From a virus: a DNA stretch of 64,000 nucleotides. The notes beneath the pieces were generated by a model. That model saw only the letters and a program-made list of their open reading frames with translations, did not search any database and had not been told where the DNA came from. Numbering within the stretch: the stretch's first letter is position 1; every line of letters begins with the position of its first letter. The position numbers and the translations under genes were made by a program. Shown here piece after piece: positions 1 to 64,000 of the stretch. The stretch lies in the IMG/VR virus record IMGVR_UViG_3300027852_000040, positions 5,214 through 69,213 of that record; one strand, written 5' to 3'.

Positions 1-2
1 TT

Positions 3-323
3 ATAATCATTGATTATAAACCGTCACTGGACTGGGTCAAGAGAACAGAAATCGTTTTTTATGCGAATCTATATAATCTCACTCATCAGGAAAATCCAGC
101 AACTCGTGGATATTTTTATGCATATAAGACTGGTAAGACAACAAAACTATGGGAGTTCGGTGACGTGGATTTTGAGAATACATCTTACAGGATAGACGAA
201 TACCTTAACTACAAAGGACCATTTCCATGCGAACCATCTTACGTGTGTAGGTTCTGTGATTATAGTGAAAGGTGTTCTAGTGAAGTGTTGAAGGATTTTA
301 AGTTAGAGGATTATGTGGAATAG
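3..323 (+). CDS. Cas4/RecB-like PD-(D/E)XK exonuclease, C-terminal part (5'-truncated by window)
   Basis: Manual translation of frame 3 (missed by ORF track): IIIDYK...EIVFY...PFPCEPSYVCRFCDYSERC; DxK motif plus C-terminal CxxC-x5-C Fe-S ligands. Confidence 0.75.
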   Translation: MIIDYKPSLDWVKRTEIVFYANLYNLTHQENPATRGYFYAYKTGKTTKLWEFGDVDFENTSYRIDEYLNYKGPFPCEPSYVCRFCDYSERCSSEVLKDFKLEDYVE

Positions 324-334
324 GGGGGAGATAA

Positions 335-829
335 ATGTCTGTGGATAAATTAGTATTAAGTTGGAATGAAGTAAATGTATTATGTTCAAGCATTTACAAT
401 AAACTAATAGACATTAACTTTAAGCCAGACAAAATTATAGCAATAGCTCGCGGCGGATGGTATTTATCACTTATATTATCTGAAATGTTTAATGTAAGAG
501 ATTTAAATAGTATTAAAGCTAAACATTGGACTGATTATGGCAAAATGTTAAACGATGTTACAATAGATGATATTTGTACCGAAGATAAAATAAACCCACT
601 AGACAATAAAAGCATCCTAATAGTTGATGATCTCATTGATACTGGATTAACTATGGTTGAAGTTATTGATAAAATGCTTATTAGTAAACGATGCAAATAT
701 GATATTAAAGTTGTTACATTGCATGCTAAAGTTAATCATATAACTTCAGATGTAGCTACATATATTTGTGGAAGTGATGAATTAATGAATAAAAATGAGT
801 GGATTATATATCCTTGGGAGATTATGTGA
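335..829 (+). CDS. Type I purine phosphoribosyltransferase
   Basis: IAIARGG, PRPP-binding ILIVDDLIDTGLT, C-terminal WIIYPWE. Confidence 0.9.
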   Translation: MSVDKLVLSWNEVNVLCSSIYNKLIDINFKPDKIIAIARGGWYLSLILSEMFNVRDLNSIKAKHWTDYGKMLNDVTIDDICTEDKINPLDNKSILIVDDLIDTGLTMVEVIDKMLISKRCKYDIKVVTLHAKVNHITSDVATYICGSDELMNKNEWIIYPWEIM

Positions 830-849
830 ATGTTTAAAGTATATGGGAG

Positions 850-1437
850 ATGATTAATATGCATAACGTTAAAGCTATCTTTAATTTAGATTTAGAAGAT
901 TATATGGCATATAAAAGTTTAGAAGAAGGACATGTATATTTAGTAAATGAATTAGACAATGACTTAGTATATGGTAGTATTCTAAGTATGAATGAAATGG
1001 TAAGATTAGGTGTAACTAATATTACAATGCATATTAATTCAATTGGTGGATTTATATTTTCATCTTTTACATTATATGATTACATTAATCTAATTAAATG
1101 TAAGAATGGTATACATGTAACATCAGTGGTAGAGGGGGAGGCTTGCTCTGCAGCTTCTATGATAGTTATGCAGGCAGCGGATGAAAGATTGGCGTGTGAG
1201 AATTCTAGGATAATGATACACGAACCATATGAATTCATTGAAGGGGGACTAACGGTTACCAAGTATAAGGATAGAAGTAAAGAAATGGATACTGTTACAA
1301 AAATGGTAATGGATATATTAAGTGATAGATGTAATAAAACTTCTAAAGAAATAATGAAAGTAATAAAGAATACTGATGTCTTCATGCGACCAAGTGAGGC
1401 GTTGGAGTTTGGGATAATAGATGGAATTTTAAAGTGA
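850..1437 (+). CDS. clpP: ClpP-like serine protease
   Basis: INSIGG, ACSAAS (Ser), IMIHEP (His), DVFM (Asp), EALEFGIID. Confidence 0.9.
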   Translation: MINMHNVKAIFNLDLEDYMAYKSLEEGHVYLVNELDNDLVYGSILSMNEMVRLGVTNITMHINSIGGFIFSSFTLYDYINLIKCKNGIHVTSVVEGEACSAASMIVMQAADERLACENSRIMIHEPYEFIEGGLTVTKYKDRSKEMDTVTKMVMDILSDRCNKTSKEIMKVIKNTDVFMRPSEALEFGIIDGILK

Positions 1438-2552
1438 TTAAAGTGAATTTGAAAAAGGGAAATGAAAGTAAATCATCTCCACAATTAATACCCAAAAAAG
1501 TACTTGTTCGTGGTAAAGATGGGTCATATTATGCTATACGTTATGTTAGGTCTGGAAGTGAGGAAGATGGTGGGAAGCAGAATTTATCATCTATACCAAA
1601 TGTGAAGATAAAGGATTTATTAATATTAATTGGTGAAAGTAAATTAAATCAAAAACAATTACATGAGTTAGTTAGTCATGAAGATGAATATGTTAGAGAA
1701 CGAGTAGCAAGAAAAATTAATCAAAGTGGATTACATCAGATGATTAATGATGATGATGATGATGTTAGAAAAAGAGTAGCGGAAAGAATTAATCAAGCTG
1801 GACTTCAGTTAATAATGAATGATGAACATAGATATATTAGAGAAATTGCAATAAAACGAAATGATTTAATAAATAATATTAAATTTACAATTGATTCATA
1901 TGATAAGAATAAAGAAATTGAATTATCAAAATATATGAAAAATGAATTAAAAGATATTATTAAAAAAGATACACGTAGTGTGAGTATGATGAAATGTACA
2001 GATGAGTTTTATGGAAATGTTGATAATGGTAAATTTATTGATTTTCATATAGAATCTAAAAATGAATGGATATGGAGTTCATTTTCTGATTTAGCTTTAC
2101 TCTTAAAGGATTCAATAAAAAGACAATTTGGTTGCGAAATTAGACATTACTATGATATTAATGATTATGATGAAAAAGTTAATGAATTGTATAAAGTATA
2201 TAATAGAAAAGATGTAGATGAATATGTTAAAATGCAAAAGGATCTCACTAGAAAATATTTAGATGAAATGTTTCCTGATACTGATATTATTACATTATAT
2301 CGAGGTACACATAAAGATGAAATTGAAGATCTTAATGATGAGGATAAAAAAGTAATAGTTAAATCAAATCCTTTATCTTCTTGGACATTAGAAAAATATA
2401 TTGCTAAAGGATTTGGTGAAACTGGAGTTGTTTTAACTACAAAGGTACATAAGGATGATATATGGTCTACATTTATGAGCCATGCATATGATGGTGATGC
2501 GAGGGAAATTATAGTAATAGGCAATAAAGATAGAGAAGTGGATGTGATATGA
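1434..2552 (+). CDS. Leader + 3 helical repeats + ADP-ribosyltransferase-like domain (paralog 1)
   Basis: QLIPKKVLVRGKDGSYYAIRYV leader; 24-aa repeats; LYRG...LSSWT...DAREIIV. Confidence 0.75.
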   Translation: MIKVNLKKGNESKSSPQLIPKKVLVRGKDGSYYAIRYVRSGSEEDGGKQNLSSIPNVKIKDLLILIGESKLNQKQLHELVSHEDEYVRERVARKINQSGLHQMINDDDDDVRKRVAERINQAGLQLIMNDEHRYIREIAIKRNDLINNIKFTIDSYDKNKEIELSKYMKNELKDIIKKDTRSVSMMKCTDEFYGNVDNGKFIDFHIESKNEWIWSSFSDLALLLKDSIKRQFGCEIRHYYDINDYDEKVNELYKVYNRKDVDEYVKMQKDLTRKYLDEMFPDTDIITLYRGTHKDEIEDLNDEDKKVIVKSNPLSSWTLEKYIAKGFGETGVVLTTKVHKDDIWSTFMSHAYDGDAREIIVIGNKDREVDVI

Positions 2553-4243
2553 AAATGAATATAGAAAAGCAAAATGAAAATAAGTTATCAACAACATCAT
2601 CTCAACTAATACCCAAAAAAGTACTAGTTCGTGGTGATAATGGATCATATTATGCTATTAGATATGTTAGGTCTGGAGAGGAAGAGAAAGAGAATGTGAA
2701 TTTAAGGAACATTGATATAGCTAAATTATTATCGTTACTCGATAATAATAAATTAAATCAAAATCAATTACACGAATTAATTGATCATGAAATTGAATTT
2801 ATTAGAGAACGAATAGTTAAACATATTAATCAGATTGGTTTACATAAGATGATAAATGATGAAAGTAGAGTAATTAGAGAAAAAGTAGCAGAAAGAATTG
2901 ATCAAGTTGGTTTACATAAAATGATGAATGATAAAAGTGTACAGGTTAGACGAGATGTAGCTATGAGAATTAATCAAGTTGATTTACATAAGTTGATAAA
3001 TGATGAGGATGAAGTTAGAGAGATAGTGGTAAAAAGAATTGATCAATCTGGACTACATGAAATGATGAATGATGAAAGTATATATATTAGAGGATGTATA
3101 ACTGAAAGAATTAATCAAGTTGGTTTACATGAAATGATGTATGATAATAATGAATTTATTAGAAGAATAGTAACACATAGAATTGATCAGATTGGATTAC
3201 ATGAAATGATGAATGATAAAAGTGAGGAAGTTAGAAAGAGTGTAACAAAGAGAATTGATCAAATTGGTTTATATAAAATGATAAATGATAAAGATTATCA
3301 TGTTAGAGAAGGAGTAACATGTAAAATTAATCAAGCTGGACTTCATAAAATGATAAATGATGAAAAAGAATATGTTAGAAGTGGTGTAGTAAGGAGAATT
3401 AATCAAGATGGTTTACATAAGATGATAAATGATGAAAATGAAAATATTAGATCAGCTATAGTAAAAAGAATTGATCAAGTTGGATTAAATGAGATGAAGA
3501 ATGATAAGAGTGAGCAGGTAAGGGTAGAAATATTAAGTCGTGTAAGAGATATAAATAATATTAAATCTACAATTGATTCATATGATGATAATAAAGAAGT
3601 TGTATTATCAAATTATATGAAAGATGAATTAAAGTATGTTATGGAAAAAGATAAATCAAGTACAAATATGATAAAATTCACTAATGAGTTTTATAAAAAT
3701 ATTAATAATGGTAAATTTGATGAATTTCATGTAAGTTCAAAAGATGATTGGGAACGTAGTTCTTCTTCTGATTTAGCATTATTATTAAAAGATTCAATTA
3801 TGAGACAATTTGGTGGAGAAATTAGACATCATGATGCTGTTAGTGATTATGATAAAAAGGCTAATGAATTATATGACGATAATAATAAAAGTAATGTTGA
3901 TGAATACGTTAAAATTCAAAAAAATCTTACTAGAAAATATTTAGATCAAATGTTTCCTGATACTGATATTGTTACACTATATAGAGGTACCACTGAAAAT
4001 GAAATTCAAACTTTGGGTGATGATAATAAGATAATAGTTAAATCAAATCCTTTATCATCATGGACATTAAAAGAGAGTGTGGCTAATGATTTTAGTAAAC
4101 AAGAAAATAAAAATGGTATAGTTTTAACTACAAAAGTACACAAAGACGATATATGGTCAACATTTATGAGTCACGCATATGAAGGCAATGAAAGAGAAAT
4201 TTTATTAATAGGCAGTAAAGATAGAGAAGTGGATGTAATATGA
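2549..4243 (+). CDS. Leader + 11 helical repeats + ADP-ribosyltransferase-like domain (paralog 2)
   Basis: Same leader; I(D/N)QxGLHxMxND repeats; LYRG...LSSWT...NEREILL. Confidence 0.8.
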   Translation: MKMNIEKQNENKLSTTSSQLIPKKVLVRGDNGSYYAIRYVRSGEEEKENVNLRNIDIAKLLSLLDNNKLNQNQLHELIDHEIEFIRERIVKHINQIGLHKMINDESRVIREKVAERIDQVGLHKMMNDKSVQVRRDVAMRINQVDLHKLINDEDEVREIVVKRIDQSGLHEMMNDESIYIRGCITERINQVGLHEMMYDNNEFIRRIVTHRIDQIGLHEMMNDKSEEVRKSVTKRIDQIGLYKMINDKDYHVREGVTCKINQAGLHKMINDEKEYVRSGVVRRINQDGLHKMINDENENIRSAIVKRIDQVGLNEMKNDKSEQVRVEILSRVRDINNIKSTIDSYDDNKEVVLSNYMKDELKYVMEKDKSSTNMIKFTNEFYKNINNGKFDEFHVSSKDDWERSSSSDLALLLKDSIMRQFGGEIRHHDAVSDYDKKANELYDDNNKSNVDEYVKIQKNLTRKYLDQMFPDTDIVTLYRGTTENEIQTLGDDNKIIVKSNPLSSWTLKESVANDFSKQENKNGIVLTTKVHKDDIWSTFMSHAYEGNEREILLIGSKDREVDVI

Positions 4244-5646
4244 AAGTAAATATAGAAAAGCAAGGAGAAAGTAAGCCTCCCACATCTACACAATTAGTAC
4301 CTAAAAAAGTACTTGTTCGTGGTAATAATGGATCATATTATGCTATTAGATATGTTAGGTCTGGAAGTGAGGAAGGTAAGGGGAAATCAAATTTAGGTGA
4401 TATGGATTTAATGGAGTTACTAGAATTCCTTGAAGAAAATACATTAGATCAAACCCAATTACATGGATTAATTAATCATGAGGATCAATATATTAAAAAA
4501 TATGTAGCTGAACGAATCGATCAAAAAGGATTACATGAATTGATTAATAGTGATGATAATAATGTTAAACATATAATAGTGAAAAGAATCGATCAGGCTG
4601 GTTTACATGAGATGATGAATGAGAAAGATTGGCTTCTTAGAAGAAAGGTAGCGGAGAGAATTGATCGAGATGGACTTCGTGAAATGATGAATGATGAAAG
4701 TGAATTTGTTAGATCACAAGTTGTTGAAAGAATGAATCAAAAAGGACTTCATGACATGATGGGGGATAAAAGTAAAATAGTTAGGGAACATGTAGCGGAG
4801 AGAATTGATCAGGCTGGATTACATGAGATGATGAATGATGAGGAAGAAAGTGTTAGATTAGAGATAGCTAAAAGAATTGATCTAATTGGATTGAATAAGA
4901 TGAAAGATGATGAAGATGTATGTGTAAACGTTAAAGTATCACATCGTATAGAAGTTATAGATCGTACTCAATCTATGATTGACGCATATAAAAAGGATAA
5001 GAAAATTGTGCCAACGACGTGGATGACTGGTGAATTAACGCGTGTTATAGATGAAGAAGATGATAGTGTTAATATAATAGAGTGTACCAATGAATTCTAT
5101 ATGGACATTGCTGGTGGCAAATTTAGTGATTTTCATTTGAAATCAAAAGATGCGTGGGAGGATAGTTCATCAGCGGAGTTAGCTTTACTTTTAAAAGATT
5201 CAATAAAAAGGCAATTTGGTGGAGAAATAAGGCATCACGATGATGTTGATGATTATGATAAAAAAGCTAATGAATTATATAAAATACATAATATGAAAAA
5301 TGTTGATGAATATGTTAAAATTCAAAAGGATCTTACTCGTAAGTATTTAGATCAAATGTTTCCTGATACTGATATTATTACAATATATAGAGGTACTACT
5401 ATAATGGAAATTGAAAATTTAGATGACAATAGGAGTGTAATAGCAAAATCGAATCCTCTATCATCATGGACATTAAAAGAGAGTGTTGCTGATAGTTTTC
5501 GTAGATTTGAAGATGGTGGAGTTATTTTAACTACAGAAGTTCATAAAGATGAAATATGGTCAACATTCATGTGTCATGCATATCAAGGTTATGAGAGGGA
5601 AATCTTGTTAATAGGAAACAAAGATAGAAAGGTGAATGTAATATGA
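4240..5646 (+). CDS. Leader + 7 helical repeats + ADP-ribosyltransferase-like domain (paralog 3)
   Basis: Same leader; repeats; IYRG...LSSWT...YEREILL. Confidence 0.8.
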   Translation: MKVNIEKQGESKPPTSTQLVPKKVLVRGNNGSYYAIRYVRSGSEEGKGKSNLGDMDLMELLEFLEENTLDQTQLHGLINHEDQYIKKYVAERIDQKGLHELINSDDNNVKHIIVKRIDQAGLHEMMNEKDWLLRRKVAERIDRDGLREMMNDESEFVRSQVVERMNQKGLHDMMGDKSKIVREHVAERIDQAGLHEMMNDEEESVRLEIAKRIDLIGLNKMKDDEDVCVNVKVSHRIEVIDRTQSMIDAYKKDKKIVPTTWMTGELTRVIDEEDDSVNIIECTNEFYMDIAGGKFSDFHLKSKDAWEDSSSAELALLLKDSIKRQFGGEIRHHDDVDDYDKKANELYKIHNMKNVDEYVKIQKDLTRKYLDQMFPDTDIITIYRGTTIMEIENLDDNRSVIAKSNPLSSWTLKESVADSFRRFEDGGVILTTEVHKDEIWSTFMCHAYQGYEREILLIGNKDRKVNVI

Positions 5647-6158
5647 ACACATATAATACAAATGATGGGCATTTTCATAGATGTAAATGGCTAATAGATA
5701 GTGCTACAAATTCTAAAGGTAGCATTCTAGATGTGGGCACCAACGATGGTTTCATGTTTCGAGATAAATTAGATGAATTAGATGTAACGTTTTATGACAT
5801 CGAATTTAATTTTCCAGATTCATATAGGAATCAAATTAAATTTGTAAAAGGGAACGCTGAAAGTTTACCATTTAAAGATAAATCTTTTAACGCAATCATT
5901 GCTGGAGACATATTAGAACATGTAAATTATCCAGTAAAGGCATTAAAAGAATTTCATAGAGTTGGAGTGCAAACATTTATCACTGTACCAAATGAATATA
6001 ATTGGACTGATGAAAAGAGGCCGTTTGAAAATACCGGGCATGTTAGATTTTATGATGAGGAATTGGTAAGGGAGCATTTAAAGTTGGCTAATATATTCGA
6101 ATATGAAATACACATGATAGAAGGCGGAGGATGGTCCTTTTTTTGTGTACAGTTTTAA
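5643..6158 (+). CDS. Class I SAM-dependent methyltransferase
   Basis: ILDVGTNDG, GNAESLPFKDKSF, DILEHV. Confidence 0.85.
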   Translation: MNTYNTNDGHFHRCKWLIDSATNSKGSILDVGTNDGFMFRDKLDELDVTFYDIEFNFPDSYRNQIKFVKGNAESLPFKDKSFNAIIAGDILEHVNYPVKALKEFHRVGVQTFITVPNEYNWTDEKRPFENTGHVRFYDEELVREHLKLANIFEYEIHMIEGGGWSFFCVQF

Positions 6159-6179
6159 GATATAAATAGGAGTAAAAGA

Positions 6180-6788
6180 ATGTTAGAAGTTGATAGAATA
6201 TATGAAACATTAAATACCTGTATGATCACAAAGGAATTTGCTTTAAAATTATACAGTATGGCAAGTAAATGTACTAAAGGTATAATAGTAGAAATAGGAT
6301 CAAATTTAGGTTGTTCAACTATTTCTATTGCGACTGGAGTTAGGGATAGTGGAAGTGGCATAAAATTCGTGAGCATTGATCCACATAATAATGGTGGAGC
6401 TACATTAACTGATCGACCATGTCAAGAGAAGGATATGGGTGAACTGGAGGCCAATTATATAAATCAGGGAATAAATTTAGATGAATATTTATGTAACCTG
6501 GAAGAATTTGGAGTATTTAATATAGTAACAGTAATTTGTGATTACTCTGAATTAGCATATGATAAGTGGAAAAAGGAACCTATAGAAATGTTATTTATAG
6601 ATGGTGACCATAGATATCATTTTGTGAAAATGGATACAGATTTATATTTACCACATGTCATTAAAGGTGGGTACGTAATTTTGGACGATTGTGCTTATCC
6701 AGGAGTATTTAGGATAATAGAGGAGTTAAAGGAGCAGGGTATTATTGAACCAGTTGAGGAAAGGTTTGGTATATACCGGAAATTATAG
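6180..6788 (+). CDS. SAM-dependent methyltransferase (Methyltransf_24-like, glycan O-methyltransferase type)
   Basis: IVEIGSNLGCST, SIDPH, LFIDGDHRY, GGYVILDD. Confidence 0.85.
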   Translation: MLEVDRIYETLNTCMITKEFALKLYSMASKCTKGIIVEIGSNLGCSTISIATGVRDSGSGIKFVSIDPHNNGGATLTDRPCQEKDMGELEANYINQGINLDEYLCNLEEFGVFNIVTVICDYSELAYDKWKKEPIEMLFIDGDHRYHFVKMDTDLYLPHVIKGGYVILDDCAYPGVFRIIEELKEQGIIEPVEERFGIYRKL

Positions 6789-6814
6789 GTGAAGAAGAGT
6801 AGTATAAGAGTAGA

Positions 6815-7477
6815 ATGATATACATGATTGATGAAGAAAAGACGTTTGAGTTATTTGGATATTATTCGTATGATTTAAAGTCGAAAAGTAACAAGAAAGT
6901 AGTTTGTATCTGTAATAATTGTGGGAAAGAGAGGATACTTAGATTGGTGGATTATCGTACTTTATGTAGGTCTTGCTCAAATAAAGGAAAACATCTTTCA
7001 GATAAAATAAAGTATAAATTAAGTAAATTATATAGTGGTAAAAATAATCCAATGTTTGGAAAGCATCATTCCACTAAAACTAAGCAAAAAATTAGTAATT
7101 CACTTAAGGGAAAATGTTGTGGAGAAAATCATCCAATGTTTGGGAAGATAGGAAAAGATAATCCAAATTTCGGAAAACACCGATCCATTAAAACTATAGA
7201 AAAATTAAGTAAAGTAAATATGGGAAAAAATAATCCAAATTATATAGACGGTAAAGGTAAAGAAAGAGTTAAAGCTAGACGAAGAAACTTTCTAGCTCCT
7301 AAATTCTTCTTAGGAGATAGATATTGTAAAGGATTAGTAGCTCACCATCTTACTGAAACAGTTATAATATACATTCCACTATATATACATAGAAAGAATT
7401 GGCACAATCTTAGAACAGGAAAAGGTATGAGAGAAATAAATGATTTATCTTTGAAGTTTTTACTAGAAGGATTTTAA
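6815..7477 (+). CDS. Zn-ribbon/NUMOD3/HNH-like homing-endonuclease-type protein (copy 1)
   Basis: CICNNCGKER; GKNNPMFGKHHS repeats; C-terminal AHHL...IH...H. Confidence 0.7.
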   Translation: MIYMIDEEKTFELFGYYSYDLKSKSNKKVVCICNNCGKERILRLVDYRTLCRSCSNKGKHLSDKIKYKLSKLYSGKNNPMFGKHHSTKTKQKISNSLKGKCCGENHPMFGKIGKDNPNFGKHRSIKTIEKLSKVNMGKNNPNYIDGKGKERVKARRRNFLAPKFFLGDRYCKGLVAHHLTETVIIYIPLYIHRKNWHNLRTGKGMREINDLSLKFLLEGF

Positions 7478-7496
7478 ATAAAGGGGACACATTTAT

Positions 7497-8456
7497 ATGT
7501 TTGATGGACTTGAGATAGTTAGACAAAAAGAAAGTAAGATTAGAGATATCATTTCAAAAATTGAATCTCATTTCGATATATTTATAGAAGGAACATTTGT
7601 GTGGAAATCACGAGTTACTGGTAAATGTAAATTTTATAGTGATGTGGATATTTGTTTATTGGTACCTAGTTTTTTTGAAATAACAGACTTAGATATGGTG
7701 AACTCATATCTTAGATCTAATAAGATGAGTAGAGTTGATTTACTTGAGTTGGATATTAGATTTGTTCATTCTATACCTAACATTGAACATGTGAATATAA
7801 ATGATATTGGTAAACCAACTATTCATATACCACAAATAGATCAACTTAGTGGTAGTGATATATTTAATTTAGAATTAAACGGCAAACCTGTTAAGCAATT
7901 TATGTTATCTGCACCACCGCATAATTTAGTTGCTGGATATTGGCACAATTTTTATAGAAATAGTGAGAAAGTTATTTCATATGAACCTAGAGTAGAAATA
8001 TTATTTGGTAATAGTGAACCACATGAATTTTCACATGAAGCAGTTGGTACTCAGCCATTTGGTTCATATTTGCGTGGACATATAAATGATAAGTTAGATG
8101 ACGATAAATTGGATAATAGTATAAAAGGTAAATACTTTATCATACAACAGTATTACAAATCTAATCTCATGCCAGGTAAATCATTTTTTGACATTCAAGT
8201 TGAAATGAATTATAGTTTAATACATCTATTTGAGGTAGGATTAGTACCAGTAAATGCTAACATATATTTTCAAAATCACTCACATGATTGGGATGGGTAT
8301 GCATATGATCCAACTTATTTTATGTCTACCACTGATGTGGTTAAGTTATTGAGTTTACCAGTGAATGAACTTAAAGATATATGGAGATTAATAGAATCAA
8401 ATGGAATTGATTGTAATAATGGTATGTTAATAAATGAACGAATTAAAGAATTGTAG
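7497..8456 (+). CDS. Putative Pol-beta-superfamily nucleotidyltransferase fused to unknown domain
   Basis: FIEGTF...SDVDICLLV...LDIRF resembles hG[ST]-DxD-D motif. Confidence 0.5.
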   Translation: MFDGLEIVRQKESKIRDIISKIESHFDIFIEGTFVWKSRVTGKCKFYSDVDICLLVPSFFEITDLDMVNSYLRSNKMSRVDLLELDIRFVHSIPNIEHVNINDIGKPTIHIPQIDQLSGSDIFNLELNGKPVKQFMLSAPPHNLVAGYWHNFYRNSEKVISYEPRVEILFGNSEPHEFSHEAVGTQPFGSYLRGHINDKLDDDKLDNSIKGKYFIIQQYYKSNLMPGKSFFDIQVEMNYSLIHLFEVGLVPVNANIYFQNHSHDWDGYAYDPTYFMSTTDVVKLLSLPVNELKDIWRLIESNGIDCNNGMLINERIKEL

Positions 8457-8466
8457 TTGAGTAAAA

Positions 8467-9507
8467 ATGACCAGTAAAATCAAAATAGCACTTATAGCAC
8501 CAGAATCTCTAACAGTCCCACCAAAGGATTATGGGGGAATAGAGGCGGTTGTGTATAATTTAGCTAAAGGATTAGAAGAATTGGGAAAAGATGTAACGGT
8601 TATTTGTAGAGAAGGGTCGACGTATGGTGGGAAGAAGATTATATCTGGTATAGAAGGTCCACACGGAGAAGATGGAATAAAAAATTACTTACATAATATG
8701 GGAGATTTGTCTGAGTTTGATGTTATTCATGATCATATGACAGGAGCGACTAAATGTAAGGTGTCATCTGAAAAGATACTCACAACACTACACTGGAACC
8801 ACACGGGACTGAGTGCTGGGTTCTATAACGTTAATTGTATATCTCATTCACAACGTAATTGGTTAATGAATGAATGGAAACGGGAATTTAAGCAAACTGA
8901 AGGTAAAGGTAAGATTAAAGACGCTCCAGTTGTACAACATGGATTAGATCCAAATGAATTTAGAATGAATGAAAATGTAAAGGATTATAATTTATACTTA
9001 AGTAAAGTGGCAAAATATAAAGGTGCAGATATATTAGTAGATTTGGTAAAATCAATGCCTAATGAGAACTTCGTGGTAGCAGGGTCAAATGGGGATTATA
9101 TGGGTATATTAAAGGAAGTTAGTAATAAGTATAATAACCTTAAATATGTGGGTGAAGTTTCTTATGAAGAGAAATTAGAGTTATATGCAAATGCTAAATT
9201 ATTCATATTTCCAACCGGTGGGTATGACCAGTTATGGAAAGAACCTTTTGGTATAGTAATGATAGAAGCAATGATGGCTGGTATACCTATTTTATCAACT
9301 AGAAATGGGGAAACTCCATATATAGTCAAAGATGGAATAAATGGATTTTTATGTGATAGTGTTAACGATTTTGTTAAGCACATAAATACAATAGAAGATG
9401 TTGATATGAGTAAGAAGAGTATACGAGAATATGGAATTAAGAACTTCAGTAATGTAAAAATGGCTAATGAGTACTATAAGTTATACGAAAAATTATTAGA
9501 AGAGTAA
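8467..9507 (+). CDS. GT4-family glycosyltransferase
   Basis: VPPKDYGGIE, EPFGIVMIEAM, GINGFL. Confidence 0.9.
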   Translation: MTSKIKIALIAPESLTVPPKDYGGIEAVVYNLAKGLEELGKDVTVICREGSTYGGKKIISGIEGPHGEDGIKNYLHNMGDLSEFDVIHDHMTGATKCKVSSEKILTTLHWNHTGLSAGFYNVNCISHSQRNWLMNEWKREFKQTEGKGKIKDAPVVQHGLDPNEFRMNENVKDYNLYLSKVAKYKGADILVDLVKSMPNENFVVAGSNGDYMGILKEVSNKYNNLKYVGEVSYEEKLELYANAKLFIFPTGGYDQLWKEPFGIVMIEAMMAGIPILSTRNGETPYIVKDGINGFLCDSVNDFVKHINTIEDVDMSKKSIREYGIKNFSNVKMANEYYKLYEKLLEE

Positions 9508-9511
9508 TAAA

Positions 9512-10249
9512 ATGATTGATGAAGAGAATACATTTGAATTATTCGGATATTATTCATATGATTTGAAGTCGAAAAGTAATAAGAAGATAGTTTGTATATG
9601 CAATGGATGTGGAAAAGAGAGGGTATTAGATAAAAGTGGTTATAGTGATTTATGTAAGTCTTGCTCAAAGAAAGGTGAAAATCATCACATGTATGGGAAG
9701 CATCACTCTAAAGAAGCACGTGAAAAGATGAGTAAGGCTCGTGATGGAAAGCATCATTCCATTGAAACTAAAGAGAAGTTAAGTAAGGCAGTAAGTGGAG
9801 CGAAAAATCCAATGTATGGAAGGAAAGGAAAAGATAATCCAAATTTTGGATCACATCGTTCATTTGAAACACTAGAAAAAATGAGTAAAGCACTTAAGGG
9901 AAAATATTGTGGAGAAAATAGTTCATTTTTTGGTAAACATCATACTAACGAATTTAAGGAAAAATTGAGTAAGGATAGAAAGGGAAAAAATAATCCAAAT
10001 TACATAGATGGAAAATGTGAAGTAAGAGATAGCGCAAGACGAAGAAACTTCCCAAAGCCTAAATTCTACTTAGGTGATAACTATTGTAAAGAAGAAAAGA
10101 ATGTATTCGTCGCTCATCATCTTACTAAAGAAGTTATAATATACATTCCAGAATATATACATAGAAAGAATCGTCATAGACTTAAAAGTGTAAAAAGTGT
10201 GAAAGAAATAAACAATTTATCTTTGAAATTTTTACTAGAAGGATTTTAA
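9512..10249 (+). CDS. Zn-ribbon/NUMOD3/HNH-like protein (copy 2)
   Basis: MIDEENTFELFGYYS start, NUMOD3 repeats, LSLKFLLEGF end shared with other copies. Confidence 0.7.
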   Translation: MIDEENTFELFGYYSYDLKSKSNKKIVCICNGCGKERVLDKSGYSDLCKSCSKKGENHHMYGKHHSKEAREKMSKARDGKHHSIETKEKLSKAVSGAKNPMYGRKGKDNPNFGSHRSFETLEKMSKALKGKYCGENSSFFGKHHTNEFKEKLSKDRKGKNNPNYIDGKCEVRDSARRRNFPKPKFYLGDNYCKEEKNVFVAHHLTKEVIIYIPEYIHRKNRHRLKSVKSVKEINNLSLKFLLEGF

Positions 10250-10262
10250 ATAAAAGGAGTAA

Positions 10263-10502
10263 ATGGTACATATGTCAATAATAGAAAAATTTGAGTGGAA
10301 GCAATTAAATGGGGATACTTGGATAATTATATGCGATGAAAACGAAAAAACTTTAACGGTTTTAGATAAAGATACTAACGATATTATAAGTAAACACGAA
10401 GATTTATCTAAAGATGCGTTGAAGTTGTTGAAAGATAGTTTTCTCAATATAGTTAGTGATAATAAAACTGAAACAAACGACTACAATCCAATGTATGCTT
10501 AA
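10263..10502 (+). CDS. Hypothetical protein
   Basis: ORF with AAGGAG RBS, co-oriented. Confidence 0.6.
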   Translation: MVHMSIIEKFEWKQLNGDTWIIICDENEKTLTVLDKDTNDIISKHEDLSKDALKLLKDSFLNIVSDNKTETNDYNPMYA

Positions 10503-10516
10503 AGTGGTAAATAAAT

Positions 10517-11185
10517 ATGATACAAACATTTAGTGAATATTATTCTAGTAAATCTTCATATATATCAATATTAAACTATATATATGAAAATCATCATATA
10601 CTAACTTCTAAACGTGGACAAAAGTTTAAAGAATCTACTAGTCCAGTATACATCGAAATACTATCTCCAGACGTATGCATGAATACAAGAGACATGATTA
10701 ATTCAGTAGTATTAGAATATTTCCCCGTTAAATTTATAGAAGAATATGCCATTAATGTGGCAAGTTGTATAGAAGAACCTGGGGAATTTGATTATAGCTA
10801 TGGCGGTAGGTTGAATTTACCTAAGGGTTTACAGCATAACTGTAACCAATTAGAGGAGTGCATTAACAAATTATCCAGTCATCCTGATACACGACAGGCT
10901 ACTGTTATATTACGATTACCAGAAGACATTTTCATGTCTAATCCACCTTGCATGACAGTTATAGATTTTAAAATTCGGAACAATAAACTAAACTCATATA
11001 CATTCTTCAGATCAGAAGACATGTTATTCGGATTTCCTGCAAACTATTTAGAACTACTATACACAACACATAGAGTATCAAGTGAGATAGGAGTGGAGAT
11101 CGAATCGATCAATTTTCTAGTAACTTCCCCACACTATTATATTAGAAGTGAAGAATTGGTAAAATTGATAATAGGAGATATATAA
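10517..11185 (+). CDS. thyA: Thymidylate synthase (archaeal/methanogen-like ThyA family)
   Basis: YSYGGRL, DTRQA, catalytic PPC, RSEDMLFGFPAN (Asn indicates dUMP specificity). Confidence 0.85.
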   Translation: MIQTFSEYYSSKSSYISILNYIYENHHILTSKRGQKFKESTSPVYIEILSPDVCMNTRDMINSVVLEYFPVKFIEEYAINVASCIEEPGEFDYSYGGRLNLPKGLQHNCNQLEECINKLSSHPDTRQATVILRLPEDIFMSNPPCMTVIDFKIRNNKLNSYTFFRSEDMLFGFPANYLELLYTTHRVSSEIGVEIESINFLVTSPHYYIRSEELVKLIIGDI

Positions 11186-11908
11186 ATGAATGAAAGTTTA
11201 ACTAAATGGTGTTATATACTACCAGCATATAATATGAAAGAGTCCACAGAAATATCCGATTTTATATTAGCATTATACCATCTTACTATCACATACACCG
11301 ATTATAGAGAAACACTTAAATCCTATAATGGACTAAAAATGTTAGATAACTCATACTGGGAACTACAGAAAAATCCTAAATTAGAAGATTACATAGATAT
11401 GGCTAAATATTTAGACGTAGACGTAATATTTACTGAAGAAACCATGGATGGCGATATTGATAAGATAATCAGTAGTGCAACTGAAATGAGAGAGATAATG
11501 CCAGATGTTGATATAATGGGAATTGTTAAAGTTAATAAAGGTATAAGTTGTGCAATGGATATGGCGTCAGGATTAATCGATTGTGATGATATAAAGTATA
11601 TAGGAGTTTCCTATCATCCTGGGAAGTGGTTGATAGATGAATTTGGTGACAAGAAGTCAATAGTATTAGAAATAGGTAGGAGAATTAAACGTATAATTGA
11701 TAATAATAGTAAAGATAAGATATTATATTCAAATGGATTGGATCCAATTATAATAAATGATATAGGGCAATTTTATAAATTTAATGAAACTTTTCAATAT
11801 TGTGATACATCTTACTTTACTAGGAAAATTGTTGGTGATGTTGGTAATTTAAATTTTGATCGTAAAATGTCTAATTTAGAATTGGATACCATGAAATATT
11901 TGTTATAA
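11186..11908 (+). CDS. Divergent TGT/DpdA-like TIM-barrel protein
   Basis: MLDNSYWE and YCDTSY resemble the two catalytic Asp motifs of TGT/DpdA; YIGVS strand. Confidence 0.45.
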   Translation: MNESLTKWCYILPAYNMKESTEISDFILALYHLTITYTDYRETLKSYNGLKMLDNSYWELQKNPKLEDYIDMAKYLDVDVIFTEETMDGDIDKIISSATEMREIMPDVDIMGIVKVNKGISCAMDMASGLIDCDDIKYIGVSYHPGKWLIDEFGDKKSIVLEIGRRIKRIIDNNSKDKILYSNGLDPIIINDIGQFYKFNETFQYCDTSYFTRKIVGDVGNLNFDRKMSNLELDTMKYLL

Positions 11909-11990
11909 AGTTTAAAGAATAACGTATAACCTTAATAAACCAACGTATAGTCCACTTTATTTTTCATAATATAAATATACTACCACATAA

Positions 11991-12109
11991 CGATCTTGGA
12001 TTTCTGTAAATCACATGTTAATGAATTGATTTTGGAAAAACAATATATAGAGAAGTGATTTAAAATCAATATATAGAGAAGTGAATTTGGATAATCAATA
12101 TGTAATGAC
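11991..12109. repeat. 119-bp intergenic element, copy A (direct repeat of 44437-44555)
   Basis: Ungapped alignment by eye, about 12 mismatches; internal CAATATATAGAGAAGTGA x2 and GATTT-n-AAATC palindromes. Confidence 0.9.
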
Positions 12110-12174
12110 CATATAAATATTAAAACTTTTACATATAAACACATTATAATATTATCATATACACCACATACATA

Positions 12175-12189
12175 TCCTTGAAATATAAT
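12175..12189 (+). promoter_or_regulatory. Putative late promoter motif TCCTTGAAATATA upstream of portal
   Basis: Recurs upstream of several structural genes. Confidence 0.6.
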
Positions 12190-12221
12190 ATGAATATTGA
12201 TAAAATATAGTAAGTGTAAAA

Positions 12222-14390
12222 ATGTCGTTAAGAAGTAGGTTATCCAAACTAATTGTTTCCAGTCCTGATACCGTTACAGATGAAATTGGTGAGTTATCCG
12301 GGGAGGGAAATTTATCAACTTTACATCATCCAGTTTCATATGAATTTGCACGATTACTACACGACACATCTCCTATAATGAGAACTATTACATGGAACTT
12401 GAAGGAGAAGATGTTTAAGCGGGGAATAGAGGTTACACCATCATATGAATATAAGTGTGAGAATTGTGGAAAAGAGTATCAGGTGGATGTAGACGAGTGT
12501 GATTTGTGTAGTTCCACCAATCTTAAGAAATTTGATTCAATTAAATTTCAAGAAATAAGCAAATTATTATTAGATAGAAATGTCAATAAGCATGGAGAAA
12601 ACTTAGTAACAATATGTAAGAGATTAGAGGTTGACCTTGATATAGTAGATGAAGCATATTTATACACAAAGTTTGATTATATTATTGATGATGTAGGTAA
12701 TATAATACATAAAAAGTTGTCTAGCATCCACCGAATTCCACCATCTCATATTCATACATTGACACATATTGATCATAAGAAGAAATATAAAGTTTGCATT
12801 AAACATAGAGATACTTTATATGAGGGAAATGAAACTAAGTGTCCATTGTGTGGTAAAAAGTTATATCCATCATTATTCGCGTTTACTAAAACATCTATAC
12901 CAGTGGGTGGAATAACATCGATTACTAGGGGTGATACGTTTTTAATTGATGGAGAAATACACTTTTCTACTAAATATTCAGATGAAAAACATGGATTATC
13001 ACCAGTTGTTGCCGTGTGGAGAGATGTGTTAATCTTACAGTACATGAATCATTATATATACGATACATATAGATTAAAACGAACTCCTAGGGGTGTATTG
13101 GTTGTAAACACTGATAATGAGAGGTCATTTCACACTGCTTGGAAGAAGATTCAGGTAAAATTGAGAGAAGATCCATTATATGTACCAGCTATTACTGTTA
13201 GATCTGGTGATAGTAATAATCGTAAAAATTTAATGGAATTCGTTAAATTCATGGACTCAATTGATGAGATGAAGTTTCTGGAAATACGGGATGAGATTAG
13301 GCGGGAAATAGCATCCTTCTATGGTGTATCAAATGTTTTCTTAAATGATTATAAAGATGCCGGTGGGTTAAACGTTGAAACTACACAAATCTTAGTTACG
13401 GATTTAGCATTACAATCTTCACAGGGTGTGTTTAATGAAGTTATATTTAAATCTTTAATGTGTACACTTGGTTGTGATGATTTTAAACTTAGAATAAAAC
13501 CATCTGAAGTTGATACTGAATTATCAGAATTGAATTTAATAGCAAAGCGTGTAGATATAGCTGTGAGAATGGCACAGATGGGATATCCGTCACATTTGGT
13601 TGATACTAAGAGATTAATCTTTGACTTTGATAAAGAGCCACAGGATCCTAATCAGGGAATGATGGGTGGAATGCCGGGTATGGGAGCGATGCCGGGACAG
13701 GATCCAATGGAGGCTGGGAATACGTTTCCACCAGATGATATGGAAGAAGAAGATGTAAGTGAAGATGATATGAATGTAGTAAATAGTGATAGTGCTAATA
13801 TTGAACTACAAAAAGCTGATTATCAAACAATAACAGAAGAACTATTAGATGATATTACTTCTGGTAAAATTAATGTGGATAATGTTAGAGATGGATTAGA
13901 AGAAATGTTAACTAAGATATATGAAGGATCTAGGCCGATTAAAGATTTTCCTGGTATGGAATTGCCGTTAACTGATATTGATAAAAGGATTATTAGTGAG
14001 ATAATGGATAGCATACCTATACGAGAAGCGTCTTCAAATTTATCTTTATTATTAAGGATGTCTAAGGGTAAGGTTACTGATGAAATAAAGAATGCAACTA
14101 AACAGATAGTTAGAAACGAGAAACATAATATTGCCAATAAATCTTACGTAAATATCTATAAGCAAGTAGAAGAGAGGAGAGGGGAAAAGTTTAAATATAG
14201 ATGGGTTGGACCAAACGATAGTAGAAGTACTAAAAATTGTACTAATATTAAGAAAGAAGTTGGATTAGAGGGCGTAGAGATGGATAAATTGATTGAAATT
14301 GTTAGTAGGAATACTGATAAATCTTTACCATATAAAAGAGAACTTGAACCACATATTAGATGTAGACATAGGATAATAAGAGTAGTATAA
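12222..14390 (+). CDS. Portal protein with Zn-ribbon insertions and C-terminal MuF/SPP1 gp7-like domain
   Basis: GLSPV, TPRGVL, EIASFYGVS portal-like motifs; Gly/Met then acidic linker; KYRWVGPNDSRSTKNC...PHIRCRH MuF signature. Confidence 0.8.
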   Translation: MSLRSRLSKLIVSSPDTVTDEIGELSGEGNLSTLHHPVSYEFARLLHDTSPIMRTITWNLKEKMFKRGIEVTPSYEYKCENCGKEYQVDVDECDLCSSTNLKKFDSIKFQEISKLLLDRNVNKHGENLVTICKRLEVDLDIVDEAYLYTKFDYIIDDVGNIIHKKLSSIHRIPPSHIHTLTHIDHKKKYKVCIKHRDTLYEGNETKCPLCGKKLYPSLFAFTKTSIPVGGITSITRGDTFLIDGEIHFSTKYSDEKHGLSPVVAVWRDVLILQYMNHYIYDTYRLKRTPRGVLVVNTDNERSFHTAWKKIQVKLREDPLYVPAITVRSGDSNNRKNLMEFVKFMDSIDEMKFLEIRDEIRREIASFYGVSNVFLNDYKDAGGLNVETTQILVTDLALQSSQGVFNEVIFKSLMCTLGCDDFKLRIKPSEVDTELSELNLIAKRVDIAVRMAQMGYPSHLVDTKRLIFDFDKEPQDPNQGMMGGMPGMGAMPGQDPMEAGNTFPPDDMEEEDVSEDDMNVVNSDSANIELQKADYQTITEELLDDITSGKINVDNVRDGLEEMLTKIYEGSRPIKDFPGMELPLTDIDKRIISEIMDSIPIREASSNLSLLLRMSKGKVTDEIKNATKQIVRNEKHNIANKSYVNIYKQVEERRGEKFKYRWVGPNDSRSTKNCTNIKKEVGLEGVEMDKLIEIVSRNTDKSLPYKRELEPHIRCRHRIIRVV

Positions 14391-14395
14391 AGGAG

Positions 14396-14845
14396 ATGAT
14401 ATATATGTCAGAAGAAGAGATAAATGATAATACAAAAAATGAAAAAGACCCATTAGTGGAAGCTCTAGTGAATATGTTGAAAGATATAAAAGATGAAATT
14501 GTATCAATGAATAGGTCTTTTAATGAACTAAAAGAAGATATGAACAAAAAAGAGAAAAGTGAAGTGGAAGCTAATTCTAATGATTATAATCCTACACAAG
14601 ATGATATACCAGGAGAATATGACGTAGATCCAGAATTTAAAAAATCTTTGGATTTAAAGAAGTCACTAGATGATTCTGGATTCAGTTTAATAAAAAGTCC
14701 CAGTATACATGTAGATGAACAACTTAATTATGAACAAATATCTTCTGAAATTCCAAATATAATGGGCGATGTTATGAATGTAGTTAAAGATATAGACTGG
14801 AATGAATTCCACGGGTTTGCAAATAAATATAAAAAGACAAAGTAG
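14396..14845 (+). CDS. Putative scaffold/internal head protein
   Basis: Acidic coiled-coil, repeated xxKS sites, C-terminal WNEFHGFA similar to 17211 protein. Confidence 0.5.
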   Translation: MIYMSEEEINDNTKNEKDPLVEALVNMLKDIKDEIVSMNRSFNELKEDMNKKEKSEVEANSNDYNPTQDDIPGEYDVDPEFKKSLDLKKSLDDSGFSLIKSPSIHVDEQLNYEQISSEIPNIMGDVMNVVKDIDWNEFHGFANKYKKTK

Positions 14846-14847
14846 AT

Positions 14848-15550
14848 ATGATAGATGAAGATAAGACAGTTGAACGGTTTGGATATTATTCGTCGAATTT
14901 AAGTTTACATAGTAATAAGAAGATAGTTTGCATTTGCAATGATTGTGGAAAAGAGAGAGTGCTTTCTAAAAATGGTTATAGAGATCTTTGTCATTCTTGC
15001 TCAAAGAAAGGTGAAAATCATCATATGTTTGGTAAAACTCATATAATAGAAACTAAGAAAAAGATTAGTGAAACTCGTAAGGGAAAATGTTGTGGGGAAA
15101 ACAACCCAATGTTTGGTAAAACTCATTCATTAGATACAATTAAAGAAATGATTAAAGTTAAGAAAGGTGAAAATAATCCAATGTTTGGTAAACATCATTC
15201 AGTAGAAGTTAGAAGTAGAATAAGTGAATTAAATAAAGGTAAAACTCACTCAATAGAAACTAAATTAAAATTAAGTAAATCTAGAATTGGAAAAAAATAA
15301 TCCAAATTATATTGATGGAAGAGGAAAGGAAAGAGATGTAGCAAAAAGTGATGGTCGGCCAGTACCAGAACTCTTTTTAGGCAACAAATATAATGGTAAA
15401 ATAAAAATGGACGGACACCACTTTAATGAAAAAATTATAATATATATTCCAACGAGTTTACATCAAAAATATCGACACAATCTTAGAACTGGTAAAGGTA
15501 TGAAGGAGATAAATACTTTAGCATTTAAATTTCTAATAGGAAAACTTTAA
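14848..15550 (+). pseudogene. Zn-ribbon/NUMOD3/HNH-like gene (copy 3), split by +1 A in homopolymer
   Basis: GG-A7-TAATCCA at about 15289-15304 versus GG-A6-TAATCCA in copy 1; the two ORFs together give the full family architecture. Confidence 0.7.
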
Positions 15551-15597
15551 TAGAATTTAATACATTTACTATAAAATTATAACATATATATTCTATA

Positions 15598-15616
15598 TCC
15601 TTGAAATATATATTGA
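15598..15616 (+). promoter_or_regulatory. Putative late promoter TCCTTGAAATATATATTGA
   Basis: Upstream of prohead protease; recurring motif. Confidence 0.6.
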
Positions 15617-15689
15617 TATTTAGTAATCAATATGAGCTAAATTAACATATATACAGTATTAATTTAAAATCTACTAAGAGTAAAAATTA

Positions 15690-17162
15690 ATGAATATAAA
15701 AAAATCCTTTGATATAACTGGAAAAATCGAAACTTTAATTTGTGGAGAAGGAGACCTACCGACTGTTATAGGTGGTTACGCTTCATTGAATACGGTAGAT
15801 AAAGAGTCTCATATATTAACTTTAAATGCACTCAAAAACGCAACAGCTAAATTTTTATCAAATTCAAATTTTTGTAATCTTATGTATGAACATTCATCTA
15901 TTCAAATTGGCCAAATTGTACCAGAATATAATGTTAATGGTAAGACTTACACTACACATGTAGATGAAAAGGGATTATTTGTTGTAGGTATATTGAGAAC
16001 AGATTCAGATAAGGTAAATGAAGTTAGAAAACTTATTAAAAGTAAAGAATTAGGCGCCTTCTCTATTCGTGGTAAAGCTTCTAATGTTACTCCAATTATT
16101 GAAAACGGAATAGTATGTTTAAGTATCGATGAATTAGAATTACTAGAAGTAACAGCCTGTAAAAATGGAAAGCATCCTGATGCTGGATTTGAAGTATTGA
16201 AAGGTATTGATGTTAATGAAAATAATGATGACAATAAAAATTGGATGGTAGGTAGCATGGATATTTATAAAAACAATGAAACTAATGAAGTATATATAGA
16301 TGGTGATGAGAGTAATAGTAATGCGATTTTTATTAGAGATATAATTAAAACGTTAGATTTATCTAAAGGTAGTGAAGTTCATTTTAATGAGAGACTAAAA
16401 GATCTATTAAAATTAGAAGATAATGGATTAGAAAAGGTGGATATTAGTTTAAATAATGTTATAAAAAATAAAGATAGTGAATCGATTAATTCAATAACGG
16501 TAAAAGAATTAGTTAAATCAATATCTGATCAATTAATGGAAAACAGTGAACCAATAGACACCATAGACATAACAGATTTAACTAAATCAATATCCAATCA
16601 ATTAAAAGAAGATCTAAAAGATACATTATCAATAAAAGGAATAAATGATAAAGATGGGAAAGAAGGGAAAGAGGAAGTCAAAGGAGAAACTGAGGAAGAA
16701 GAGACGCAGGAAGGAGAAGCAGGACGGGACAATAAGATAAAGAAAATAGATTATGAGTTTGATGAAAAAGAGAAACAAGCTGCTAGAAAGTCAAATAAAC
16801 TAATAAAAGGCTGTTCAACTACTTTCGGTATAGCTAAAGGAAAAGTGTATATACATCAAGGTGAACAGGCACCGAAAGGGTCAAGTGTTGGTGTTGGTCC
16901 TAGAGGTGGAAAGTATTATGAGTCTACTGGTGATAAGAAAGATGGATTGAAATATGTTGACACTGGATCATTTAAGATGACTGGGTCGGCGCATGTCGAA
17001 CTTCCTAAAGTTGAGCGTGTTATTAATGATAATAAGGATAAAGATGAAAGTGAGATATTAAAAATTGTTAAGAAGTTTATTAATGAAAATTATACAGGTC
17101 ATTTACAAGATCAATTAATGGAAAATGTTAATAAATTAATTGATAAAAATATAAATGACTAA
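15690..17162 (+). CDS. Prohead protease (HK97-type) with long C-terminal extension
   Basis: IGGYAS, MYEHSSIQIG (His), GAFSIRG (Ser), LLEVT; between portal and MCP. Confidence 0.85.
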   Translation: MNIKKSFDITGKIETLICGEGDLPTVIGGYASLNTVDKESHILTLNALKNATAKFLSNSNFCNLMYEHSSIQIGQIVPEYNVNGKTYTTHVDEKGLFVVGILRTDSDKVNEVRKLIKSKELGAFSIRGKASNVTPIIENGIVCLSIDELELLEVTACKNGKHPDAGFEVLKGIDVNENNDDNKNWMVGSMDIYKNNETNEVYIDGDESNSNAIFIRDIIKTLDLSKGSEVHFNERLKDLLKLEDNGLEKVDISLNNVIKNKDSESINSITVKELVKSISDQLMENSEPIDTIDITDLTKSISNQLKEDLKDTLSIKGINDKDGKEGKEEVKGETEEEETQEGEAGRDNKIKKIDYEFDEKEKQAARKSNKLIKGCSTTFGIAKGKVYIHQGEQAPKGSSVGVGPRGGKYYESTGDKKDGLKYVDTGSFKMTGSAHVELPKVERVINDNKDKDESEILKIVKKFINENYTGHLQDQLMENVNKLIDKNIND

Positions 17163-17210
17163 TATACTAAATAAAAGATTACAATTGAAAAAACATTGGA
17201 GGCATAAAAA

Positions 17211-17606
17211 ATGAGTGAAGAAATGGGCGACGAATCAGTTGGAGAAATGACTACAGATGATTTAATAGCTAAAATTGCTGAAGCTGTGGGCGAAATATTG
17301 CGTACAGAATTGAGTGGATTTAAAAAGGCATTTGAAGGACCAACTGAAGGAGAAGAAAAGGTAGACGAAGAGATAGAGGAAGAGGAAGCAGAATCAAGGG
17401 AAGAACCAAAAGAGGAAGCGAAGGAAGAGGTTGATGAAGAAGTAGAAGATGAAGTGAAAAAGCAGGATGAGGAAGAACCAATACCTGAAGAGGAAGATGA
17501 GGAGTCTGATGAAAAATTAGATCTCAGTAAATCTGAAAATGGTGTTATGGATTTAATTAACAAATCTTGGCAGGATATACATTTCATGGCCAGAGGTGGC
17601 AAATAA
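17211..17606 (+). CDS. Scaffolding protein
   Basis: Highly acidic, directly upstream of MCP, LDLSKS site, C-terminal WQDIHFMA. Confidence 0.65.
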   Translation: MSEEMGDESVGEMTTDDLIAKIAEAVGEILRTELSGFKKAFEGPTEGEEKVDEEIEEEEAESREEPKEEAKEEVDEEVEDEVKKQDEEEPIPEEEDEESDEKLDLSKSENGVMDLINKSWQDIHFMARGGK

Positions 17607-17688
17607 GTATATACATGAATATGTGCATAAATACATATATACATAAATATACACATATATATAAAAATACATAAAAGGTGAATAACAT

Positions 17689-18822
17689 ATGACTAGACAA
17701 GTTATAAGAACAATGAAAGAAATGGAATTAGTGTATTATGGTACACCTGGTTCTATAGAAATTGCAAAATCAGATGATCCATATGGTACTGGTACTACAG
17801 GAATATATTCTATTCTATATGGAGCAAAGGTTTGGTCACAGTTGAATCAGGAAGCAAATATCTTTGCTGCATTACCAAAGATTCCTTGGGATCATTCTGG
17901 GTTCAGGGTGATGACTGCTAGACCTGGTGCCGTGGGTACTGGATTGGATGGTGGTGTTGCTGAGGATGGTACTTTGCCTGAAACTACAAAGGGAACATTT
18001 GCTGAAGTATACCAGAAACCAAAACTTGTTGCACATAATTTTGATGTGAATGAGATGATGATGGAACTTGCAGGTAAAGATGATACGATTGGTGATCCTT
18101 TAGCAGTAGGTAAAGAGGAAACTGGTAAACATCACATAGAGATGATGAATAGGATGTTACTTAGAGATGTAGATGATGTAGGTACAGCAAGTTCAACAGA
18201 TGCACAGGCTAGAGTAATTGAAAGTATTGATAGGGTAATATCTGGATATGCTGAGAAAGATATAGTATCAGATGAGTCTGATGTGGATATTTATAATTTA
18301 GATAGACACACTGCGGCTACAAACTATGATTCATATATAGATGAGAATGATGATGTAGATAGAGAGTTAACTTTAACAATGATAGATTCTGCGTTTACAG
18401 CAATGCAAGAAAGAGGTGGGACGCCGAAAATAATTGTAACAGGATACGATACTATAGCAAGAATACAGCAGTTAGCAAGATCAGAAAGACGTATAGTGTC
18501 AGAGAGAGCAGTTGTGCCAACATACAATGGAATAAAAGGACTACCTGGAATTGACGGTGGATTTGTTGTATCGTTCTGGAATGGTGTACCGATTATACCT
18601 TCAAAGGATGTTACTAAAGATACTCTATCAAGAATATACTTCATAGACACAGATTATCTGAAAATTAAAGTACTCAAACCAACGCAATACTTCGAAGCAG
18701 GAATTAAAACAGGAAACCCATTCGCGATCAATAAGTTCGCACAGGAAGGAATGTATAGAACAATGGCTGAATTAATTTGTACTTTCCCACGGGCACAGGC
18801 GAAGATACGAGATCTGCAGTGA
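17689..18822 (+). CDS. Major capsid protein (HK97 fold)
   Basis: Size and position; YGAKVWSQLNQEANIFAALPKIPWDHSGFRV resembles (from recall) archaeal tailed-virus MCPs; FWNGVPII. Confidence 0.85.
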   Translation: MTRQVIRTMKEMELVYYGTPGSIEIAKSDDPYGTGTTGIYSILYGAKVWSQLNQEANIFAALPKIPWDHSGFRVMTARPGAVGTGLDGGVAEDGTLPETTKGTFAEVYQKPKLVAHNFDVNEMMMELAGKDDTIGDPLAVGKEETGKHHIEMMNRMLLRDVDDVGTASSTDAQARVIESIDRVISGYAEKDIVSDESDVDIYNLDRHTAATNYDSYIDENDDVDRELTLTMIDSAFTAMQERGGTPKIIVTGYDTIARIQQLARSERRIVSERAVVPTYNGIKGLPGIDGGFVVSFWNGVPIIPSKDVTKDTLSRIYFIDTDYLKIKVLKPTQYFEAGIKTGNPFAINKFAQEGMYRTMAELICTFPRAQAKIRDLQ

Positions 18823-18823
18823 A

Positions 18824-19126
18824 ATGGTAGAAGTAACTGTAACGTATTTAGGACAATCACATTGTATTAATCCTGGTTGTCTTAAATCAGATTTTTTATT
18901 TTTTAAAAATCGATCAATTAAGTGTGATCTTAGTATAGAAGATTTAACGGTATTATGTAAACATCCTAACTTTAATGTTGAAGATATTGATATTAAATAT
19001 GAGGATGATAGAAAGTATATCGTGACACAGCATGAAGTCATAACTGTTAAAGTGAATAATAATACGTTAATAGTAGACAATGTGCCAGTATATTTGAAAT
19101 TCATAAAAGAAAAGGAGAGTGAATAA
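18824..19126 (+). CDS. Hypothetical protein after MCP
   Basis: Tightly coupled ORF. Confidence 0.55.
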   Translation: MVEVTVTYLGQSHCINPGCLKSDFLFFKNRSIKCDLSIEDLTVLCKHPNFNVEDIDIKYEDDRKYIVTQHEVITVKVNNNTLIVDNVPVYLKFIKEKESE

Positions 19127-19128
19127 TA

Positions 19129-19455
19129 ATGACTTTAACGTTTAGTTCTAGAATGCTTACCAGAGATAAGGGAGATTCATGTCCATACTTCCGGGGAAGG
19201 AGTGATGCTTTATTTCCAACAGTTGTAACAGGTAGCGGATCTTTTACAACCACTTCAACTGAAGACTCGATAACTGTTTCTCCGTTGGATTCCGTACACT
19301 CGGTAATCTGTACGCCGCAAACTAAAGGGAATGCGAATGATAGACTTTCTTGTGATCCGAAGGTGACAGGAAGTACTCTAACAGTTAGAAGAGCAGCGTC
19401 AGGGACATCTGGATTAGTATACAGCTTTATAGCAGTTGGACAAATAAGTACTTAA
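19129..19455 (+). CDS. Putative capsid decoration/minor structural protein
   Basis: Ser/Thr-rich beta protein ending YSFIAVG, GGAG RBS. Confidence 0.45.
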   Translation: MTLTFSSRMLTRDKGDSCPYFRGRSDALFPTVVTGSGSFTTTSTEDSITVSPLDSVHSVICTPQTKGNANDRLSCDPKVTGSTLTVRRAASGTSGLVYSFIAVGQIST

Positions 19456-19492
19456 GTGTGTTTTTTTTTTACTTAAGTGTATATTTTTTTTT
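19450..19492 (+). terminator. Tandem ACTTAAGTGT + oligo-T tracts, archaeal-type terminator
   Basis: Two units, each followed by a 9-10 T run, at end of capsid operon. Confidence 0.55.
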
Positions 19493-19513
19493 CATTTTCC
19501 TTGAATTATATAG

Positions 19514-20074
19514 ATGATAAAAATGATAGATGAGAAGAAAACTCATGAAAAATTCGGATATTATTCATCGGATTTGTCGACTAAAAGTGGTAAAAAGATA
19601 GTCTGTATTTGCAATGAGTGTGGAAAAGAGCGGATAATTTTTAAACATGGCTATCGTGATTTATGTATATCTTGTAGTAGGAGTGGAAAAAATCATCCAA
19701 TGCATGGAAAACATCATTCTACTGACTCACGTGAAAAAATGAGTAAATCAAAGATGGGGGCAAATAATCCAATGTTTGGGAAACGTGGTTATTGGTTTGG
19801 TATAACTGATGAAAATAGTCCACATTACATAGATGGAAAGTGGATAGAACGTAGTGACGCTAAACGTAGAGGATTTCCAAAACTAGAACACTTTTTAGGC
19901 AATAAGTATAATGATAAATATAAAATGGTAAGTCATCACTTTAATGAAAAAATTATCATCTATATACCAGAACGTTTACACCAAAAATATAGACATAATC
20001 TTAAAACTGGAAAAGGTATGTTGAAGATAAATAAGTTAGCATTTAAATTTCTATTAAAAGGAACTATATCTTAA
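19514..20074 (+). CDS. Zn-ribbon/NUMOD3/HNH-like protein (copy 4)
   Basis: CICNECGKER, NUMOD3 motifs, SHHFNEKIIIYIP...HQKYRH. Confidence 0.7.
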   Translation: MIKMIDEKKTHEKFGYYSSDLSTKSGKKIVCICNECGKERIIFKHGYRDLCISCSRSGKNHPMHGKHHSTDSREKMSKSKMGANNPMFGKRGYWFGITDENSPHYIDGKWIERSDAKRRGFPKLEHFLGNKYNDKYKMVSHHFNEKIIIYIPERLHQKYRHNLKTGKGMLKINKLAFKFLLKGTIS

Positions 20075-20119
20075 TTTTAATATATATCACACATTTCTTG
20101 AGTTATAAATTGATAAAAA

Positions 20120-21313
20120 ATGATAATTTTCATAGTCAGTCAAGGTCCATTTCCAAGTCCTCAAATAAGTGGATTAGCTAGAGTAAGCACTGATATTGCT
20201 AAATCTTTAATAAAAGATGATCAAAATGAAATATATTACTTTACCTTTGGGTATAAGGAAAATAATAAACCAATCGTCACTGTACCAGAAGTCGTAAATG
20301 GTATAACGGTAATAGATTCCCGATTACTATTAGATTATCTAGTCAAATTTAATCCACATATCTTAATCACAGTGGGGGAAAATTGGATGTTTAACGATTT
20401 ATTAAAAGTACACGATAGGTTTCCATACACAAATTGGATTCATTATGTGCCATTAGATTCTTGTTACACTCCTCAAACTGATATAAATGAATTTATAAAG
20501 TTGGTGGATATATTAGTAGTACCTACTCCTAATGCTCAAAAAGTTTATACTGATCATGGCATACCAGCAATAAATATCCCTCATAGTGTGAATATAAAAG
20601 ATTTCTATAGATACGAAGATGATAAGAGATTGGTAGTAGCTAAAAAATTAGGTATAAATTCCAATAAATTCATAGTTGGATATAATGGTAGATTTCAGGA
20701 AAGAAAAAATTTACTAGATTTAATATTTGCATGGAGTAAATTTATTAACATAGTTGGAGAAGATAACGTAAATCTAGTCATGCTTACTAATCCTGATGAT
20801 AGTGAAGGTGATTTTAATCTTATTGAAGTGGTAAATAAATTAGAAATTAGTAATAGTGTACTTATATCACAAGGAGATGATAGAATAACAGATAATGAAT
20901 TAAATGATTTCTATAACACATTAGACATTTACATATCTACTTCATTAGCGGAAGGATTTAATTTACCAGTATTAGAAGCATTATCAACTGGAGTTACACC
21001 AATTTTAACAGATAATGTACCACATGTATATTTATTATCACATTTAAGTGAAGATATTAGAAGTAAATTTTTAATTAAATCCAGTAAACCATTTGTAACT
21101 CCAGTGGGAACTACATGGATTAAGCCAGATTTTAATGATATAGTTGATAGATTTATTTATGCATATCATCACAAAGATGTATTAAAGCAATTAATTACAC
21201 AAAATATAGAATTTGCTAGAAAACATGATATAAATGAAATTGGACAGATATGGAGAAATTTGACAAATAACTACTTAACAATTAGCAATGAAATATTTGA
21301 GGAGTTAATGTAA
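20120..21313 (+). CDS. GT4-family glycosyltransferase
   Basis: GRFQERKN, YISTSLAEGFNLPVLEA. Confidence 0.9.
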   Translation: MIIFIVSQGPFPSPQISGLARVSTDIAKSLIKDDQNEIYYFTFGYKENNKPIVTVPEVVNGITVIDSRLLLDYLVKFNPHILITVGENWMFNDLLKVHDRFPYTNWIHYVPLDSCYTPQTDINEFIKLVDILVVPTPNAQKVYTDHGIPAINIPHSVNIKDFYRYEDDKRLVVAKKLGINSNKFIVGYNGRFQERKNLLDLIFAWSKFINIVGEDNVNLVMLTNPDDSEGDFNLIEVVNKLEISNSVLISQGDDRITDNELNDFYNTLDIYISTSLAEGFNLPVLEALSTGVTPILTDNVPHVYLLSHLSEDIRSKFLIKSSKPFVTPVGTTWIKPDFNDIVDRFIYAYHHKDVLKQLITQNIEFARKHDINEIGQIWRNLTNNYLTISNEIFEELM

Positions 21314-22408
21314 ATGTTAAATGATACAAATAAAACTACTACATTTCCAAAAATAGCAGTTTTATCTTCTTGGAATGAATCATGTGGAATTGCGTCATAT
21401 TCAAAAAATTTATATTCATATATGAATGCTAATATTAAGATATTTTCTGAATTAACTAATAGATCAGATGGAATGAGTATACCATGTTGGTCACGTGGAA
21501 AATTGTTAGATAAGGCGGCAAAGTGCATATTAAAGTTTAATCCTGATGTTATTATAATTGAATATGAACCGGGATTATTTCAACATATTAAGTATTTGCA
21601 ACCAATATTAGACTTAAATATTCCAGTGATATCGAATTATCATTTAATGAATAAACAATTGGGTGAAGAATTGGTTAATAATAAATTTGCCGGTGCATTT
21701 ATTCATCATAATAATTGGATGAAATATATAGATGGTGAAGATTTACCATACATCTTTAATGTTCCACATGGATGTGAGATTGCATATAAGTTTAATGGTA
21801 TTGATAAATTAAAATCGTTTCTTGGTTGGGATCTAAATAAATTTCATATAGTAACATTAGGGTACATATCACCTAGAAAGATGACATTAGAAAATGTGAA
21901 ATTGATAAAAAATCTTAAACGTCATAATAAGGAAATAGTTTATCACATATTTGGTGGATCACAGAATGTTAGAAGTAGATATTGGGTAAATGATAGGCGA
22001 TATATGAGAACAATATTAATGCAAACGAAAAATGATCCAAAATTTGATATTAATTTTAACGAATTAAATGTAGACAATATACACATGATAGCTGCAGCAG
22101 CTGATTTATTACTATTCAATGGTGGGGAAATTAATTGGAAATCAGTATCAGGTATAGCACAATATACGTTTACATATAAGAAGCCATCTTTATTATCTTC
22201 AACTACATTATTTGATGAATTTAATAACACAAATTCATTTAAATTTACACATTTAGGTACATCTGAAATTGAATTTGCATTTGATAATTATGACTATTTT
22301 GAAAAGAAGTTTAGAGGTACTTTAAATGATTCATATTATATTAAGAAATATGACATATTAAGTAATAATAAATTGGCATTGATTTGTAAAATAATAGATG
22401 AATATTAA
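21314..22408 (+). CDS. GT-B fold glycosyltransferase
   Basis: SSWNESCGIASYS, VPHG, GYISPRK. Confidence 0.75.
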   Translation: MLNDTNKTTTFPKIAVLSSWNESCGIASYSKNLYSYMNANIKIFSELTNRSDGMSIPCWSRGKLLDKAAKCILKFNPDVIIIEYEPGLFQHIKYLQPILDLNIPVISNYHLMNKQLGEELVNNKFAGAFIHHNNWMKYIDGEDLPYIFNVPHGCEIAYKFNGIDKLKSFLGWDLNKFHIVTLGYISPRKMTLENVKLIKNLKRHNKEIVYHIFGGSQNVRSRYWVNDRRYMRTILMQTKNDPKFDINFNELNVDNIHMIAAAADLLLFNGGEINWKSVSGIAQYTFTYKKPSLLSSTTLFDEFNNTNSFKFTHLGTSEIEFAFDNYDYFEKKFRGTLNDSYYIKKYDILSNNKLALICKIIDEY

Positions 22409-22428
22409 TAAAATGGAGCACATATAAA

Positions 22429-23115
22429 ATGACATTTAATGGATATAATGACAAGTATTTCAGTGATGGAATATACGGTAATTATAATACACAAATATGG
22501 ATGCCGGTTTATGATGTAATGGCTGCTATTGGTAAGATAACTAATGCTAATAATGCATTAGACATTGGGGCGGCTACTGGTCACTTTACTGATGGTGGAT
22601 TAGAGGCTGGTATTAATGTAATTGGAGTAGATATTAGTGAATGGGCAGTTAATCATCCTATAACTGAAAGACTGAAAGATAAGTTAATAGTTGGTGATAT
22701 TACTAAAGGTTTACCATTTGAAGATAATTCATTTGATTTAGTATATTCATTCGATTTAATGGAACATATTTATATTGAAGATATGTATAAGACTTTTAGT
22801 GAAATAGTGAGAGTATCAAATAAATATATTATACTACTTATATCACAATCTTTTGATGTATTACGGAGAGATGCTTATACTGTAATGAAAGACGAAATTA
22901 TAACAGATCCATCTGGACATGTTACAGTTCAGCCGCCGATTTGGTGGTATAAGTTTTTTATGGATTTTAATGATTCTAATTGTAAAGTAAAACTTAGAAT
23001 GGATTTGGAGTGTAAATTTAGAACTTTAATTAGTCATATGTATTTACAAAATTGGACATTCTTGGTGGTATTAGAGAAAGTATTAGAAGATAAAAGTATA
23101 AAATTGGAGGAATGA
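22429..23115 (+). CDS. Class I SAM-dependent methyltransferase
   Basis: LDIGAATG, GVDISEWA, LPFEDNSFDLV, MEHI. Confidence 0.85.
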   Translation: MTFNGYNDKYFSDGIYGNYNTQIWMPVYDVMAAIGKITNANNALDIGAATGHFTDGGLEAGINVIGVDISEWAVNHPITERLKDKLIVGDITKGLPFEDNSFDLVYSFDLMEHIYIEDMYKTFSEIVRVSNKYIILLISQSFDVLRRDAYTVMKDEIITDPSGHVTVQPPIWWYKFFMDFNDSNCKVKLRMDLECKFRTLISHMYLQNWTFLVVLEKVLEDKSIKLEE

Positions 23116-23120
23116 TATAA

Positions 23121-23276
23121 ATGGCATATAGTGTAGATAGCACAGATTTAGTAGTATGGACAGATATTGATAGTACATTGGAGACAAAACTAGGTACATT
23201 GTCAATTACAACATTACATGATATAGAAATAGTACCAGTAGGCTGTAAGTATATAGCAGTAATAGTATATGAATAG
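23121..23276 (+). CDS. Small 51-aa protein (not in ORF track)
   Basis: MAYSVDSTDLVVW...AVIVYE*; GGAGG upstream; fills the gap between neighbours. Confidence 0.6.
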   Translation: MAYSVDSTDLVVWTDIDSTLETKLGTLSITTLHDIEIVPVGCKYIAVIVYE

Positions 23277-23288
23277 GAGTAATAGTAA

Positions 23289-24173
23289 ATGAATAACAAA
23301 TTTGGTAGTATACACATTATATCTACTCATCCATATATATTACCATTGTTATTAGATTTATCTATGCAAACTTATAAGAATTTCGAAATAATATTGGTGG
23401 ATTCGTTGTTTAGGTATCGTACAAAAGTAGTTAAAAAAGTTGCTGATAAATTAGGATTAAATGTTAAACATTATTCAGATATATACAACTCATCTCATAT
23501 TGCTGGAGCAAAACAAGCTATATATAGAAATGAATGTATAAGTCATATGAATGATAAAGTTGATCGTATCATATTTTTAGATGATCACCAACGTGTAAAT
23601 GATACATTTATAGAAGGTCACATGAATAATGATAATAATGTGCTAACGATTGGTAGATGGTTTGAGATGAGGGGTAGCAATTTAGTAAATTTTAATCCAA
23701 ATGTTAATCTAACTGATATATTAAATGAATATACATATGACGAAAGACTTAAACCTATCGATTTTGGTGGATTTTGGACATGCAATTCATCTACATCAAA
23801 GGAATATGTTAGTGGTGTAAATGGATTTGATAATCGATATACCGGGGGAACTGGTGGCGAGGATTACGATTTGGCTTATAGAATTGTGAAGAAGTATAGA
23901 AGTAAAGGTGAAAATGTTGAATTCAAGTATGAATCAAATAGTATAGCATTTCACTTTAATCACGATATATACTCTCGTCCGAAAAAATGTAATCATAATC
24001 CATCTTATTTCGCTGAGAATCCATATGAAAATGGTGACAGAGAAGCATATTCTGATAAAAAGATTATAAGTACATGGAATTTGGGTGTAAAAATGTGGTA
24101 TTGCCCAAATTGTGGTAAGCGGGGAATTGTGGATTCATTGCAGGTTTTTGATTTGAATATGAAGAATTGGTAA
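23289..24173 (+). CDS. GT2-family glycosyltransferase
   Basis: QTYKNFEIILVD, IFLDD, VNGFD...GGEDYDL. Confidence 0.85.
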   Translation: MNNKFGSIHIISTHPYILPLLLDLSMQTYKNFEIILVDSLFRYRTKVVKKVADKLGLNVKHYSDIYNSSHIAGAKQAIYRNECISHMNDKVDRIIFLDDHQRVNDTFIEGHMNNDNNVLTIGRWFEMRGSNLVNFNPNVNLTDILNEYTYDERLKPIDFGGFWTCNSSTSKEYVSGVNGFDNRYTGGTGGEDYDLAYRIVKKYRSKGENVEFKYESNSIAFHFNHDIYSRPKKCNHNPSYFAENPYENGDREAYSDKKIISTWNLGVKMWYCPNCGKRGIVDSLQVFDLNMKNW

Positions 24174-24216
24174 ATGAAAGGTTAAAAGTTAGTAAAAAAA
24201 TATAGAGGTAAATAAT

Positions 24217-24807
24217 ATGACGAAAGATGTAACTCCTAAAATTGTAACGGATTGGACAGCTGTTGCACAAAATACTATAGTTGAAAGTGACACAGAAGAT
24301 GTTAGTCCTAATTATGGATCAATGTTGTATATTCAAGCATTTTTAGATACTACTACAGCTCATACAGGTACTAAGTTTGTAATTCAAGTATCAAATGCTG
24401 ATAGTGGAGATGAAAATTGGCACGATCTTACTGAGTTTGTGGGATTAATTGGAACTGCTGCGACGGATTTAATTGAAGATAACCCATTAGCTGCTGGATC
24501 AACAGCAATTGCTTTAACTGGACATGCATTAACAGTATTAGCGAAATGGTTAGCAATTGAAGATGGAACATTAGTAAATAGTGAATTAATATTTGAAAAA
24601 TCACAAAGTACAAATGAAGTTGTAGTTTTAGATGGAACGACAAATGCTCACGTACAGAATGTAGCAATATTTAATGTAGCTATGGTTAAATCGATATTCA
24701 TTCCACCAGAAGTAGTAAGAGTGAGAGTATTAGTAGTAAATTCATATGATGCTGATGGTTCAACTTTAAATTATAAAGTAGGTATATCGGAGATTTTATC
24801 AGTATGA
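24217..24807 (+). CDS. Putative virion structural protein
   Basis: Acidic Thr/Val-rich beta protein in morphogenesis block. Confidence 0.45.
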   Translation: MTKDVTPKIVTDWTAVAQNTIVESDTEDVSPNYGSMLYIQAFLDTTTAHTGTKFVIQVSNADSGDENWHDLTEFVGLIGTAATDLIEDNPLAAGSTAIALTGHALTVLAKWLAIEDGTLVNSELIFEKSQSTNEVVVLDGTTNAHVQNVAIFNVAMVKSIFIPPEVVRVRVLVVNSYDADGSTLNYKVGISEILSV

Positions 24808-26759
24808 GACAAATTTTCACACAAAAACCATCATTAGGAACACCAATTAACTTTAGTCATCCATTAGCTAAAGGATTAGTTGGATTTTGGCTTTTTAATG
24901 AAGGCAGTGGAGATTTAGTTCAAGATTTAAGTGAAAATGATAACCACGGTACACTTAAAAATATGGCGTTTCCTTCAACTACAACATCCGGTTGGGGTCC
25001 TGGTGAAAATGATGCTGACATTAATTTTGATGGTAATGATGATTATGTTAGTATTGCTAATAATTCTATTTTAAATATTACTGGGGAAATTACAATTGAA
25101 TTATTAGTAAAAGGTAGAAATTTACGGTCAGATAAATGGTGTGGATTGGTAACGAAAGGTGGATATTATCACGATAGCACTGGGTATGATTTAATAATGA
25201 TGGATGGTAGATTAAGGTTTGAGTTATATGGACTTACTACAAATAATATAGATATTTATACTACAATTTCAGATGATGTGTTATATCATATAATTGCTGT
25301 CTATAATTTAGCTACAATAGAAATATTTAAAAATGGAAAAACTGTAGGTTCCGTTGCATCAACTGGTGTGGTATCAACAAATACTGATGTTCTATCAATT
25401 GGTAGAAGATCAGAGGTTACTGATGAACTTAATGGAATAATTACTTATATTAAAATTTATAATCGTGCACTTACATCGATGGAAATAGAAGAATTATATA
25501 TTAATCCATATGGCATATTTGAACGTCAAAAATTTGGATTATCACAAACCCCTGGAATGGATTATTTATATGAATCTAGTGTAAATTTGGTTACTAATCT
25601 TGGTAATATGTCTACTTATTTTAAAATTTTAAGTACAAGTTTATCAGTTAATTTTGTTAATATACTTGAATATTTTAAGAATTTAGGTATAAATTTGGTA
25701 AATAATATTAATAATATTAAATATACAACAACACATTTAAGTGAAAATTTATCAATTAATTTTATTAATCCACTTAAGTATTTTAAGAATATAAATACAA
25801 ATTTATTAATTAATTTTAATAATATATTTGAGCATTTTAAGAATTTAGATATAAATTTGGTAAATAATATCAGTAATATTAAATATACAACAATACATTT
25901 AAGTGAAAATATTCAATATAATATCACATTATTTAACGCAAAATTAATACAATATACATTCAATATTATAGCAACACTTGTTGGTATAAAAGTTCCAACG
26001 TTATCAAAAGATCTTAATATAAAATTTGATTACACATTTGATACTCCATATAATTATTTTAAATTGTTATTAAATTTACTAATTTCACTTAATCTATCTG
26101 ATAAAAAGAAATTCACATTACCAATATCTTTTGATGTAATATCAAATTTAATTAAAAGTGTACCACACTCTAAGGATATTGCGTTTACACTTAATTTTAA
26201 TTTATCAGATGTGAGGAGCTATACCAAATCTGTTACACAATATTTGAGTTTAGGACATGTTAGGGTAATGTTAACTGGTAAGCAAATTGATCAATTAATG
26301 AATTTGAATTTAATAATTGGTAAAAGTCCAATTAAAATGTTAAATGATGTACTTAAAATAACAACAAATGTTATAGCAATGGGAGTAGTTAATTTATCAT
26401 TAGAATTATCAATTGCAATGAATGAGATACAATCTTATATTAAACGAGAAAACGTTAACATTCAATTTAATACTGATAAATCACTTCTATATACTTTAAT
26501 TAAACAATTAAATCTCACATTAGTAAAATCAATTAATACACTACTTACATATATTTTAAATCTAAATGCTCAAATATCAATGAATATAAGTAATATAAAA
26601 GTTATAAGTAAAAGCATTCAATCTAACATTAGTATAACATTAAGTAGAAATTTCACATTTGCAATTGGACGAGTGAAAATTAAAATTAGACCAATAATAG
26701 TAAAAGTTAATTCAGGATTCACTAATATAAGGAGTAAATTAAATGCCGGTAGAAAATAA
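24804..26759 (+). CDS. LamG/concanavalin-like domain fibre protein with repetitive Asn/Ile/Leu-rich stalk
   Basis: GLVGFWLFNEGSG, FDGNDDYV, IYNRAL; internal repeat 25671-25748 / 25833-25910. Confidence 0.75.
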   Translation: MRQIFTQKPSLGTPINFSHPLAKGLVGFWLFNEGSGDLVQDLSENDNHGTLKNMAFPSTTTSGWGPGENDADINFDGNDDYVSIANNSILNITGEITIELLVKGRNLRSDKWCGLVTKGGYYHDSTGYDLIMMDGRLRFELYGLTTNNIDIYTTISDDVLYHIIAVYNLATIEIFKNGKTVGSVASTGVVSTNTDVLSIGRRSEVTDELNGIITYIKIYNRALTSMEIEELYINPYGIFERQKFGLSQTPGMDYLYESSVNLVTNLGNMSTYFKILSTSLSVNFVNILEYFKNLGINLVNNINNIKYTTTHLSENLSINFINPLKYFKNINTNLLINFNNIFEHFKNLDINLVNNISNIKYTTIHLSENIQYNITLFNAKLIQYTFNIIATLVGIKVPTLSKDLNIKFDYTFDTPYNYFKLLLNLLISLNLSDKKKFTLPISFDVISNLIKSVPHSKDIAFTLNFNLSDVRSYTKSVTQYLSLGHVRVMLTGKQIDQLMNLNLIIGKSPIKMLNDVLKITTNVIAMGVVNLSLELSIAMNEIQSYIKRENVNIQFNTDKSLLYTLIKQLNLTLVKSINTLLTYILNLNAQISMNISNIKVISKSIQSNISITLSRNFTFAIGRVKIKIRPIIVKVNSGFTNIRSKLNAGRK

Positions 26760-26835
26760 TGTTGGAATGTATTTAAAATGTAAAATTAAACTTAAGCACA
26801 ATTATTATCAAAGGTTTAAACTATATATCAAGAAA

Positions 26836-26854
26836 TTCTTGAGATATATATTGA
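26836..26854 (+). promoter_or_regulatory. Putative late promoter TTCTTGAGATATATATTGA (within a local inverted repeat)
   Basis: Recurring motif; TCAAGAA-A-TTCTTGA palindrome. Confidence 0.5.
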
Positions 26855-26885
26855 ATAAACAGTAAATATATGAGGTGAGATAGAC

Positions 26886-27338
26886 ATGTCTAATAAAATG
26901 GGATTACATCTTTACAGTATCGCTAATTTGACTTTACTTGATAAAGATGGTAAGGTTAAGGAGTCTCGTGTGGAAAAGAATCTAATTACTGATGCTGGAT
27001 TTGACTTTTTATGTCAGCAAATAGCAGAAGCTACACAAAATTCAATGGTATATTCTGGAGTTGGATCTGGTAGTACTGCAGCAAATGCTAGTGATACTAC
27101 ATTAGAATTGGAATCAGCTAGAGAAAGTGGAACATATGCTCATACTGGTGGAACTAAAGTGTTTACCAATACAAATGTATTCGGTCCAGGTGTGGCAACT
27201 GGTGAAGTTAGGGAAGCGGGATTATTAAATGAATCATCAAGTGGATCATTACTAAATCGAGTAGTGTTTTCAGTCATAAATAAGGGAGCTAGCGATAGTC
27301 TTCAGGTAGAATGGACTGGAACTTTAAGTGAAGCATGA
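26886..27338 (+). CDS. Putative collar/fibre-anchor structural protein
   Basis: NLITDAG, GVGSG, VREAGL, LNRVVF pattern typical of tail-collar fibre N-terminal domains. Confidence 0.6.
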   Translation: MSNKMGLHLYSIANLTLLDKDGKVKESRVEKNLITDAGFDFLCQQIAEATQNSMVYSGVGSGSTAANASDTTLELESARESGTYAHTGGTKVFTNTNVFGPGVATGEVREAGLLNESSSGSLLNRVVFSVINKGASDSLQVEWTGTLSEA

Positions 27339-28252
27339 GTGAAACAGTAAATGTTGGTGAAACAGTAACATTAACAGTTGAATTTGTAACGGATAGTGGG
27401 GAGTATCTACAAATGGATACTATTTCCGCTAAAATTTATGATGCAAGTAGAAATTTAATAGATACTGGTACACCAGATGAGACGATTAGTGGTAATAAGT
27501 ATACGTATACGTATAAATATACCATATCTAGTAGTTTAAATCTAACTGATTACATTGAATATTACTATGAATTCATTGGAGTAAAGGATACTTCAACATA
27601 TTCTGAGGTGGATATGTTTGAAATAGAACCTAATAATGATCTAATAGTATATACAACAGTTGGAGAAGTTAGATCATATTTACAAAAAACTGTTGGATCT
27701 ACCACTAAACCAAGTTCAAATGATACTAGACGAGCAATAAGACGGGCGCAGGATAGAATTGAAGCAATAACTCATCATGCTTGGAGAAGCAAATCATCTG
27801 ATTTAGAGTATCACGATATGCCGAGATGGTCGGTGGATAATTGGGCGACTAGATCAATAAATTTAAGGCATAGAGATATATCTACATTTACTACACTTGA
27901 ATACTTTGATGGACAACAGTGGGTAAATTGTCTTACTGATTGGACTGAAGATAGATCAGATGGTGATTATTGGGTGGATTATGAGACTGGTATATTATAT
28001 ATACATGGAAGATATGGTGTATGGATTAATATATCTAAGTTTAGAGTACAATATACGTATGGATCAGTTTTAAATGGTAATGTTAGAGAATTATGTACAT
28101 TAATGGTAGCACAAAAGTTAATGTTAAGTGATGATTACTCAAATTTATTTCCAGTTGGATCAAATAGTATAGATTTAGGTAAGAAGATTGAATTAATAGA
28201 ACTAGAAATTAAAGAAATATTAGGAACATTAGTAGAAGTAACGATATATTAA
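27335..28252 (+). CDS. Head-tail adaptor with N-terminal Ig-like domain
   Basis: YTTVGEVRSYL...AQDRIE, VQYTYG; position. Confidence 0.65.
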   Translation: MSETVNVGETVTLTVEFVTDSGEYLQMDTISAKIYDASRNLIDTGTPDETISGNKYTYTYKYTISSSLNLTDYIEYYYEFIGVKDTSTYSEVDMFEIEPNNDLIVYTTVGEVRSYLQKTVGSTTKPSSNDTRRAIRRAQDRIEAITHHAWRSKSSDLEYHDMPRWSVDNWATRSINLRHRDISTFTTLEYFDGQQWVNCLTDWTEDRSDGDYWVDYETGILYIHGRYGVWINISKFRVQYTYGSVLNGNVRELCTLMVAQKLMLSDDYSNLFPVGSNSIDLGKKIELIELEIKEILGTLVEVTIY

Positions 28253-28273
28253 AGGTTTAAAGTAGATGGTAAA

Positions 28274-28702
28274 ATGATAGAAGCTTCTAATATAGTGGAT
28301 ATGATAGACGATGGATGGTTACAGGATAATATTACAACAAGTTTAGATAAACCACTTATCACTAATATAATGGTATCTGATTCAAAAAGAAGAAATGTTA
28401 GTTCTACTGATTTAATATTAGTAAAATTCAATGAAATAGAAGAGAAACAATTAGGTCACGCATATAAATATGTAGATCGCATTTATCCATGTGATATAGT
28501 AGCAAGAACTTCAGTATCATTTGATCATGTGTTAAAATTAAGAGATGAAATTATTAGAATATTGAGGGCTAATAAATTTTATTATAATACTGCCTGGAAA
28601 ATGTTAATAACTAATATAGTAGATGAGTCAATAGAAATGTCATTAATATATCAATTTAGAATTAAAGTGAAAGTACATGAATATGGAGTATTAATTGATT
28701 AA
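28274..28702 (+). CDS. Putative tail terminator/completion protein
   Basis: Size and position just upstream of tail tube. Confidence 0.5.
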   Translation: MIEASNIVDMIDDGWLQDNITTSLDKPLITNIMVSDSKRRNVSSTDLILVKFNEIEEKQLGHAYKYVDRIYPCDIVARTSVSFDHVLKLRDEIIRILRANKFYYNTAWKMLITNIVDESIEMSLIYQFRIKVKVHEYGVLID

Positions 28703-28755
28703 TATAAGAGAAATATAAATAAAATATAAGAAAAAAATATAAAAGGTGATAATAT

Positions 28756-29682
28756 ATGGTATATGTAGCAGAAAATGTATCATTAGGTTGGAAAATAGAG
28801 TCAACTTTTGGTACTGCACCAACAACAATTGATGATTGGATAGGAATAGTAACCGGATCCCCAACACTAAATGTTAGAAACAACTATAGTCCGGTACACG
28901 CAAAGCGACCAAGTGGTAGGGAAGTATTTAAACAGTTACCACTAAAGAAAGAAGTAGTAGGATCATTAAACATAATCCCACAGGATGGTTACCCATTCTA
29001 CTTTGCTATGGGAAGTTCAGTGGATACAGATGAGGGTGGGTATTATAAGCACGTACTTACCACTGGAAACTCACTACCATCTTTTACAATTCAGAAAGCT
29101 TATATTGATACTACGGTGTCATCTTACAATTGGGTGGGGAATATGGTAAATAAGTTATCATGTAAAGGTGATAAGGAGTCGCATTTGAAGTTATCAATGG
29201 ATTTAATTGGTAAAAAGCCTGTATCATTGGGTACAAGTTATGATACTGTATCATCTTCTAGTAAAAGTACGTATTTCTTTGATGAAACATCTGAATTTAA
29301 GTTATGGGGCACATCATTTGCTAGAGTTGAGGGTTTTTCACTTGATATTTCTAATAAATTGAGGCCAAAGTATTATTATAATGATGATAATGATAAATGG
29401 TTATCTGAAATTATACTAGGTAAGGTAGAATATGTACTTAAAGCGTCAATAGTTGTGGATGATGGGGAAATTTTGTCGGAATTAATATCTGAACAAACTC
29501 CTTTTAGTGCATCAATTAAATTTGAACGTAGTAGTACGGATAAATTAGAGTTTGCTTTTACTGATTGTGTATTAAGAGAAGCTCAACATGAGATACCAGA
29601 TGAAGGTGAGATAATTGTACCAGTGTCTATTACACCAAGAACTGTAACTGTTAATGTGTATGATGATATTGCTAGCTATTAA
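28756..29682 (+). CDS. Major tail tube protein
   Basis: ESTFGTAP, YKHVLT, LPSFTIQ, FSLDISN; position before chaperone and TMP. Confidence 0.8.
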   Translation: MVYVAENVSLGWKIESTFGTAPTTIDDWIGIVTGSPTLNVRNNYSPVHAKRPSGREVFKQLPLKKEVVGSLNIIPQDGYPFYFAMGSSVDTDEGGYYKHVLTTGNSLPSFTIQKAYIDTTVSSYNWVGNMVNKLSCKGDKESHLKLSMDLIGKKPVSLGTSYDTVSSSSKSTYFFDETSEFKLWGTSFARVEGFSLDISNKLRPKYYYNDDNDKWLSEIILGKVEYVLKASIVVDDGEILSELISEQTPFSASIKFERSSTDKLEFAFTDCVLREAQHEIPDEGEIIVPVSITPRTVTVNVYDDIASY

Positions 29683-30038
29683 TGATAGAGGTGACGAAAA
29701 GTATGGGAATATTTGTAAAAGATGAAGTAAAAAAAGTTGAAATTGAATTTGAAGGAGAGATATATGAGTTTGAGATTAAAGAATTAACTTGGTCTCAGCA
29801 AAATAGTCTAATTTCTGAGTGTACTGAATTGAGTAAGAGTAAGAAAATTAAATTTGATCAAGAAAAGTATACTAGAAAATGTTTATTAGCTTGTGTAACT
29901 AAGGCACCATTTGATATGACTAATGCTAATTTAATGAAATTAAGTAGAGATTTTGGTAAGTTGTTAGAAAAAGAACTTATAACTAATGTATTAGGCGAAA
30001 TAAGTGAAGTAGACGAAAAAAACTTAGAGACGAGTTAA
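29682..30038 (+). CDS. Tail assembly chaperone (G-like)
   Basis: Position; ends at slippery A AAA AAC. Confidence 0.75.
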   Translation: MIEVTKSMGIFVKDEVKKVEIEFEGEIYEFEIKELTWSQQNSLISECTELSKSKKIKFDQEKYTRKCLLACVTKAPFDMTNANLMKLSRDFGKLLEKELITNVLGEISEVDEKNLETS

Positions 30039-30214
30039 GTGGAATAAATAGTGGAAGTTATTTAACTCGTTCACTGATAACTGAATTCAAGTTAAGAAGA
30101 TATCTAAACTTTACTTCTACTGATTTTAATGAATATACCTTAAGTCATATAAGGTCATTAGAATTAATATTAAACATAGCACTAGAAGAATCCAATCCTA
30201 ATGGAGGAACATAA
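30017..30214 (+). CDS. -1 frameshift extension of tail chaperone (GT-like)
   Basis: AAAAAAC at 30017-30023; -1 frame LRDELSGINSGS...SNPNGGT* open to 30214, 2 nt before TMP start. Confidence 0.75.
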   Translation, partial: KKLRDELSGINSGSYLTRSLITEFKLRRYLNFTSTDFNEYTLSHIRSLELILNIALEESNPNGGT

Positions 30215-30216
30215 AT

Positions 30217-31563
30217 ATGGCACTAGAATTGCTAATTAAAATAAGTGATGAGATTGGTGAAACTGTAAAAAATTTAGATGAAGTTTCTGAGAAATTATCA
30301 GATTTAGAAGATAAGCAAGATGAACAAACAGAAAGTTCAGAAAAAAGTAATAAAAAGCAATCATTAGGATGGTTAGGTTTAGGATTAATTGCTGGTGCTA
30401 CAATATTAGGAATTGCTAAACATTCAGCAATTGCGTCATTGTATATGAATGATTTTAGTGACGCATTTGGGTACTTAATTGATGAAATCATAACTCCGGC
30501 TGAGCCATTACTACAAAAAGCATCTGATCTTTTGTGGGAATTAGGGGATAGGTTTGAAAAATTACCAGAACCAATTAAAAAGGTATCATCTGGATTGTTT
30601 TTAATTGGTGGTGGGGTTGGTGCTCTTGCTGCTGGATTTGCTGTATTAAAGGGTTTAGGTATAACTACATTATTTAGTGGAATGTCATCTGCAATTATGG
30701 GAATTCCTATGTCACTTACTACTGCTGTTACAGCTGTAGGTGCTGGAGCAGTGGCAATTGGTCTTGCTGTAGGATTGGCTGGGATGAAGGTAATAGATAT
30801 GGTTGGAGGTTTTGATAAAATTGGTAAGTGGGCGGATGATTTTGCCACAAAAAATCCTGTTGCTAAAGCGTTGATAGATGCAATATTAGATCCCATTGCT
30901 ACTACCGGTGTAATACTCTTAGATATTGTTAGGGGAGATTGGGATAAAATTCCTGAGCATATGGAGTATATGAATGAAAAACTGAAGGATAATTTAAATT
31001 TAATAAAAGATACAATTTATAATGGATTTACTAACATATTTAGAGACACGTTTGATAGTGTAACAAATTCATTAGCAGATTTAATCATAAGCACAGATAC
31101 ATACTTTAACGAATTATCAGATAACTTTAAAGATTGGGCTACAAATATGGTAGACTCATTCTTAGAAGGTATAAGTGATTTACCTATAAAATTATCAAAC
31201 TTCTTGCGAGACGGAATACACGAACATTTAAGTTGGTTACCAGAGTGGGCAAGTGGGGCGATTGGATTAAGTCCAACTTTAATACAAATTGGTGAAATGG
31301 TGCCACAATCTATACAGGAAGGTATAGAGTCTAGTCCATTGGATGTTAATCCAAAGGTTAATCAATCTAATATCAATAAATCAATGATTGATAACATAAA
31401 TGGTGGAGGAATGGGTAATGGAAACGGTAAGGAAGTTAATATTGAAATTAAACCAAATATTCATTTACATGATATGAAAGTATCTAATGATTTCGATATA
31501 AGTGATTTAGCTAATAAACTATCCAGTTATTGGAAAAATGATATTAGGAGGAGTGTTGGGTAA
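30217..31563 (+). CDS. Tape measure protein (short)
   Basis: Gly/Ala-rich hydrophobic helices, periodic W/F; follows chaperone. Confidence 0.8.
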   Translation: MALELLIKISDEIGETVKNLDEVSEKLSDLEDKQDEQTESSEKSNKKQSLGWLGLGLIAGATILGIAKHSAIASLYMNDFSDAFGYLIDEIITPAEPLLQKASDLLWELGDRFEKLPEPIKKVSSGLFLIGGGVGALAAGFAVLKGLGITTLFSGMSSAIMGIPMSLTTAVTAVGAGAVAIGLAVGLAGMKVIDMVGGFDKIGKWADDFATKNPVAKALIDAILDPIATTGVILLDIVRGDWDKIPEHMEYMNEKLKDNLNLIKDTIYNGFTNIFRDTFDSVTNSLADLIISTDTYFNELSDNFKDWATNMVDSFLEGISDLPIKLSNFLRDGIHEHLSWLPEWASGAIGLSPTLIQIGEMVPQSIQEGIESSPLDVNPKVNQSNINKSMIDNINGGGMGNGNGKEVNIEIKPNIHLHDMKVSNDFDISDLANKLSSYWKNDIRRSVG

Positions 31564-33932
31564 TGGGATATATATACACACTTGTTACATCTCCATCTGA
31601 TGATTCACTATCAATCTTTGATGTATCAACTCCAAGTTCACCAACATTAGAAGGTGTAATAAGTGGTAGTGGTTCACCAAATTATTTAAATGGTGTAAGA
31701 AATATAGATGTGGTTGGTAATTATGCATATGTTTCAGCTTATAATGATAATTCATTAACTATTATTGATATATCAGATCTATCCACACCAACCTTTGTTG
31801 GTAAAATTTCAGGTGCTGGAAGTCCAAATTATTTAAGTGGAATAATGGACGCTAAAGTAGTTGGAGATTATGCTTATACTGTATCTAATTTTGATAATTC
31901 ATTATCAATTTTTAATATATCAACTCCTAGTAATCCAACTTTAGTGGGTGAAATACATGGAGCTGGAAGTCCTAATTATTTAGATGGAGCGAGAAGTATA
32001 GAAATAGTTGGTAATTATGCATATGTTGCAGCTTTTAATGATAATTCTTTAACTATTATTAATATATCAAATCCAAGTTCACCAACCTTTGCTGGTAAAA
32101 TTTCAGGTATTGGAAGTCCAAATTATCTAGGTGGACCACAAGATGTAAGTATTGTTGGTGATTACGCTTATGTTGTATCTTATAATGATAATGCATTAAC
32201 TGTTATTAATATATCATCTCCTTCTACTCCATTACAAGTAGGTGAAATTGATGGTGCTGGTTATCCGAATTATTTAGGTGAAGCAAGAAGTATAGATGTA
32301 ATTGGTGATTATGCTTATATTACATCTAATCTTGATAATGCTTTAGTTATCTTTGATATATCATCTCCCACTACACCAACACTTAAAGGATCAATAGATG
32401 GTGCGGGAAGTCCGAATTATTTAAGTGGTGCACAGGGAGCAAAGGTTGTTGGTAATTATGCATATGTTGCATCTTATGTTGATGATGCATTAACTATCTT
32501 TAATATATCAAATCCTTTTAATATAACACATGTTGGTGAAATTTATGGATATGGTAGTCCTAATTATTTAAATGGTGCTCATGATTTATTTACAATAGTA
32601 TATGGTAAACCATCAACTTTTCAATATCTCACAATGAATCCAGATCCAGCTAAGGTTACACAAGAAGTAGATTTTGAAACTAAATTATGGGATGATATTG
32701 ATGATATTGCTATAGCTAATGTAGCTGTAAATTTATATGATGGATTAGTAGTAATAGGTACAGCAATTACTAATGCATCTGGTATTGCAACATTTAGTTC
32801 ACTTTCATTTACTGAATTATCTAAAACATTAAAGGTATACTTTTCTGGTAATGATACATATTCTAGTAATACGTTAGAAGATACTTTTACATTTAATAAA
32901 TGTGATACTATTTTATCAAATTTTATAATAAATCCAGATGAAACTTATGTGGGTGAAACTATAAATTTCTCATCTACACTTAATACAGAATTTGGTGAAG
33001 CGATTATTGGTAAAACTGTTAGATTATATAATATAACATTGGCATCAGATTTGGATACAGATTTAACAGATGTTAATGGTAGAATGAGTATTGATAAAAC
33101 TTTTACGTATGAATTAATAAATGTATTTAAATGTATATTCGATAATACATCTATATACAATACATCTGAGAGTGATGAAAAGGTTTTAGTAATATCATCC
33201 GTTGCAGGTGTTAATATGACACTTGGTGTAAATACTAATACTGTAGAAGTATTAGAACCAGTAGAATGTACAGTAAGATTATGGAGAGGTGATACGGGTG
33301 ACCCATTATCAAATAAATATATTGAGCTTAAAGATAATAGTACTGGAGTAGTATATGGTTCTGGATATACTGATTCCAGTGGTTATTTGTGTAGATATAT
33401 ACAATTTGAGATACCAGTTGTATATAATATAGTAGCATATTGGTCAGGAGATGGTTGGTCTGATCCTGTTACATCAACTAAAGTAGTAATAACGGTTAGA
33501 GATCCAATTGATCCTGGTGCTGAAGCAACACCGGAGGATTACATTTACATTTCTAAAACTGGAGGCGTTGATAAAATTTATCTAATAGTAGATAATGTAA
33601 TAGAAAACATTGTTAGGGAACCTTATGTAATAGATCCAGCAAATAAGAATCAGTCTAAGATTAGAGATAAAGGTAAATGTAAATTAAGATTTGCTATATC
33701 AGGATGGGTATTAAGTGACACATATAAGGATGAATTGGAGACTGCTGTAAAAACATGGTACTCAGAAGAGAGTGGCAATGGGCCGATTTTGTTAAATCTT
33801 CCTAGTCAAAATATTTATACTTGTGTGGCATCATATTTAGATATTAATGAATTACCTGATAGAGAAGGTAGATATGAGTATTTATTAGAATTATTGGAAG
33901 GAAGGATTACTGTGGGTGCGGAAGATGACTAA
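31563..33932 (+). CDS. LVIVD-repeat beta-propeller + Ig-like domains + distal-tail-like C-terminus (adhesin)
   Basis: About seven 49-aa repeats with GNYAYV...LTIxDISxP; C-terminal region similar to next ORF (IRDKGK vs IDRGR). Confidence 0.75.
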   Translation: MGYIYTLVTSPSDDSLSIFDVSTPSSPTLEGVISGSGSPNYLNGVRNIDVVGNYAYVSAYNDNSLTIIDISDLSTPTFVGKISGAGSPNYLSGIMDAKVVGDYAYTVSNFDNSLSIFNISTPSNPTLVGEIHGAGSPNYLDGARSIEIVGNYAYVAAFNDNSLTIINISNPSSPTFAGKISGIGSPNYLGGPQDVSIVGDYAYVVSYNDNALTVINISSPSTPLQVGEIDGAGYPNYLGEARSIDVIGDYAYITSNLDNALVIFDISSPTTPTLKGSIDGAGSPNYLSGAQGAKVVGNYAYVASYVDDALTIFNISNPFNITHVGEIYGYGSPNYLNGAHDLFTIVYGKPSTFQYLTMNPDPAKVTQEVDFETKLWDDIDDIAIANVAVNLYDGLVVIGTAITNASGIATFSSLSFTELSKTLKVYFSGNDTYSSNTLEDTFTFNKCDTILSNFIINPDETYVGETINFSSTLNTEFGEAIIGKTVRLYNITLASDLDTDLTDVNGRMSIDKTFTYELINVFKCIFDNTSIYNTSESDEKVLVISSVAGVNMTLGVNTNTVEVLEPVECTVRLWRGDTGDPLSNKYIELKDNSTGVVYGSGYTDSSGYLCRYIQFEIPVVYNIVAYWSGDGWSDPVTSTKVVITVRDPIDPGAEATPEDYIYISKTGGVDKIYLIVDNVIENIVREPYVIDPANKNQSKIRDKGKCKLRFAISGWVLSDTYKDELETAVKTWYSEESGNGPILLNLPSQNIYTCVASYLDINELPDREGRYEYLLELLEGRITVGAEDD

Positions 33933-34299
33933 AATAGGTTTTAAGAATAATGATACATCTGTAATATATTATTTTAATGTTGAATCATTTAAGAAAACAG
34001 TAAATAAAGGAGGACGTCTACAAACTCCACGTCCAGGTCATACTCAATCAAAATTAATAGATAGAGGTAGAGTAAAGGAAAAAATTATATTAAGAGGTTC
34101 TATTAGTAGTTTTAGTGATAAGAATACATTTGAGCAAATGTGTACAACTTGGTGGGAAAATGGTGGATATGTGACTATTATAAAAGGAACTTATTCGTGG
34201 GATGGTGTTGTTACTAATGCAACTATTAATTGGGATGTTGGTCAATGGGAATATTTTGATTGGAATGTAACATTTGAAGTTGGTGAGGTGTCAACATAA
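33916..34299 (+). CDS. Putative distal tail protein
   Basis: Position after TMP; beta-rich. Confidence 0.5.
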   Translation: MRKMTKIGFKNNDTSVIYYFNVESFKKTVNKGGRLQTPRPGHTQSKLIDRGRVKEKIILRGSISSFSDKNTFEQMCTTWWENGGYVTIIKGTYSWDGVVTNATINWDVGQWEYFDWNVTFEVGEVST

Positions 34300-35528
34300 T
34301 GTCTAGTAGTGGATATAACTTTTACATAGAAGGTAATTATGTAGATGCTATGGATATTAAAATATCAATTAAGCGTAATCAATCTTCACGTTTAGAATGT
34401 AATATTTATAATCCAGAAAGTGCTATAATTAGCTTATTAGTTGAAAATAGTAGAGTATTATGTAAAGATTCACTTGGAAATAGTATATTTGGTGGTTATA
34501 TTAAAGATTCACTTGATTCAGATAATGATAATGTATATGAAATTGTTGCATTTGATGGTAGTAAAATGTTAATGGATAGGATTCAAGAAAATAAGACATC
34601 ATATAGCGGTATAAATCCATCTACTATTGTAACTGATATAAATGATAGCATATTAACACTTGGTACAATTAATAGTGGAGAAGTTATAACTATTGATTTA
34701 CAAAATATTACTAAATTAGAAAATATTGCGCGTATAACTGATATTTGTGGTTATTATTGGTATGTAACATTTACTACTAGTGGTGGGAATGTGCCAACTA
34801 ATTTCACTCTTAATTTTACTGAAAGTAAAGGATCTGTTATAGCTGATACCTTAGTGTTAAATTCAAATATATTTAATTCCAAATCTGGTAAAAGTGAAGT
34901 TGCTAATTCAGTAGTAGCTTTGGGAAAAGAAACTGCCGGAATAAAGATAAAAAGTAAACAATATTTTGCAACAAATGTGTATACATATCTAACTTCTGAT
35001 TTAGCATCATATGATTCAGTAGTTTATGTAAATGATACTGTTAATTTTCCAAATAGTGGTACACTAAGAATTGGTATAGAAGAAATGACATTTACTAAAA
35101 CTGGAGGAACTACTTTTAGTGTAAGTAGATCTGTACCATATTCACATTCAAATGGAATTTATGTATTTGATGGACAATATACTCCAAGTAGTCCACAATT
35201 TGGATCATCAATAGCTGAATTTGGGATATTAGAAACGTTTATTGAAGATACTGATATAACATTACAGGATTCATTAGATGCATTATCGTTAAATACACTA
35301 TTATCATCTTATACTCAAAATGATTATATGAAATTTGAACGTCTCATTAGTGTAGATCAATACGTAATTGGTGATACTTTAACAATTTGGGACGAAGATG
35401 AGGTAAGTAGTATAGAACAGGAAGTTAAATCTGTACTATATATGTCAGAATTTGATATAGTAATGTATGAAGTGGGATATTTACCTGATCAATTTCACCA
35501 AATTAGAATTAGAAAGGAAGTGAATTAA
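34299..35528 (+). CDS. Baseplate hub/tail tip protein
   Basis: IFGGYI, VANSVVALG, SIAEFGILE patterns; position. Confidence 0.65.
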   Translation: MSSSGYNFYIEGNYVDAMDIKISIKRNQSSRLECNIYNPESAIISLLVENSRVLCKDSLGNSIFGGYIKDSLDSDNDNVYEIVAFDGSKMLMDRIQENKTSYSGINPSTIVTDINDSILTLGTINSGEVITIDLQNITKLENIARITDICGYYWYVTFTTSGGNVPTNFTLNFTESKGSVIADTLVLNSNIFNSKSGKSEVANSVVALGKETAGIKIKSKQYFATNVYTYLTSDLASYDSVVYVNDTVNFPNSGTLRIGIEEMTFTKTGGTTFSVSRSVPYSHSNGIYVFDGQYTPSSPQFGSSIAEFGILETFIEDTDITLQDSLDALSLNTLLSSYTQNDYMKFERLISVDQYVIGDTLTIWDEDEVSSIEQEVKSVLYMSEFDIVMYEVGYLPDQFHQIRIRKEVN

Positions 35529-35529
35529 A

Positions 35530-35790
35530 GTGTTAAAGTCAAATGGAATAAATAAAAATGAATTTTTATCCACATATGCTGAAATTCATTCATTTATAAT
35601 AGGAATTGCACATGGATTAGCTATTATTTGTAAAATTAAAGACTTAGAACGTATAAATATGTGGAATGATGAAGTTAAAGGTGAATATCATTACTCGTGT
35701 GGAGGATTTATATTGGGACATATAATTGAATATATATTAGTATCAATATTTATTGGTATGATATTTAAAGAATTGGGTGGATTGTTATAA
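35530..35790 (+). CDS. Small membrane protein
   Basis: Two hydrophobic segments. Confidence 0.5.
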   Translation: MLKSNGINKNEFLSTYAEIHSFIIGIAHGLAIICKIKDLERINMWNDEVKGEYHYSCGGFILGHIIEYILVSIFIGMIFKELGGLL

Positions 35791-36276
35791 ATGATTTCAT
35801 ATGAATCTAATATAAAAGAATTAATTGATAAATATAGTAAATTTAAGGAACAAATGATCGATGATATCCTTGATATATTAACTGATGGTCTTGATAAATG
35901 GGCCGAAGTGTGTGCAGATATTATATCAAAGGAATGTACAAATGAGGGAAATTTATTGTCATCCATTTATACTGATCCACGAGATAAATATAATCAACGA
36001 GGGGAAATTCAATCAGATTATGCTGAATACGTTAATTATTCAACTGGTCCACACTTTCCACCAGTTAATGTAATTAAAGATTGGGCACATCTTAGATTAG
36101 GGATAACAGATCCTAAGGAATTAGATAAAGTAGCTTGGTCAATATGTAGAAAGATTTCAATAAGTGGAACTAAAGGACATTACTTTTTCGAATCAGGTGT
36201 AATTGAAGCAGAAAATGTAATAGTAAGAAAAATTAAAGAATTGGAGAATAAGTACAATGAAGACTATGAAGAATGA
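35791..36276 (+). CDS. HK97 gp10-like tail completion protein
   Basis: GNLLSSI, YAEYVNYSTGPHFPP, GTKGHYF. Confidence 0.75.
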   Translation: MISYESNIKELIDKYSKFKEQMIDDILDILTDGLDKWAEVCADIISKECTNEGNLLSSIYTDPRDKYNQRGEIQSDYAEYVNYSTGPHFPPVNVIKDWAHLRLGITDPKELDKVAWSICRKISISGTKGHYFFESGVIEAENVIVRKIKELENKYNEDYEE

Positions 36277-36375
36277 AAATAAGAATGATGATAAAAATGG
36301 TAAATTTGATAGTAAAATAATTGGTCATCAGATAACATATGTTGTAAATACCATTCGTGAATCAATGGATAAATA

Positions 36376-36567
36376 ATGAGTGATATTGATAATGATAATA
36401 ACGTTAATTATATAGAGGATATAACTAGAATTCTCATGCAAATAATCGTAACTATCGTTATATTAGGAATATCATCTTATATTTTAATTAATGGACAATA
36501 TTCAGATGATATAACCAAGTGGTGCACATTTGCAATTGGTGCTATATTAGGATATTGGGTTAGATGA
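36376..36567 (+). CDS. Small two-TM membrane protein (holin-like)
   Basis: Two hydrophobic helices, ends GAILGYW. Confidence 0.5.
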   Translation: MSDIDNDNNVNYIEDITRILMQIIVTIVILGISSYILINGQYSDDITKWCTFAIGAILGYWVR

Positions 36568-36591
36568 GTGATGTAATTATATCTAACACTA

Positions 36592-37227
36592 TTACACTTT
36601 CTCAATTTTATCACTACTAACTTTATACATAACAGTAGTACTCATATTTACATCAATTGAATTTTTTAAGTCCATTATTAATTCTATTATAGTTGAATTA
36701 TGATATACATTATCTGGTGATATTACTACAATATATTCATCTACATACATTGTCTTAAGTTGAACAATATTATCATTAATCCATTTTTCCATTTCAATGC
36801 TTGGTGTATTCATGGATAGAATTTCGATATACTTTAGTTCTAAATTCATTAAACTTGTATGATAATCCGCCGCTAACCCCAAATTTAACAATTCTCTATT
36901 TATACTCTTTACTTCTTCTAAATTAGTATTCTTCCTTTTACCAGTTAAGTTACCATTACCAACTCTCACTTCAGTTGTATTCCATTTTTCATCTTTATAA
37001 TCAACGTAATATTTTCTATTATATATACGTTGAGCGATTTTAGCACATTCATCTTTACAATATTTATGTTTACCAGTTGGTAATATTTCTCCACATATTG
37101 CACAATGACTCCACAATTTTACTTTCCCACTACAAAATTTACATAAAACTCTTTCTCTCTTAGTAAGTGGTTCACCACATTTACAATATAAGCCATTATA
37201 TGTATTACTATCTTCCATTGTTATCAT
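36592..37227 (-). CDS. Multi-zinc-finger protein
   Basis: CKCG...CKFC...CAICG...YCKDEC. Confidence 0.6.
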   Translation of the reverse strand: MITMEDSNTYNGLYCKCGEPLTKRERVLCKFCSGKVKLWSHCAICGEILPTGKHKYCKDECAKIAQRIYNRKYYVDYKDEKWNTTEVRVGNGNLTGKRKNTNLEEVKSINRELLNLGLAADYHTSLMNLELKYIEILSMNTPSIEMEKWINDNIVQLKTMYVDEYIVVISPDNVYHNSTIIELIMDLKNSIDVNMSTTVMYKVSSDKIEKV

Positions 37228-37228
37228 T

Positions 37229-37657
37229 TTACACCATAAGATTTCTAATTTCTTCTAATATGATTAAAAATTTACCACGCATTTTTATATTATTATAATA
37301 ATGTGAAGTAATATATAAGCAAGCATTTATCACATTATCAGTATACATGGATGGAATCATTATATCTAACATCTCCCTACCAATCTTCATCTTAATCCAT
37401 AACTCATCACTTTTTCCTCTACTTGATTGAATATTAGGATAAGGTTTAGTGGTATATTCTTCTACTAATTTTAATGCCTTTACTTTATCTATCTTACCAT
37501 TATTATAACAACTTCTAGTAATCATTTGTCTTAATTGAATAGATGAAGTAGACCTACCTGATCTATTAAGTGATGCTATAGCTTTTCGAATTACTATATC
37601 AAATTCATCTGTTTCATTAATGACGAATTTCACGTCATCTTTGTATTTTTTTTTCAT
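37229..37657 (-). CDS. Hypothetical basic protein
   Basis: ORF with GGAGG upstream. Confidence 0.55.
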   Translation of the reverse strand: MKKKYKDDVKFVINETDEFDIVIRKAIASLNRSGRSTSSIQLRQMITRSCYNNGKIDKVKALKLVEEYTTKPYPNIQSSRGKSDELWIKMKIGREMLDIMIPSMYTDNVINACLYITSHYYNNIKMRGKFLIILEEIRNLMV

Positions 37658-37662
37658 ATCTA

Positions 37663-37824
37663 TTAATCCTCCAACTCATCTGGTATAAGACATTCTACAT
37701 CAAAGTAATACTTATTAAACATCTTCGGACATTCATCACTCCTACCAGCACATTTAAGTTCATCTACTCCACCAACATCTCTATATATATGTATAACACA
37801 CTTATTACATTTTAATTTCATCAT
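37663..37824 (-). CDS. Cys-rich 53-aa microprotein A (not in ORF track)
   Basis: MMKLKCNKCV...CAGRSDECPK...FDVECL; paralog of 38150-38308. Confidence 0.7.
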   Translation of the reverse strand: MMKLKCNKCVIHIYRDVGGVDELKCAGRSDECPKMFNKYYFDVECLIPDELED

Positions 37825-37840
37825 ATTAACTAACCTCTAT

Positions 37841-38026
37841 TTATCCACTCAATTCTATCCTATAAACTATTGGCTCTAACCAAGATATTAACACATGACA
37901 TTCATCTACTACCTTAGTTTCTATATTTATACTATTTTTTGGAATAGTTACAACTTCACTAGTTTCACAAACAGTCATCTTTACTATATATTTATTACTT
38001 GTTTCAGGATTATTACACTTTTCCAT
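37841..38026 (-). CDS. Hypothetical protein
   Basis: AAGGAG RBS downstream of leftward promoter repeat. Confidence 0.6.
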   Translation of the reverse strand: MEKCNNPETSNKYIVKMTVCETSEVVTIPKNSINIETKVVDECHVLISWLEPIVYRIELSG

Positions 38027-38054
38027 TTCTACATTCTCCTTGAATTTTATTTTT

Positions 38055-38131
38055 ATTATATATAATATATATACAATTAATCATACATTAATCTTTTGGT
38101 GAATACACTACATCCTTGAAATGTATATTGA
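38055..38131. promoter_or_regulatory. Bidirectional promoter unit, copy 1 (leftward repeat + rightward TCCTTGA motif)
   Basis: Near-duplicate of 38332-38408. Confidence 0.65.
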
Positions 38132-38149
38132 ATTCACTATTAGAAATGT

Positions 38150-38308
38150 TTAACAAAATTCTACTGGTTCAAGACAATCTACATCAAAGCAACATAAATT
38201 TACATCTTTCGGACATTCATCCTTTCTACCAACACAACGAATTTCATCCTCCTTTCCAAATCCTCTAATTACACACACAACACATTTTTCATTTTTTAAT
38301 TTCATCAT
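38150..38308 (-). CDS. Cys-rich 52-aa microprotein B (not in ORF track)
   Basis: MMKLKNEKCV...CVGRKDECPK...FDVDCL. Confidence 0.7.
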   Translation of the reverse strand: MMKLKNEKCVVCVIRGFGKEDEIRCVGRKDECPKDVNLCCFDVDCLEPVEFC

Positions 38309-38331
38309 TACACACATCCTTTTAATTTTTT

Positions 38332-38408
38332 ATTATATAATATATATATACAATTAATCGCATATCAATCTTTTGGTGAATACACTACATCCTTGAATTA
38401 TATATCGA
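38332..38408. promoter_or_regulatory. Bidirectional promoter unit, copy 2, at strand switch
   Basis: Leftward CACCAAAAGATTGA...TATA repeat abutting rightward TCCTTGAATTATATATCGA. Confidence 0.7.
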
Positions 38409-38431
38409 ATACATAATGGAGGACAAATAAT

Positions 38432-38977
38432 ATGCCAGATTTTCCATCGTCAACGGCTTCAAAAGCCACAATAAAAGATGCAATGACTGAACAAGGTTAC
38501 ACCGATACTAGGGCGGGTAACATTGATAATATAGATGCTGCGGTATCAACTAGAGCTGCACCCACTGATATTCTATTAGATATTGGTGAAAAGGTAGATG
38601 GTGCTAAGACTGGAGAAATTTTAACACTAGAAACGCCAGTAGAGGGTGTTGCTGAATTTTTAGCAGCTGACACATATCCAAAAACTGTTATACTTGCAAC
38701 AAAAGAGATTGGTAAACCATTTTACCTAAATTCATTGATAGATTTAACAGAATTAGTTGGTACAAATGAAGTAACAGTAAAAGAATCTGCTAAATTAACT
38801 AGTGGTGGATCATATGTTGAATATGCTTCAGCCGATTATGAAGGACCACAGGGAGAACCATTGCTAAAAGTTATTTCAATGGAAGCAATTCATGGAATAC
38901 AATTAGAATTAACAATGGATGCTGCACCATCAGTTGATACTGATATAGAATTTAATGTCTTTGTTGGTAAGAAGTAG
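38432..38977 (+). CDS. Putative structural protein
   Basis: Acidic beta-rich; EGV..FL..DTYPKT shared with next ORF. Confidence 0.5.
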   Translation: MPDFPSSTASKATIKDAMTEQGYTDTRAGNIDNIDAAVSTRAAPTDILLDIGEKVDGAKTGEILTLETPVEGVAEFLAADTYPKTVILATKEIGKPFYLNSLIDLTELVGTNEVTVKESAKLTSGGSYVEYASADYEGPQGEPLLKVISMEAIHGIQLELTMDAAPSVDTDIEFNVFVGKK

Positions 38978-38989
38978 TATTAGTAATAG

Positions 38990-39382
38990 ATGAGTAAAAT
39001 TAGTTGGGAGGGTGTTATTAGCTTTTTAGTTAATGACACTTATCCCAAAACTATAAGTATTGAACATACTGATAGTAGTATGTTTCAATTTATTGGATTA
39101 TTAGATATTAGTGATTTATCCATAAAAGATGAAATTATACTACATGAATATATAAAAGTACTTACAACATCTAAATGGAAATATAGTCAAATTGAGACAT
39201 ATTCAATTAATTTAGGTGAAATAATTACAATTAAAACAGCATATGGTTGGAATGGATTACGTTTAACTGTAACTATGCCTAATAAACCATTAGAAGATAA
39301 ATTTGTACCATGTCACATTTGGACAGTTACAGATGAGATTAATGATAAAGGTGAAGATTATGCCAGACTATCCCCCGAATAA
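38990..39382 (+). CDS. Paralog of C-terminal domain of 38432 protein
   Basis: WEGVISFLVNDTYPKT vs VEGVAEFLAADTYPKT. Confidence 0.55.
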   Translation: MSKISWEGVISFLVNDTYPKTISIEHTDSSMFQFIGLLDISDLSIKDEIILHEYIKVLTTSKWKYSQIETYSINLGEIITIKTAYGWNGLRLTVTMPNKPLEDKFVPCHIWTVTDEINDKGEDYARLSPE

Positions 39383-39492
39383 TTCTAATACAATTGTTAA
39401 TGAAGATGATATTGTTAAAATAATTGGTCAATTTATTCATTCTAAATCACCATATGTGGCTGATAATGATGATAGTGAGGAATAAATAGTAC

Positions 39493-39804
39493 ATGTGGGA
39501 TGCAAATTTACTATCAACTGATAAAGGAAAAGCTGATCCATTATTAGCAAGTAGAGTAGATGGTATGATACGTACAATGAATACTTTTAATGTTTTATTT
39601 CCAAATTATGATAGTAGTTATAATGTTAATTTAAATAACGTTAAAACTATTGAAACTGTTATCATATTTCCAATTAATGTAGATAATGGTGATACTATTT
39701 CCTATACATTTTTAAATAATATTTTAACATTAAATCGTTCAAATCCAATTACTCAAGATATGAATGTTAGAATAGTTGTATATGGATATACTACTGCATA
39801 TTAG
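39493..39804 (+). CDS. Hypothetical protein
   Basis: ORF with GAGG upstream. Confidence 0.5.
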   Translation: MWDANLLSTDKGKADPLLASRVDGMIRTMNTFNVLFPNYDSSYNVNLNNVKTIETVIIFPINVDNGDTISYTFLNNILTLNRSNPITQDMNVRIVVYGYTTAY

Positions 39805-39908
39805 AGTATTAAAAAACAATGAAATACGGTTAAATAAGTGGAGAAATTGTTAGAGTTATAATTTAATATTGACAAATAATAGACAATTAAAAAGAAGGTT
39901 ATAAGAAA

Positions 39909-40280
39909 ATGTCAAAAGGTAAAGGTTCAAAAGGTAATAAGAATAGTAGTGGAAATATTAGTGATGATGAACGTAGAAGATTTATGAAAGATTTAGAAGA
40001 TGTGGAGAAAGAACTCAAAAGATTATTCGATACATCAATAGACACAAAGGAAAAGTCAAATTTAGCAGAAATATTAAGACGAGTAATTTCAGAAATAATT
40101 AAGGCACCTGAGCCAACAACATCTACTAAAAAGTTCATACTACAATTAAAGGATGATTATTTGGGTAACACAGATGAGCATAAAATTGAAATGACTGAAG
40201 TTAAATGTATAGTGGATAGAAGTGAAGATGATGTTAATAGTAATAAGCAAATAGTAAAAGATTCAACTTTAGATGAATAG
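39909..40280 (+). CDS. Putative terminase small subunit
   Basis: Position directly upstream of TerL only. Confidence 0.35.
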   Translation: MSKGKGSKGNKNSSGNISDDERRRFMKDLEDVEKELKRLFDTSIDTKEKSNLAEILRRVISEIIKAPEPTTSTKKFILQLKDDYLGNTDEHKIEMTEVKCIVDRSEDDVNSNKQIVKDSTLDE

Positions 40281-40291
40281 GAAGATCATAA

Positions 40292-41668
40292 ATGATAGAA
40301 GATAGTGGAAGTAATAAAGCTGATTATAACAAGTTATTTAAAAAATTCTTCAATTACGATTTACAGGGATGGCAAATTAGAGTTGCTAAGGAAAACTTCC
40401 CACTAAATCCCAATACTAGAATTCTTATTAAAAACGTTCGTGGTGGACGTAAGAGTACATTTTGTGATCTTACAGTACTCCTATATATGCTAACTGAGGA
40501 GGAGAAGTTTACTATTATATCTTCTGTATCTGGTGCACAATCATTGGAACATATTTCTAACATTAAAAAGTTAATGAGAGATATGGGAATATTAGAGGAT
40601 TATGTTGATCACTCTAAGCGGGAGAAAGTTGATCAATTTACACTAGTTAATGGTTGCAGATTACTTAGTATTCCACAATCACATCAACAAGTAGGAAAAC
40701 ATCCAGATTTCTTATATATAGACGAATTATCAAGAATTGAAGATAAATTCTTCTTTGAAACATTACATCCAATGTGTAGAGGTAGGGAAAGTTCAACAAT
40801 TGAAATTATATCATCATCTCCATATGGTTTAACTGGTGTATTTTCTGATATTTTTCATCATCAACGAGATATTTATAAAGTATATGACTTTTACACGGAA
40901 GATTGTCCGTGGATATCTCAAGAAACAATAGCTAGAGAGAGACAATTATATGAAGGTAGAGAAGCTATATTCCAACAAGAAATTTTAGGAATGTTTGTTA
41001 ACCCAGATACATTTGGAGTATTTCCACAGGAAAAATTAATGTCTAAAACTGGATTATTGGATGGTGATACATCTAATAAATTCATCATGGGCGTTGATTT
41101 AGGTAAAAAACACTCAAGAAGTGCAGTGATTATATTAGATAGTAATGGTATAATTAGGCATGTGTCGAGTTTTAGGTGGCCATGGGATAAGCAAATGGAA
41201 GAGTTATATGAAATTTTTAATAAGTGGAAACCTGAAACTATGATAATAGATTCTACTGGATTGGGAGATGTGTTTGTAGACATGATTCCATCGCCTTTAC
41301 GGGAATTTACTACACCGATGATTCTAACATCTAAATCAAAATCTGATATGGTGCACAATTTACGTACATTATTACAATTTGATGTTGTAAGATTTCCAAC
41401 AGAAGTTGCAAATATTGATGTTGTAATAAAAGAGTTGCGAAATTATGTATATACATCCATGGGTCAATATTCAAATTCAACTGGAGCTGTGGCGGGTTAT
41501 GATGATTTGGTATGTGCTTTGTATCTTGCTGCGCATGGAAAAATTAACATTATGGATGAGAAGAGTTGTGCTATAGATGAATTTGGTCAAATTGATTTAG
41601 ATATAGAAGAATCAAAAGTTGAAAATGTGGTTGGCATAATGAATGCTTATAGAAGTGATTCGGCATAA
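40292..41668 (+). CDS. terL: Terminase large subunit
   Basis: Walker A-like VRGGRKST, Walker B LYIDE, SSSPYG, RNase H-like GVDLG, DSTGLG, YDDLVCAL. Confidence 0.9.
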   Translation: MIEDSGSNKADYNKLFKKFFNYDLQGWQIRVAKENFPLNPNTRILIKNVRGGRKSTFCDLTVLLYMLTEEEKFTIISSVSGAQSLEHISNIKKLMRDMGILEDYVDHSKREKVDQFTLVNGCRLLSIPQSHQQVGKHPDFLYIDELSRIEDKFFFETLHPMCRGRESSTIEIISSSPYGLTGVFSDIFHHQRDIYKVYDFYTEDCPWISQETIARERQLYEGREAIFQQEILGMFVNPDTFGVFPQEKLMSKTGLLDGDTSNKFIMGVDLGKKHSRSAVIILDSNGIIRHVSSFRWPWDKQMEELYEIFNKWKPETMIIDSTGLGDVFVDMIPSPLREFTTPMILTSKSKSDMVHNLRTLLQFDVVRFPTEVANIDVVIKELRNYVYTSMGQYSNSTGAVAGYDDLVCALYLAAHGKINIMDEKSCAIDEFGQIDLDIEESKVENVVGIMNAYRSDSA

Positions 41669-41676
41669 CCACCCCA

Positions 41677-42537
41677 TCATCTCTTCCTTCTCAATATAAT
41701 CTTAGACATTAAACACGTATTATTCTGTTGACAATATCTACTACCAAATTCATAATCAGATTGGAATTTCATATTAACCACATCATATGGACACTGTACT
41801 ATCTTACCACTGGGAAATATATTAGCAAAATTACATTTAATATTTGGTAGTGATTTAGAACTCTCAAATACTCCACGCTTTGATATATGTATATCCATAT
41901 TTCCATTATACTCAGTTAGAAAATTATGTACTAACTTTTTATATTCAAGTACTGGCATTGTTAACTTAGTATCATTAAAAAATTCTTTATCTGGGTTATC
42001 CAATTCTCTAATACTTGATATAAAGAATACTTTGGAATCTAATACATCTTCAGAATATTTAGCAGTTTCTAAGAGTTCGTTTAATGTAGTTTCCGCTGAA
42101 ACCATATAATTAACATCAAATTTCATACCTTTTGTGATATTTGTTGCAACTTTTATCTTTCCATTCATACAATACACTGATAATCTCAGTTTAGCACCAT
42201 AAAAGTCTTCACTACTATATCTATTTATAAAGTAACCATTTGTATAAATAGTAGTCTTTATACCTAACTCTTTATTCAATTTACAAAACTTAGAAATATC
42301 TTTATGCAACAATGGTTCCCCACCAAGTATGTTTATTTGTTTTCCACCTTTATAATGAAAAGTATCTAGTATTTGTCTATACGTATCCATACTTATATCT
42401 TTCACATCACCATCTTTCATTACTTTTCTAGCGAAACAACCTTCACATTTTAAGTTGCATCGATTTGTTACAAATACCTGTAACGTTGGTCGACTTTCTA
42501 ACGGCATTTCTTTATATTTATTCCAGGGGAATTTCAT
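41677..42537 (-). CDS. Radical SAM protein with C-terminal Cys cluster (twitch/SPASM-like)
   Basis: CNLKCEGC, LGGEPLL, YTNG, C...SGKIVQC. Confidence 0.9.
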   Translation of the reverse strand: MKFPWNKYKEMPLESRPTLQVFVTNRCNLKCEGCFARKVMKDGDVKDISMDTYRQILDTFHYKGGKQINILGGEPLLHKDISKFCKLNKELGIKTTIYTNGYFINRYSSEDFYGAKLRLSVYCMNGKIKVATNITKGMKFDVNYMVSAETTLNELLETAKYSEDVLDSKVFFISSIRELDNPDKEFFNDTKLTMPVLEYKKLVHNFLTEYNGNMDIHISKRGVFESSKSLPNIKCNFANIFPSGKIVQCPYDVVNMKFQSDYEFGSRYCQQNNTCLMSKIILRRKR

Positions 42538-42587
42538 TTTTTAACATCTCCTTATTTTACTTAATACTTCTCTTATATCTTATATAT

Positions 42588-44252
42588 TCATTTATCATCA
42601 TTCCATCCTCCATCCCTTGATAATCTCTTCCTCAACGCTTCTCTTATATTTTTCATTATACTCTTTGATACACCTAATCTACTTTGGACTATATCATATT
42701 GATCTTTAAATGATATTTCATCTAAAGGTTTAAGTTCTAAATTTAATGTATTATATTCAATTTCTTCTAAATCTTCATTTATAATCGCATCAACTTCTAC
42801 TTTAAATTCTTCAAATTTTTCTCTAATTTTATTAAACTTAGCATCAACATTAATATCAATATTCGCCTTTATAATATCATAAATATCATAATGTTCCATA
42901 TGTGGCCTTAAGTTATATTGATGCTTGATGTGACTACATATACCATCAAATGTTAAATTATCTATCCATTTATCATATGTATCCTGTATTTCTCTCTCCC
43001 ATATCTTATTAGTAATTTCTACTAACTTATTCTCAATTTCTTCCTTAATACTTTTATTAAACTCAGATATAAAATTAAGATCAATATTATGATTCAATTG
43101 ATAAGAAATTTTAGCCAGTAACTTTGATTTAGATGAAATCGCAACATCTTCTATTAGTTGCTTTTTATCATCTGGCATTGGTTTTAGTGGTATTTCCATC
43201 AGTCTCATATATTCTACTAAATATGCTCCCAATCCAATTGGTTGGAGATTTCCACTATCATCCTTTAAAGTTTTACTAATAAAAAATGAACTCAATGATT
43301 CTAACTCATATGTCTTATTTCTCATCCATGTATCATAATCCATATCATCTAATAATCCATATCTTTTCATAAATTCTATTCTCTTTAATGCAATTGGATT
43401 ATTTAGAGGTCGTTTTGAATTCTCATCATTCGGTAATCCTAATAATTCTCCAACACTTGGATATAAACCTGCTACATATAAATTTGGATATTTATTATTT
43501 AAGTGTGGTGCTTCCTTTGATCCATACATAATTACTCTACTCATATCTATTCCATACGCATCTCCATCAGTAAATGAGATGATGTTTTTTCTAGTTTCAC
43601 CATTACCAAATCTATTAATTAATTTAGACACTGCTCGAGTAACATTTCCACCGGTAGTTTCTATAATTGAATTTGTAAGTGAACTAAATCCAATAGATGT
43701 TAGCCTTGTAGCTGCAGCAATCTTCTCAATATGTATAACATTTAAAGCATTTTTTGTTTGTTCATCAGTTAATACACTATCCGCAATATTTTCAGTCATA
43801 CCAATTTTTTTCTCAATATTTCCAAAATCTTTATCAAACTTATAAAAGATAAAACCTTTTGGAAAATTTCCCACAGTAAAAATCGACCTATTAATATCAC
43901 ATAACACTTCTGTTGTATTAATACCATGTAATACTGCATCATATATACCTTTAGTTCCGGTAAATGGCCGAACTAATTCTGGTTGCGTTCTAATAGTATA
44001 GTAGAATTCTCTCAACTCTAACTTCGACTTAAGTGATAATTCAATTATTGACTTTACCTGATTCATACCTATACCAGATAGATTGTAAATTTTATCTTGT
44101 TCTTTTAAATGAAATCCATTCTTATCATCAAAAAGTTCTACTTTGTTACCTCTATCATTTTTCACTTGTTGTGTTTTAAAGGTAGAATTTTTATTAAAAC
44201 ATTCTAATAAATCTTTCCTCTTATCAGAATTTTTACATTTATATTTACTCAT
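42588..44252 (-). CDS. Topoisomerase VI subunit A / Spo11-like protein with C-terminal helical extension
   Basis: LREFYY (catalytic Tyr), IEK, TOPRIM FTDGDAYG, YELESL; start reassigned to MSKYK after AAAGGAG. Confidence 0.8.
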   Translation of the reverse strand: MSKYKCKNSDKRKDLLECFNKNSTFKTQQVKNDRGNKVELFDDKNGFHLKEQDKIYNLSGIGMNQVKSIIELSLKSKLELREFYYTIRTQPELVRPFTGTKGIYDAVLHGINTTEVLCDINRSIFTVGNFPKGFIFYKFDKDFGNIEKKIGMTENIADSVLTDEQTKNALNVIHIEKIAAATRLTSIGFSSLTNSIIETTGGNVTRAVSKLINRFGNGETRKNIISFTDGDAYGIDMSRVIMYGSKEAPHLNNKYPNLYVAGLYPSVGELLGLPNDENSKRPLNNPIALKRIEFMKRYGLLDDMDYDTWMRNKTYELESLSSFFISKTLKDDSGNLQPIGLGAYLVEYMRLMEIPLKPMPDDKKQLIEDVAISSKSKLLAKISYQLNHNIDLNFISEFNKSIKEEIENKLVEITNKIWEREIQDTYDKWIDNLTFDGICSHIKHQYNLRPHMEHYDIYDIIKANIDINVDAKFNKIREKFEEFKVEVDAIINEDLEEIEYNTLNLELKPLDEISFKDQYDIVQSRLGVSKSIMKNIREALRKRLSRDGGWNDDK

Positions 44253-44280
44253 TCGTACAAATGCTCCTTTTAACTTTTTA

Positions 44281-44325
44281 TTATAAATAATATATATACA
44301 TTTAATCATACTTCAATCTTTTGTG
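44281..44325 (-). promoter_or_regulatory. Leftward promoter repeat
   Basis: CAAAAGATTGAAGTATGATTAAATGTATATATATT on - strand. Confidence 0.65.
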
Positions 44326-44436
44326 TACTTTATTACCACTAATTTCCAATCATATCATTAACATCTACTATAACCCAGATAATTTAACATATTAACAACT
44401 TTTATTCTTTGCAATATTAATATACAATTCATCTAT

Positions 44437-44555
44437 CGTTCTTGGATTTCTGATAATCACATGTTAATGAATTAATTTTAGAAAAACAATATATAGAGAA
44501 GTGATTTAAAATCAATATATAAAGAAGTGATTTTAATAAATCAACATGTAATGAC
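44437..44555. repeat. 119-bp intergenic element, copy B
   Basis: Direct repeat of 11991-12109, offset 32,446 bp. Confidence 0.9.
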
Positions 44556-44587
44556 TTAATTTAAAATATCAAAAATAAACTCATATA

Positions 44588-44658
44588 TGCGTCGACTAGG
44601 ATTTGAACCCAAACTTCAGGCTTGGAGTGCCCACGTCATACCATTAGACCATCGACGC
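44588..44658 (-). tRNA. tRNA-Gly(TCC), archaeal-type, non-canonical anticodon loop
   Basis: Acceptor GCGTCGA/TCGACGC, D-stem GTC/GAC, anticodon arm TGGGC-ACTCCAA-GCCTG, T loop TTCAAAT, A73, no CCA. Confidence 0.85.
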
Positions 44659-44664
44659 CACTGA

Positions 44665-45153
44665 TTATACTAAAAATAATTCCCTAAAATCCCACATCCC
44701 ATCTCTCATTCTAGGAATTTTAGTAATCTCCAATGTTTCACACATTCCATCTAATTCAATCCACTTAATAGACTTTCGACAATCAACTTCAGTCCATTTA
44801 ATTATTTGTTGCGCCGAAATAGAATACATCCTAAAATCTCTCGGCCTAGATCTATTGTTTATCAAAAATCGTCCAATTCCACCTAATTGATCAACCATGA
44901 GAACATTATATATCTGATGTTCTGCTATGTAGTCAAAATTATAAGAAGTTTTATTTCTACTACTCTTTGCTTCTAATCCATATACTATTCCTTCATGTAA
45001 TGCAATAAAGTCAAAAGGTACAACAGGTCGATATTTATGTGATTGATAAGAGGTAGCATCTGGTATTTTGAGAAACCATAGATGATTAATTTTCTCATTA
45101 TAATATCTAAGTGATTTTGATATTTCATATTCAAAATCTTTTCCACTATTCAT
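44665..45153 (-). CDS. RecU/Hjc-like Holliday junction resolvase
   Basis: GKDFE, PFDF, LEAKS, HQI. Confidence 0.8.
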   Translation of the reverse strand: MNSGKDFEYEISKSLRYYNEKINHLWFLKIPDATSYQSHKYRPVVPFDFIALHEGIVYGLEAKSSRNKTSYNFDYIAEHQIYNVLMVDQLGGIGRFLINNRSRPRDFRMYSISAQQIIKWTEVDCRKSIKWIELDGMCETLEITKIPRMRDGMWDFRELFLV

Positions 45154-46277
45154 ATCACAGTCACTTCTCTATCCTTATTACCCATTAACAAAATTTCTCG
45201 CTCAATACCATCATAAGCATGACTCATAAAGGTTGACCATATATCATCTTTATATACTTTCGTACTTAAAATTACACCGTCACCAAAACTATTAGCAATA
45301 TCTTTTTCCAATGTCCATGATGAAAGTGGATTTGATTTAACTATTATCTTACTATCATCATCATCTAAACTTTGAGTTTCATCAATATTAGTACCTCTAT
45401 ATAGTGTAATAATATCAGTATCAGGAAACATTTGATCTAAACATTTACGAGTAAAATTCTTTTGTATTTTAACGTATTCATCAACATCTTTTTTATTATA
45501 TGTTTTATATAAATCATTAGCTTCTTTATCATAATCATCAATAGCATCATGATGTCTAATTTCTCCACCAAATTGTCTTTTTATAGAATCTTTTAATAAT
45601 AAAGCTAATTTAGAAGAAGAACTATGTATCCACGAATTCCTAGAAGTTATATGAAAATTACTAATTTCAGTATTATCAATGTTATTATAAAATTCATCAA
45701 TACATTTCATCATATATTCAGATGATTTACCTTCTTTCATAATATTATTTAATTCATCTTTCATATAATCTGATAATACAATTTCTTTATTATCTTCATA
45801 TGAATTAATTGTAGATTCAATCTTATCTATGAGTTCTATACGTTTTGATGCTGTGTTTACAACTTTTTCACTTTTATCATTTAACATTTTATGTAAACCT
45901 TTTAGATTAATTTCCTGTGCTACCTCATTTCTAATAAATTCACTTTTATCATTTATCATTTTAAAGAGTCCGGATTGATTAATTTTATACACAACATGTT
46001 GTCTAATAGTAGTATTATTCACATTTACCATTTCATGTAAATCATGTTGACTTATTGAACCATCATCAATTAATTTCACCAATTTAGATTCGTCAACTTT
46101 TTTCCAATTTCCTACTCCACTTTCATCCTTTACTTCTCCTTCTCCCTGCCTAACATATCTAACAGCATAAAATGATCCACCTTTACCATGTATAAGTACC
46201 TTTTTAGGTACTAATTGTGATGATGCTGATGGTTTACCTTTATTTTGCTTTTCTATATCCATCTTTACTTTCACCAT
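45150..46277 (-). CDS. Leader + 3 helical repeats + ADP-ribosyltransferase-like domain (paralog 4)
   Basis: QLVPKKVLIHGKGGSFYAVRYV; LYRG...LSSWT...IEREILL. Confidence 0.8.
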   Translation of the reverse strand: MVKVKMDIEKQNKGKPSASSQLVPKKVLIHGKGGSFYAVRYVRQGEGEVKDESGVGNWKKVDESKLVKLIDDGSISQHDLHEMVNVNNTTIRQHVVYKINQSGLFKMINDKSEFIRNEVAQEINLKGLHKMLNDKSEKVVNTASKRIELIDKIESTINSYEDNKEIVLSDYMKDELNNIMKEGKSSEYMMKCIDEFYNNIDNTEISNFHITSRNSWIHSSSSKLALLLKDSIKRQFGGEIRHHDAIDDYDKEANDLYKTYNKKDVDEYVKIQKNFTRKCLDQMFPDTDIITLYRGTNIDETQSLDDDDSKIIVKSNPLSSWTLEKDIANSFGDGVILSTKVYKDDIWSTFMSHAYDGIEREILLMGNKDREVTVI

Positions 46278-46294
46278 ATATAATCACCTAAAAC

Positions 46295-46606
46295 TCAATC
46301 ATACTCATCTAATAACACTATATGACCATCACCTTCAGTATAAATGAATGACTTTAAAGAATTTACTCCCCCACTCTGAGGAACAGATTTGCCCAGTGTC
46401 ACTCTGAGAAATCCTCCAACGTATGGCGCGTTGTTAATATTTGTTCCTCTATAAGTTATTTCAATAACTTTACCGGAATGTTTGATTAGATTACTTAAGT
46501 GTATATTATTGTATAAACTTGATTGATGTGAATTTGTACAATTTCTATTTAATAGTCCAATCTTTGTACCTATTTGTATATCATTTGTGTATTGTATTAG
46601 TTTCAT
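46295..46606 (-). CDS. Hypothetical protein between two ART paralogs
   Basis: Start overlaps ART5 stop (ATGA). Confidence 0.6.
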   Translation of the reverse strand: MKLIQYTNDIQIGTKIGLLNRNCTNSHQSSLYNNIHLSNLIKHSGKVIEITYRGTNINNAPYVGGFLRVTLGKSVPQSGGVNSLKSFIYTEGDGHIVLLDEYD

Positions 46607-48120
46607 ATTATACTCACTTCTCTATCCTTATTTCCTATTAACAAAATCTCCCGCTCATTGCCTACATTCTCACCAATAAGCGCATGACTCATAAAAGTGG
46701 ACCATATATCATCTTTATGTACACTTGTGGCTAAAACTACTCCAGTTTCCCCAAATTCACTTGCTACTTCCCTACTTATTGTCCATGATGACAGTGGATT
46801 TGATTTAACGATTATTTTATTATTATCTTCATCATCATCATCATCAAAAGATTGAGTTTCAGCTTCAGTGGTGCCTCTATATATAGTAATATTATCAGTA
46901 TCAGGAAACATTTGATCTAAATATACACGAGTAAGATCTTTCTGTACCTTAACGTATTCATCTACTTCATTTTTATCATATCCCTTATATAATTCATTAA
47001 TTTCTTCTTCTTGATTCATAACACCACCATGGTGTCGTATTTCTCCACCAAATTGTCTTTTTACTGAATCTTTTAAGAGTAGTGCTAAATTAGTAGATGA
47101 ACCAATCTCCCATTCTTTTTTTGATCTTAAATGAAACGCACCAAATTTACTATTATTAATATTTTTATAAAATTCGTCAGTACATTTTACTATATTCACA
47201 CTTTTTCTTTCATTTTTCATAACAGCTACTATTTCATCTTTTACATATTTAGATAATTCAATTTTTTTATTCTTATCATATGAATCAATCATAGTTTTAA
47301 TAGTATCTATCGACTCCAATCGTTCATTTACTTGATCTCTTACACCTTTACTTTTATCGTGCATCATTTCATTTAGATCAGATTGTATAATTCTTTTAGT
47401 TACATTCTTTCTAACATCTTCACTTTCATCTTTCATCATTTTATGTAAACCACTTTGATCAATTCTATCTGTTACTTTTGATCTAACCTCTTCACTTTTA
47501 TCTTTCATTAATTTATGTAAACCGTCTTGATCAATTCTCATTGATACTATAGATCTAACATGCTCACTTTTATCGTTTAACATTTCATGTAAACCAGTTT
47601 GATCCATTCTTATTGCTATCACTCCTCTAATATCTTCACTTTCATCATTCATCATTTTATATATTCCAGTACGATCAATTTTACTTGCCACCGTCCCTCT
47701 AACATCTTCATTTACATCATTCATCATTTTATGTAAACCATCTTGATCAATTTTTTCCGCTACCACCACTCTAACATCTTTATCTTTATCGTTTATCATT
47801 TTATGTAAACCAGATTGATCAATTTGTTTTGCTACTGATATTTTAGTATGACCACTTACTCGATCAATCGCTTCATGTAATTGACTTTGATTTAATTTAC
47901 CACCAAAAATTAATCTAGCTATCTCATATTTATCCATGTCCCGTAAACTAGGTTGCTTACTATCATCGTCTTTCTCTTCACTTCCACTCATGGGATTAAC
48001 ATATCTAACAGCATAAAATGATCCACCTTTACCATGTACAAGTACTTTTTTAGGTACTAATTGGGATGATGATGATGGTTTATCTTTATTTTGCTTTTCT
48101 ATATCTATCTTTATACCCAT
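46603..48120 (-). CDS. Leader + 8 helical repeats + ADP-ribosyltransferase-like domain (paralog 5)
   Basis: Same leader; IYRG...LSSWT...NEREILL. Confidence 0.8.
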   Translation of the reverse strand: MGIKIDIEKQNKDKPSSSSQLVPKKVLVHGKGGSFYAVRYVNPMSGSEEKDDDSKQPSLRDMDKYEIARLIFGGKLNQSQLHEAIDRVSGHTKISVAKQIDQSGLHKMINDKDKDVRVVVAEKIDQDGLHKMMNDVNEDVRGTVASKIDRTGIYKMMNDESEDIRGVIAIRMDQTGLHEMLNDKSEHVRSIVSMRIDQDGLHKLMKDKSEEVRSKVTDRIDQSGLHKMMKDESEDVRKNVTKRIIQSDLNEMMHDKSKGVRDQVNERLESIDTIKTMIDSYDKNKKIELSKYVKDEIVAVMKNERKSVNIVKCTDEFYKNINNSKFGAFHLRSKKEWEIGSSTNLALLLKDSVKRQFGGEIRHHGGVMNQEEEINELYKGYDKNEVDEYVKVQKDLTRVYLDQMFPDTDNITIYRGTTEAETQSFDDDDDEDNNKIIVKSNPLSSWTISREVASEFGETGVVLATSVHKDDIWSTFMSHALIGENVGNEREILLIGNKDREVSII

Positions 48121-48126
48121 TTCCCA

Positions 48127-48309
48127 TCACTCTTTACTTATACGTATTGGTTTAACCAATCCCTTAATTGTAATTTCGTTAGTACTTTTACTTTTCCTCA
48201 CTTCCTTCTCTTTACTTTCAGTTTTACTCTCCTCTTTAGTATCCTCTTTACGACCAGCCTTTATCCAATCCGCACTTTTATCATTTAAATCTAATATTAT
48301 TGTTTTCAT
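48127..48309 (-). CDS. Small charged protein
   Basis: GGAGGTGA RBS; Lys/Glu-rich. Confidence 0.6.
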   Translation of the reverse strand: MKTIILDLNDKSADWIKAGRKEDTKEESKTESKEKEVRKSKSTNEITIKGLVKPIRISKE

Positions 48310-48340
48310 ATTATACTCACCTCCCTATCCTTGTTTCCAA

Positions 48341-49174
48341 TTATAAACATATACTCAAGAACTCATCCCGTAAACTATGTTCTTCAAATACTCCACGAAT
48401 TGCAGATGTATTAATGCCTGCCCCCAATTTTTTAATTCCTCTCATTCTCATACAATCATGTGCACCATTTACTAGTACCATTACACCCTGTGGTTGAATC
48501 CAGTGCATTAATGTATCAGCTAACACATTAGTAAACTCTTCTTGTGTAACTGGTTTAGTCGCCAATATATCAACTATTCTCTGATACTTAGATGTTCCAA
48601 TAATGTATTTCCCGGGAACTACCCCAATTTTAACATCTAATTCAACTGGTAACAAATGATGTGGACATAATGTAAAAGAGTGAGTATTAGCGGTAATAAG
48701 TTCATCTCCAGTAGATGTAAATAGTTCAATTACTTCTTCTATTTCTATATCCACATTTTTACCAATTCCACATATTTCTAAATATGCTCTACTGAAGCGT
48801 TTAGGTGTATCAATTAGATGATTGTATATATCCATCTTATTATCATTAACATCATCACCATATATAGCAGTTAATATATTTTTTGCTGCACTTTCCAATA
48901 AATGTAATGAATTTTTAATTTCATTACCATTCACATACATATGTGCAATTCTATGACAATCTCTACATAATAATACCATATCATCTAATTTAATTGGATT
49001 ATCTACCTTCCTATGTAAAATTAACTTATCTAAAAAAGCTTCTTCTCCACAATTCATACATTTATTTCCATATACTTCACAAAGATTAGATCTAAATTCA
49101 GATAATGGGATTTTTTTAAGATTTATATTATTATTATTATCAATATCATTTGTACTATTATCACTACTAATCAT
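48341..49174 (-). CDS. folE: GTP cyclohydrolase I with N-terminal HNH-like Zn domain
   Basis: DTPKRF, CPHHLLP, GTSKYQR, VTQE, HDCMRMRG; N-terminal CMNC...LLCRDCHRIAH. Confidence 0.9.
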   Translation of the reverse strand: MISSDNSTNDIDNNNNINLKKIPLSEFRSNLCEVYGNKCMNCGEEAFLDKLILHRKVDNPIKLDDMVLLCRDCHRIAHMYVNGNEIKNSLHLLESAAKNILTAIYGDDVNDNKMDIYNHLIDTPKRFSRAYLEICGIGKNVDIEIEEVIELFTSTGDELITANTHSFTLCPHHLLPVELDVKIGVVPGKYIIGTSKYQRIVDILATKPVTQEEFTNVLADTLMHWIQPQGVMVLVNGAHDCMRMRGIKKLGAGINTSAIRGVFEEHSLRDEFLSICL

Positions 49175-49248
49175 TTAACTTCTCCTTTATATAAATTAAC
49201 ATAAGAATGCATATAAAAGAAAATCAATGCATTCAATTTAAATCTCAC

Positions 49249-49659
49249 TTACAACTTTTTTACCACAAAATTCTTATATCTACCATTTTCTCCAGCAGTC
49301 TCTCCTAAGAATTTTATTCCCACTACATCTCCGGGTACAACTTCTTGTGAATCCATCTCATTTACAATTACAGTTGTTCCCCATACTGAAAACTTTTTAC
49401 CATCACCTGATTGAATAGTATAAACGTTTTGATTATACTTACCAATTCCAACTTCAGATTTAACTAGCAATCCAGTAATCTGATCGCCAACTTCTCTAAA
49501 TATGAAATTCTCTGGATAATCAGTAACAGTTACATCCTCATCCATTTTCTTCTCAAGTTCAGCTAATTTTGCCAATACATCCGGCGATAGTTTTGTAGAA
49601 CCACCCAAATCATCCATTATACTATCAACAGACATTTCATCATTTTTTGTTTTTACCAT
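49249..49659 (-). CDS. Putative OB-fold ssDNA-binding protein
   Basis: EVGDQITG...VWGTT...GIKFLG...YKNFVV pattern. Confidence 0.5.
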   Translation of the reverse strand: MVKTKNDEMSVDSIMDDLGGSTKLSPDVLAKLAELEKKMDEDVTVTDYPENFIFREVGDQITGLLVKSEVGIGKYNQNVYTIQSGDGKKFSVWGTTVIVNEMDSQEVVPGDVVGIKFLGETAGENGRYKNFVVKKL

Positions 49660-49725
49660 TTATTTGTTCACCTCCTTTATATTACATCTTGTAGTATATT
49701 TCAATCTTTTGTTCTTGTTTTTATT

Positions 49726-51168
49726 TTATATACTATTATTGTTAATATTAATATCATTAACACCATTATTTAGTGTTATCAGTGGATCAACTTTACCATT
49801 TCGTTCAAATGCGATCCTTCTCATGTAACAAGGTCCACAATTTCCACAAATATGAGTACCTTTATCACTTTTACCATCACTACCGCTTTCATAACATGAC
49901 CATGTAAGATGATATGGAACTTTAAGTCTCAATCCGATTCTAACTATATCATGTTTCATACAATTCTTTAAAGGATTTTCGATAATTACATGATTTCCCA
50001 TATTCGTAACATTTCCCATTAATTTATTGAACTTTATAAAAAAATTCTCTTCATTATCACTATAACTCCCACTTTCTTCCAAATTTACTCCAGTTGATAT
50101 TACATCATATTTGTGTGATTCAGTAAATGCAATTGCAACAGATAACATTACAGTGTTTCGTGCTGGCACCCATTCCATAGCTTTCTCCGTACCTTTTATT
50201 CCAGATGCAATTTTACTATCTGGATCGAGTAACGTGCTCCCACCGATATTTTTATACAGGGAAGTCATATTGATTATGTGCAGTTTACAGTTGTAATATT
50301 GAGCAATTTTCTTAATTCTATCAAGTTCTCTACTTTCTGCTTTACATCCATATGTAAAATGTAATAAGTCTACAGTTTGATACTTTAACTTTTGTATACC
50401 AATTACTGTTGTTGAATCTAATCCTGCTGAAGCAATTACTAGGCATTTTTGGTCCTTAGTATTAACTTCTGGTATTAATGACATTCTTCCACTTACACCA
50501 GCAGATGTTAGTCTTATCATCTCATATGGTCCTACTTCCAGTGGTTTATTGATAGTACTTTTAAACAATGGACTCAAGTATTCTTCAAGACTGGAATAGT
50601 AAATTGCCTCATCATTTTCATATATATAAATTGGTTTAAAATTATTCACTAATACTAAAGTACGTGGATCATCCACATTCCATATAGATAAGGCAAATCC
50701 ACTATCAAGGTGTCCTATAGTTTCATCTACACCAACTTTATCAACTAATTCACATATAACAGATGTATCAATTTTAGATTGTGGATGTAAGTCAAATGCT
50801 CGACATAATTCATCATCATTGGAAATTATTCCATTAAATGCAATAACTGTATCCCTAGAATTAGATATAAAAGGTGAATAATCATTCATATCATCTCCAC
50901 ACATAATTTCAGTGGTAGGAACTGCTCGACAGTTTCCCATAAACATATCTCCATCATTACAACGATTTTTTATTATATTATCAATTGCACTAAAGTCATT
51001 CATATCTACGTTTATGATTTTTAAAAATCCTTCTCTTTTCATGTCAATGTGAACGATTCCATTCGCATCCATTCCCCGAGCCCGTGACAATTTAAAGATT
51101 TGTTCAAAATTACGAGATCGTTTAAATTTCTCTACATCTTTTATAATAACTCCAAATATACTACACAT
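49726..51168 (-). CDS. queC: Gat-QueC fusion (class II glutamine amidotransferase + 7-cyano-7-deazaguanine synthase)
   Basis: N-terminal MCSIFG (Ntn Cys), RGMD, FNGII; SAGLDS, WVPARN, TWSCY...CGNCGPC; AGGAG RBS before Met19. Confidence 0.9.
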   Translation of the reverse strand: MCSIFGVIIKDVEKFKRSRNFEQIFKLSRARGMDANGIVHIDMKREGFLKIINVDMNDFSAIDNIIKNRCNDGDMFMGNCRAVPTTEIMCGDDMNDYSPFISNSRDTVIAFNGIISNDDELCRAFDLHPQSKIDTSVICELVDKVGVDETIGHLDSGFALSIWNVDDPRTLVLVNNFKPIYIYENDEAIYYSSLEEYLSPLFKSTINKPLEVGPYEMIRLTSAGVSGRMSLIPEVNTKDQKCLVIASAGLDSTTVIGIQKLKYQTVDLLHFTYGCKAESRELDRIKKIAQYYNCKLHIINMTSLYKNIGGSTLLDPDSKIASGIKGTEKAMEWVPARNTVMLSVAIAFTESHKYDVISTGVNLEESGSYSDNEENFFIKFNKLMGNVTNMGNHVIIENPLKNCMKHDIVRIGLRLKVPYHLTWSCYESGSDGKSDKGTHICGNCGPCYMRRIAFERNGKVDPLITLNNGVNDININNNSI

Positions 51169-51187
51169 TTTTATGTTACTCCTATAT

Positions 51188-51565
51188 TTATCTATGTGGA
51201 ATTTTATCGTCTTCCATTGCACCCTTTCTTCTATCTATAATATACGGTACCGATAATTTATTTTCGTATATTATTTTACAAAATTCAACTATATCATTAG
51301 ACATTACCGTAATAACTTCTCTCTTACCTTTAATTCTATATTTAAGGATACTAATGCTACTTGTATGAATAATTAAAGGATAAAATAAAGGAGTTAACTT
51401 TCTAACCACATATTTAGCTCTTCCATTGCTACTAAACTTTTTATCCAATTCACCTAAATACGGTACATTTAGATATACATTCATATCAGTATATACCGGA
51501 CATCCCCGATGTTTACCAACTGTGGTATGTTTATTTTTCTTATAGAATGTTATTTTAGTTGCCAT
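51188..51565 (-). CDS. Hypothetical basic protein
   Basis: Co-oriented ORF. Confidence 0.5.
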   Translation of the reverse strand: MATKITFYKKNKHTTVGKHRGCPVYTDMNVYLNVPYLGELDKKFSSNGRAKYVVRKLTPLFYPLIIHTSSISILKYRIKGKREVITVMSNDIVEFCKIIYENKLSVPYIIDRRKGAMEDDKIPHR

Positions 51566-51604
51566 GTTTATATCTCTTATATGTTGTTTAAATGTTTTCC
51601 TCTA

Positions 51605-51979
51605 TTACCATGCCATTGTTAAAGTATAATCTGAAATCTCCGTCTCATTATCTTCATCATCATTTATAAAATCATCCAAGTTTAACTGCTCACCATTTCT
51701 CATATTATACGATTCATCTCTAATATAATATAACATTAGCAATCCGTAATTTATTAAATCCATTACTGTATCTTCCACTGTTTCATTTACTTCTATACTA
51801 TTATCAACTGTATCATTATCCCAAACTAGTGACTTTATCCGACTGACTTTATCGTAAATGTGTACAAATAAACCTTTATTTCCCAAATTAAACACAGTAT
51901 CCTTATAAGTCTTATTCTTAGTACACATTAAATCTAAGCAGTCATTTGTTAAATATTCCATAACTTTTCTATTAACCAT
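51605..51979 (-). CDS. DUF1599/Nmad1-like all-alpha nucleotide pyrophosphatase-type protein
   Basis: KNKTY...DKVSRI...ETVEDTVMDLINY. Confidence 0.7.
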   Translation of the reverse strand: MVNRKVMEYLTNDCLDLMCTKNKTYKDTVFNLGNKGLFVHIYDKVSRIKSLVWDNDTVDNSIEVNETVEDTVMDLINYGLLMLYYIRDESYNMRNGEQLNLDDFINDDEDNETEISDYTLTMAW

Positions 51980-51996
51980 TTACACTCACCACCCAT

Positions 51997-52629
51997 TTAC
52001 ATAACATTTGACACTTTATGCAACTGTACTCCAACTCTTATATCGTATCCAGAATTAATTACCAGTTTTATTAATAAATTCAATCTTTCTCTAAATTCAA
52101 CATTATCCCAAGCATTGTTAAAGTATATTTTATGTAATCTCATATTAGTGAAATTATCTTTAATAAAATTAATCGACCACTCAAAATCTTCAACATTTGA
52201 AATTATGAACTTATATTCTCTATCAATTGAACTTACTTGATTTAAAATTTTATCATTAAAGTGCCCAACCATTTTAGAACTTGGTGTCTTAATGTCAACT
52301 GTATAGTGTATACCATCTATCTTTGGTAACATCATTGTTCCATTTGTTTCAATATTTACAGTGTATTCATTAATCTTTAATAATACTATTAAAGTTCTAA
52401 TATCAGCATGAATTAACGGCTCTCCACCGGTTATAGTGATATATTTACAATTAAAAGTTTTAATATTATCCATAATCTCAAATACATCCATCTCCGTGGA
52501 TTTCGGTGGATTCTTAGTATCACACCACTTACACTTCAAATTACATCCATCCAAACGTATAAATGTACAAATTCTACCAATATTTGACCCCTCACCCTGT
52601 ATACTTTTAAATATTTCATTTACTTTCAT
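51997..52629 (-). CDS. queE: 7-carboxy-7-deazaguanine synthase (radical SAM)
   Basis: EIFKSIQGEG, FIRLDGCNLKCKWCDT, TGGEP, IETNG, QLHK. Confidence 0.92.
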   Translation of the reverse strand: MKVNEIFKSIQGEGSNIGRICTFIRLDGCNLKCKWCDTKNPPKSTEMDVFEIMDNIKTFNCKYITITGGEPLIHADIRTLIVLLKINEYTVNIETNGTMMLPKIDGIHYTVDIKTPSSKMVGHFNDKILNQVSSIDREYKFIISNVEDFEWSINFIKDNFTNMRLHKIYFNNAWDNVEFRERLNLLIKLVINSGYDIRVGVQLHKVSNVM

Positions 52630-52645
52630 GTATGTGTACCAATTT

Positions 52646-53212
52646 TTATATTTTAATTAAATTATTCAATCTTATACGGTTATAAACAATATTAGAAATT
52701 TCTTCTAATCTTAAATTCATATCAGAATGTACAACATATATAGTATCATCTAATAAGAATACTTTTATCATTGATTGTACTCTTTGCCTTCTTTCTTCAC
52801 CCAAAACTCTTTCACCATTATCTACTATTGGTTGACTTTTATCCACATCAGTATAAAATGTTAAATCATATTTAGGTTTAAATAGATTAAACAATTTATT
52901 ACACTTTTCAGTATCAGAAGGATATTCTAGGGCAGTATAAACTTTCGTTAATCGTAAATCACTATCCGTCACAAATCCATTCTTTCCCCAATCTACAGCT
53001 TTATATATAGCCTCTACTTCTTTTTGATATTGTTTACATAATAGTTGCGGTTGTGTAAATTCGACCCCATCTCTAATATATTTAGCTGCAAGCTCATCTA
53101 CATATACTAAATCATACTTTTCAGCAATCTTTTTAGCAATTATAGTTTTCCCAGTACTCGAAGCACCAAGCATTGAAACTTTTAACATATTATTTTCCAC
53201 CATATTCTCCAC
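52646..53212 (-). CDS. NadR/AAA_28-type P-loop nucleotide kinase
   Basis: GASSTGKT, FVTD, YDLTFY, DNGER. Confidence 0.75.
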   Translation of the reverse strand: MENMVENNMLKVSMLGASSTGKTIIAKKIAEKYDLVYVDELAAKYIRDGVEFTQPQLLCKQYQKEVEAIYKAVDWGKNGFVTDSDLRLTKVYTALEYPSDTEKCNKLFNLFKPKYDLTFYTDVDKSQPIVDNGERVLGEERRQRVQSMIKVFLLDDTIYVVHSDMNLRLEEISNIVYNRIRLNNLIKI

Positions 53213-53588
53213 ATTTTATCTTAACAATAGCAGTAGATTTTTCTGTTTCATTTACTGATATTGTAACAATTTTATTATCAGATTTTAATTCATTTACTAT
53301 ATTTACACAAATATGTTCAGCCATTATTTCAGCAGTTGGATTTACATTCATTATAATATCATTTAAATGTGCATGATCGTATATGTTAACTATTTCATCT
53401 ATTTTCTTAAAATCCATTACCATACCAACTGTATTTAATTCATCTGTTACAATATGAACACTTATCTTATAATTATGTCCATGTAAATTGTTACATTTAC
53501 TATCATATGGTAAATCTAACTTATGACTAGCTGAAACTGTAATTTCTCTTTTAACTTCATATTGTTTATTTCTTTCAATTGTATTCAT
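53190..53588 (-). CDS. queD: 6-carboxytetrahydropterin synthase
   Basis: SASHKL, CNNLHGHNY, MDF, DHAHLN, NPTAE. Confidence 0.93.
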   Translation of the reverse strand: MNTIERNKQYEVKREITVSASHKLDLPYDSKCNNLHGHNYKISVHIVTDELNTVGMVMDFKKIDEIVNIYDHAHLNDIIMNVNPTAEIMAEHICVNIVNELKSDNKIVTISVNETEKSTAIVKIKCGEYGGK

Positions 53589-53597
53589 TTTACCCCA

Positions 53598-53843
53598 CTA
53601 CTCCTCCTCTTTACTAAATTCATCTACCAACATTCTAATTAATTTAGTTGTATCTGAAGGATGCAATTTATATAATAACTTCATTACTTCAAATATTTCA
53701 CTATACCGTGGTACATATCTAAATGGTCGATTTAATCCTTTCAATTTAAAGTATATCGTAACAATTTTCCCACGCCGCATATAAAACTGGTCATCTTCTA
53801 TGACAATTTTCTCTATAGCCTTTTGATATCCATTTTGTTTCAT
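53598..53843 (-). CDS. Hypothetical protein
   Basis: GGTGA RBS. Confidence 0.55.
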   Translation of the reverse strand: MKQNGYQKAIEKIVIEDDQFYMRRGKIVTIYFKLKGLNRPFRYVPRYSEIFEVMKLLYKLHPSDTTKLIRMLVDEFSKEEE

Positions 53844-53860
53844 GTTATATATTCACCTAC

Positions 53861-54328
53861 TTAATCCATTCTATTCTGATTGTGTCCATTATATGAACAA
53901 TATGAATTTGCATGATAGAATATTATTTGAGCAATTCTGCTATCTTTTTTCACTAAAATTTCTTGATTATTACTATTATGTAAAACAAAACTAATTATTC
54001 CACGATAACCAGAATCATATACTCCCGCAGATAATAATACACCTTTATCACTTATAGATGACCTTATATGTATTACACCAAAAGCATCTTTAGGTATATC
54101 AACCACTTCATTACATTTAGCTCTTCTCCAACTATGTGGATAAATTATTACATCATCATTAACAGTCACATCTATACCAACTTGTTGTATTTCAGTAAAT
54201 GTAGATGGTATGAGTATTTCTCTAACTATCACATCTCTTGGGTTTAAGTTTGCACCCTTATTTGGTCTCACATAATCGATGTTTTTGAGTAATTTAGTCC
54301 ATATTTTTTCCATTTCACTATTTTTCAT
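53861..54328 (-). CDS. Trimeric dUTPase/dCTP deaminase family protein
   Basis: RSS, GVYDSGYRG, RIAQIIF. Confidence 0.85.
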   Translation of the reverse strand: MKNSEMEKIWTKLLKNIDYVRPNKGANLNPRDVIVREILIPSTFTEIQQVGIDVTVNDDVIIYPHSWRRAKCNEVVDIPKDAFGVIHIRSSISDKGVLLSAGVYDSGYRGIISFVLHNSNNQEILVKKDSRIAQIIFYHANSYCSYNGHNQNRMD

Positions 54329-54394
54329 TTATCATTCCTCTTTTCTATATTCAATATATCTATCCTTCATATATATAATTTTAACCTTTAATCA

Positions 54395-54514
54395 TTACCA
54401 ATAACGTGCTTCATAATTAAGTCTATCTTTTTCCCTACACTTCGGACATAAACCAAAAAATCCACCCAATTCATGTGAATCGACAAATCTCCTTAAACAA
54501 TTTCTACATATCAT
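54395..54514 (-). CDS. 39-aa CxxC/CPxC zinc-finger microprotein (not in ORF track)
   Basis: MICRNCLRR...GLCPKCREK; AGGAG upstream. Confidence 0.55.
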   Translation of the reverse strand: MICRNCLRRFVDSHELGGFFGLCPKCREKDRLNYEARYW

Positions 54515-54518
54515 TTTT

Positions 54519-56270
54519 TCATCTCCTTTTATCTTCCACATTCAACATATCTCTTCTATCAATAAACTCCATCTTCTTACCAATATTCCAATTTTTTACA
54601 GGACGATAATATCCAACTACTCTACTATATATATCACATATACTCTTACAATTTGGACACGTTTCATATTTACCATATAATAAACCACATTTATGACATA
54701 TGCTACGTGTTGGACTAAAGGTTAAATATGGAATCTCACTATGTGATAGTATTTTACTTAATAAACTTTTAATAGCATCAACACTTGGTACACTATCTGA
54801 AAATATATGAAAAATACTACCACCAGTATATAATTTTAAAGTCTTCTCCTCAAATTTAATTCTATCAACTAAACCTATATCTGTGCTCACTGGTAAAGAT
54901 GTTCCTGTGGTATAGTAGGGGGAATCTTTAGTTCCCTGTGTATATGCAGTTGGAAATCGTTTAATATCAGTTTTAGCCAATCGATATGTCGCACCTTCAC
55001 ATGGTGTTTGCTCTAAGTTCCATAATTGGTTCGTTTCAGATTTATATTGGTTTAGTTTATTTAAGATAAAATTCATTACTTTAATTGAAAACTTTTCATT
55101 TGCCCATATATCGCTTCCAAATAAATTCACACATGCTTCATTGCAACCTATTATTCCTATGGTATTAAAGTAAGTATCAAATCCTTTAATATATTGACTA
55201 ATAAATGGATATAATCCATTATCAAACATATCATTAACTAATGATCTTTTAAATAAACTCTGCTCCTTTGCTGCATTTAATACCAAATTTAATCTTTCAA
55301 AGAACTTATCTTCATCCCGATTTGATACCATAGCTGCATTTGCTAAATTAATAGTACAAACTCCAATGCTACCAGTACTACCATTTATATCCCATAAACC
55401 ATTTTTCTCTTTAATATCAGCATTATCTAACTGTAATCTGCAACACATTGATCGTCTATCACTTTTACTTAAATTTGTACCACAATAATTTGAATAATAT
55501 GGTCCACCATATTTAATGGAATACTGAATTAACTTATTTGCAATCCTACTTTCCCAATCAAAATTTTCATCTACATCTACTGTAATAAGTGGAAATGTGA
55601 AAGGTTGTTCCTTATCATCACCACTAATCATTATATCAAGTAAAGCTTTATCAAATATTTCTATTTCTTCTTTATAATCATCATATACATTACTACACAA
55701 TTTTCCATCTATTATAACATGATTATCCTTAATATTAGAAGTATTAAATCCTAACGTTATATTACTAAAGACTGTTTGATAATTAGTCCTTAACGGAAAA
55801 TTTAAGTTATATATATAACGTTGAATTGTCTGTTTAACTCCATTGTAATCTAATTTATCTTTTCTAACAAATGGACTCATATATACATCAAAATTACTAA
55901 ACGCCTGTGCACCATTAAATTCTTGTTGAGCAGCATATAAGAAGTTCATACAATGATCTAATGCTGTATCAAGATGTTTAGCATAATGAGAAGAAGTACC
56001 GCCGATGTTTGAGATACCCTTTTCTAATATTAATCCTACATCATGACCAGAACAATATGAACAGATACCTCCATCTAAATCATGTATATGTAATGATCCG
56101 TTTATGTGATAGTTTCTAGCAGGACTGAGTCCTAGTAAATGTTTAGCTAGTCCAGTATTAGATATATAACTCCTCAAGCCACTAATACTAAAATTTGTGT
56201 TAGCGTTTTCTAGAATTCTCCAATCTTTTTTATCTAAATATTCTTGTATTTCTTTCATATGTGTATACAA
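54519..56270 (-). CDS. nrdD: Anaerobic (class III) ribonucleoside-triphosphate reductase, no ATP cone
   Basis: ENAN, HIHDL, PFTFP, RSMCCRL, glycyl-radical loop YSRVVGYYRP. Confidence 0.93.
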   Translation of the reverse strand: MYTHMKEIQEYLDKKDWRILENANTNFSISGLRSYISNTGLAKHLLGLSPARNYHINGSLHIHDLDGGICSYCSGHDVGLILEKGISNIGGTSSHYAKHLDTALDHCMNFLYAAQQEFNGAQAFSNFDVYMSPFVRKDKLDYNGVKQTIQRYIYNLNFPLRTNYQTVFSNITLGFNTSNIKDNHVIIDGKLCSNVYDDYKEEIEIFDKALLDIMISGDDKEQPFTFPLITVDVDENFDWESRIANKLIQYSIKYGGPYYSNYCGTNLSKSDRRSMCCRLQLDNADIKEKNGLWDINGSTGSIGVCTINLANAAMVSNRDEDKFFERLNLVLNAAKEQSLFKRSLVNDMFDNGLYPFISQYIKGFDTYFNTIGIIGCNEACVNLFGSDIWANEKFSIKVMNFILNKLNQYKSETNQLWNLEQTPCEGATYRLAKTDIKRFPTAYTQGTKDSPYYTTGTSLPVSTDIGLVDRIKFEEKTLKLYTGGSIFHIFSDSVPSVDAIKSLLSKILSHSEIPYLTFSPTRSICHKCGLLYGKYETCPNCKSICDIYSRVVGYYRPVKNWNIGKKMEFIDRRDMLNVEDKRR

Positions 56271-56330
56271 TTCTCCTTTATGTATTATGTGTATCTCTTT
56301 TTATATACATTATAATTCAATTATTATAAC

Positions 56331-56612
56331 TTAATCCAAATCCCTACTCCCTATATCAATAGTCATCATTCTTGTGTTAGAAAATATATCATCTTCATAA
56401 CCACTAGAAACTGGTTCATATATAGCTTTACCATTTACTTCTACAATATTGCCTATCCATTCAATTACTTCAACTGTGGCATCAAGTAGTAGAATGCTTA
56501 ACATTTGATTTTTTGTTATTGAAAAGCTATATATTTCAATTGTCTCTAATACATTTTTACCATTTTTTTCATACTCAAGTTCTTTAGTGCAATTTTTACA
56601 AATGACTCTCAT
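56331..56612 (-). CDS. Hypothetical protein
   Basis: GAGGTGG RBS. Confidence 0.5.
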   Translation of the reverse strand: MRVICKNCTKELEYEKNGKNVLETIEIYSFSITKNQMLSILLLDATVEVIEWIGNIVEVNGKAIYEPVSSGYEDDIFSNTRMMTIDIGSRDLD

Positions 56613-56812
56613 TTTATATCCACCTCACAATAACTTCACTCATTCAATACAAATACGTGTTGGAACTTCTTTTGTTCCCTTAATCTGTACAAATATTACT
56701 TCACCGTTATTACTATTTTCAGCAGCGACTATATTAATTGTATTACCGTTTACTATCGATCTTTTGACATTAAATTCTCTCATTTTTATGTTCTCCTTTA
56801 TTTGTGTTTTAT

Positions 56813-56857
56813 TTTATATAATATATATACAATTAATCATATATCAATCTATTGGTC
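56813..56857 (-). promoter_or_regulatory. Leftward promoter repeat
   Basis: CCAATAGATTGATATATGATTAATTGTATATATATT on - strand. Confidence 0.65.
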
Positions 56858-57148
56858 ACTTATATCTCATATGCAAACTACTAATAAAAGAATTTGAATC
56901 AAACGGTTCAATATTAGTACGCACAATACCAAAGTACATTACTAATATTGCAATGATTCCAAATAAGAATATTAATACTTGCTTACTACTATTATTCATT
57001 TACTTACCCACTCTTCGTTTTAGTTTAATTTCTACAGTTTCACCATTTTTTAATATTTTTACCACTTTCACAACTTCATGTTTCTGAAGTCGACCTAATT
57101 TCTCATTCGTTATGTTTACATTTATTTCTTCCATTTTTTATTTCTCCT

Positions 57149-57559
57149 CTACTCTAACATATGTCCAGCCAAATTTTTCTCTCTATTCACCCAGTTTACT
57201 CTTATATTTTCAAATTGATTATATAAGTCTTTTACTTCTGTGACTAGTTCAACGTTAGTCTTAATTTTCCAATTTCGATTTAAATGTCCTTCTACCAATC
57301 TTGAGTCAGTATAGATGATAATTTTATCTGTGTTCTTATATTTATGTCTGACTATATTAATAGCTTGCCGAATTCCTAAATATTCTGCAATATTACAGGT
57401 GCCCACTCCAACTTCTTTAATTAAATTGTTTTCTTTATACTGACAGTCATATATAGCGATTCTCATTGGACCAGGATTTCCTTTACATCCACCATCCGAG
57501 TATAGCGTATTGATTTTTTTTGTCTTACTTTTAGCTTTACTTTTAGTCATATAGATCAC
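57149..57559 (-). CDS. rnhA: Ribonuclease HI (archaeal-type)
   Basis: DGGCKGNPGP, NIAEY, TDSRLV, WVNREKN. Confidence 0.85.
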   Translation of the reverse strand: MIYMTKSKAKSKTKKINTLYSDGGCKGNPGPMRIAIYDCQYKENNLIKEVGVGTCNIAEYLGIRQAINIVRHKYKNTDKIIIYTDSRLVEGHLNRNWKIKTNVELVTEVKDLYNQFENIRVNWVNREKNLAGHMLE

Positions 57560-57576
57560 TTACCTTTTATATACAT

Positions 57577-58164
57577 TTAAAATCCTCTTAATAGAAAGAT
57601 CAATGATAATATGTTTATCTTTAACATACCCTCTCCACTAAGTCTATGATAATTCTTCTTATGTATATAATTTGGAATGTAAATGATAACCTTTTTAGTC
57701 ATATGATGTGCAGCCACCCCTTTACAATATCGATCTCCTAAGTAAATTTTAGGTTCTGGTAAACCTCTAAGCTTTGATTCAATGCGTTCGTCTCCCTTTC
57801 CGTCTATATAGTGAGAACTATCTTCTCCACATTTTCCTTTATGAGATTCACTCATTTTTTCACTTGATTCAATGGAATGATGCTTTCCAAACATAGGATG
57901 ATTTTCACCACAACGTTTTCCCTTAAGCACTTTACTCATTTTTTGTCTAACTTCTACCGATAAATGTTTACCAAACATTGGATTTCTTTTTCCCCTCAGT
58001 GCACAAGATGTACACAAATCTCGATAATTATCTTTAATTAGTATTCTCTCTTTTCCACAATCATTACAAATACAGACTATCTTCTTATCACTATGTACAC
58101 TCAAATCACATGAATAATACCCAAATAACTCAAACGTCTTCTCTTCATCTATCATGTAAATCAT
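57577..58164 (-). CDS. Zn-ribbon/NUMOD3/HNH-like protein (copy 5)
   Basis: Family start and end motifs; overlaps polB end. Confidence 0.7.
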   Translation of the reverse strand: MIYMIDEEKTFELFGYYSCDLSVHSDKKIVCICNDCGKERILIKDNYRDLCTSCALRGKRNPMFGKHLSVEVRQKMSKVLKGKRCGENHPMFGKHHSIESSEKMSESHKGKCGEDSSHYIDGKGDERIESKLRGLPEPKIYLGDRYCKGVAAHHMTKKVIIYIPNYIHKKNYHRLSGEGMLKINILSLIFLLRGF

Positions 58165-60529
58165 CTTCCTTAAAATTCATATACAACTTCCTCTTCCAAC
58201 GTTTACTCTTAGGTTTAACTGTAGGCCAAACGTTTATATGTGTCATGTTAATCGCTGACAATACTCTCTCAAATTTTTTCATTACTTGATTTTCAAATAT
58301 TTTTGGTTTATCTATCTCAAAGTCTGATACTGGAACATTTTCAATTAAAGGTACACAAGCAATTTCTATCTTTCTAATGTTACCTTCTTTTATTAAATTT
58401 TTACACTTTTCACATATTAATGCGTCATTTGATGCACTTTCAAGATAATTAATATATTTACAACCTTTAGATGTACATTCTACTCTAATTACCTCACATG
58501 GTACTGTATACACAAAATTATACTTTCCTACACCGATGTTGGCGTTGTATTTAAAGTTACAATATTCTGCAGACTTATGATATAAGTTTTTAATCTTATA
58601 CTTATTAAAGCTCTTACTAAAAGATTTAGGTATAGAATAGTAACGTAAATTCTCTTCTACATTATCTATTTTCTTAAAGTACTTTTTCAATAATACATGT
58701 ATCCACAAAAAGTTAACATTATCGGAATGATATAAAACCATTTTACACAATTCCTTCTGTGAATCCACAGATATCTGAGCATTATCTGACCGTATAAAAT
58801 CCATACCAGTTACTCCAAATTTAGGTGGATCTATAAACTTTCCATCTTTATATGATAAAAGGTATACATATCTCTTCTTCTTTTCTACTAATAATAGTTT
58901 ATCGAAGAATTTTTCGAAAGCAATTGGAAATGAATGATTTATTCCCTTTAATTTAGAATATAAGTCTAGTATCAAATTTAACCTAGATTGTATATTAACT
59001 TCACAATCCTCTACACTATCCGCCTGTATGTAAAATGAATCAGTATCAGACATTAATACTAATCTCTTAATAAATAAACGAACAAACTTATTTACCTCTC
59101 GTCCAATATAAGTAGTGGAAGCTCCAACCCTAACATCGTTCAAACGGAAATTTTTAAAGTTAGATACTCCATATAAAGCATTAACTAGAAATTTAGTGGC
59201 AAATTGTTTATTATCCCACAATTCATACTCCTTTGTACCAAAGTCATAAGTATCTCTTATTCTCTTATACTCATTACGTAAACTTTCTAATTTAATAAAC
59301 AAGTTTGGCATTAATCCAACTGGACTTTTCTTAAAATATACTCCATTCCCAACTTTATATTTATCACACTCATCATCTTCATCTACAATTGTTTCAATAG
59401 ACATATTAAAGCTTTTCATGATAGTAGGATAGAGAGCCGAAAAATCAAACGAACTAACATTACTATGTACTCCCTTCACTGGATCGATTACAATTGCACC
59501 TTTAAGTTCCTTATAATCCAATGTCTTTTTTGTAGGCAATATATAAGTCTTGTCCTGAAGTAACATGTTATCCAGTAATGCTGAATACCATAATGTAAAT
59601 TTCATTTGAGATCCACTTAAGATTTGTAACTCATAATAGAAATCAATTAATCCTACCTTCTTATCTAATTCCACCATTATCTGAACATCTTTTTTATTAT
59701 ACTCAATTAACTTATCTAAAGGTAAATCCCCAGGTAACTCCTCATCATCTAACCGATTCCAATACTCTTCACCTAACTCGGCCTCAGCTACTCCCTTTAG
59801 ATTAAATGACCTCAGTTCACCGAAATGTAAATTTCTATAAGCAGCTAACAGATCAAATACCGTTCTACCAGAAATTGCTATCTCCCAATCTCTTACATCT
59901 GTATAATTTAACGGTGATAGTTTATTAGGATCTAATCCATATAATTTCATTCTATCAATTATATACGGCATATCAAATTCTATGTTCCACGCAGTAATGA
60001 CATCAGGGTCGAGTATCGTGACTAGTTTCATGAAGTCTACTAATATCTTATGTTCACTAGTTCCATATAAAGTAAAGTATTTTTCCAAAAAACTATCATA
60101 TACTACCATTGATATGATGGGGACCACACTAGACACTGGGAAAGGGTCACCTTTATGTGTATCTGTTTCGATGTCGAGATACATTACTCTTAATGGTGTT
60201 TTTTCAATTTTATAATGTGTATCGATTAGAAATCTTTCTGTATATAAGACATCTGCCTCGTATGTATTTATATAATTAGACTTTAATATTCGAACATCAT
60301 TTGGACGATTAACTACAATCTTTTTTACATTGTCTCCATGTATTGTGGGAGTGTTAACTGCCTCGACTCTTTTTATTAAATTGCTACTCGGTATTTTCGA
60401 GTCTACGTCTATATAGAAGTAAGGTTCAAATCCTTCGTGTATATCATGTGTCCTATTTCCATCCATGTCTCGATCGAAGATGTGGATATTTGGTTTACCG
60501 TCCTTATTAAATTGATACTCAATTTGCAT
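58145..60529 (-). CDS. polB: Family B DNA polymerase
   Basis: ExoI LDIET, ExoII WNIEFD, motif A FDFSALYPT, B KFLVNALYG, C MSDTDS, KKRY. Confidence 0.95.
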   Translation of the reverse strand: MQIEYQFNKDGKPNIHIFDRDMDGNRTHDIHEGFEPYFYIDVDSKIPSSNLIKRVEAVNTPTIHGDNVKKIVVNRPNDVRILKSNYINTYEADVLYTERFLIDTHYKIEKTPLRVMYLDIETDTHKGDPFPVSSVVPIISMVVYDSFLEKYFTLYGTSEHKILVDFMKLVTILDPDVITAWNIEFDMPYIIDRMKLYGLDPNKLSPLNYTDVRDWEIAISGRTVFDLLAAYRNLHFGELRSFNLKGVAEAELGEEYWNRLDDEELPGDLPLDKLIEYNKKDVQIMVELDKKVGLIDFYYELQILSGSQMKFTLWYSALLDNMLLQDKTYILPTKKTLDYKELKGAIVIDPVKGVHSNVSSFDFSALYPTIMKSFNMSIETIVDEDDECDKYKVGNGVYFKKSPVGLMPNLFIKLESLRNEYKRIRDTYDFGTKEYELWDNKQFATKFLVNALYGVSNFKNFRLNDVRVGASTTYIGREVNKFVRLFIKRLVLMSDTDSFYIQADSVEDCEVNIQSRLNLILDLYSKLKGINHSFPIAFEKFFDKLLLVEKKKRYVYLLSYKDGKFIDPPKFGVTGMDFIRSDNAQISVDSQKELCKMVLYHSDNVNFLWIHVLLKKYFKKIDNVEENLRYYSIPKSFSKSFNKYKIKNLYHKSAEYCNFKYNANIGVGKYNFVYTVPCEVIRVECTSKGCKYINYLESASNDALICEKCKNLIKEGNIRKIEIACVPLIENVPVSDFEIDKPKIFENQVMKKFERVLSAINMTHINVWPTVKPKSKRWKRKLYMNFKEDDLHDR

Positions 60530-60553
60530 ATGTATATTCCTCCTTTATTGTTC

Positions 60554-61147
60554 TTAAAATCCTTCTAATAAGAATTTCAAGGATAAATTATTTATCTCTC
60601 TCATTCCCTTTCCACTTTTAAGTTCATGATAATTCTTTTGATGCATATATAATGGAATGTAAATTATAGTTCTTCCAGTCATGTGATGAATAGCAAAGAT
60701 ATTATTTTCCTCTTTACAATAATTATCGCCTAAGAAAAATATAGGCTTCAATTGGCCTCTACTTTTACATGACTCTCTTTCTCTCCACTTTCCATCAATA
60801 TAAGTTGGATGACTTTCTCCAAATTTTCCAAAATTAGGATTATCTTTACCACAACATTTTCCCTTACGAGCTTTACTCATTTTTTCTTTAGTGTCATTGG
60901 AAAGATGTTTTCCTTTATGTACCTTATTCATTTTTTCTTTAGTTTCAGTGGAATGATGCTTTCCAAACATAGGATTATTTTCTCCTTTCTTACAACAAGA
61001 CTTACATAAATCACGATAACCACTCTTAAAAAGCATCCTCTCCTTCCCACATTTATCACAAATGCAAACTATCTTTTTATCACTCTTTAGACTTAACTCA
61101 TACGAATGATAACCAAATAACTCAAACGTCTTTTCTTCATCAATCAT
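60554..61147 (-). CDS. Zn-ribbon/NUMOD3/HNH-like protein (copy 6)
   Basis: Family motifs; directly upstream of polB. Confidence 0.7.
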   Translation of the reverse strand: MIDEEKTFELFGYHSYELSLKSDKKIVCICDKCGKERMLFKSGYRDLCKSCCKKGENNPMFGKHHSTETKEKMNKVHKGKHLSNDTKEKMSKARKGKCCGKDNPNFGKFGESHPTYIDGKWRERESCKSRGQLKPIFFLGDNYCKEENNIFAIHHMTGRTIIYIPLYMHQKNYHELKSGKGMREINNLSLKFLLEGF

Positions 61148-61557
61148 CTATACATTCCATTGTTATTGAATTTAATATTCTTTTTCATTTTACTATAGTT
61201 AGAATGATTACTCATGAAATCTTCTTCTTCTTCACTATCTACTGTACCAAGAATATTTGCCCTAATAACTCCATCATTTTGTATCTCCAATAGTTCAACA
61301 CTTTTACTTAAGGAAGAAGATAGATTACTTTCTAACAATAATAACATTTCAGTAGGATAGATTATTCCATTCATACTATCCACAATTGTCATAAGATATT
61401 CCAAAGCTTCTATTAATTTATCTACTTCATTATGTAGTTTATTACATGTACCATTAACTTCATCAATATATGACCTCTCAAAAAGTACAACATTTTCGTC
61501 TATATCAGATTTCATTAGTATACGTTTCTCAATACTACTATTATCTTCACTTGACAT
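61144..61557 (-). CDS. Hypothetical helical protein
   Basis: ORF; weak similarity to upstream neighbour (G.xYP). Confidence 0.55.
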   Translation of the reverse strand: MSSEDNSSIEKRILMKSDIDENVVLFERSYIDEVNGTCNKLHNEVDKLIEALEYLMTIVDSMNGIIYPTEMLLLLESNLSSSLSKSVELLEIQNDGVIRANILGTVDSEEEEDFMSNHSNYSKMKKNIKFNNNGMYR

Positions 61558-61963
61558 TTAAATCACCATTCTCAATACTTTCCTTTAATTTATTCATATC
61601 ATTCTTCGAAATCGCTTCATCCACTTTAACAAACGTGTTATGTAATTCAATTACTATACTATTTCTAATGCTAAACGTTAAATCTATCAACGACTTTAAC
61701 ATTACTATAATATTAGACGGATAAGCGTTAATACCACTATCATGTGATGTATGCTCCAATTTACTCCAATTATCAGCTAATTCATCTATCATATCATGAG
61801 TTTCATTCAATCTTTCAATCAACTCCAATAATACATCAGACTTTTCTTCCGGCGTAACCTTAACCGTCATCTGTACACTAGGTATACTTGTGTTCATATT
61901 ATTCATATTATCTTCAGTCATACTACTACTTCCAACAATTATGTACACTAACTGGTTCACCAT
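61547..61963 (-). CDS. Hypothetical helical protein (true start probably MTEDN)
   Basis: ORF track; coiled-coil pattern. Confidence 0.55.
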   Translation of the reverse strand: MVNQLVYIIVGSSSMTEDNMNNMNTSIPSVQMTVKVTPEEKSDVLLELIERLNETHDMIDELADNWSKLEHTSHDSGINAYPSNIIVMLKSLIDLTFSIRNSIVIELHNTFVKVDEAISKNDMNKLKESIENGDLNVK

Positions 61964-62168
61964 TTAATGGTAATACGTAATCAATACCTAATATATTTAT
62001 TACCACCTCATTACATTCGTCGCATTTAGTTAAATCTCTTACACTCAAATGCCTATTTACATCTCTTTTTGTTATATTATATACCATTTATATCACTCCT
62101 TTGTTTTTTCTAAATTCTTATGCTTATACTTATACCTATTCTCCTACACTTCAATCAATCAATATCCA

Positions 62169-62450
62169 CTACACTCCACAATAATGTTCAGATGATCCTG
62201 GATATCGCCCAACTAAATCATAAACATATTTACGACCACAAATCGGACATCTTCTATAATGTTCAGTTCCCACCCAACTAGTCCCATGTTCATATAATTC
62301 ACGACTTTCTTTATTATCCCATTCCTCAATATCCACTACAACACCATCTTTAATTTGTAGTGTACGAGTAATGCCGTCGATTATTACATAAGCAGTGGTT
62401 AATTGCTTTAAGATTTCATTTTTAACTTTTATATCTTCTTTTTTATTCAT
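62169..62450 (-). CDS. Small Zn-finger protein
   Basis: CPICG...HYC; GGAGG RBS. Confidence 0.55.
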   Translation of the reverse strand: MNKKEDIKVKNEILKQLTTAYVIIDGITRTLQIKDGVVVDIEEWDNKESRELYEHGTSWVGTEHYRRCPICGRKYVYDLVGRYPGSSEHYCGV

Positions 62451-62459
62451 TTATGCCTC

Positions 62460-62936
62460 CTATACTTCCACCATTTCCTCCGATTCCACTGTAAACTCCT
62501 TCCCACCGGAACATTTATATGTGTTTACTATTACTTTCTTCTTATATCTCTTTGTTACAGTTTTCACCACTTCTGTTATATCTTCTCCCTTAACTTCTAT
62601 TACTTTATTATCAGTTGTTTCTTTTTGTCTGATTAATTTACATTTAGTTGGATTCATTAATTTAATCATACAATTAAATTTTCCCCAAACAAACATTACT
62701 TCTTGTGTGGGTTTATCTAATATTGGCTTCAATTTTATACCTAAACCTTTTTCTATGAAATCTTTTATTTCCATAGTTTCTACATCAGTGTCGGGACTCA
62801 TGTATATATATCCACCTCTAAAAATGGATTCACCAAATTCAAATGATATGTATAGGTTTTCATATTTGTTTATTAATTCTTCTGTAAAGTTGTATAGTAT
62901 ATATCTTGTTACTTTTCTTATATCTCTTATGTTCAT
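62460..62936 (-). CDS. Early hypothetical protein, paralog of 63607-63927
   Basis: YISFEFGESIFRGG vs FISFQFCTSIHEGG; LGIKL vs LNIKL. Confidence 0.65.
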   Translation of the reverse strand: MNIRDIRKVTRYILYNFTEELINKYENLYISFEFGESIFRGGYIYMSPDTDVETMEIKDFIEKGLGIKLKPILDKPTQEVMFVWGKFNCMIKLMNPTKCKLIRQKETTDNKVIEVKGEDITEVVKTVTKRYKKKVIVNTYKCSGGKEFTVESEEMVEV

Positions 62937-62963
62937 TTTTGTTCTCCATTATTTTAATGTTTT

Positions 62964-63011
62964 ATTATATATAATATATATATACATTTAATCATACATC
63001 AATCTTTTGGT
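62964..63011 (-). promoter_or_regulatory. Leftward promoter repeat
   Basis: ACCAAAAGATTGATGTATGATTAAATGTATATATAT on - strand. Confidence 0.7.
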
Positions 63012-63272
63012 GCATATTGCCCCACATGTTCACATCTATATTATTTCATCTATAATTCACTTACTCGTATAATATATTTACTATAACACATGTCATAATT
63101 ATAGAGATCGTATATATTATTATCATTAACAATAATTCTTTAATTCTCTCAATATCAAACATATTAACTCACCACCATATTAATATGGATACCATTAACA
63201 TTATCAATGTTATATCTACTATCATCCATGCTATATCATTCTTTGATTGCTTATCTACTTTTATCTTTTCAT

Positions 63273-63464
63273 TCATCTACAACACCTTTTCACCATTTCC
63301 ATGTCCACATTTAAGTCATCAGAATAATACTTTAAAATTAAATCACTATCTTTCACAATTTGTTTTAATTCTTCATTAAATTCAATTAATTCAGCTACAC
63401 CTACTAGAAAATCAATCCCCATTAACGCATCTTTTACTACATTAAACATATTTACCATTTTCAC
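63273..63464 (-). CDS. Hypothetical protein
   Basis: GGTGGTG upstream. Confidence 0.45.
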   Translation of the reverse strand: MKMVNMFNVVKDALMGIDFLVGVAELIEFNEELKQIVKDSDLILKYYSDDLNVDMEMVKRCCR

Positions 63465-63606
63465 ACACCACCTTTATACTCCCAATACTGACAATAGTCC
63501 AATTAACATAATTACTGCTGCTCCACCACTAGTAAATGTTATCACCATTTCTTCAACTTCTGTCATTTCTATGTTCTCCTTTTTATTTTTATTTTATTTT
63601 ATCTTA

Positions 63607-63927
63607 TTATGCTTTATTATAACTAATAAATATACGACTATTATCCTTTTTCCACCCAAATTGTATTTGTTTTATAGTTACACCTAATACTGACTCTAAT
63701 TTTATATTTAAACTCTCCTCTATTAAATTTATTATACCAATCATTTCAGCTTCAGTTTGTGGAACTATATGCATATCTCCACCTTCGTGTATACTTGTAC
63801 AAAATTGAAATGATATGAATGTGTTTTTATATTCACTTAGTATATCTTCTGCTAAATTGTGTAATGACTTTCTTGTTGCTACATCTCCATTTTCCTTTTT
63901 CGTTCCCATTTCTTCAACTTCTATCAT
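63607..63927 (-). CDS. Early hypothetical protein
   Basis: AAGGAG RBS behind promoter repeat. Confidence 0.65.
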   Translation of the reverse strand: MIEVEEMGTKKENGDVATRKSLHNLAEDILSEYKNTFISFQFCTSIHEGGDMHIVPQTEAEMIGIINLIEESLNIKLESVLGVTIKQIQFGWKKDNSRIFISYNKA

Positions 63928-63954
63928 TTTTATGTTCTCCTTTTATTTTATTTT

Positions 63955-64000
63955 ATTATATATAATATATATACAATTAATCATACATCAATCTTTTGGT
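63955..64000 (-). promoter_or_regulatory. Leftward promoter repeat
   Basis: ACCAAAAGATTGATGTATGATTAATTGTATATATATT on - strand. Confidence 0.7.

Follow-up and report, generated by a model that had tools for sequence, protein, structure and literature searches.

The LRV repeats of the Azotobacter vinelandii protein solved as 1LRV follow a small Fe-S domain, and we know of no function for them. To our knowledge, host takeover and ADP-ribosylation have been almost unstudied in archaeal viruses. A passage in one paper on archaeal tailed viruses lists an ADP-ribosyltransferase (ART) among the metabolic genes of HVTV-1 and HCTV-5. According to passages in PMC9503650, the ART genes of phages frequently lie among head genes and their products are packaged, and Alt of phage T4 is packaged by means of a propeptide and ejected, as described in portions of PMC9026906 and PMC5512222. 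In the sections of these three papers that deal with Alt, the cleaved propeptide targets the prohead, and the enzyme is ejected with the DNA and modifies host proteins. Section 9 of PMC5512222 assigns a catalytic role to the residues of the R-S-E clade; DraT, HEAT, and LRV have 0 occurrences in the main text of that paper. For the alphaRep proteins, parts of PMC3754942 state that the variable positions were picked since natural repeats vary there and that these positions form the binding surface in solved complexes.

Five paralogous genes with LRV arrays and DRAT-like ART domains

The DNA analyzed here, referred to as the window, is a 64,000-nucleotide stretch of the genome of a marine archaeal tailed virus. 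The whole 69,213-nt record, which is 83% complete, contains exactly five paralogs (genes A to E). A conserved leader of ∼70 residues with a predicted β-hairpin (PKKVLVRGxxGSYYAIRYV) is common to all five. The genes and their surroundings are as follows.

850..1437, + strand: ClpP-type serine protease gene, immediately 5' of A-B-C (head maturation protease phrog_94, E 2.2e-26; CLP_protease, E 2.6e-28)
1434..2552, + strand: gene A, 372 aa, with leader, 3 LRV units (1644-1859), and DRAT-like ART domain (1860-2552; DRAT 33 bits)
2499-2501, + strand: A356 of gene A, in the E-x-E site, which reads A-R-E in this gene
2549..4243, + strand: gene B, 564 aa, with leader (2549-2752) and 11 LRV units (2753-3541)
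3542-4243, + strand: helical subdomain and DRAT-like ART domain of gene B (DRAT 28.9 bits versus a cutoff of 25)
3983-3985, 4058-4060, and 4190-4198, + strand: R479, S504, and E548/E550 of gene B, respectively
4240..5646, + strand: gene C, 468 aa, with leader, 7 LRV units (4444-4947), and DRAT-like ART domain (4948-5646; DRAT 30 bits)
5389-5391, 5464-5466, and 5593-5601, + strand: R384, S409, and E452/E454 of gene C, respectively
5643..6158, + strand: Methyltransf_11 gene, its start overlapping the gene C stop
12222-14390: portal gene
15690..17162, + strand: XkdF/S78-like prohead protease with acidic linker, between the portal and major capsid protein genes
17689-18822: major capsid protein gene
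45150..46277, - strand: gene D, 375 aa, with leader (46056-46277), 3 LRV units (45840-46055), and DRAT-like ART domain (45150-45839; PF07357 precomputed)
46603..48120, - strand: gene E, 505 aa, with leader (47896-48120), 8 LRV units (47320-47895), and DRAT-like ART domain (46603-47319)

Each junction in the series protease-A-B-C-methyltransferase is a 4-nt overlap, and the ClpP-type gene, a candidate head-maturation protease, is translationally coupled to A-B-C. These three paralogs are located 6.6 kb upstream of the portal gene, and D and E are surrounded by genes of replication and nucleotide metabolism. In one relative (P0047), a Methyltransf_11 and a DRAT-like domain are found within one protein.

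The gene B array consists of 11 tandem 24-residue LRV units (residues 69-331), the fourth of which has 23 residues. Tandem Repeats Finder (TRF) placed a repeat with a 72-nt period at 2825-3505 (score 438; 9.5 copies with 71% matches) and another at 47337-47824 in gene E, which also has a precomputed PF07357 assignment. The spacing between unit anchors was 24 residues in 26 of 27 intervals. An initial annotation, made from the sequence alone, had claimed 24-residue repeats at 2750..3540, and the in-frame units and the 72-nt period agree with it. Its consensus, I(D/N)QxGLH(E/K)M(M/I)ND-xxx-x-(V/I)R-xx-(V/I)-xx-R, is present, and its five examples were located in the second, third, fifth, and eighth units of gene B (SRVIREK, SVQVRRD, SIYIRGC, and DYHVREG, respectively) and the third unit of gene C (DWLLRRK). 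Its count of 32 repeats holds when all five paralogs are included (3, 11, 7, 3, and 8 units in A through E, respectively) and fails for gene B alone. TRF also returned periods of 144 and 216, and a higher-order repeat was rejected on the basis of mean identities of 0.70-0.74 in gene B at lags 1 to 6, with none preferred.

The family profile matched 1LRV with an E value of 3.1e-22, and chance cannot account for the array. Among the Pfam models, LRV exceeded its cutoff in gene C only (22.1 versus 21.6 bits) and HEAT did so in gene B (41.3 versus 23.5 bits). The AlphaFold2 model of gene B had a mean pLDDT of 82, with most of the array above 90 and residues ∼231-290 at 84 to 88; each unit comprises a short helix (positions 3-8) and a long helix (positions 15-24). 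The top Foldseek match of this model was 1lrv (E 4.9e-7, TM 0.69 on the target), in accord with the LRV/HEAT-like two-helix solenoid that had been proposed, and alphaRep chains were among the sequence and fold matches of the array. The B, C, and E arrays have a mildly acidic character, with pI values of 5.6-6.5 and net charges of -3 to -8.

All five paralogs terminate in a DRAT-like ART domain, which bears on the purpose of the arrays; the initial annotation included neither this domain nor the identity of the genome as that of a marine archaeal tailed virus. Pfam DRAT scored above its gathering cutoff of 25 bits in genes A, B, and C, with PF07357 precomputed for D and E, and it was listed at E ≤ 1e-5 in 18 of 36 scanned relatives. 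In an alignment of 27 sequences, R148, G149, and S173 were invariant and E218 was nearly so; the E-x-E site reads E-R-E in B, C, D, and E (four of the five paralogs). We take the R, S, and E-x-E residues to be the catalytic residues of the R-S-E clade. A Foldseek search with the full-length model returned solenoid proteins only and was set aside for the ART fold; the ART domain was therefore folded alone, giving a model with a pLDDT of 93.9. The best 16 entries by VIA-align were all of the ART fold (15 R-S-E mono-ARTs and the ART-like domain of anthrax lethal factor), with weak Z scores of 6.2 to 4.4 over 137 to 163 aligned residues, and the best Foldseek match was the Vis toxin at an E value, weak in absolute terms, of 8.1e-3. 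Over the 10 paralog pairs, ω for the C-terminal domains was 0.36-0.55, indicating purifying selection. On the basis of motif and profile, we infer that the domain is a DRAT-like mono-ADP-ribosyltransferase of the R-S-E clade, with enzymatic activity predicted.

Variability and diversification of the arrays

Over the 32 units, per-position entropy was low at the scaffold positions L6 (0.20), Q3 (0.67), R18 (0.84), I1 (0.87), G5 (0.97), V21 (1.07), and M9 (1.08) and peaked at positions 20 (3.72), 16 (3.60), 19 (3.26), 4 (2.99), and 23 (2.82), with 15 residue types at each of positions 16 and 20. Positions 16, 19, 20, and 23 correspond to i, i+3, i+4, and i+7 and share the same side of the long helix; the helical moment of the entropy was 0.36, a value that 30 of 10,000 permutations attained. 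Both the near-constant scaffold with hypervariable positions and the location of the most variable residues on one helix face, as put forward in the initial annotation, are thus borne out. One-face variability by itself is an ordinary property of solenoids. The same entropy profile was obtained for 36 full-length units from 9 relatives outside the window (Spearman 0.85), these units having been chosen with an HMM of the window units and so being biased toward scaffold conservation. Several conserved positions are polar or charged (Q3 in 28, R18 in 27, and H7 and R24 each in 24 of the 32 units), and such scaffold residues are also kept in the 36 units of the relatives, R18 in all 36.

Comparison of the variable codons among units gave a pN of 0.63 and a pS of 0.50, versus 0.69 and 0.56 for random codon pairs of the same genes. 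Because the variable codons are saturated and indistinguishable from random pairs, dN/dS among the 32 units is uninformative and was discarded as a test of selection. Diversifying selection (dN/dS > 1) did not emerge from the analysis, the unit values being saturated and the array ω in a sister clade of related genes being 0.35.

The initial annotation had also proposed that the 72-nt units recombine within and between paralogs. No recent exchange was evident among the 32 units of the window, for which the maximum nucleotide identity between any two was 0.85, the unit identity was 0.66 within genes versus 0.63 between genes, and the longest exact tract common to two arrays was at most 25 nt; the proposal is supported in part, by the sister clade, where the array block is mosaic. 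Two genes of this clade (P0010 and P0011) share 92-100% of their amino acids in the flanks but 33-37% within the array, the genes being otherwise 96-98% identical and differing in the array block. Their dS values were 0.10 and 0.22 for the flanks and 0.86 for the array, and their nearest neighbors were incongruent from segment to segment. The array ω taken with its dS argues for exchange with a divergent donor rather than selection on point mutations. By these sequence comparisons, the array block is a mosaic hot spot between near-identical genes of the sister clade.

Contigs from a DNA run labelled marine metagenome, probably the source sample, tile positions 1400-5700 with 0 differences. Four joints inside the gene B array were found in the metagenome contigs, at a depth of 3-11, with sides 24-41 nt long that are separated by foreign letters where these are given; they resemble further LRV genes in the sample more than clean changes in repeat number. 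A second contig of 43,054 nt contains a gene A that is identical except for its start residue and therefore provides no population variation.

Relatives, proposed function, and alternatives

When gene C was compared by tblastn with 50,697 GenBank phage records, nothing matched, and an initial search of viral contigs for patterns taken from the five paralogs yielded 0 relatives among 326 pattern matches. A second scan of viral contigs, using an 18-sequence family alignment, identified 8 loci. One of the relatives (P0026) has tag-LRV-GNAT, followed by tag-ART and tag-LRV-DRAT; another (P0050) has ∼20 LRV units flanked by two ART-like domains; and a third (L014) has 3 to 4 tandem DRAT-like paralogs whose N-terminal regions are of a non-LRV type. 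An S78/XkdF prohead protease gene precedes the LRV-DRAT gene in L010 and L011, and the zincin-like, RelA_SpoT, and Zeta_toxin neighbors of the latter gene each start with the tag KAKVYVKNPxxAPxGxKVxxGPxGGxYYES. The L010, L011, and L014 loci all have the prohead protease on one side and the major capsid protein on the other. The tag of ∼35 residues precedes the LRV-ART module in relatives; is common to portal-MuF, prohead-protease, zeta-toxin, RelA/SpoT, and metallopeptidase modules; and also links the portal to a MuF-like domain. HVTV-1, a haloarchaeal virus in cultivation, has the tag in two proteins of its head module, gp115 ("zeta toxin") and gp116. In two further relatives (P0021 and P0023) a protease-like N-terminal region is fused to the DRAT module. 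By eye this region resembles the protease domains of L010 and L011; Pfam identified no protease family in either.

The window's own XkdF/S78-like protease contains the canonical tag, a marker of head-module cargo in relatives, at residues 383-415 (16836-16934; tag HMM, E 4e-11). Neither the tag HMM nor a half-tag HMM matched the leaders of the window's five proteins, and hhalign aligned leader and tag with a probability of 1.6% over 9 columns, the resemblance being confined to those 9 columns (VRGxxGSYY versus EEGPxGGYYY). Fusion to, or a tag shared with, the portal, MuF domain, or prohead protease was found in relatives and in none of the window's five proteins. The tag sharing and the apparent prohead-protease fusion in the relatives point to a likely virion-delivered, host-modifying enzyme for which the solenoid selects the target.

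We regard the chances as evenly balanced that the five paralogs are ADP-ribosylating enzymes of host takeover or counter-defense, with solenoids that choose the targets and with probable loading into the capsid. The three-part plan that the paralogs share (leader, LRV α-solenoid of 3 to 11 units, and helical subdomain plus ART) would then divide the work as follows. The ART domain would move ADP-ribose from NAD+ onto a host protein, probably onto arginine because of the E-x-E motif. The solenoid would serve as a recruitment arm, its constant residues forming a rod and a stripe of residues (positions 16, 19, 20, and 23 on the long helices plus 4 on the short helix) offering an exposed partner-binding surface. 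Since the stripe differs by unit and by paralog, the five enzymes may each have a different target or may recognize variants of a single target. By analogy with the relatives, the proteins would probably be packaged in the capsid and reach the host together with the DNA, like T4 Alt. The arrays may have diversified through old unit duplication and divergence, and in related viruses the array block has additionally been replaced by recombination. Exposed-face variation is also expected from neutral drift under structural constraint alone, which counts against a binding role; counting against packaging are the position of D and E outside the head module and a leader in the window without detectable tag homology.

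The array could instead be a purely structural spacer or rod that sets enzyme size or aids solubility, capsid packing, or passage through the tail channel, its exposed positions drifting neutrally while the ART domain or helical subdomain picks the substrate. Variable codons that differ as much as random codon pairs, an ω below 1 in the sole informative comparison, a unit number that varies freely (3 to 11 here and ∼20 in P0050), and the same ART domain behind non-LRV regions in L014 are all consistent with such a rod. We nevertheless hold it to be unlikely: were the spacer inert, a swap of the array block between near-identical genes would be difficult to account for, purifying selection maintains all five paralogs in a genome of 69 kb, and in P0026 LRV arms precede both GNAT and ART, as expected of a recruitment module. 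Alternatively, all arrays might share one partner, either a component of the viral head or a hub protein conserved in the host, through the scaffold itself (Q3, H7, D12, R18, and R24), with irrelevant variable residues and paralogs that differ in dose or timing. The distribution of the paralogs over two separate operons would suit this arrangement, as would conserved positions that are polar or charged rather than core-like and are kept in the relatives' 36 units. The same polar residues are conserved, however, in the nonviral 1LRV alignment (VR..VA.R) and are therefore probably structural, and the unit number differs at least 3-fold between paralogs, so we consider a common partner improbable.

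A solenoid built of regular tandem units, each with a few specificity-type positions, also recalls TALE, PUF, and PPR proteins, and an array of this kind might read a polymer (DNA, RNA, or peptide) at one unit per monomer. We think this very improbable, because no small recurrent alphabet is seen: the residue quadruplets at positions 16/19/20/23 are distinct in 32 of 32 units and 30 pair types occur at positions 19-20, which also speaks against the per-repeat code suggested in the initial annotation, and the acidic B, C, and E arrays are unfavorable for nucleic acids. Localized hypervariability in a viral gene could, finally, arise from a specialized mutagenesis system, for example a diversity-generating retroelement. 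The chance of this is negligible in our estimation; no reverse transcriptase was detected among 61 ORFs scanned with PHROGs or among 72 scanned with Pfam (the stated size of that set, for which the parts given are 58, 7 window ORFs, and 3 paralogs), the only find of the scan being an RNase H, and no near-identical template/variable repeat pair is present at a maximum unit identity of 85%. A retroelement origin is effectively refuted for the 83%-complete record.

Significance and comparison with known systems

An LRV-ART effector family in archaeal viruses appears to be undescribed. No literature on an LRV/HEAT fusion to an ART was found by title or abstract, and supplements may list such architectures. 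If the proposed function of the five paralogs is correct, head-packaged ART effectors, as in T4 and as predicted for many bacteriophages, would be extended to archaeal viruses. If the arrays direct the enzyme, each protein would be a compact natural "binder plus modifier" whose specificity could be changed by swapping repeat cassettes. More tentatively, and as a possibility we rate on the doubtful side, a common short tag may load changeable effectors into the capsids of marine and haloarchaeal viruses, including a programmable arginine ART (GNAT in some relatives) that an LRV solenoid steers onto different archaeal host proteins, the variable stripe and unit number being reshuffled between viruses as cassettes. 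In that case the five paralogs would amount to a natural collection of retargeted protein modifiers and to the first ART system described for archaea that is delivered by virions. The ∼35-residue tag, being present also in the cultivable HVTV-1, offers a testable handle on cargo loading by archaeal tailed viruses.

The closest Pfam family to the viral ART domain is DraT (PF07357), with which it has the R-S-ExE residues in common. The alignment, which scores 29-33 bits, spans profile positions ∼86-250 of 256 and thus indicates a distant relative rather than a DraT orthologue. The nitrogenase context of DraT is absent from the window, and no DraG, ARG, or macro partner turned up in the window ORFs that were searched against PHROGs or Pfam. 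In T4, as here, several paralogous R-S-E mono-ARTs (Alt, ModA, and ModB) are encoded by one virus. By sequence, however, the ART described here matches Pfam DRAT and not the Alt/VIP2 families, it bears an LRV solenoid arm, and its host is archaeal; where Alt has its propeptide, all five viral paralogs have a conserved leader, and three of the five are coupled to a gene for a protease.

The polyvalent proteins of Iyer et al. 2017 (PMC5512222) resemble the relatives, which similarly combine the DRAT-like domain with many modules. These partners include S-AdoMet lyase, GNAT, methyltransferase, topoisomerase IB, DUF192, poly(A) polymerase-HD, zeta toxin, RelA/SpoT, and metallopeptidase, and the combinations occur in head-module genes or in giant proteins of up to 7,059 residues. 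The genes of the window differ in encoding single-effector proteins and, set against PMC5512222, in the presence of an R-S-ExE DRAT-like domain.

For the array, the best structural match is 1LRV (PF01816), which likewise has 24-residue units and the VR..VA.R...L..L pattern; its repeats, unlike those of the viral genes, have no joined ART. The exact analogue of the "natural binder library" envisaged in the initial annotation is alphaRep. As described in parts of PMC3754942, alphaRep proteins have a constant two-helix scaffold, variable positions 18, 19, 22, 23, and 26 (and 30) on one helix, and, as in the viral arrays, a variable number of units. They differ in being artificial and in having 31-residue units, and the binding through a variable face that we infer for the viral arrays is demonstrated there, according to the same parts of that paper. 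Should the arrays direct the enzyme, the LRV units would be of interest for protein engineering because they are shorter than those of alphaRep or DARPin.

LRV arrays and their variable helix face

In the window, Tandem Repeats Finder counted 9.5 copies of a 72-nt period at 2825-3505, with a score of 438; other 72-nt arrays lay at 1658-1845, 4458-4841, and 47337-47824. LRV units are encoded by five paralogous genes, each with a leader and a C-terminal DRAT-like domain:

1434-2552, + strand, gene A, open reading frame with 3 LRV units
2549-4243, + strand, gene B, open reading frame with 11 LRV units
4240-5646, + strand, gene C, open reading frame with 7 LRV units
45150-46277, - strand, gene D, open reading frame with 3 LRV units
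46603-48120, - strand, gene E, open reading frame with 8 LRV units

The repeats described in the initial annotation were present where it had placed them, in the array of gene B (residues 69-331, window 2753-3541), and its consensus and all five of its quoted example units were recovered. The five genes hold 32 units of 24 residues in register, with a single exception of 23 residues in B, and no sixth paralog turned up when the full 69,213-nt record was searched. The family profile matched the solved LRV protein 1LRV (E 3.1e-22), with the artificial alphaRep binders as weak matches. An AlphaFold2 model of B, built from an 18-sequence alignment, had a mean pLDDT of 82, with most of the array above 90, residues ∼231-290 at 84 to 88, and residues 1-49 below 50; each unit was modeled as a short helix (positions 3-8) and a long helix (15-24). 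The top Foldseek match was 1lrv (E 4.9e-7), ahead of alphaRep, PP2A-A, and other solenoids. We conclude that the repeats are LRV units, and the two-helix LRV/HEAT-like solenoid proposed from the sequence alone was supported by profile, model, and structural search.

Entropy over the 32 units separated a near-constant scaffold (I1, Q3, G5, L6, H7, M9, N11, D12, V17, R18, V21, and R24, all ≤1.54 bits) from variable positions 20, 16, 19, 4, and 23 (3.72, 3.60, 3.26, 2.99, and 2.82 bits, respectively). The long helix carries positions 16, 19, 20, and 23 with i, i+3, i+4, i+7 spacing, and on a helical wheel they fall between 200 and 300 degrees, opposite its hydrophobic V17/V21/R24 side; the helical moment of entropy was 0.36, a value reached in 30 of 10,000 permutations. 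The profile matched that of 36 full-length units from nine relatives (Spearman 0.85), which were picked with an HMM made from the window's own units. A variable face of this kind is by itself ordinary.

Recombination and selection

Among the window units, nucleotide identity averaged 64% with a pairwise maximum of 85%, and was hardly higher within genes (0.66) than between them (0.63). The first units A1, B1, C1, and E1 clustered by position; B11 and C7, the final units of their arrays, each ranked the other among its closest, as caps would. No preferred lag between units was found in the window's arrays, and the longest exact tract common to two of them was ≤25 nt. In the sister clade for which DNA was available (loci L018-L022), the proteins P0010 and P0011 were 92 to 100% identical in windows outside the array versus 33 to 37% inside it, with dS of 0.10 for the N-terminal part, 0.86 for the array and cap, and 0.22 for the C-terminal part. 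Segment-wise nucleotide identities in this clade were incongruent: the leader of P0014 grouped with P0010 and P0011 (0.93-0.95), and its ART loop and C-terminal part with P0008 (0.85-0.91). The array block has thus been exchanged between lineages, so that the recombination proposed in the initial annotation is supported for blocks passing between homologues in L018-L022 but not for individual 72-nt units of this genome. L018-L022 contain another mosaic block (alignment columns 375-404), the ART-domain loop directly after the (Y/H)RGT motif; its two allelic forms assort independently of leader and array, and it may be part of a substrate-facing surface.

The array may be an inert spacer under neutral drift. 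Variable codons of the window were as divergent as random codon pairs (pN 0.63 versus 0.69, pS 0.50 versus 0.56), so dN/dS cannot discriminate there; in the sister clade, the array omega between P0010 and P0011 was 0.35. Alternatively, the arrays may all bind one common partner via conserved polar residues. Of the initial interpretation, the variable-faced solenoid stands, as does recombination, seen as block exchange in relatives; its possible per-repeat recognition code is contradicted, because all 32 residue quadruplets are distinct and the arrays are near-neutral to acidic. Retroelement-driven mutagenesis is effectively rejected for this record (83% complete), as PHROGs and Pfam scans of its ORFs gave no reverse transcriptase and the arrays showed no template repeat.

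The putative ADP-ribosyltransferase domain and its genomic setting

All five paralogs end in a ∼230-residue domain assigned to Pfam DRAT, with 33, 28.9, and 30 bits for A, B, and C (gathering cutoff 25) and by precomputed annotation for D and E. When the paralogs were aligned with 22 short relatives, R148 and G149 (YRG) and S173 (NPLSSW) were identical in all sequences and E218 in nearly all; the E-x-E motif of B, C, D, and E is A-R-E in A. Modeled alone, the domain reached a pLDDT of 93.9. Its best Foldseek match was the Vis toxin, weak at E 8.1e-3, and the 16 best VIA-align entries were uniformly of the ART fold, at weak Z scores (6.2-4.4). Fifteen of these were R-S-E mono-ARTs (ART-ARH toxin, Vis, iota-like, C2-I, VIP2, Certhrax, C3, ART2.2, SpvB, HopU1, and ExoS), and the remaining one was the ART-like domain of anthrax lethal factor. 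Between paralogs the domain showed dS of 0.36 to 0.79 and omega of 0.36 to 0.55, and therefore all five copies have been kept by selection.

Successive 4-nt overlaps join an upstream ClpP-type protease gene, A, B, C, and a downstream methyltransferase gene; the last of these (Methyltransf_11, 5643-6158, + strand) overlaps the stop of gene C. The relative P0047 (1,020 aa) combines Methyltransf_11 and a DRAT-like domain in a single protein, a hint that the two may be functionally linked. Genes D and E adjoin a RecU-like resolvase gene and a GTP cyclohydrolase gene, and a lone tRNA-Gly (TCC) gene (44588-44658, - strand) lies directly downstream of the E-ORF103-D-RecU operon.

The genome is that of an archaeal tailed virus. 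The window encodes a portal, major capsid protein, terminase, tail tube, tape measure, and family-B polymerase, together with anaerobic ribonucleotide reductase and 7-deazaguanine genes. All 11 GenBank phage records matched by the capsid protein were archaeal-virus records, namely haloarchaeal Druskaviridae (HVTV-1 and HCTV-1, 34-35% identity) and viruses assigned to Methanofastidiosa and Methanomassiliicoccales; the best polymerase matches were likewise haloarchaeal viruses. The one sequencing run listed for the DNA is labeled marine metagenome, and marine archaeal viruses dominate the HVTV-1 capsid clade according to one study (PMC8651126).

Several other features of the genome were observed. 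The 7-deazaguanine set (48341-53588, - strand) comprises GTP cyclohydrolase I with an N-terminal HNH/zinc-like extension, a glutamine amidotransferase-QueC fusion, DUF1599, QueE, and QueD/PTPS, and points to modified DNA; PHROGs and Pfam scans of the window ORFs showed no transglycosylase (DpdA/TGT). At least six NUMOD3-motif genes (6815-7477, 9512-10249, 14848-15300, 19514-20074, 57577-58164, and 60554-61147), several with a common N-terminal CxxC...CxxC region, are dispersed among essential genes and are likely homing endonucleases; two further such ORFs lie in the record's first 5.2 kb. A 573-aa protein (42588-44309, - strand) has a Topo VI-A/Spo11 Toprim domain (E 1.1e-10), unusual in a virus. 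The tail-region protein at 31563-33932 (+ strand), with at least five LVIVD beta-propeller repeats (E 1.2e-53) that show up in the DNA as 147/294-nt tandem repeats, is probably a receptor-binding protein. Glycosyltransferase and methyltransferase genes within the capsid-to-tail interval of the structural module (8467-9507 and 20120-24173) may serve virion glycosylation, and 54-, 108-, and 162-nt tandem repeats at 25617-25922 lie in a Laminin_G_3 (concanavalin-like) protein (ORF 24804-26759).

Relatives, the head-module tag, and known effectors

The LRV-DRAT architecture was found in 13 non-self proteins (38-55% identity). The C-terminal-domain profile retrieved 196 representatives at E ≤1e-3 from 1.84 billion proteins, many of them long (the largest, at 7,059 aa, was matched over 11 stretches); partner domains in the 36 scanned with Pfam include S-AdoMet lyase, GNAT, methyltransferase, topoisomerase IB, DUF192, poly(A) polymerase-HD, and LRV. 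Other viruses carry multiple DRAT-like domains (seven matches in G003, four in G005, and three in G004), and the DRAT-like proteins of locus L014 have non-LRV N-terminal regions.

In the viral loci L010 and L011, an S78/XkdF prohead protease gene is followed by the LRV-DRAT gene and then the capsid gene. Neighboring zincin-like, RelA_SpoT, and Zeta_toxin proteins each begin with a ∼35-aa tag, KAKVYVKNPxxAPxGxKVxxGPxGGxYYES, which in L011 also marks every junction of a 1,237-aa protein that unites several tagged modules with the protease. In relatives the tag links portal and MuF-like domain; the portal-tag-MuF-like ORF of L010 (2-2794) has an apparent LAGLIDADG-like insertion near its N-terminal part, possibly an intein, as judged by eye from the translation. 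The tag also occurs in P0021, P0023, and P0026 and, inside the head module, in gp115 and gp116 of HVTV-1 (L024). By eye, the N-terminal region of P0021 and P0023 resembles the L010/L011 protease domains, and Pfam gave no protease family in either. P0026 is ordered tag-LRV-GNAT, tag-ART, tag-LRV-DRAT, so that both GNAT and ART, two different protein-modifying domains, are served by LRV arms. Across archaeal tailed virus head modules the tag stands at the N terminus or junctions of many different proteins (protease, portal-MuF, zincin-like, RelA/SpoT, zeta toxin, GNAT, and ART), with examples at window 16836-16934 and in L010, L011, L014, and L024. The window's canonical copy occupies residues 383-415 of the XkdF-like protease/scaffold protein at 15690-17162 (E 4e-11). 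The five LRV-ART leaders were unmatched by the tag HMM, a half-tag HMM, and hhalign (probability 1.6%); their PKKVLVRGxxGSYYAIRYV segment is a predicted hairpin in AlphaFold2. The tag looks like a cargo-loading or cleavage tag, and no description of it was found in the literature searched.

Genes A-E constitute a five-member family of LRV-armed, DRAT-like putative ADP-ribosyltransferases in an archaeal virus; the proteins most likely act as host-modifying effectors and are possibly capsid-delivered. The effector type itself is known; what sets this variant apart is its domain combination, its five-paralog expansion, its archaeal setting, and the putative cargo tag shared among relatives. The tagged head-module effectors of relatives fit the pattern of polyvalent, head-packaged bacteriophage effectors, as outlined in two reports (PMC5512222, PMC9503650). 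The ART of the present family differs in being R-S-ExE and DRAT-like, a type that the main text of the 2017 paper does not list among polyvalent proteins (PMC5512222).
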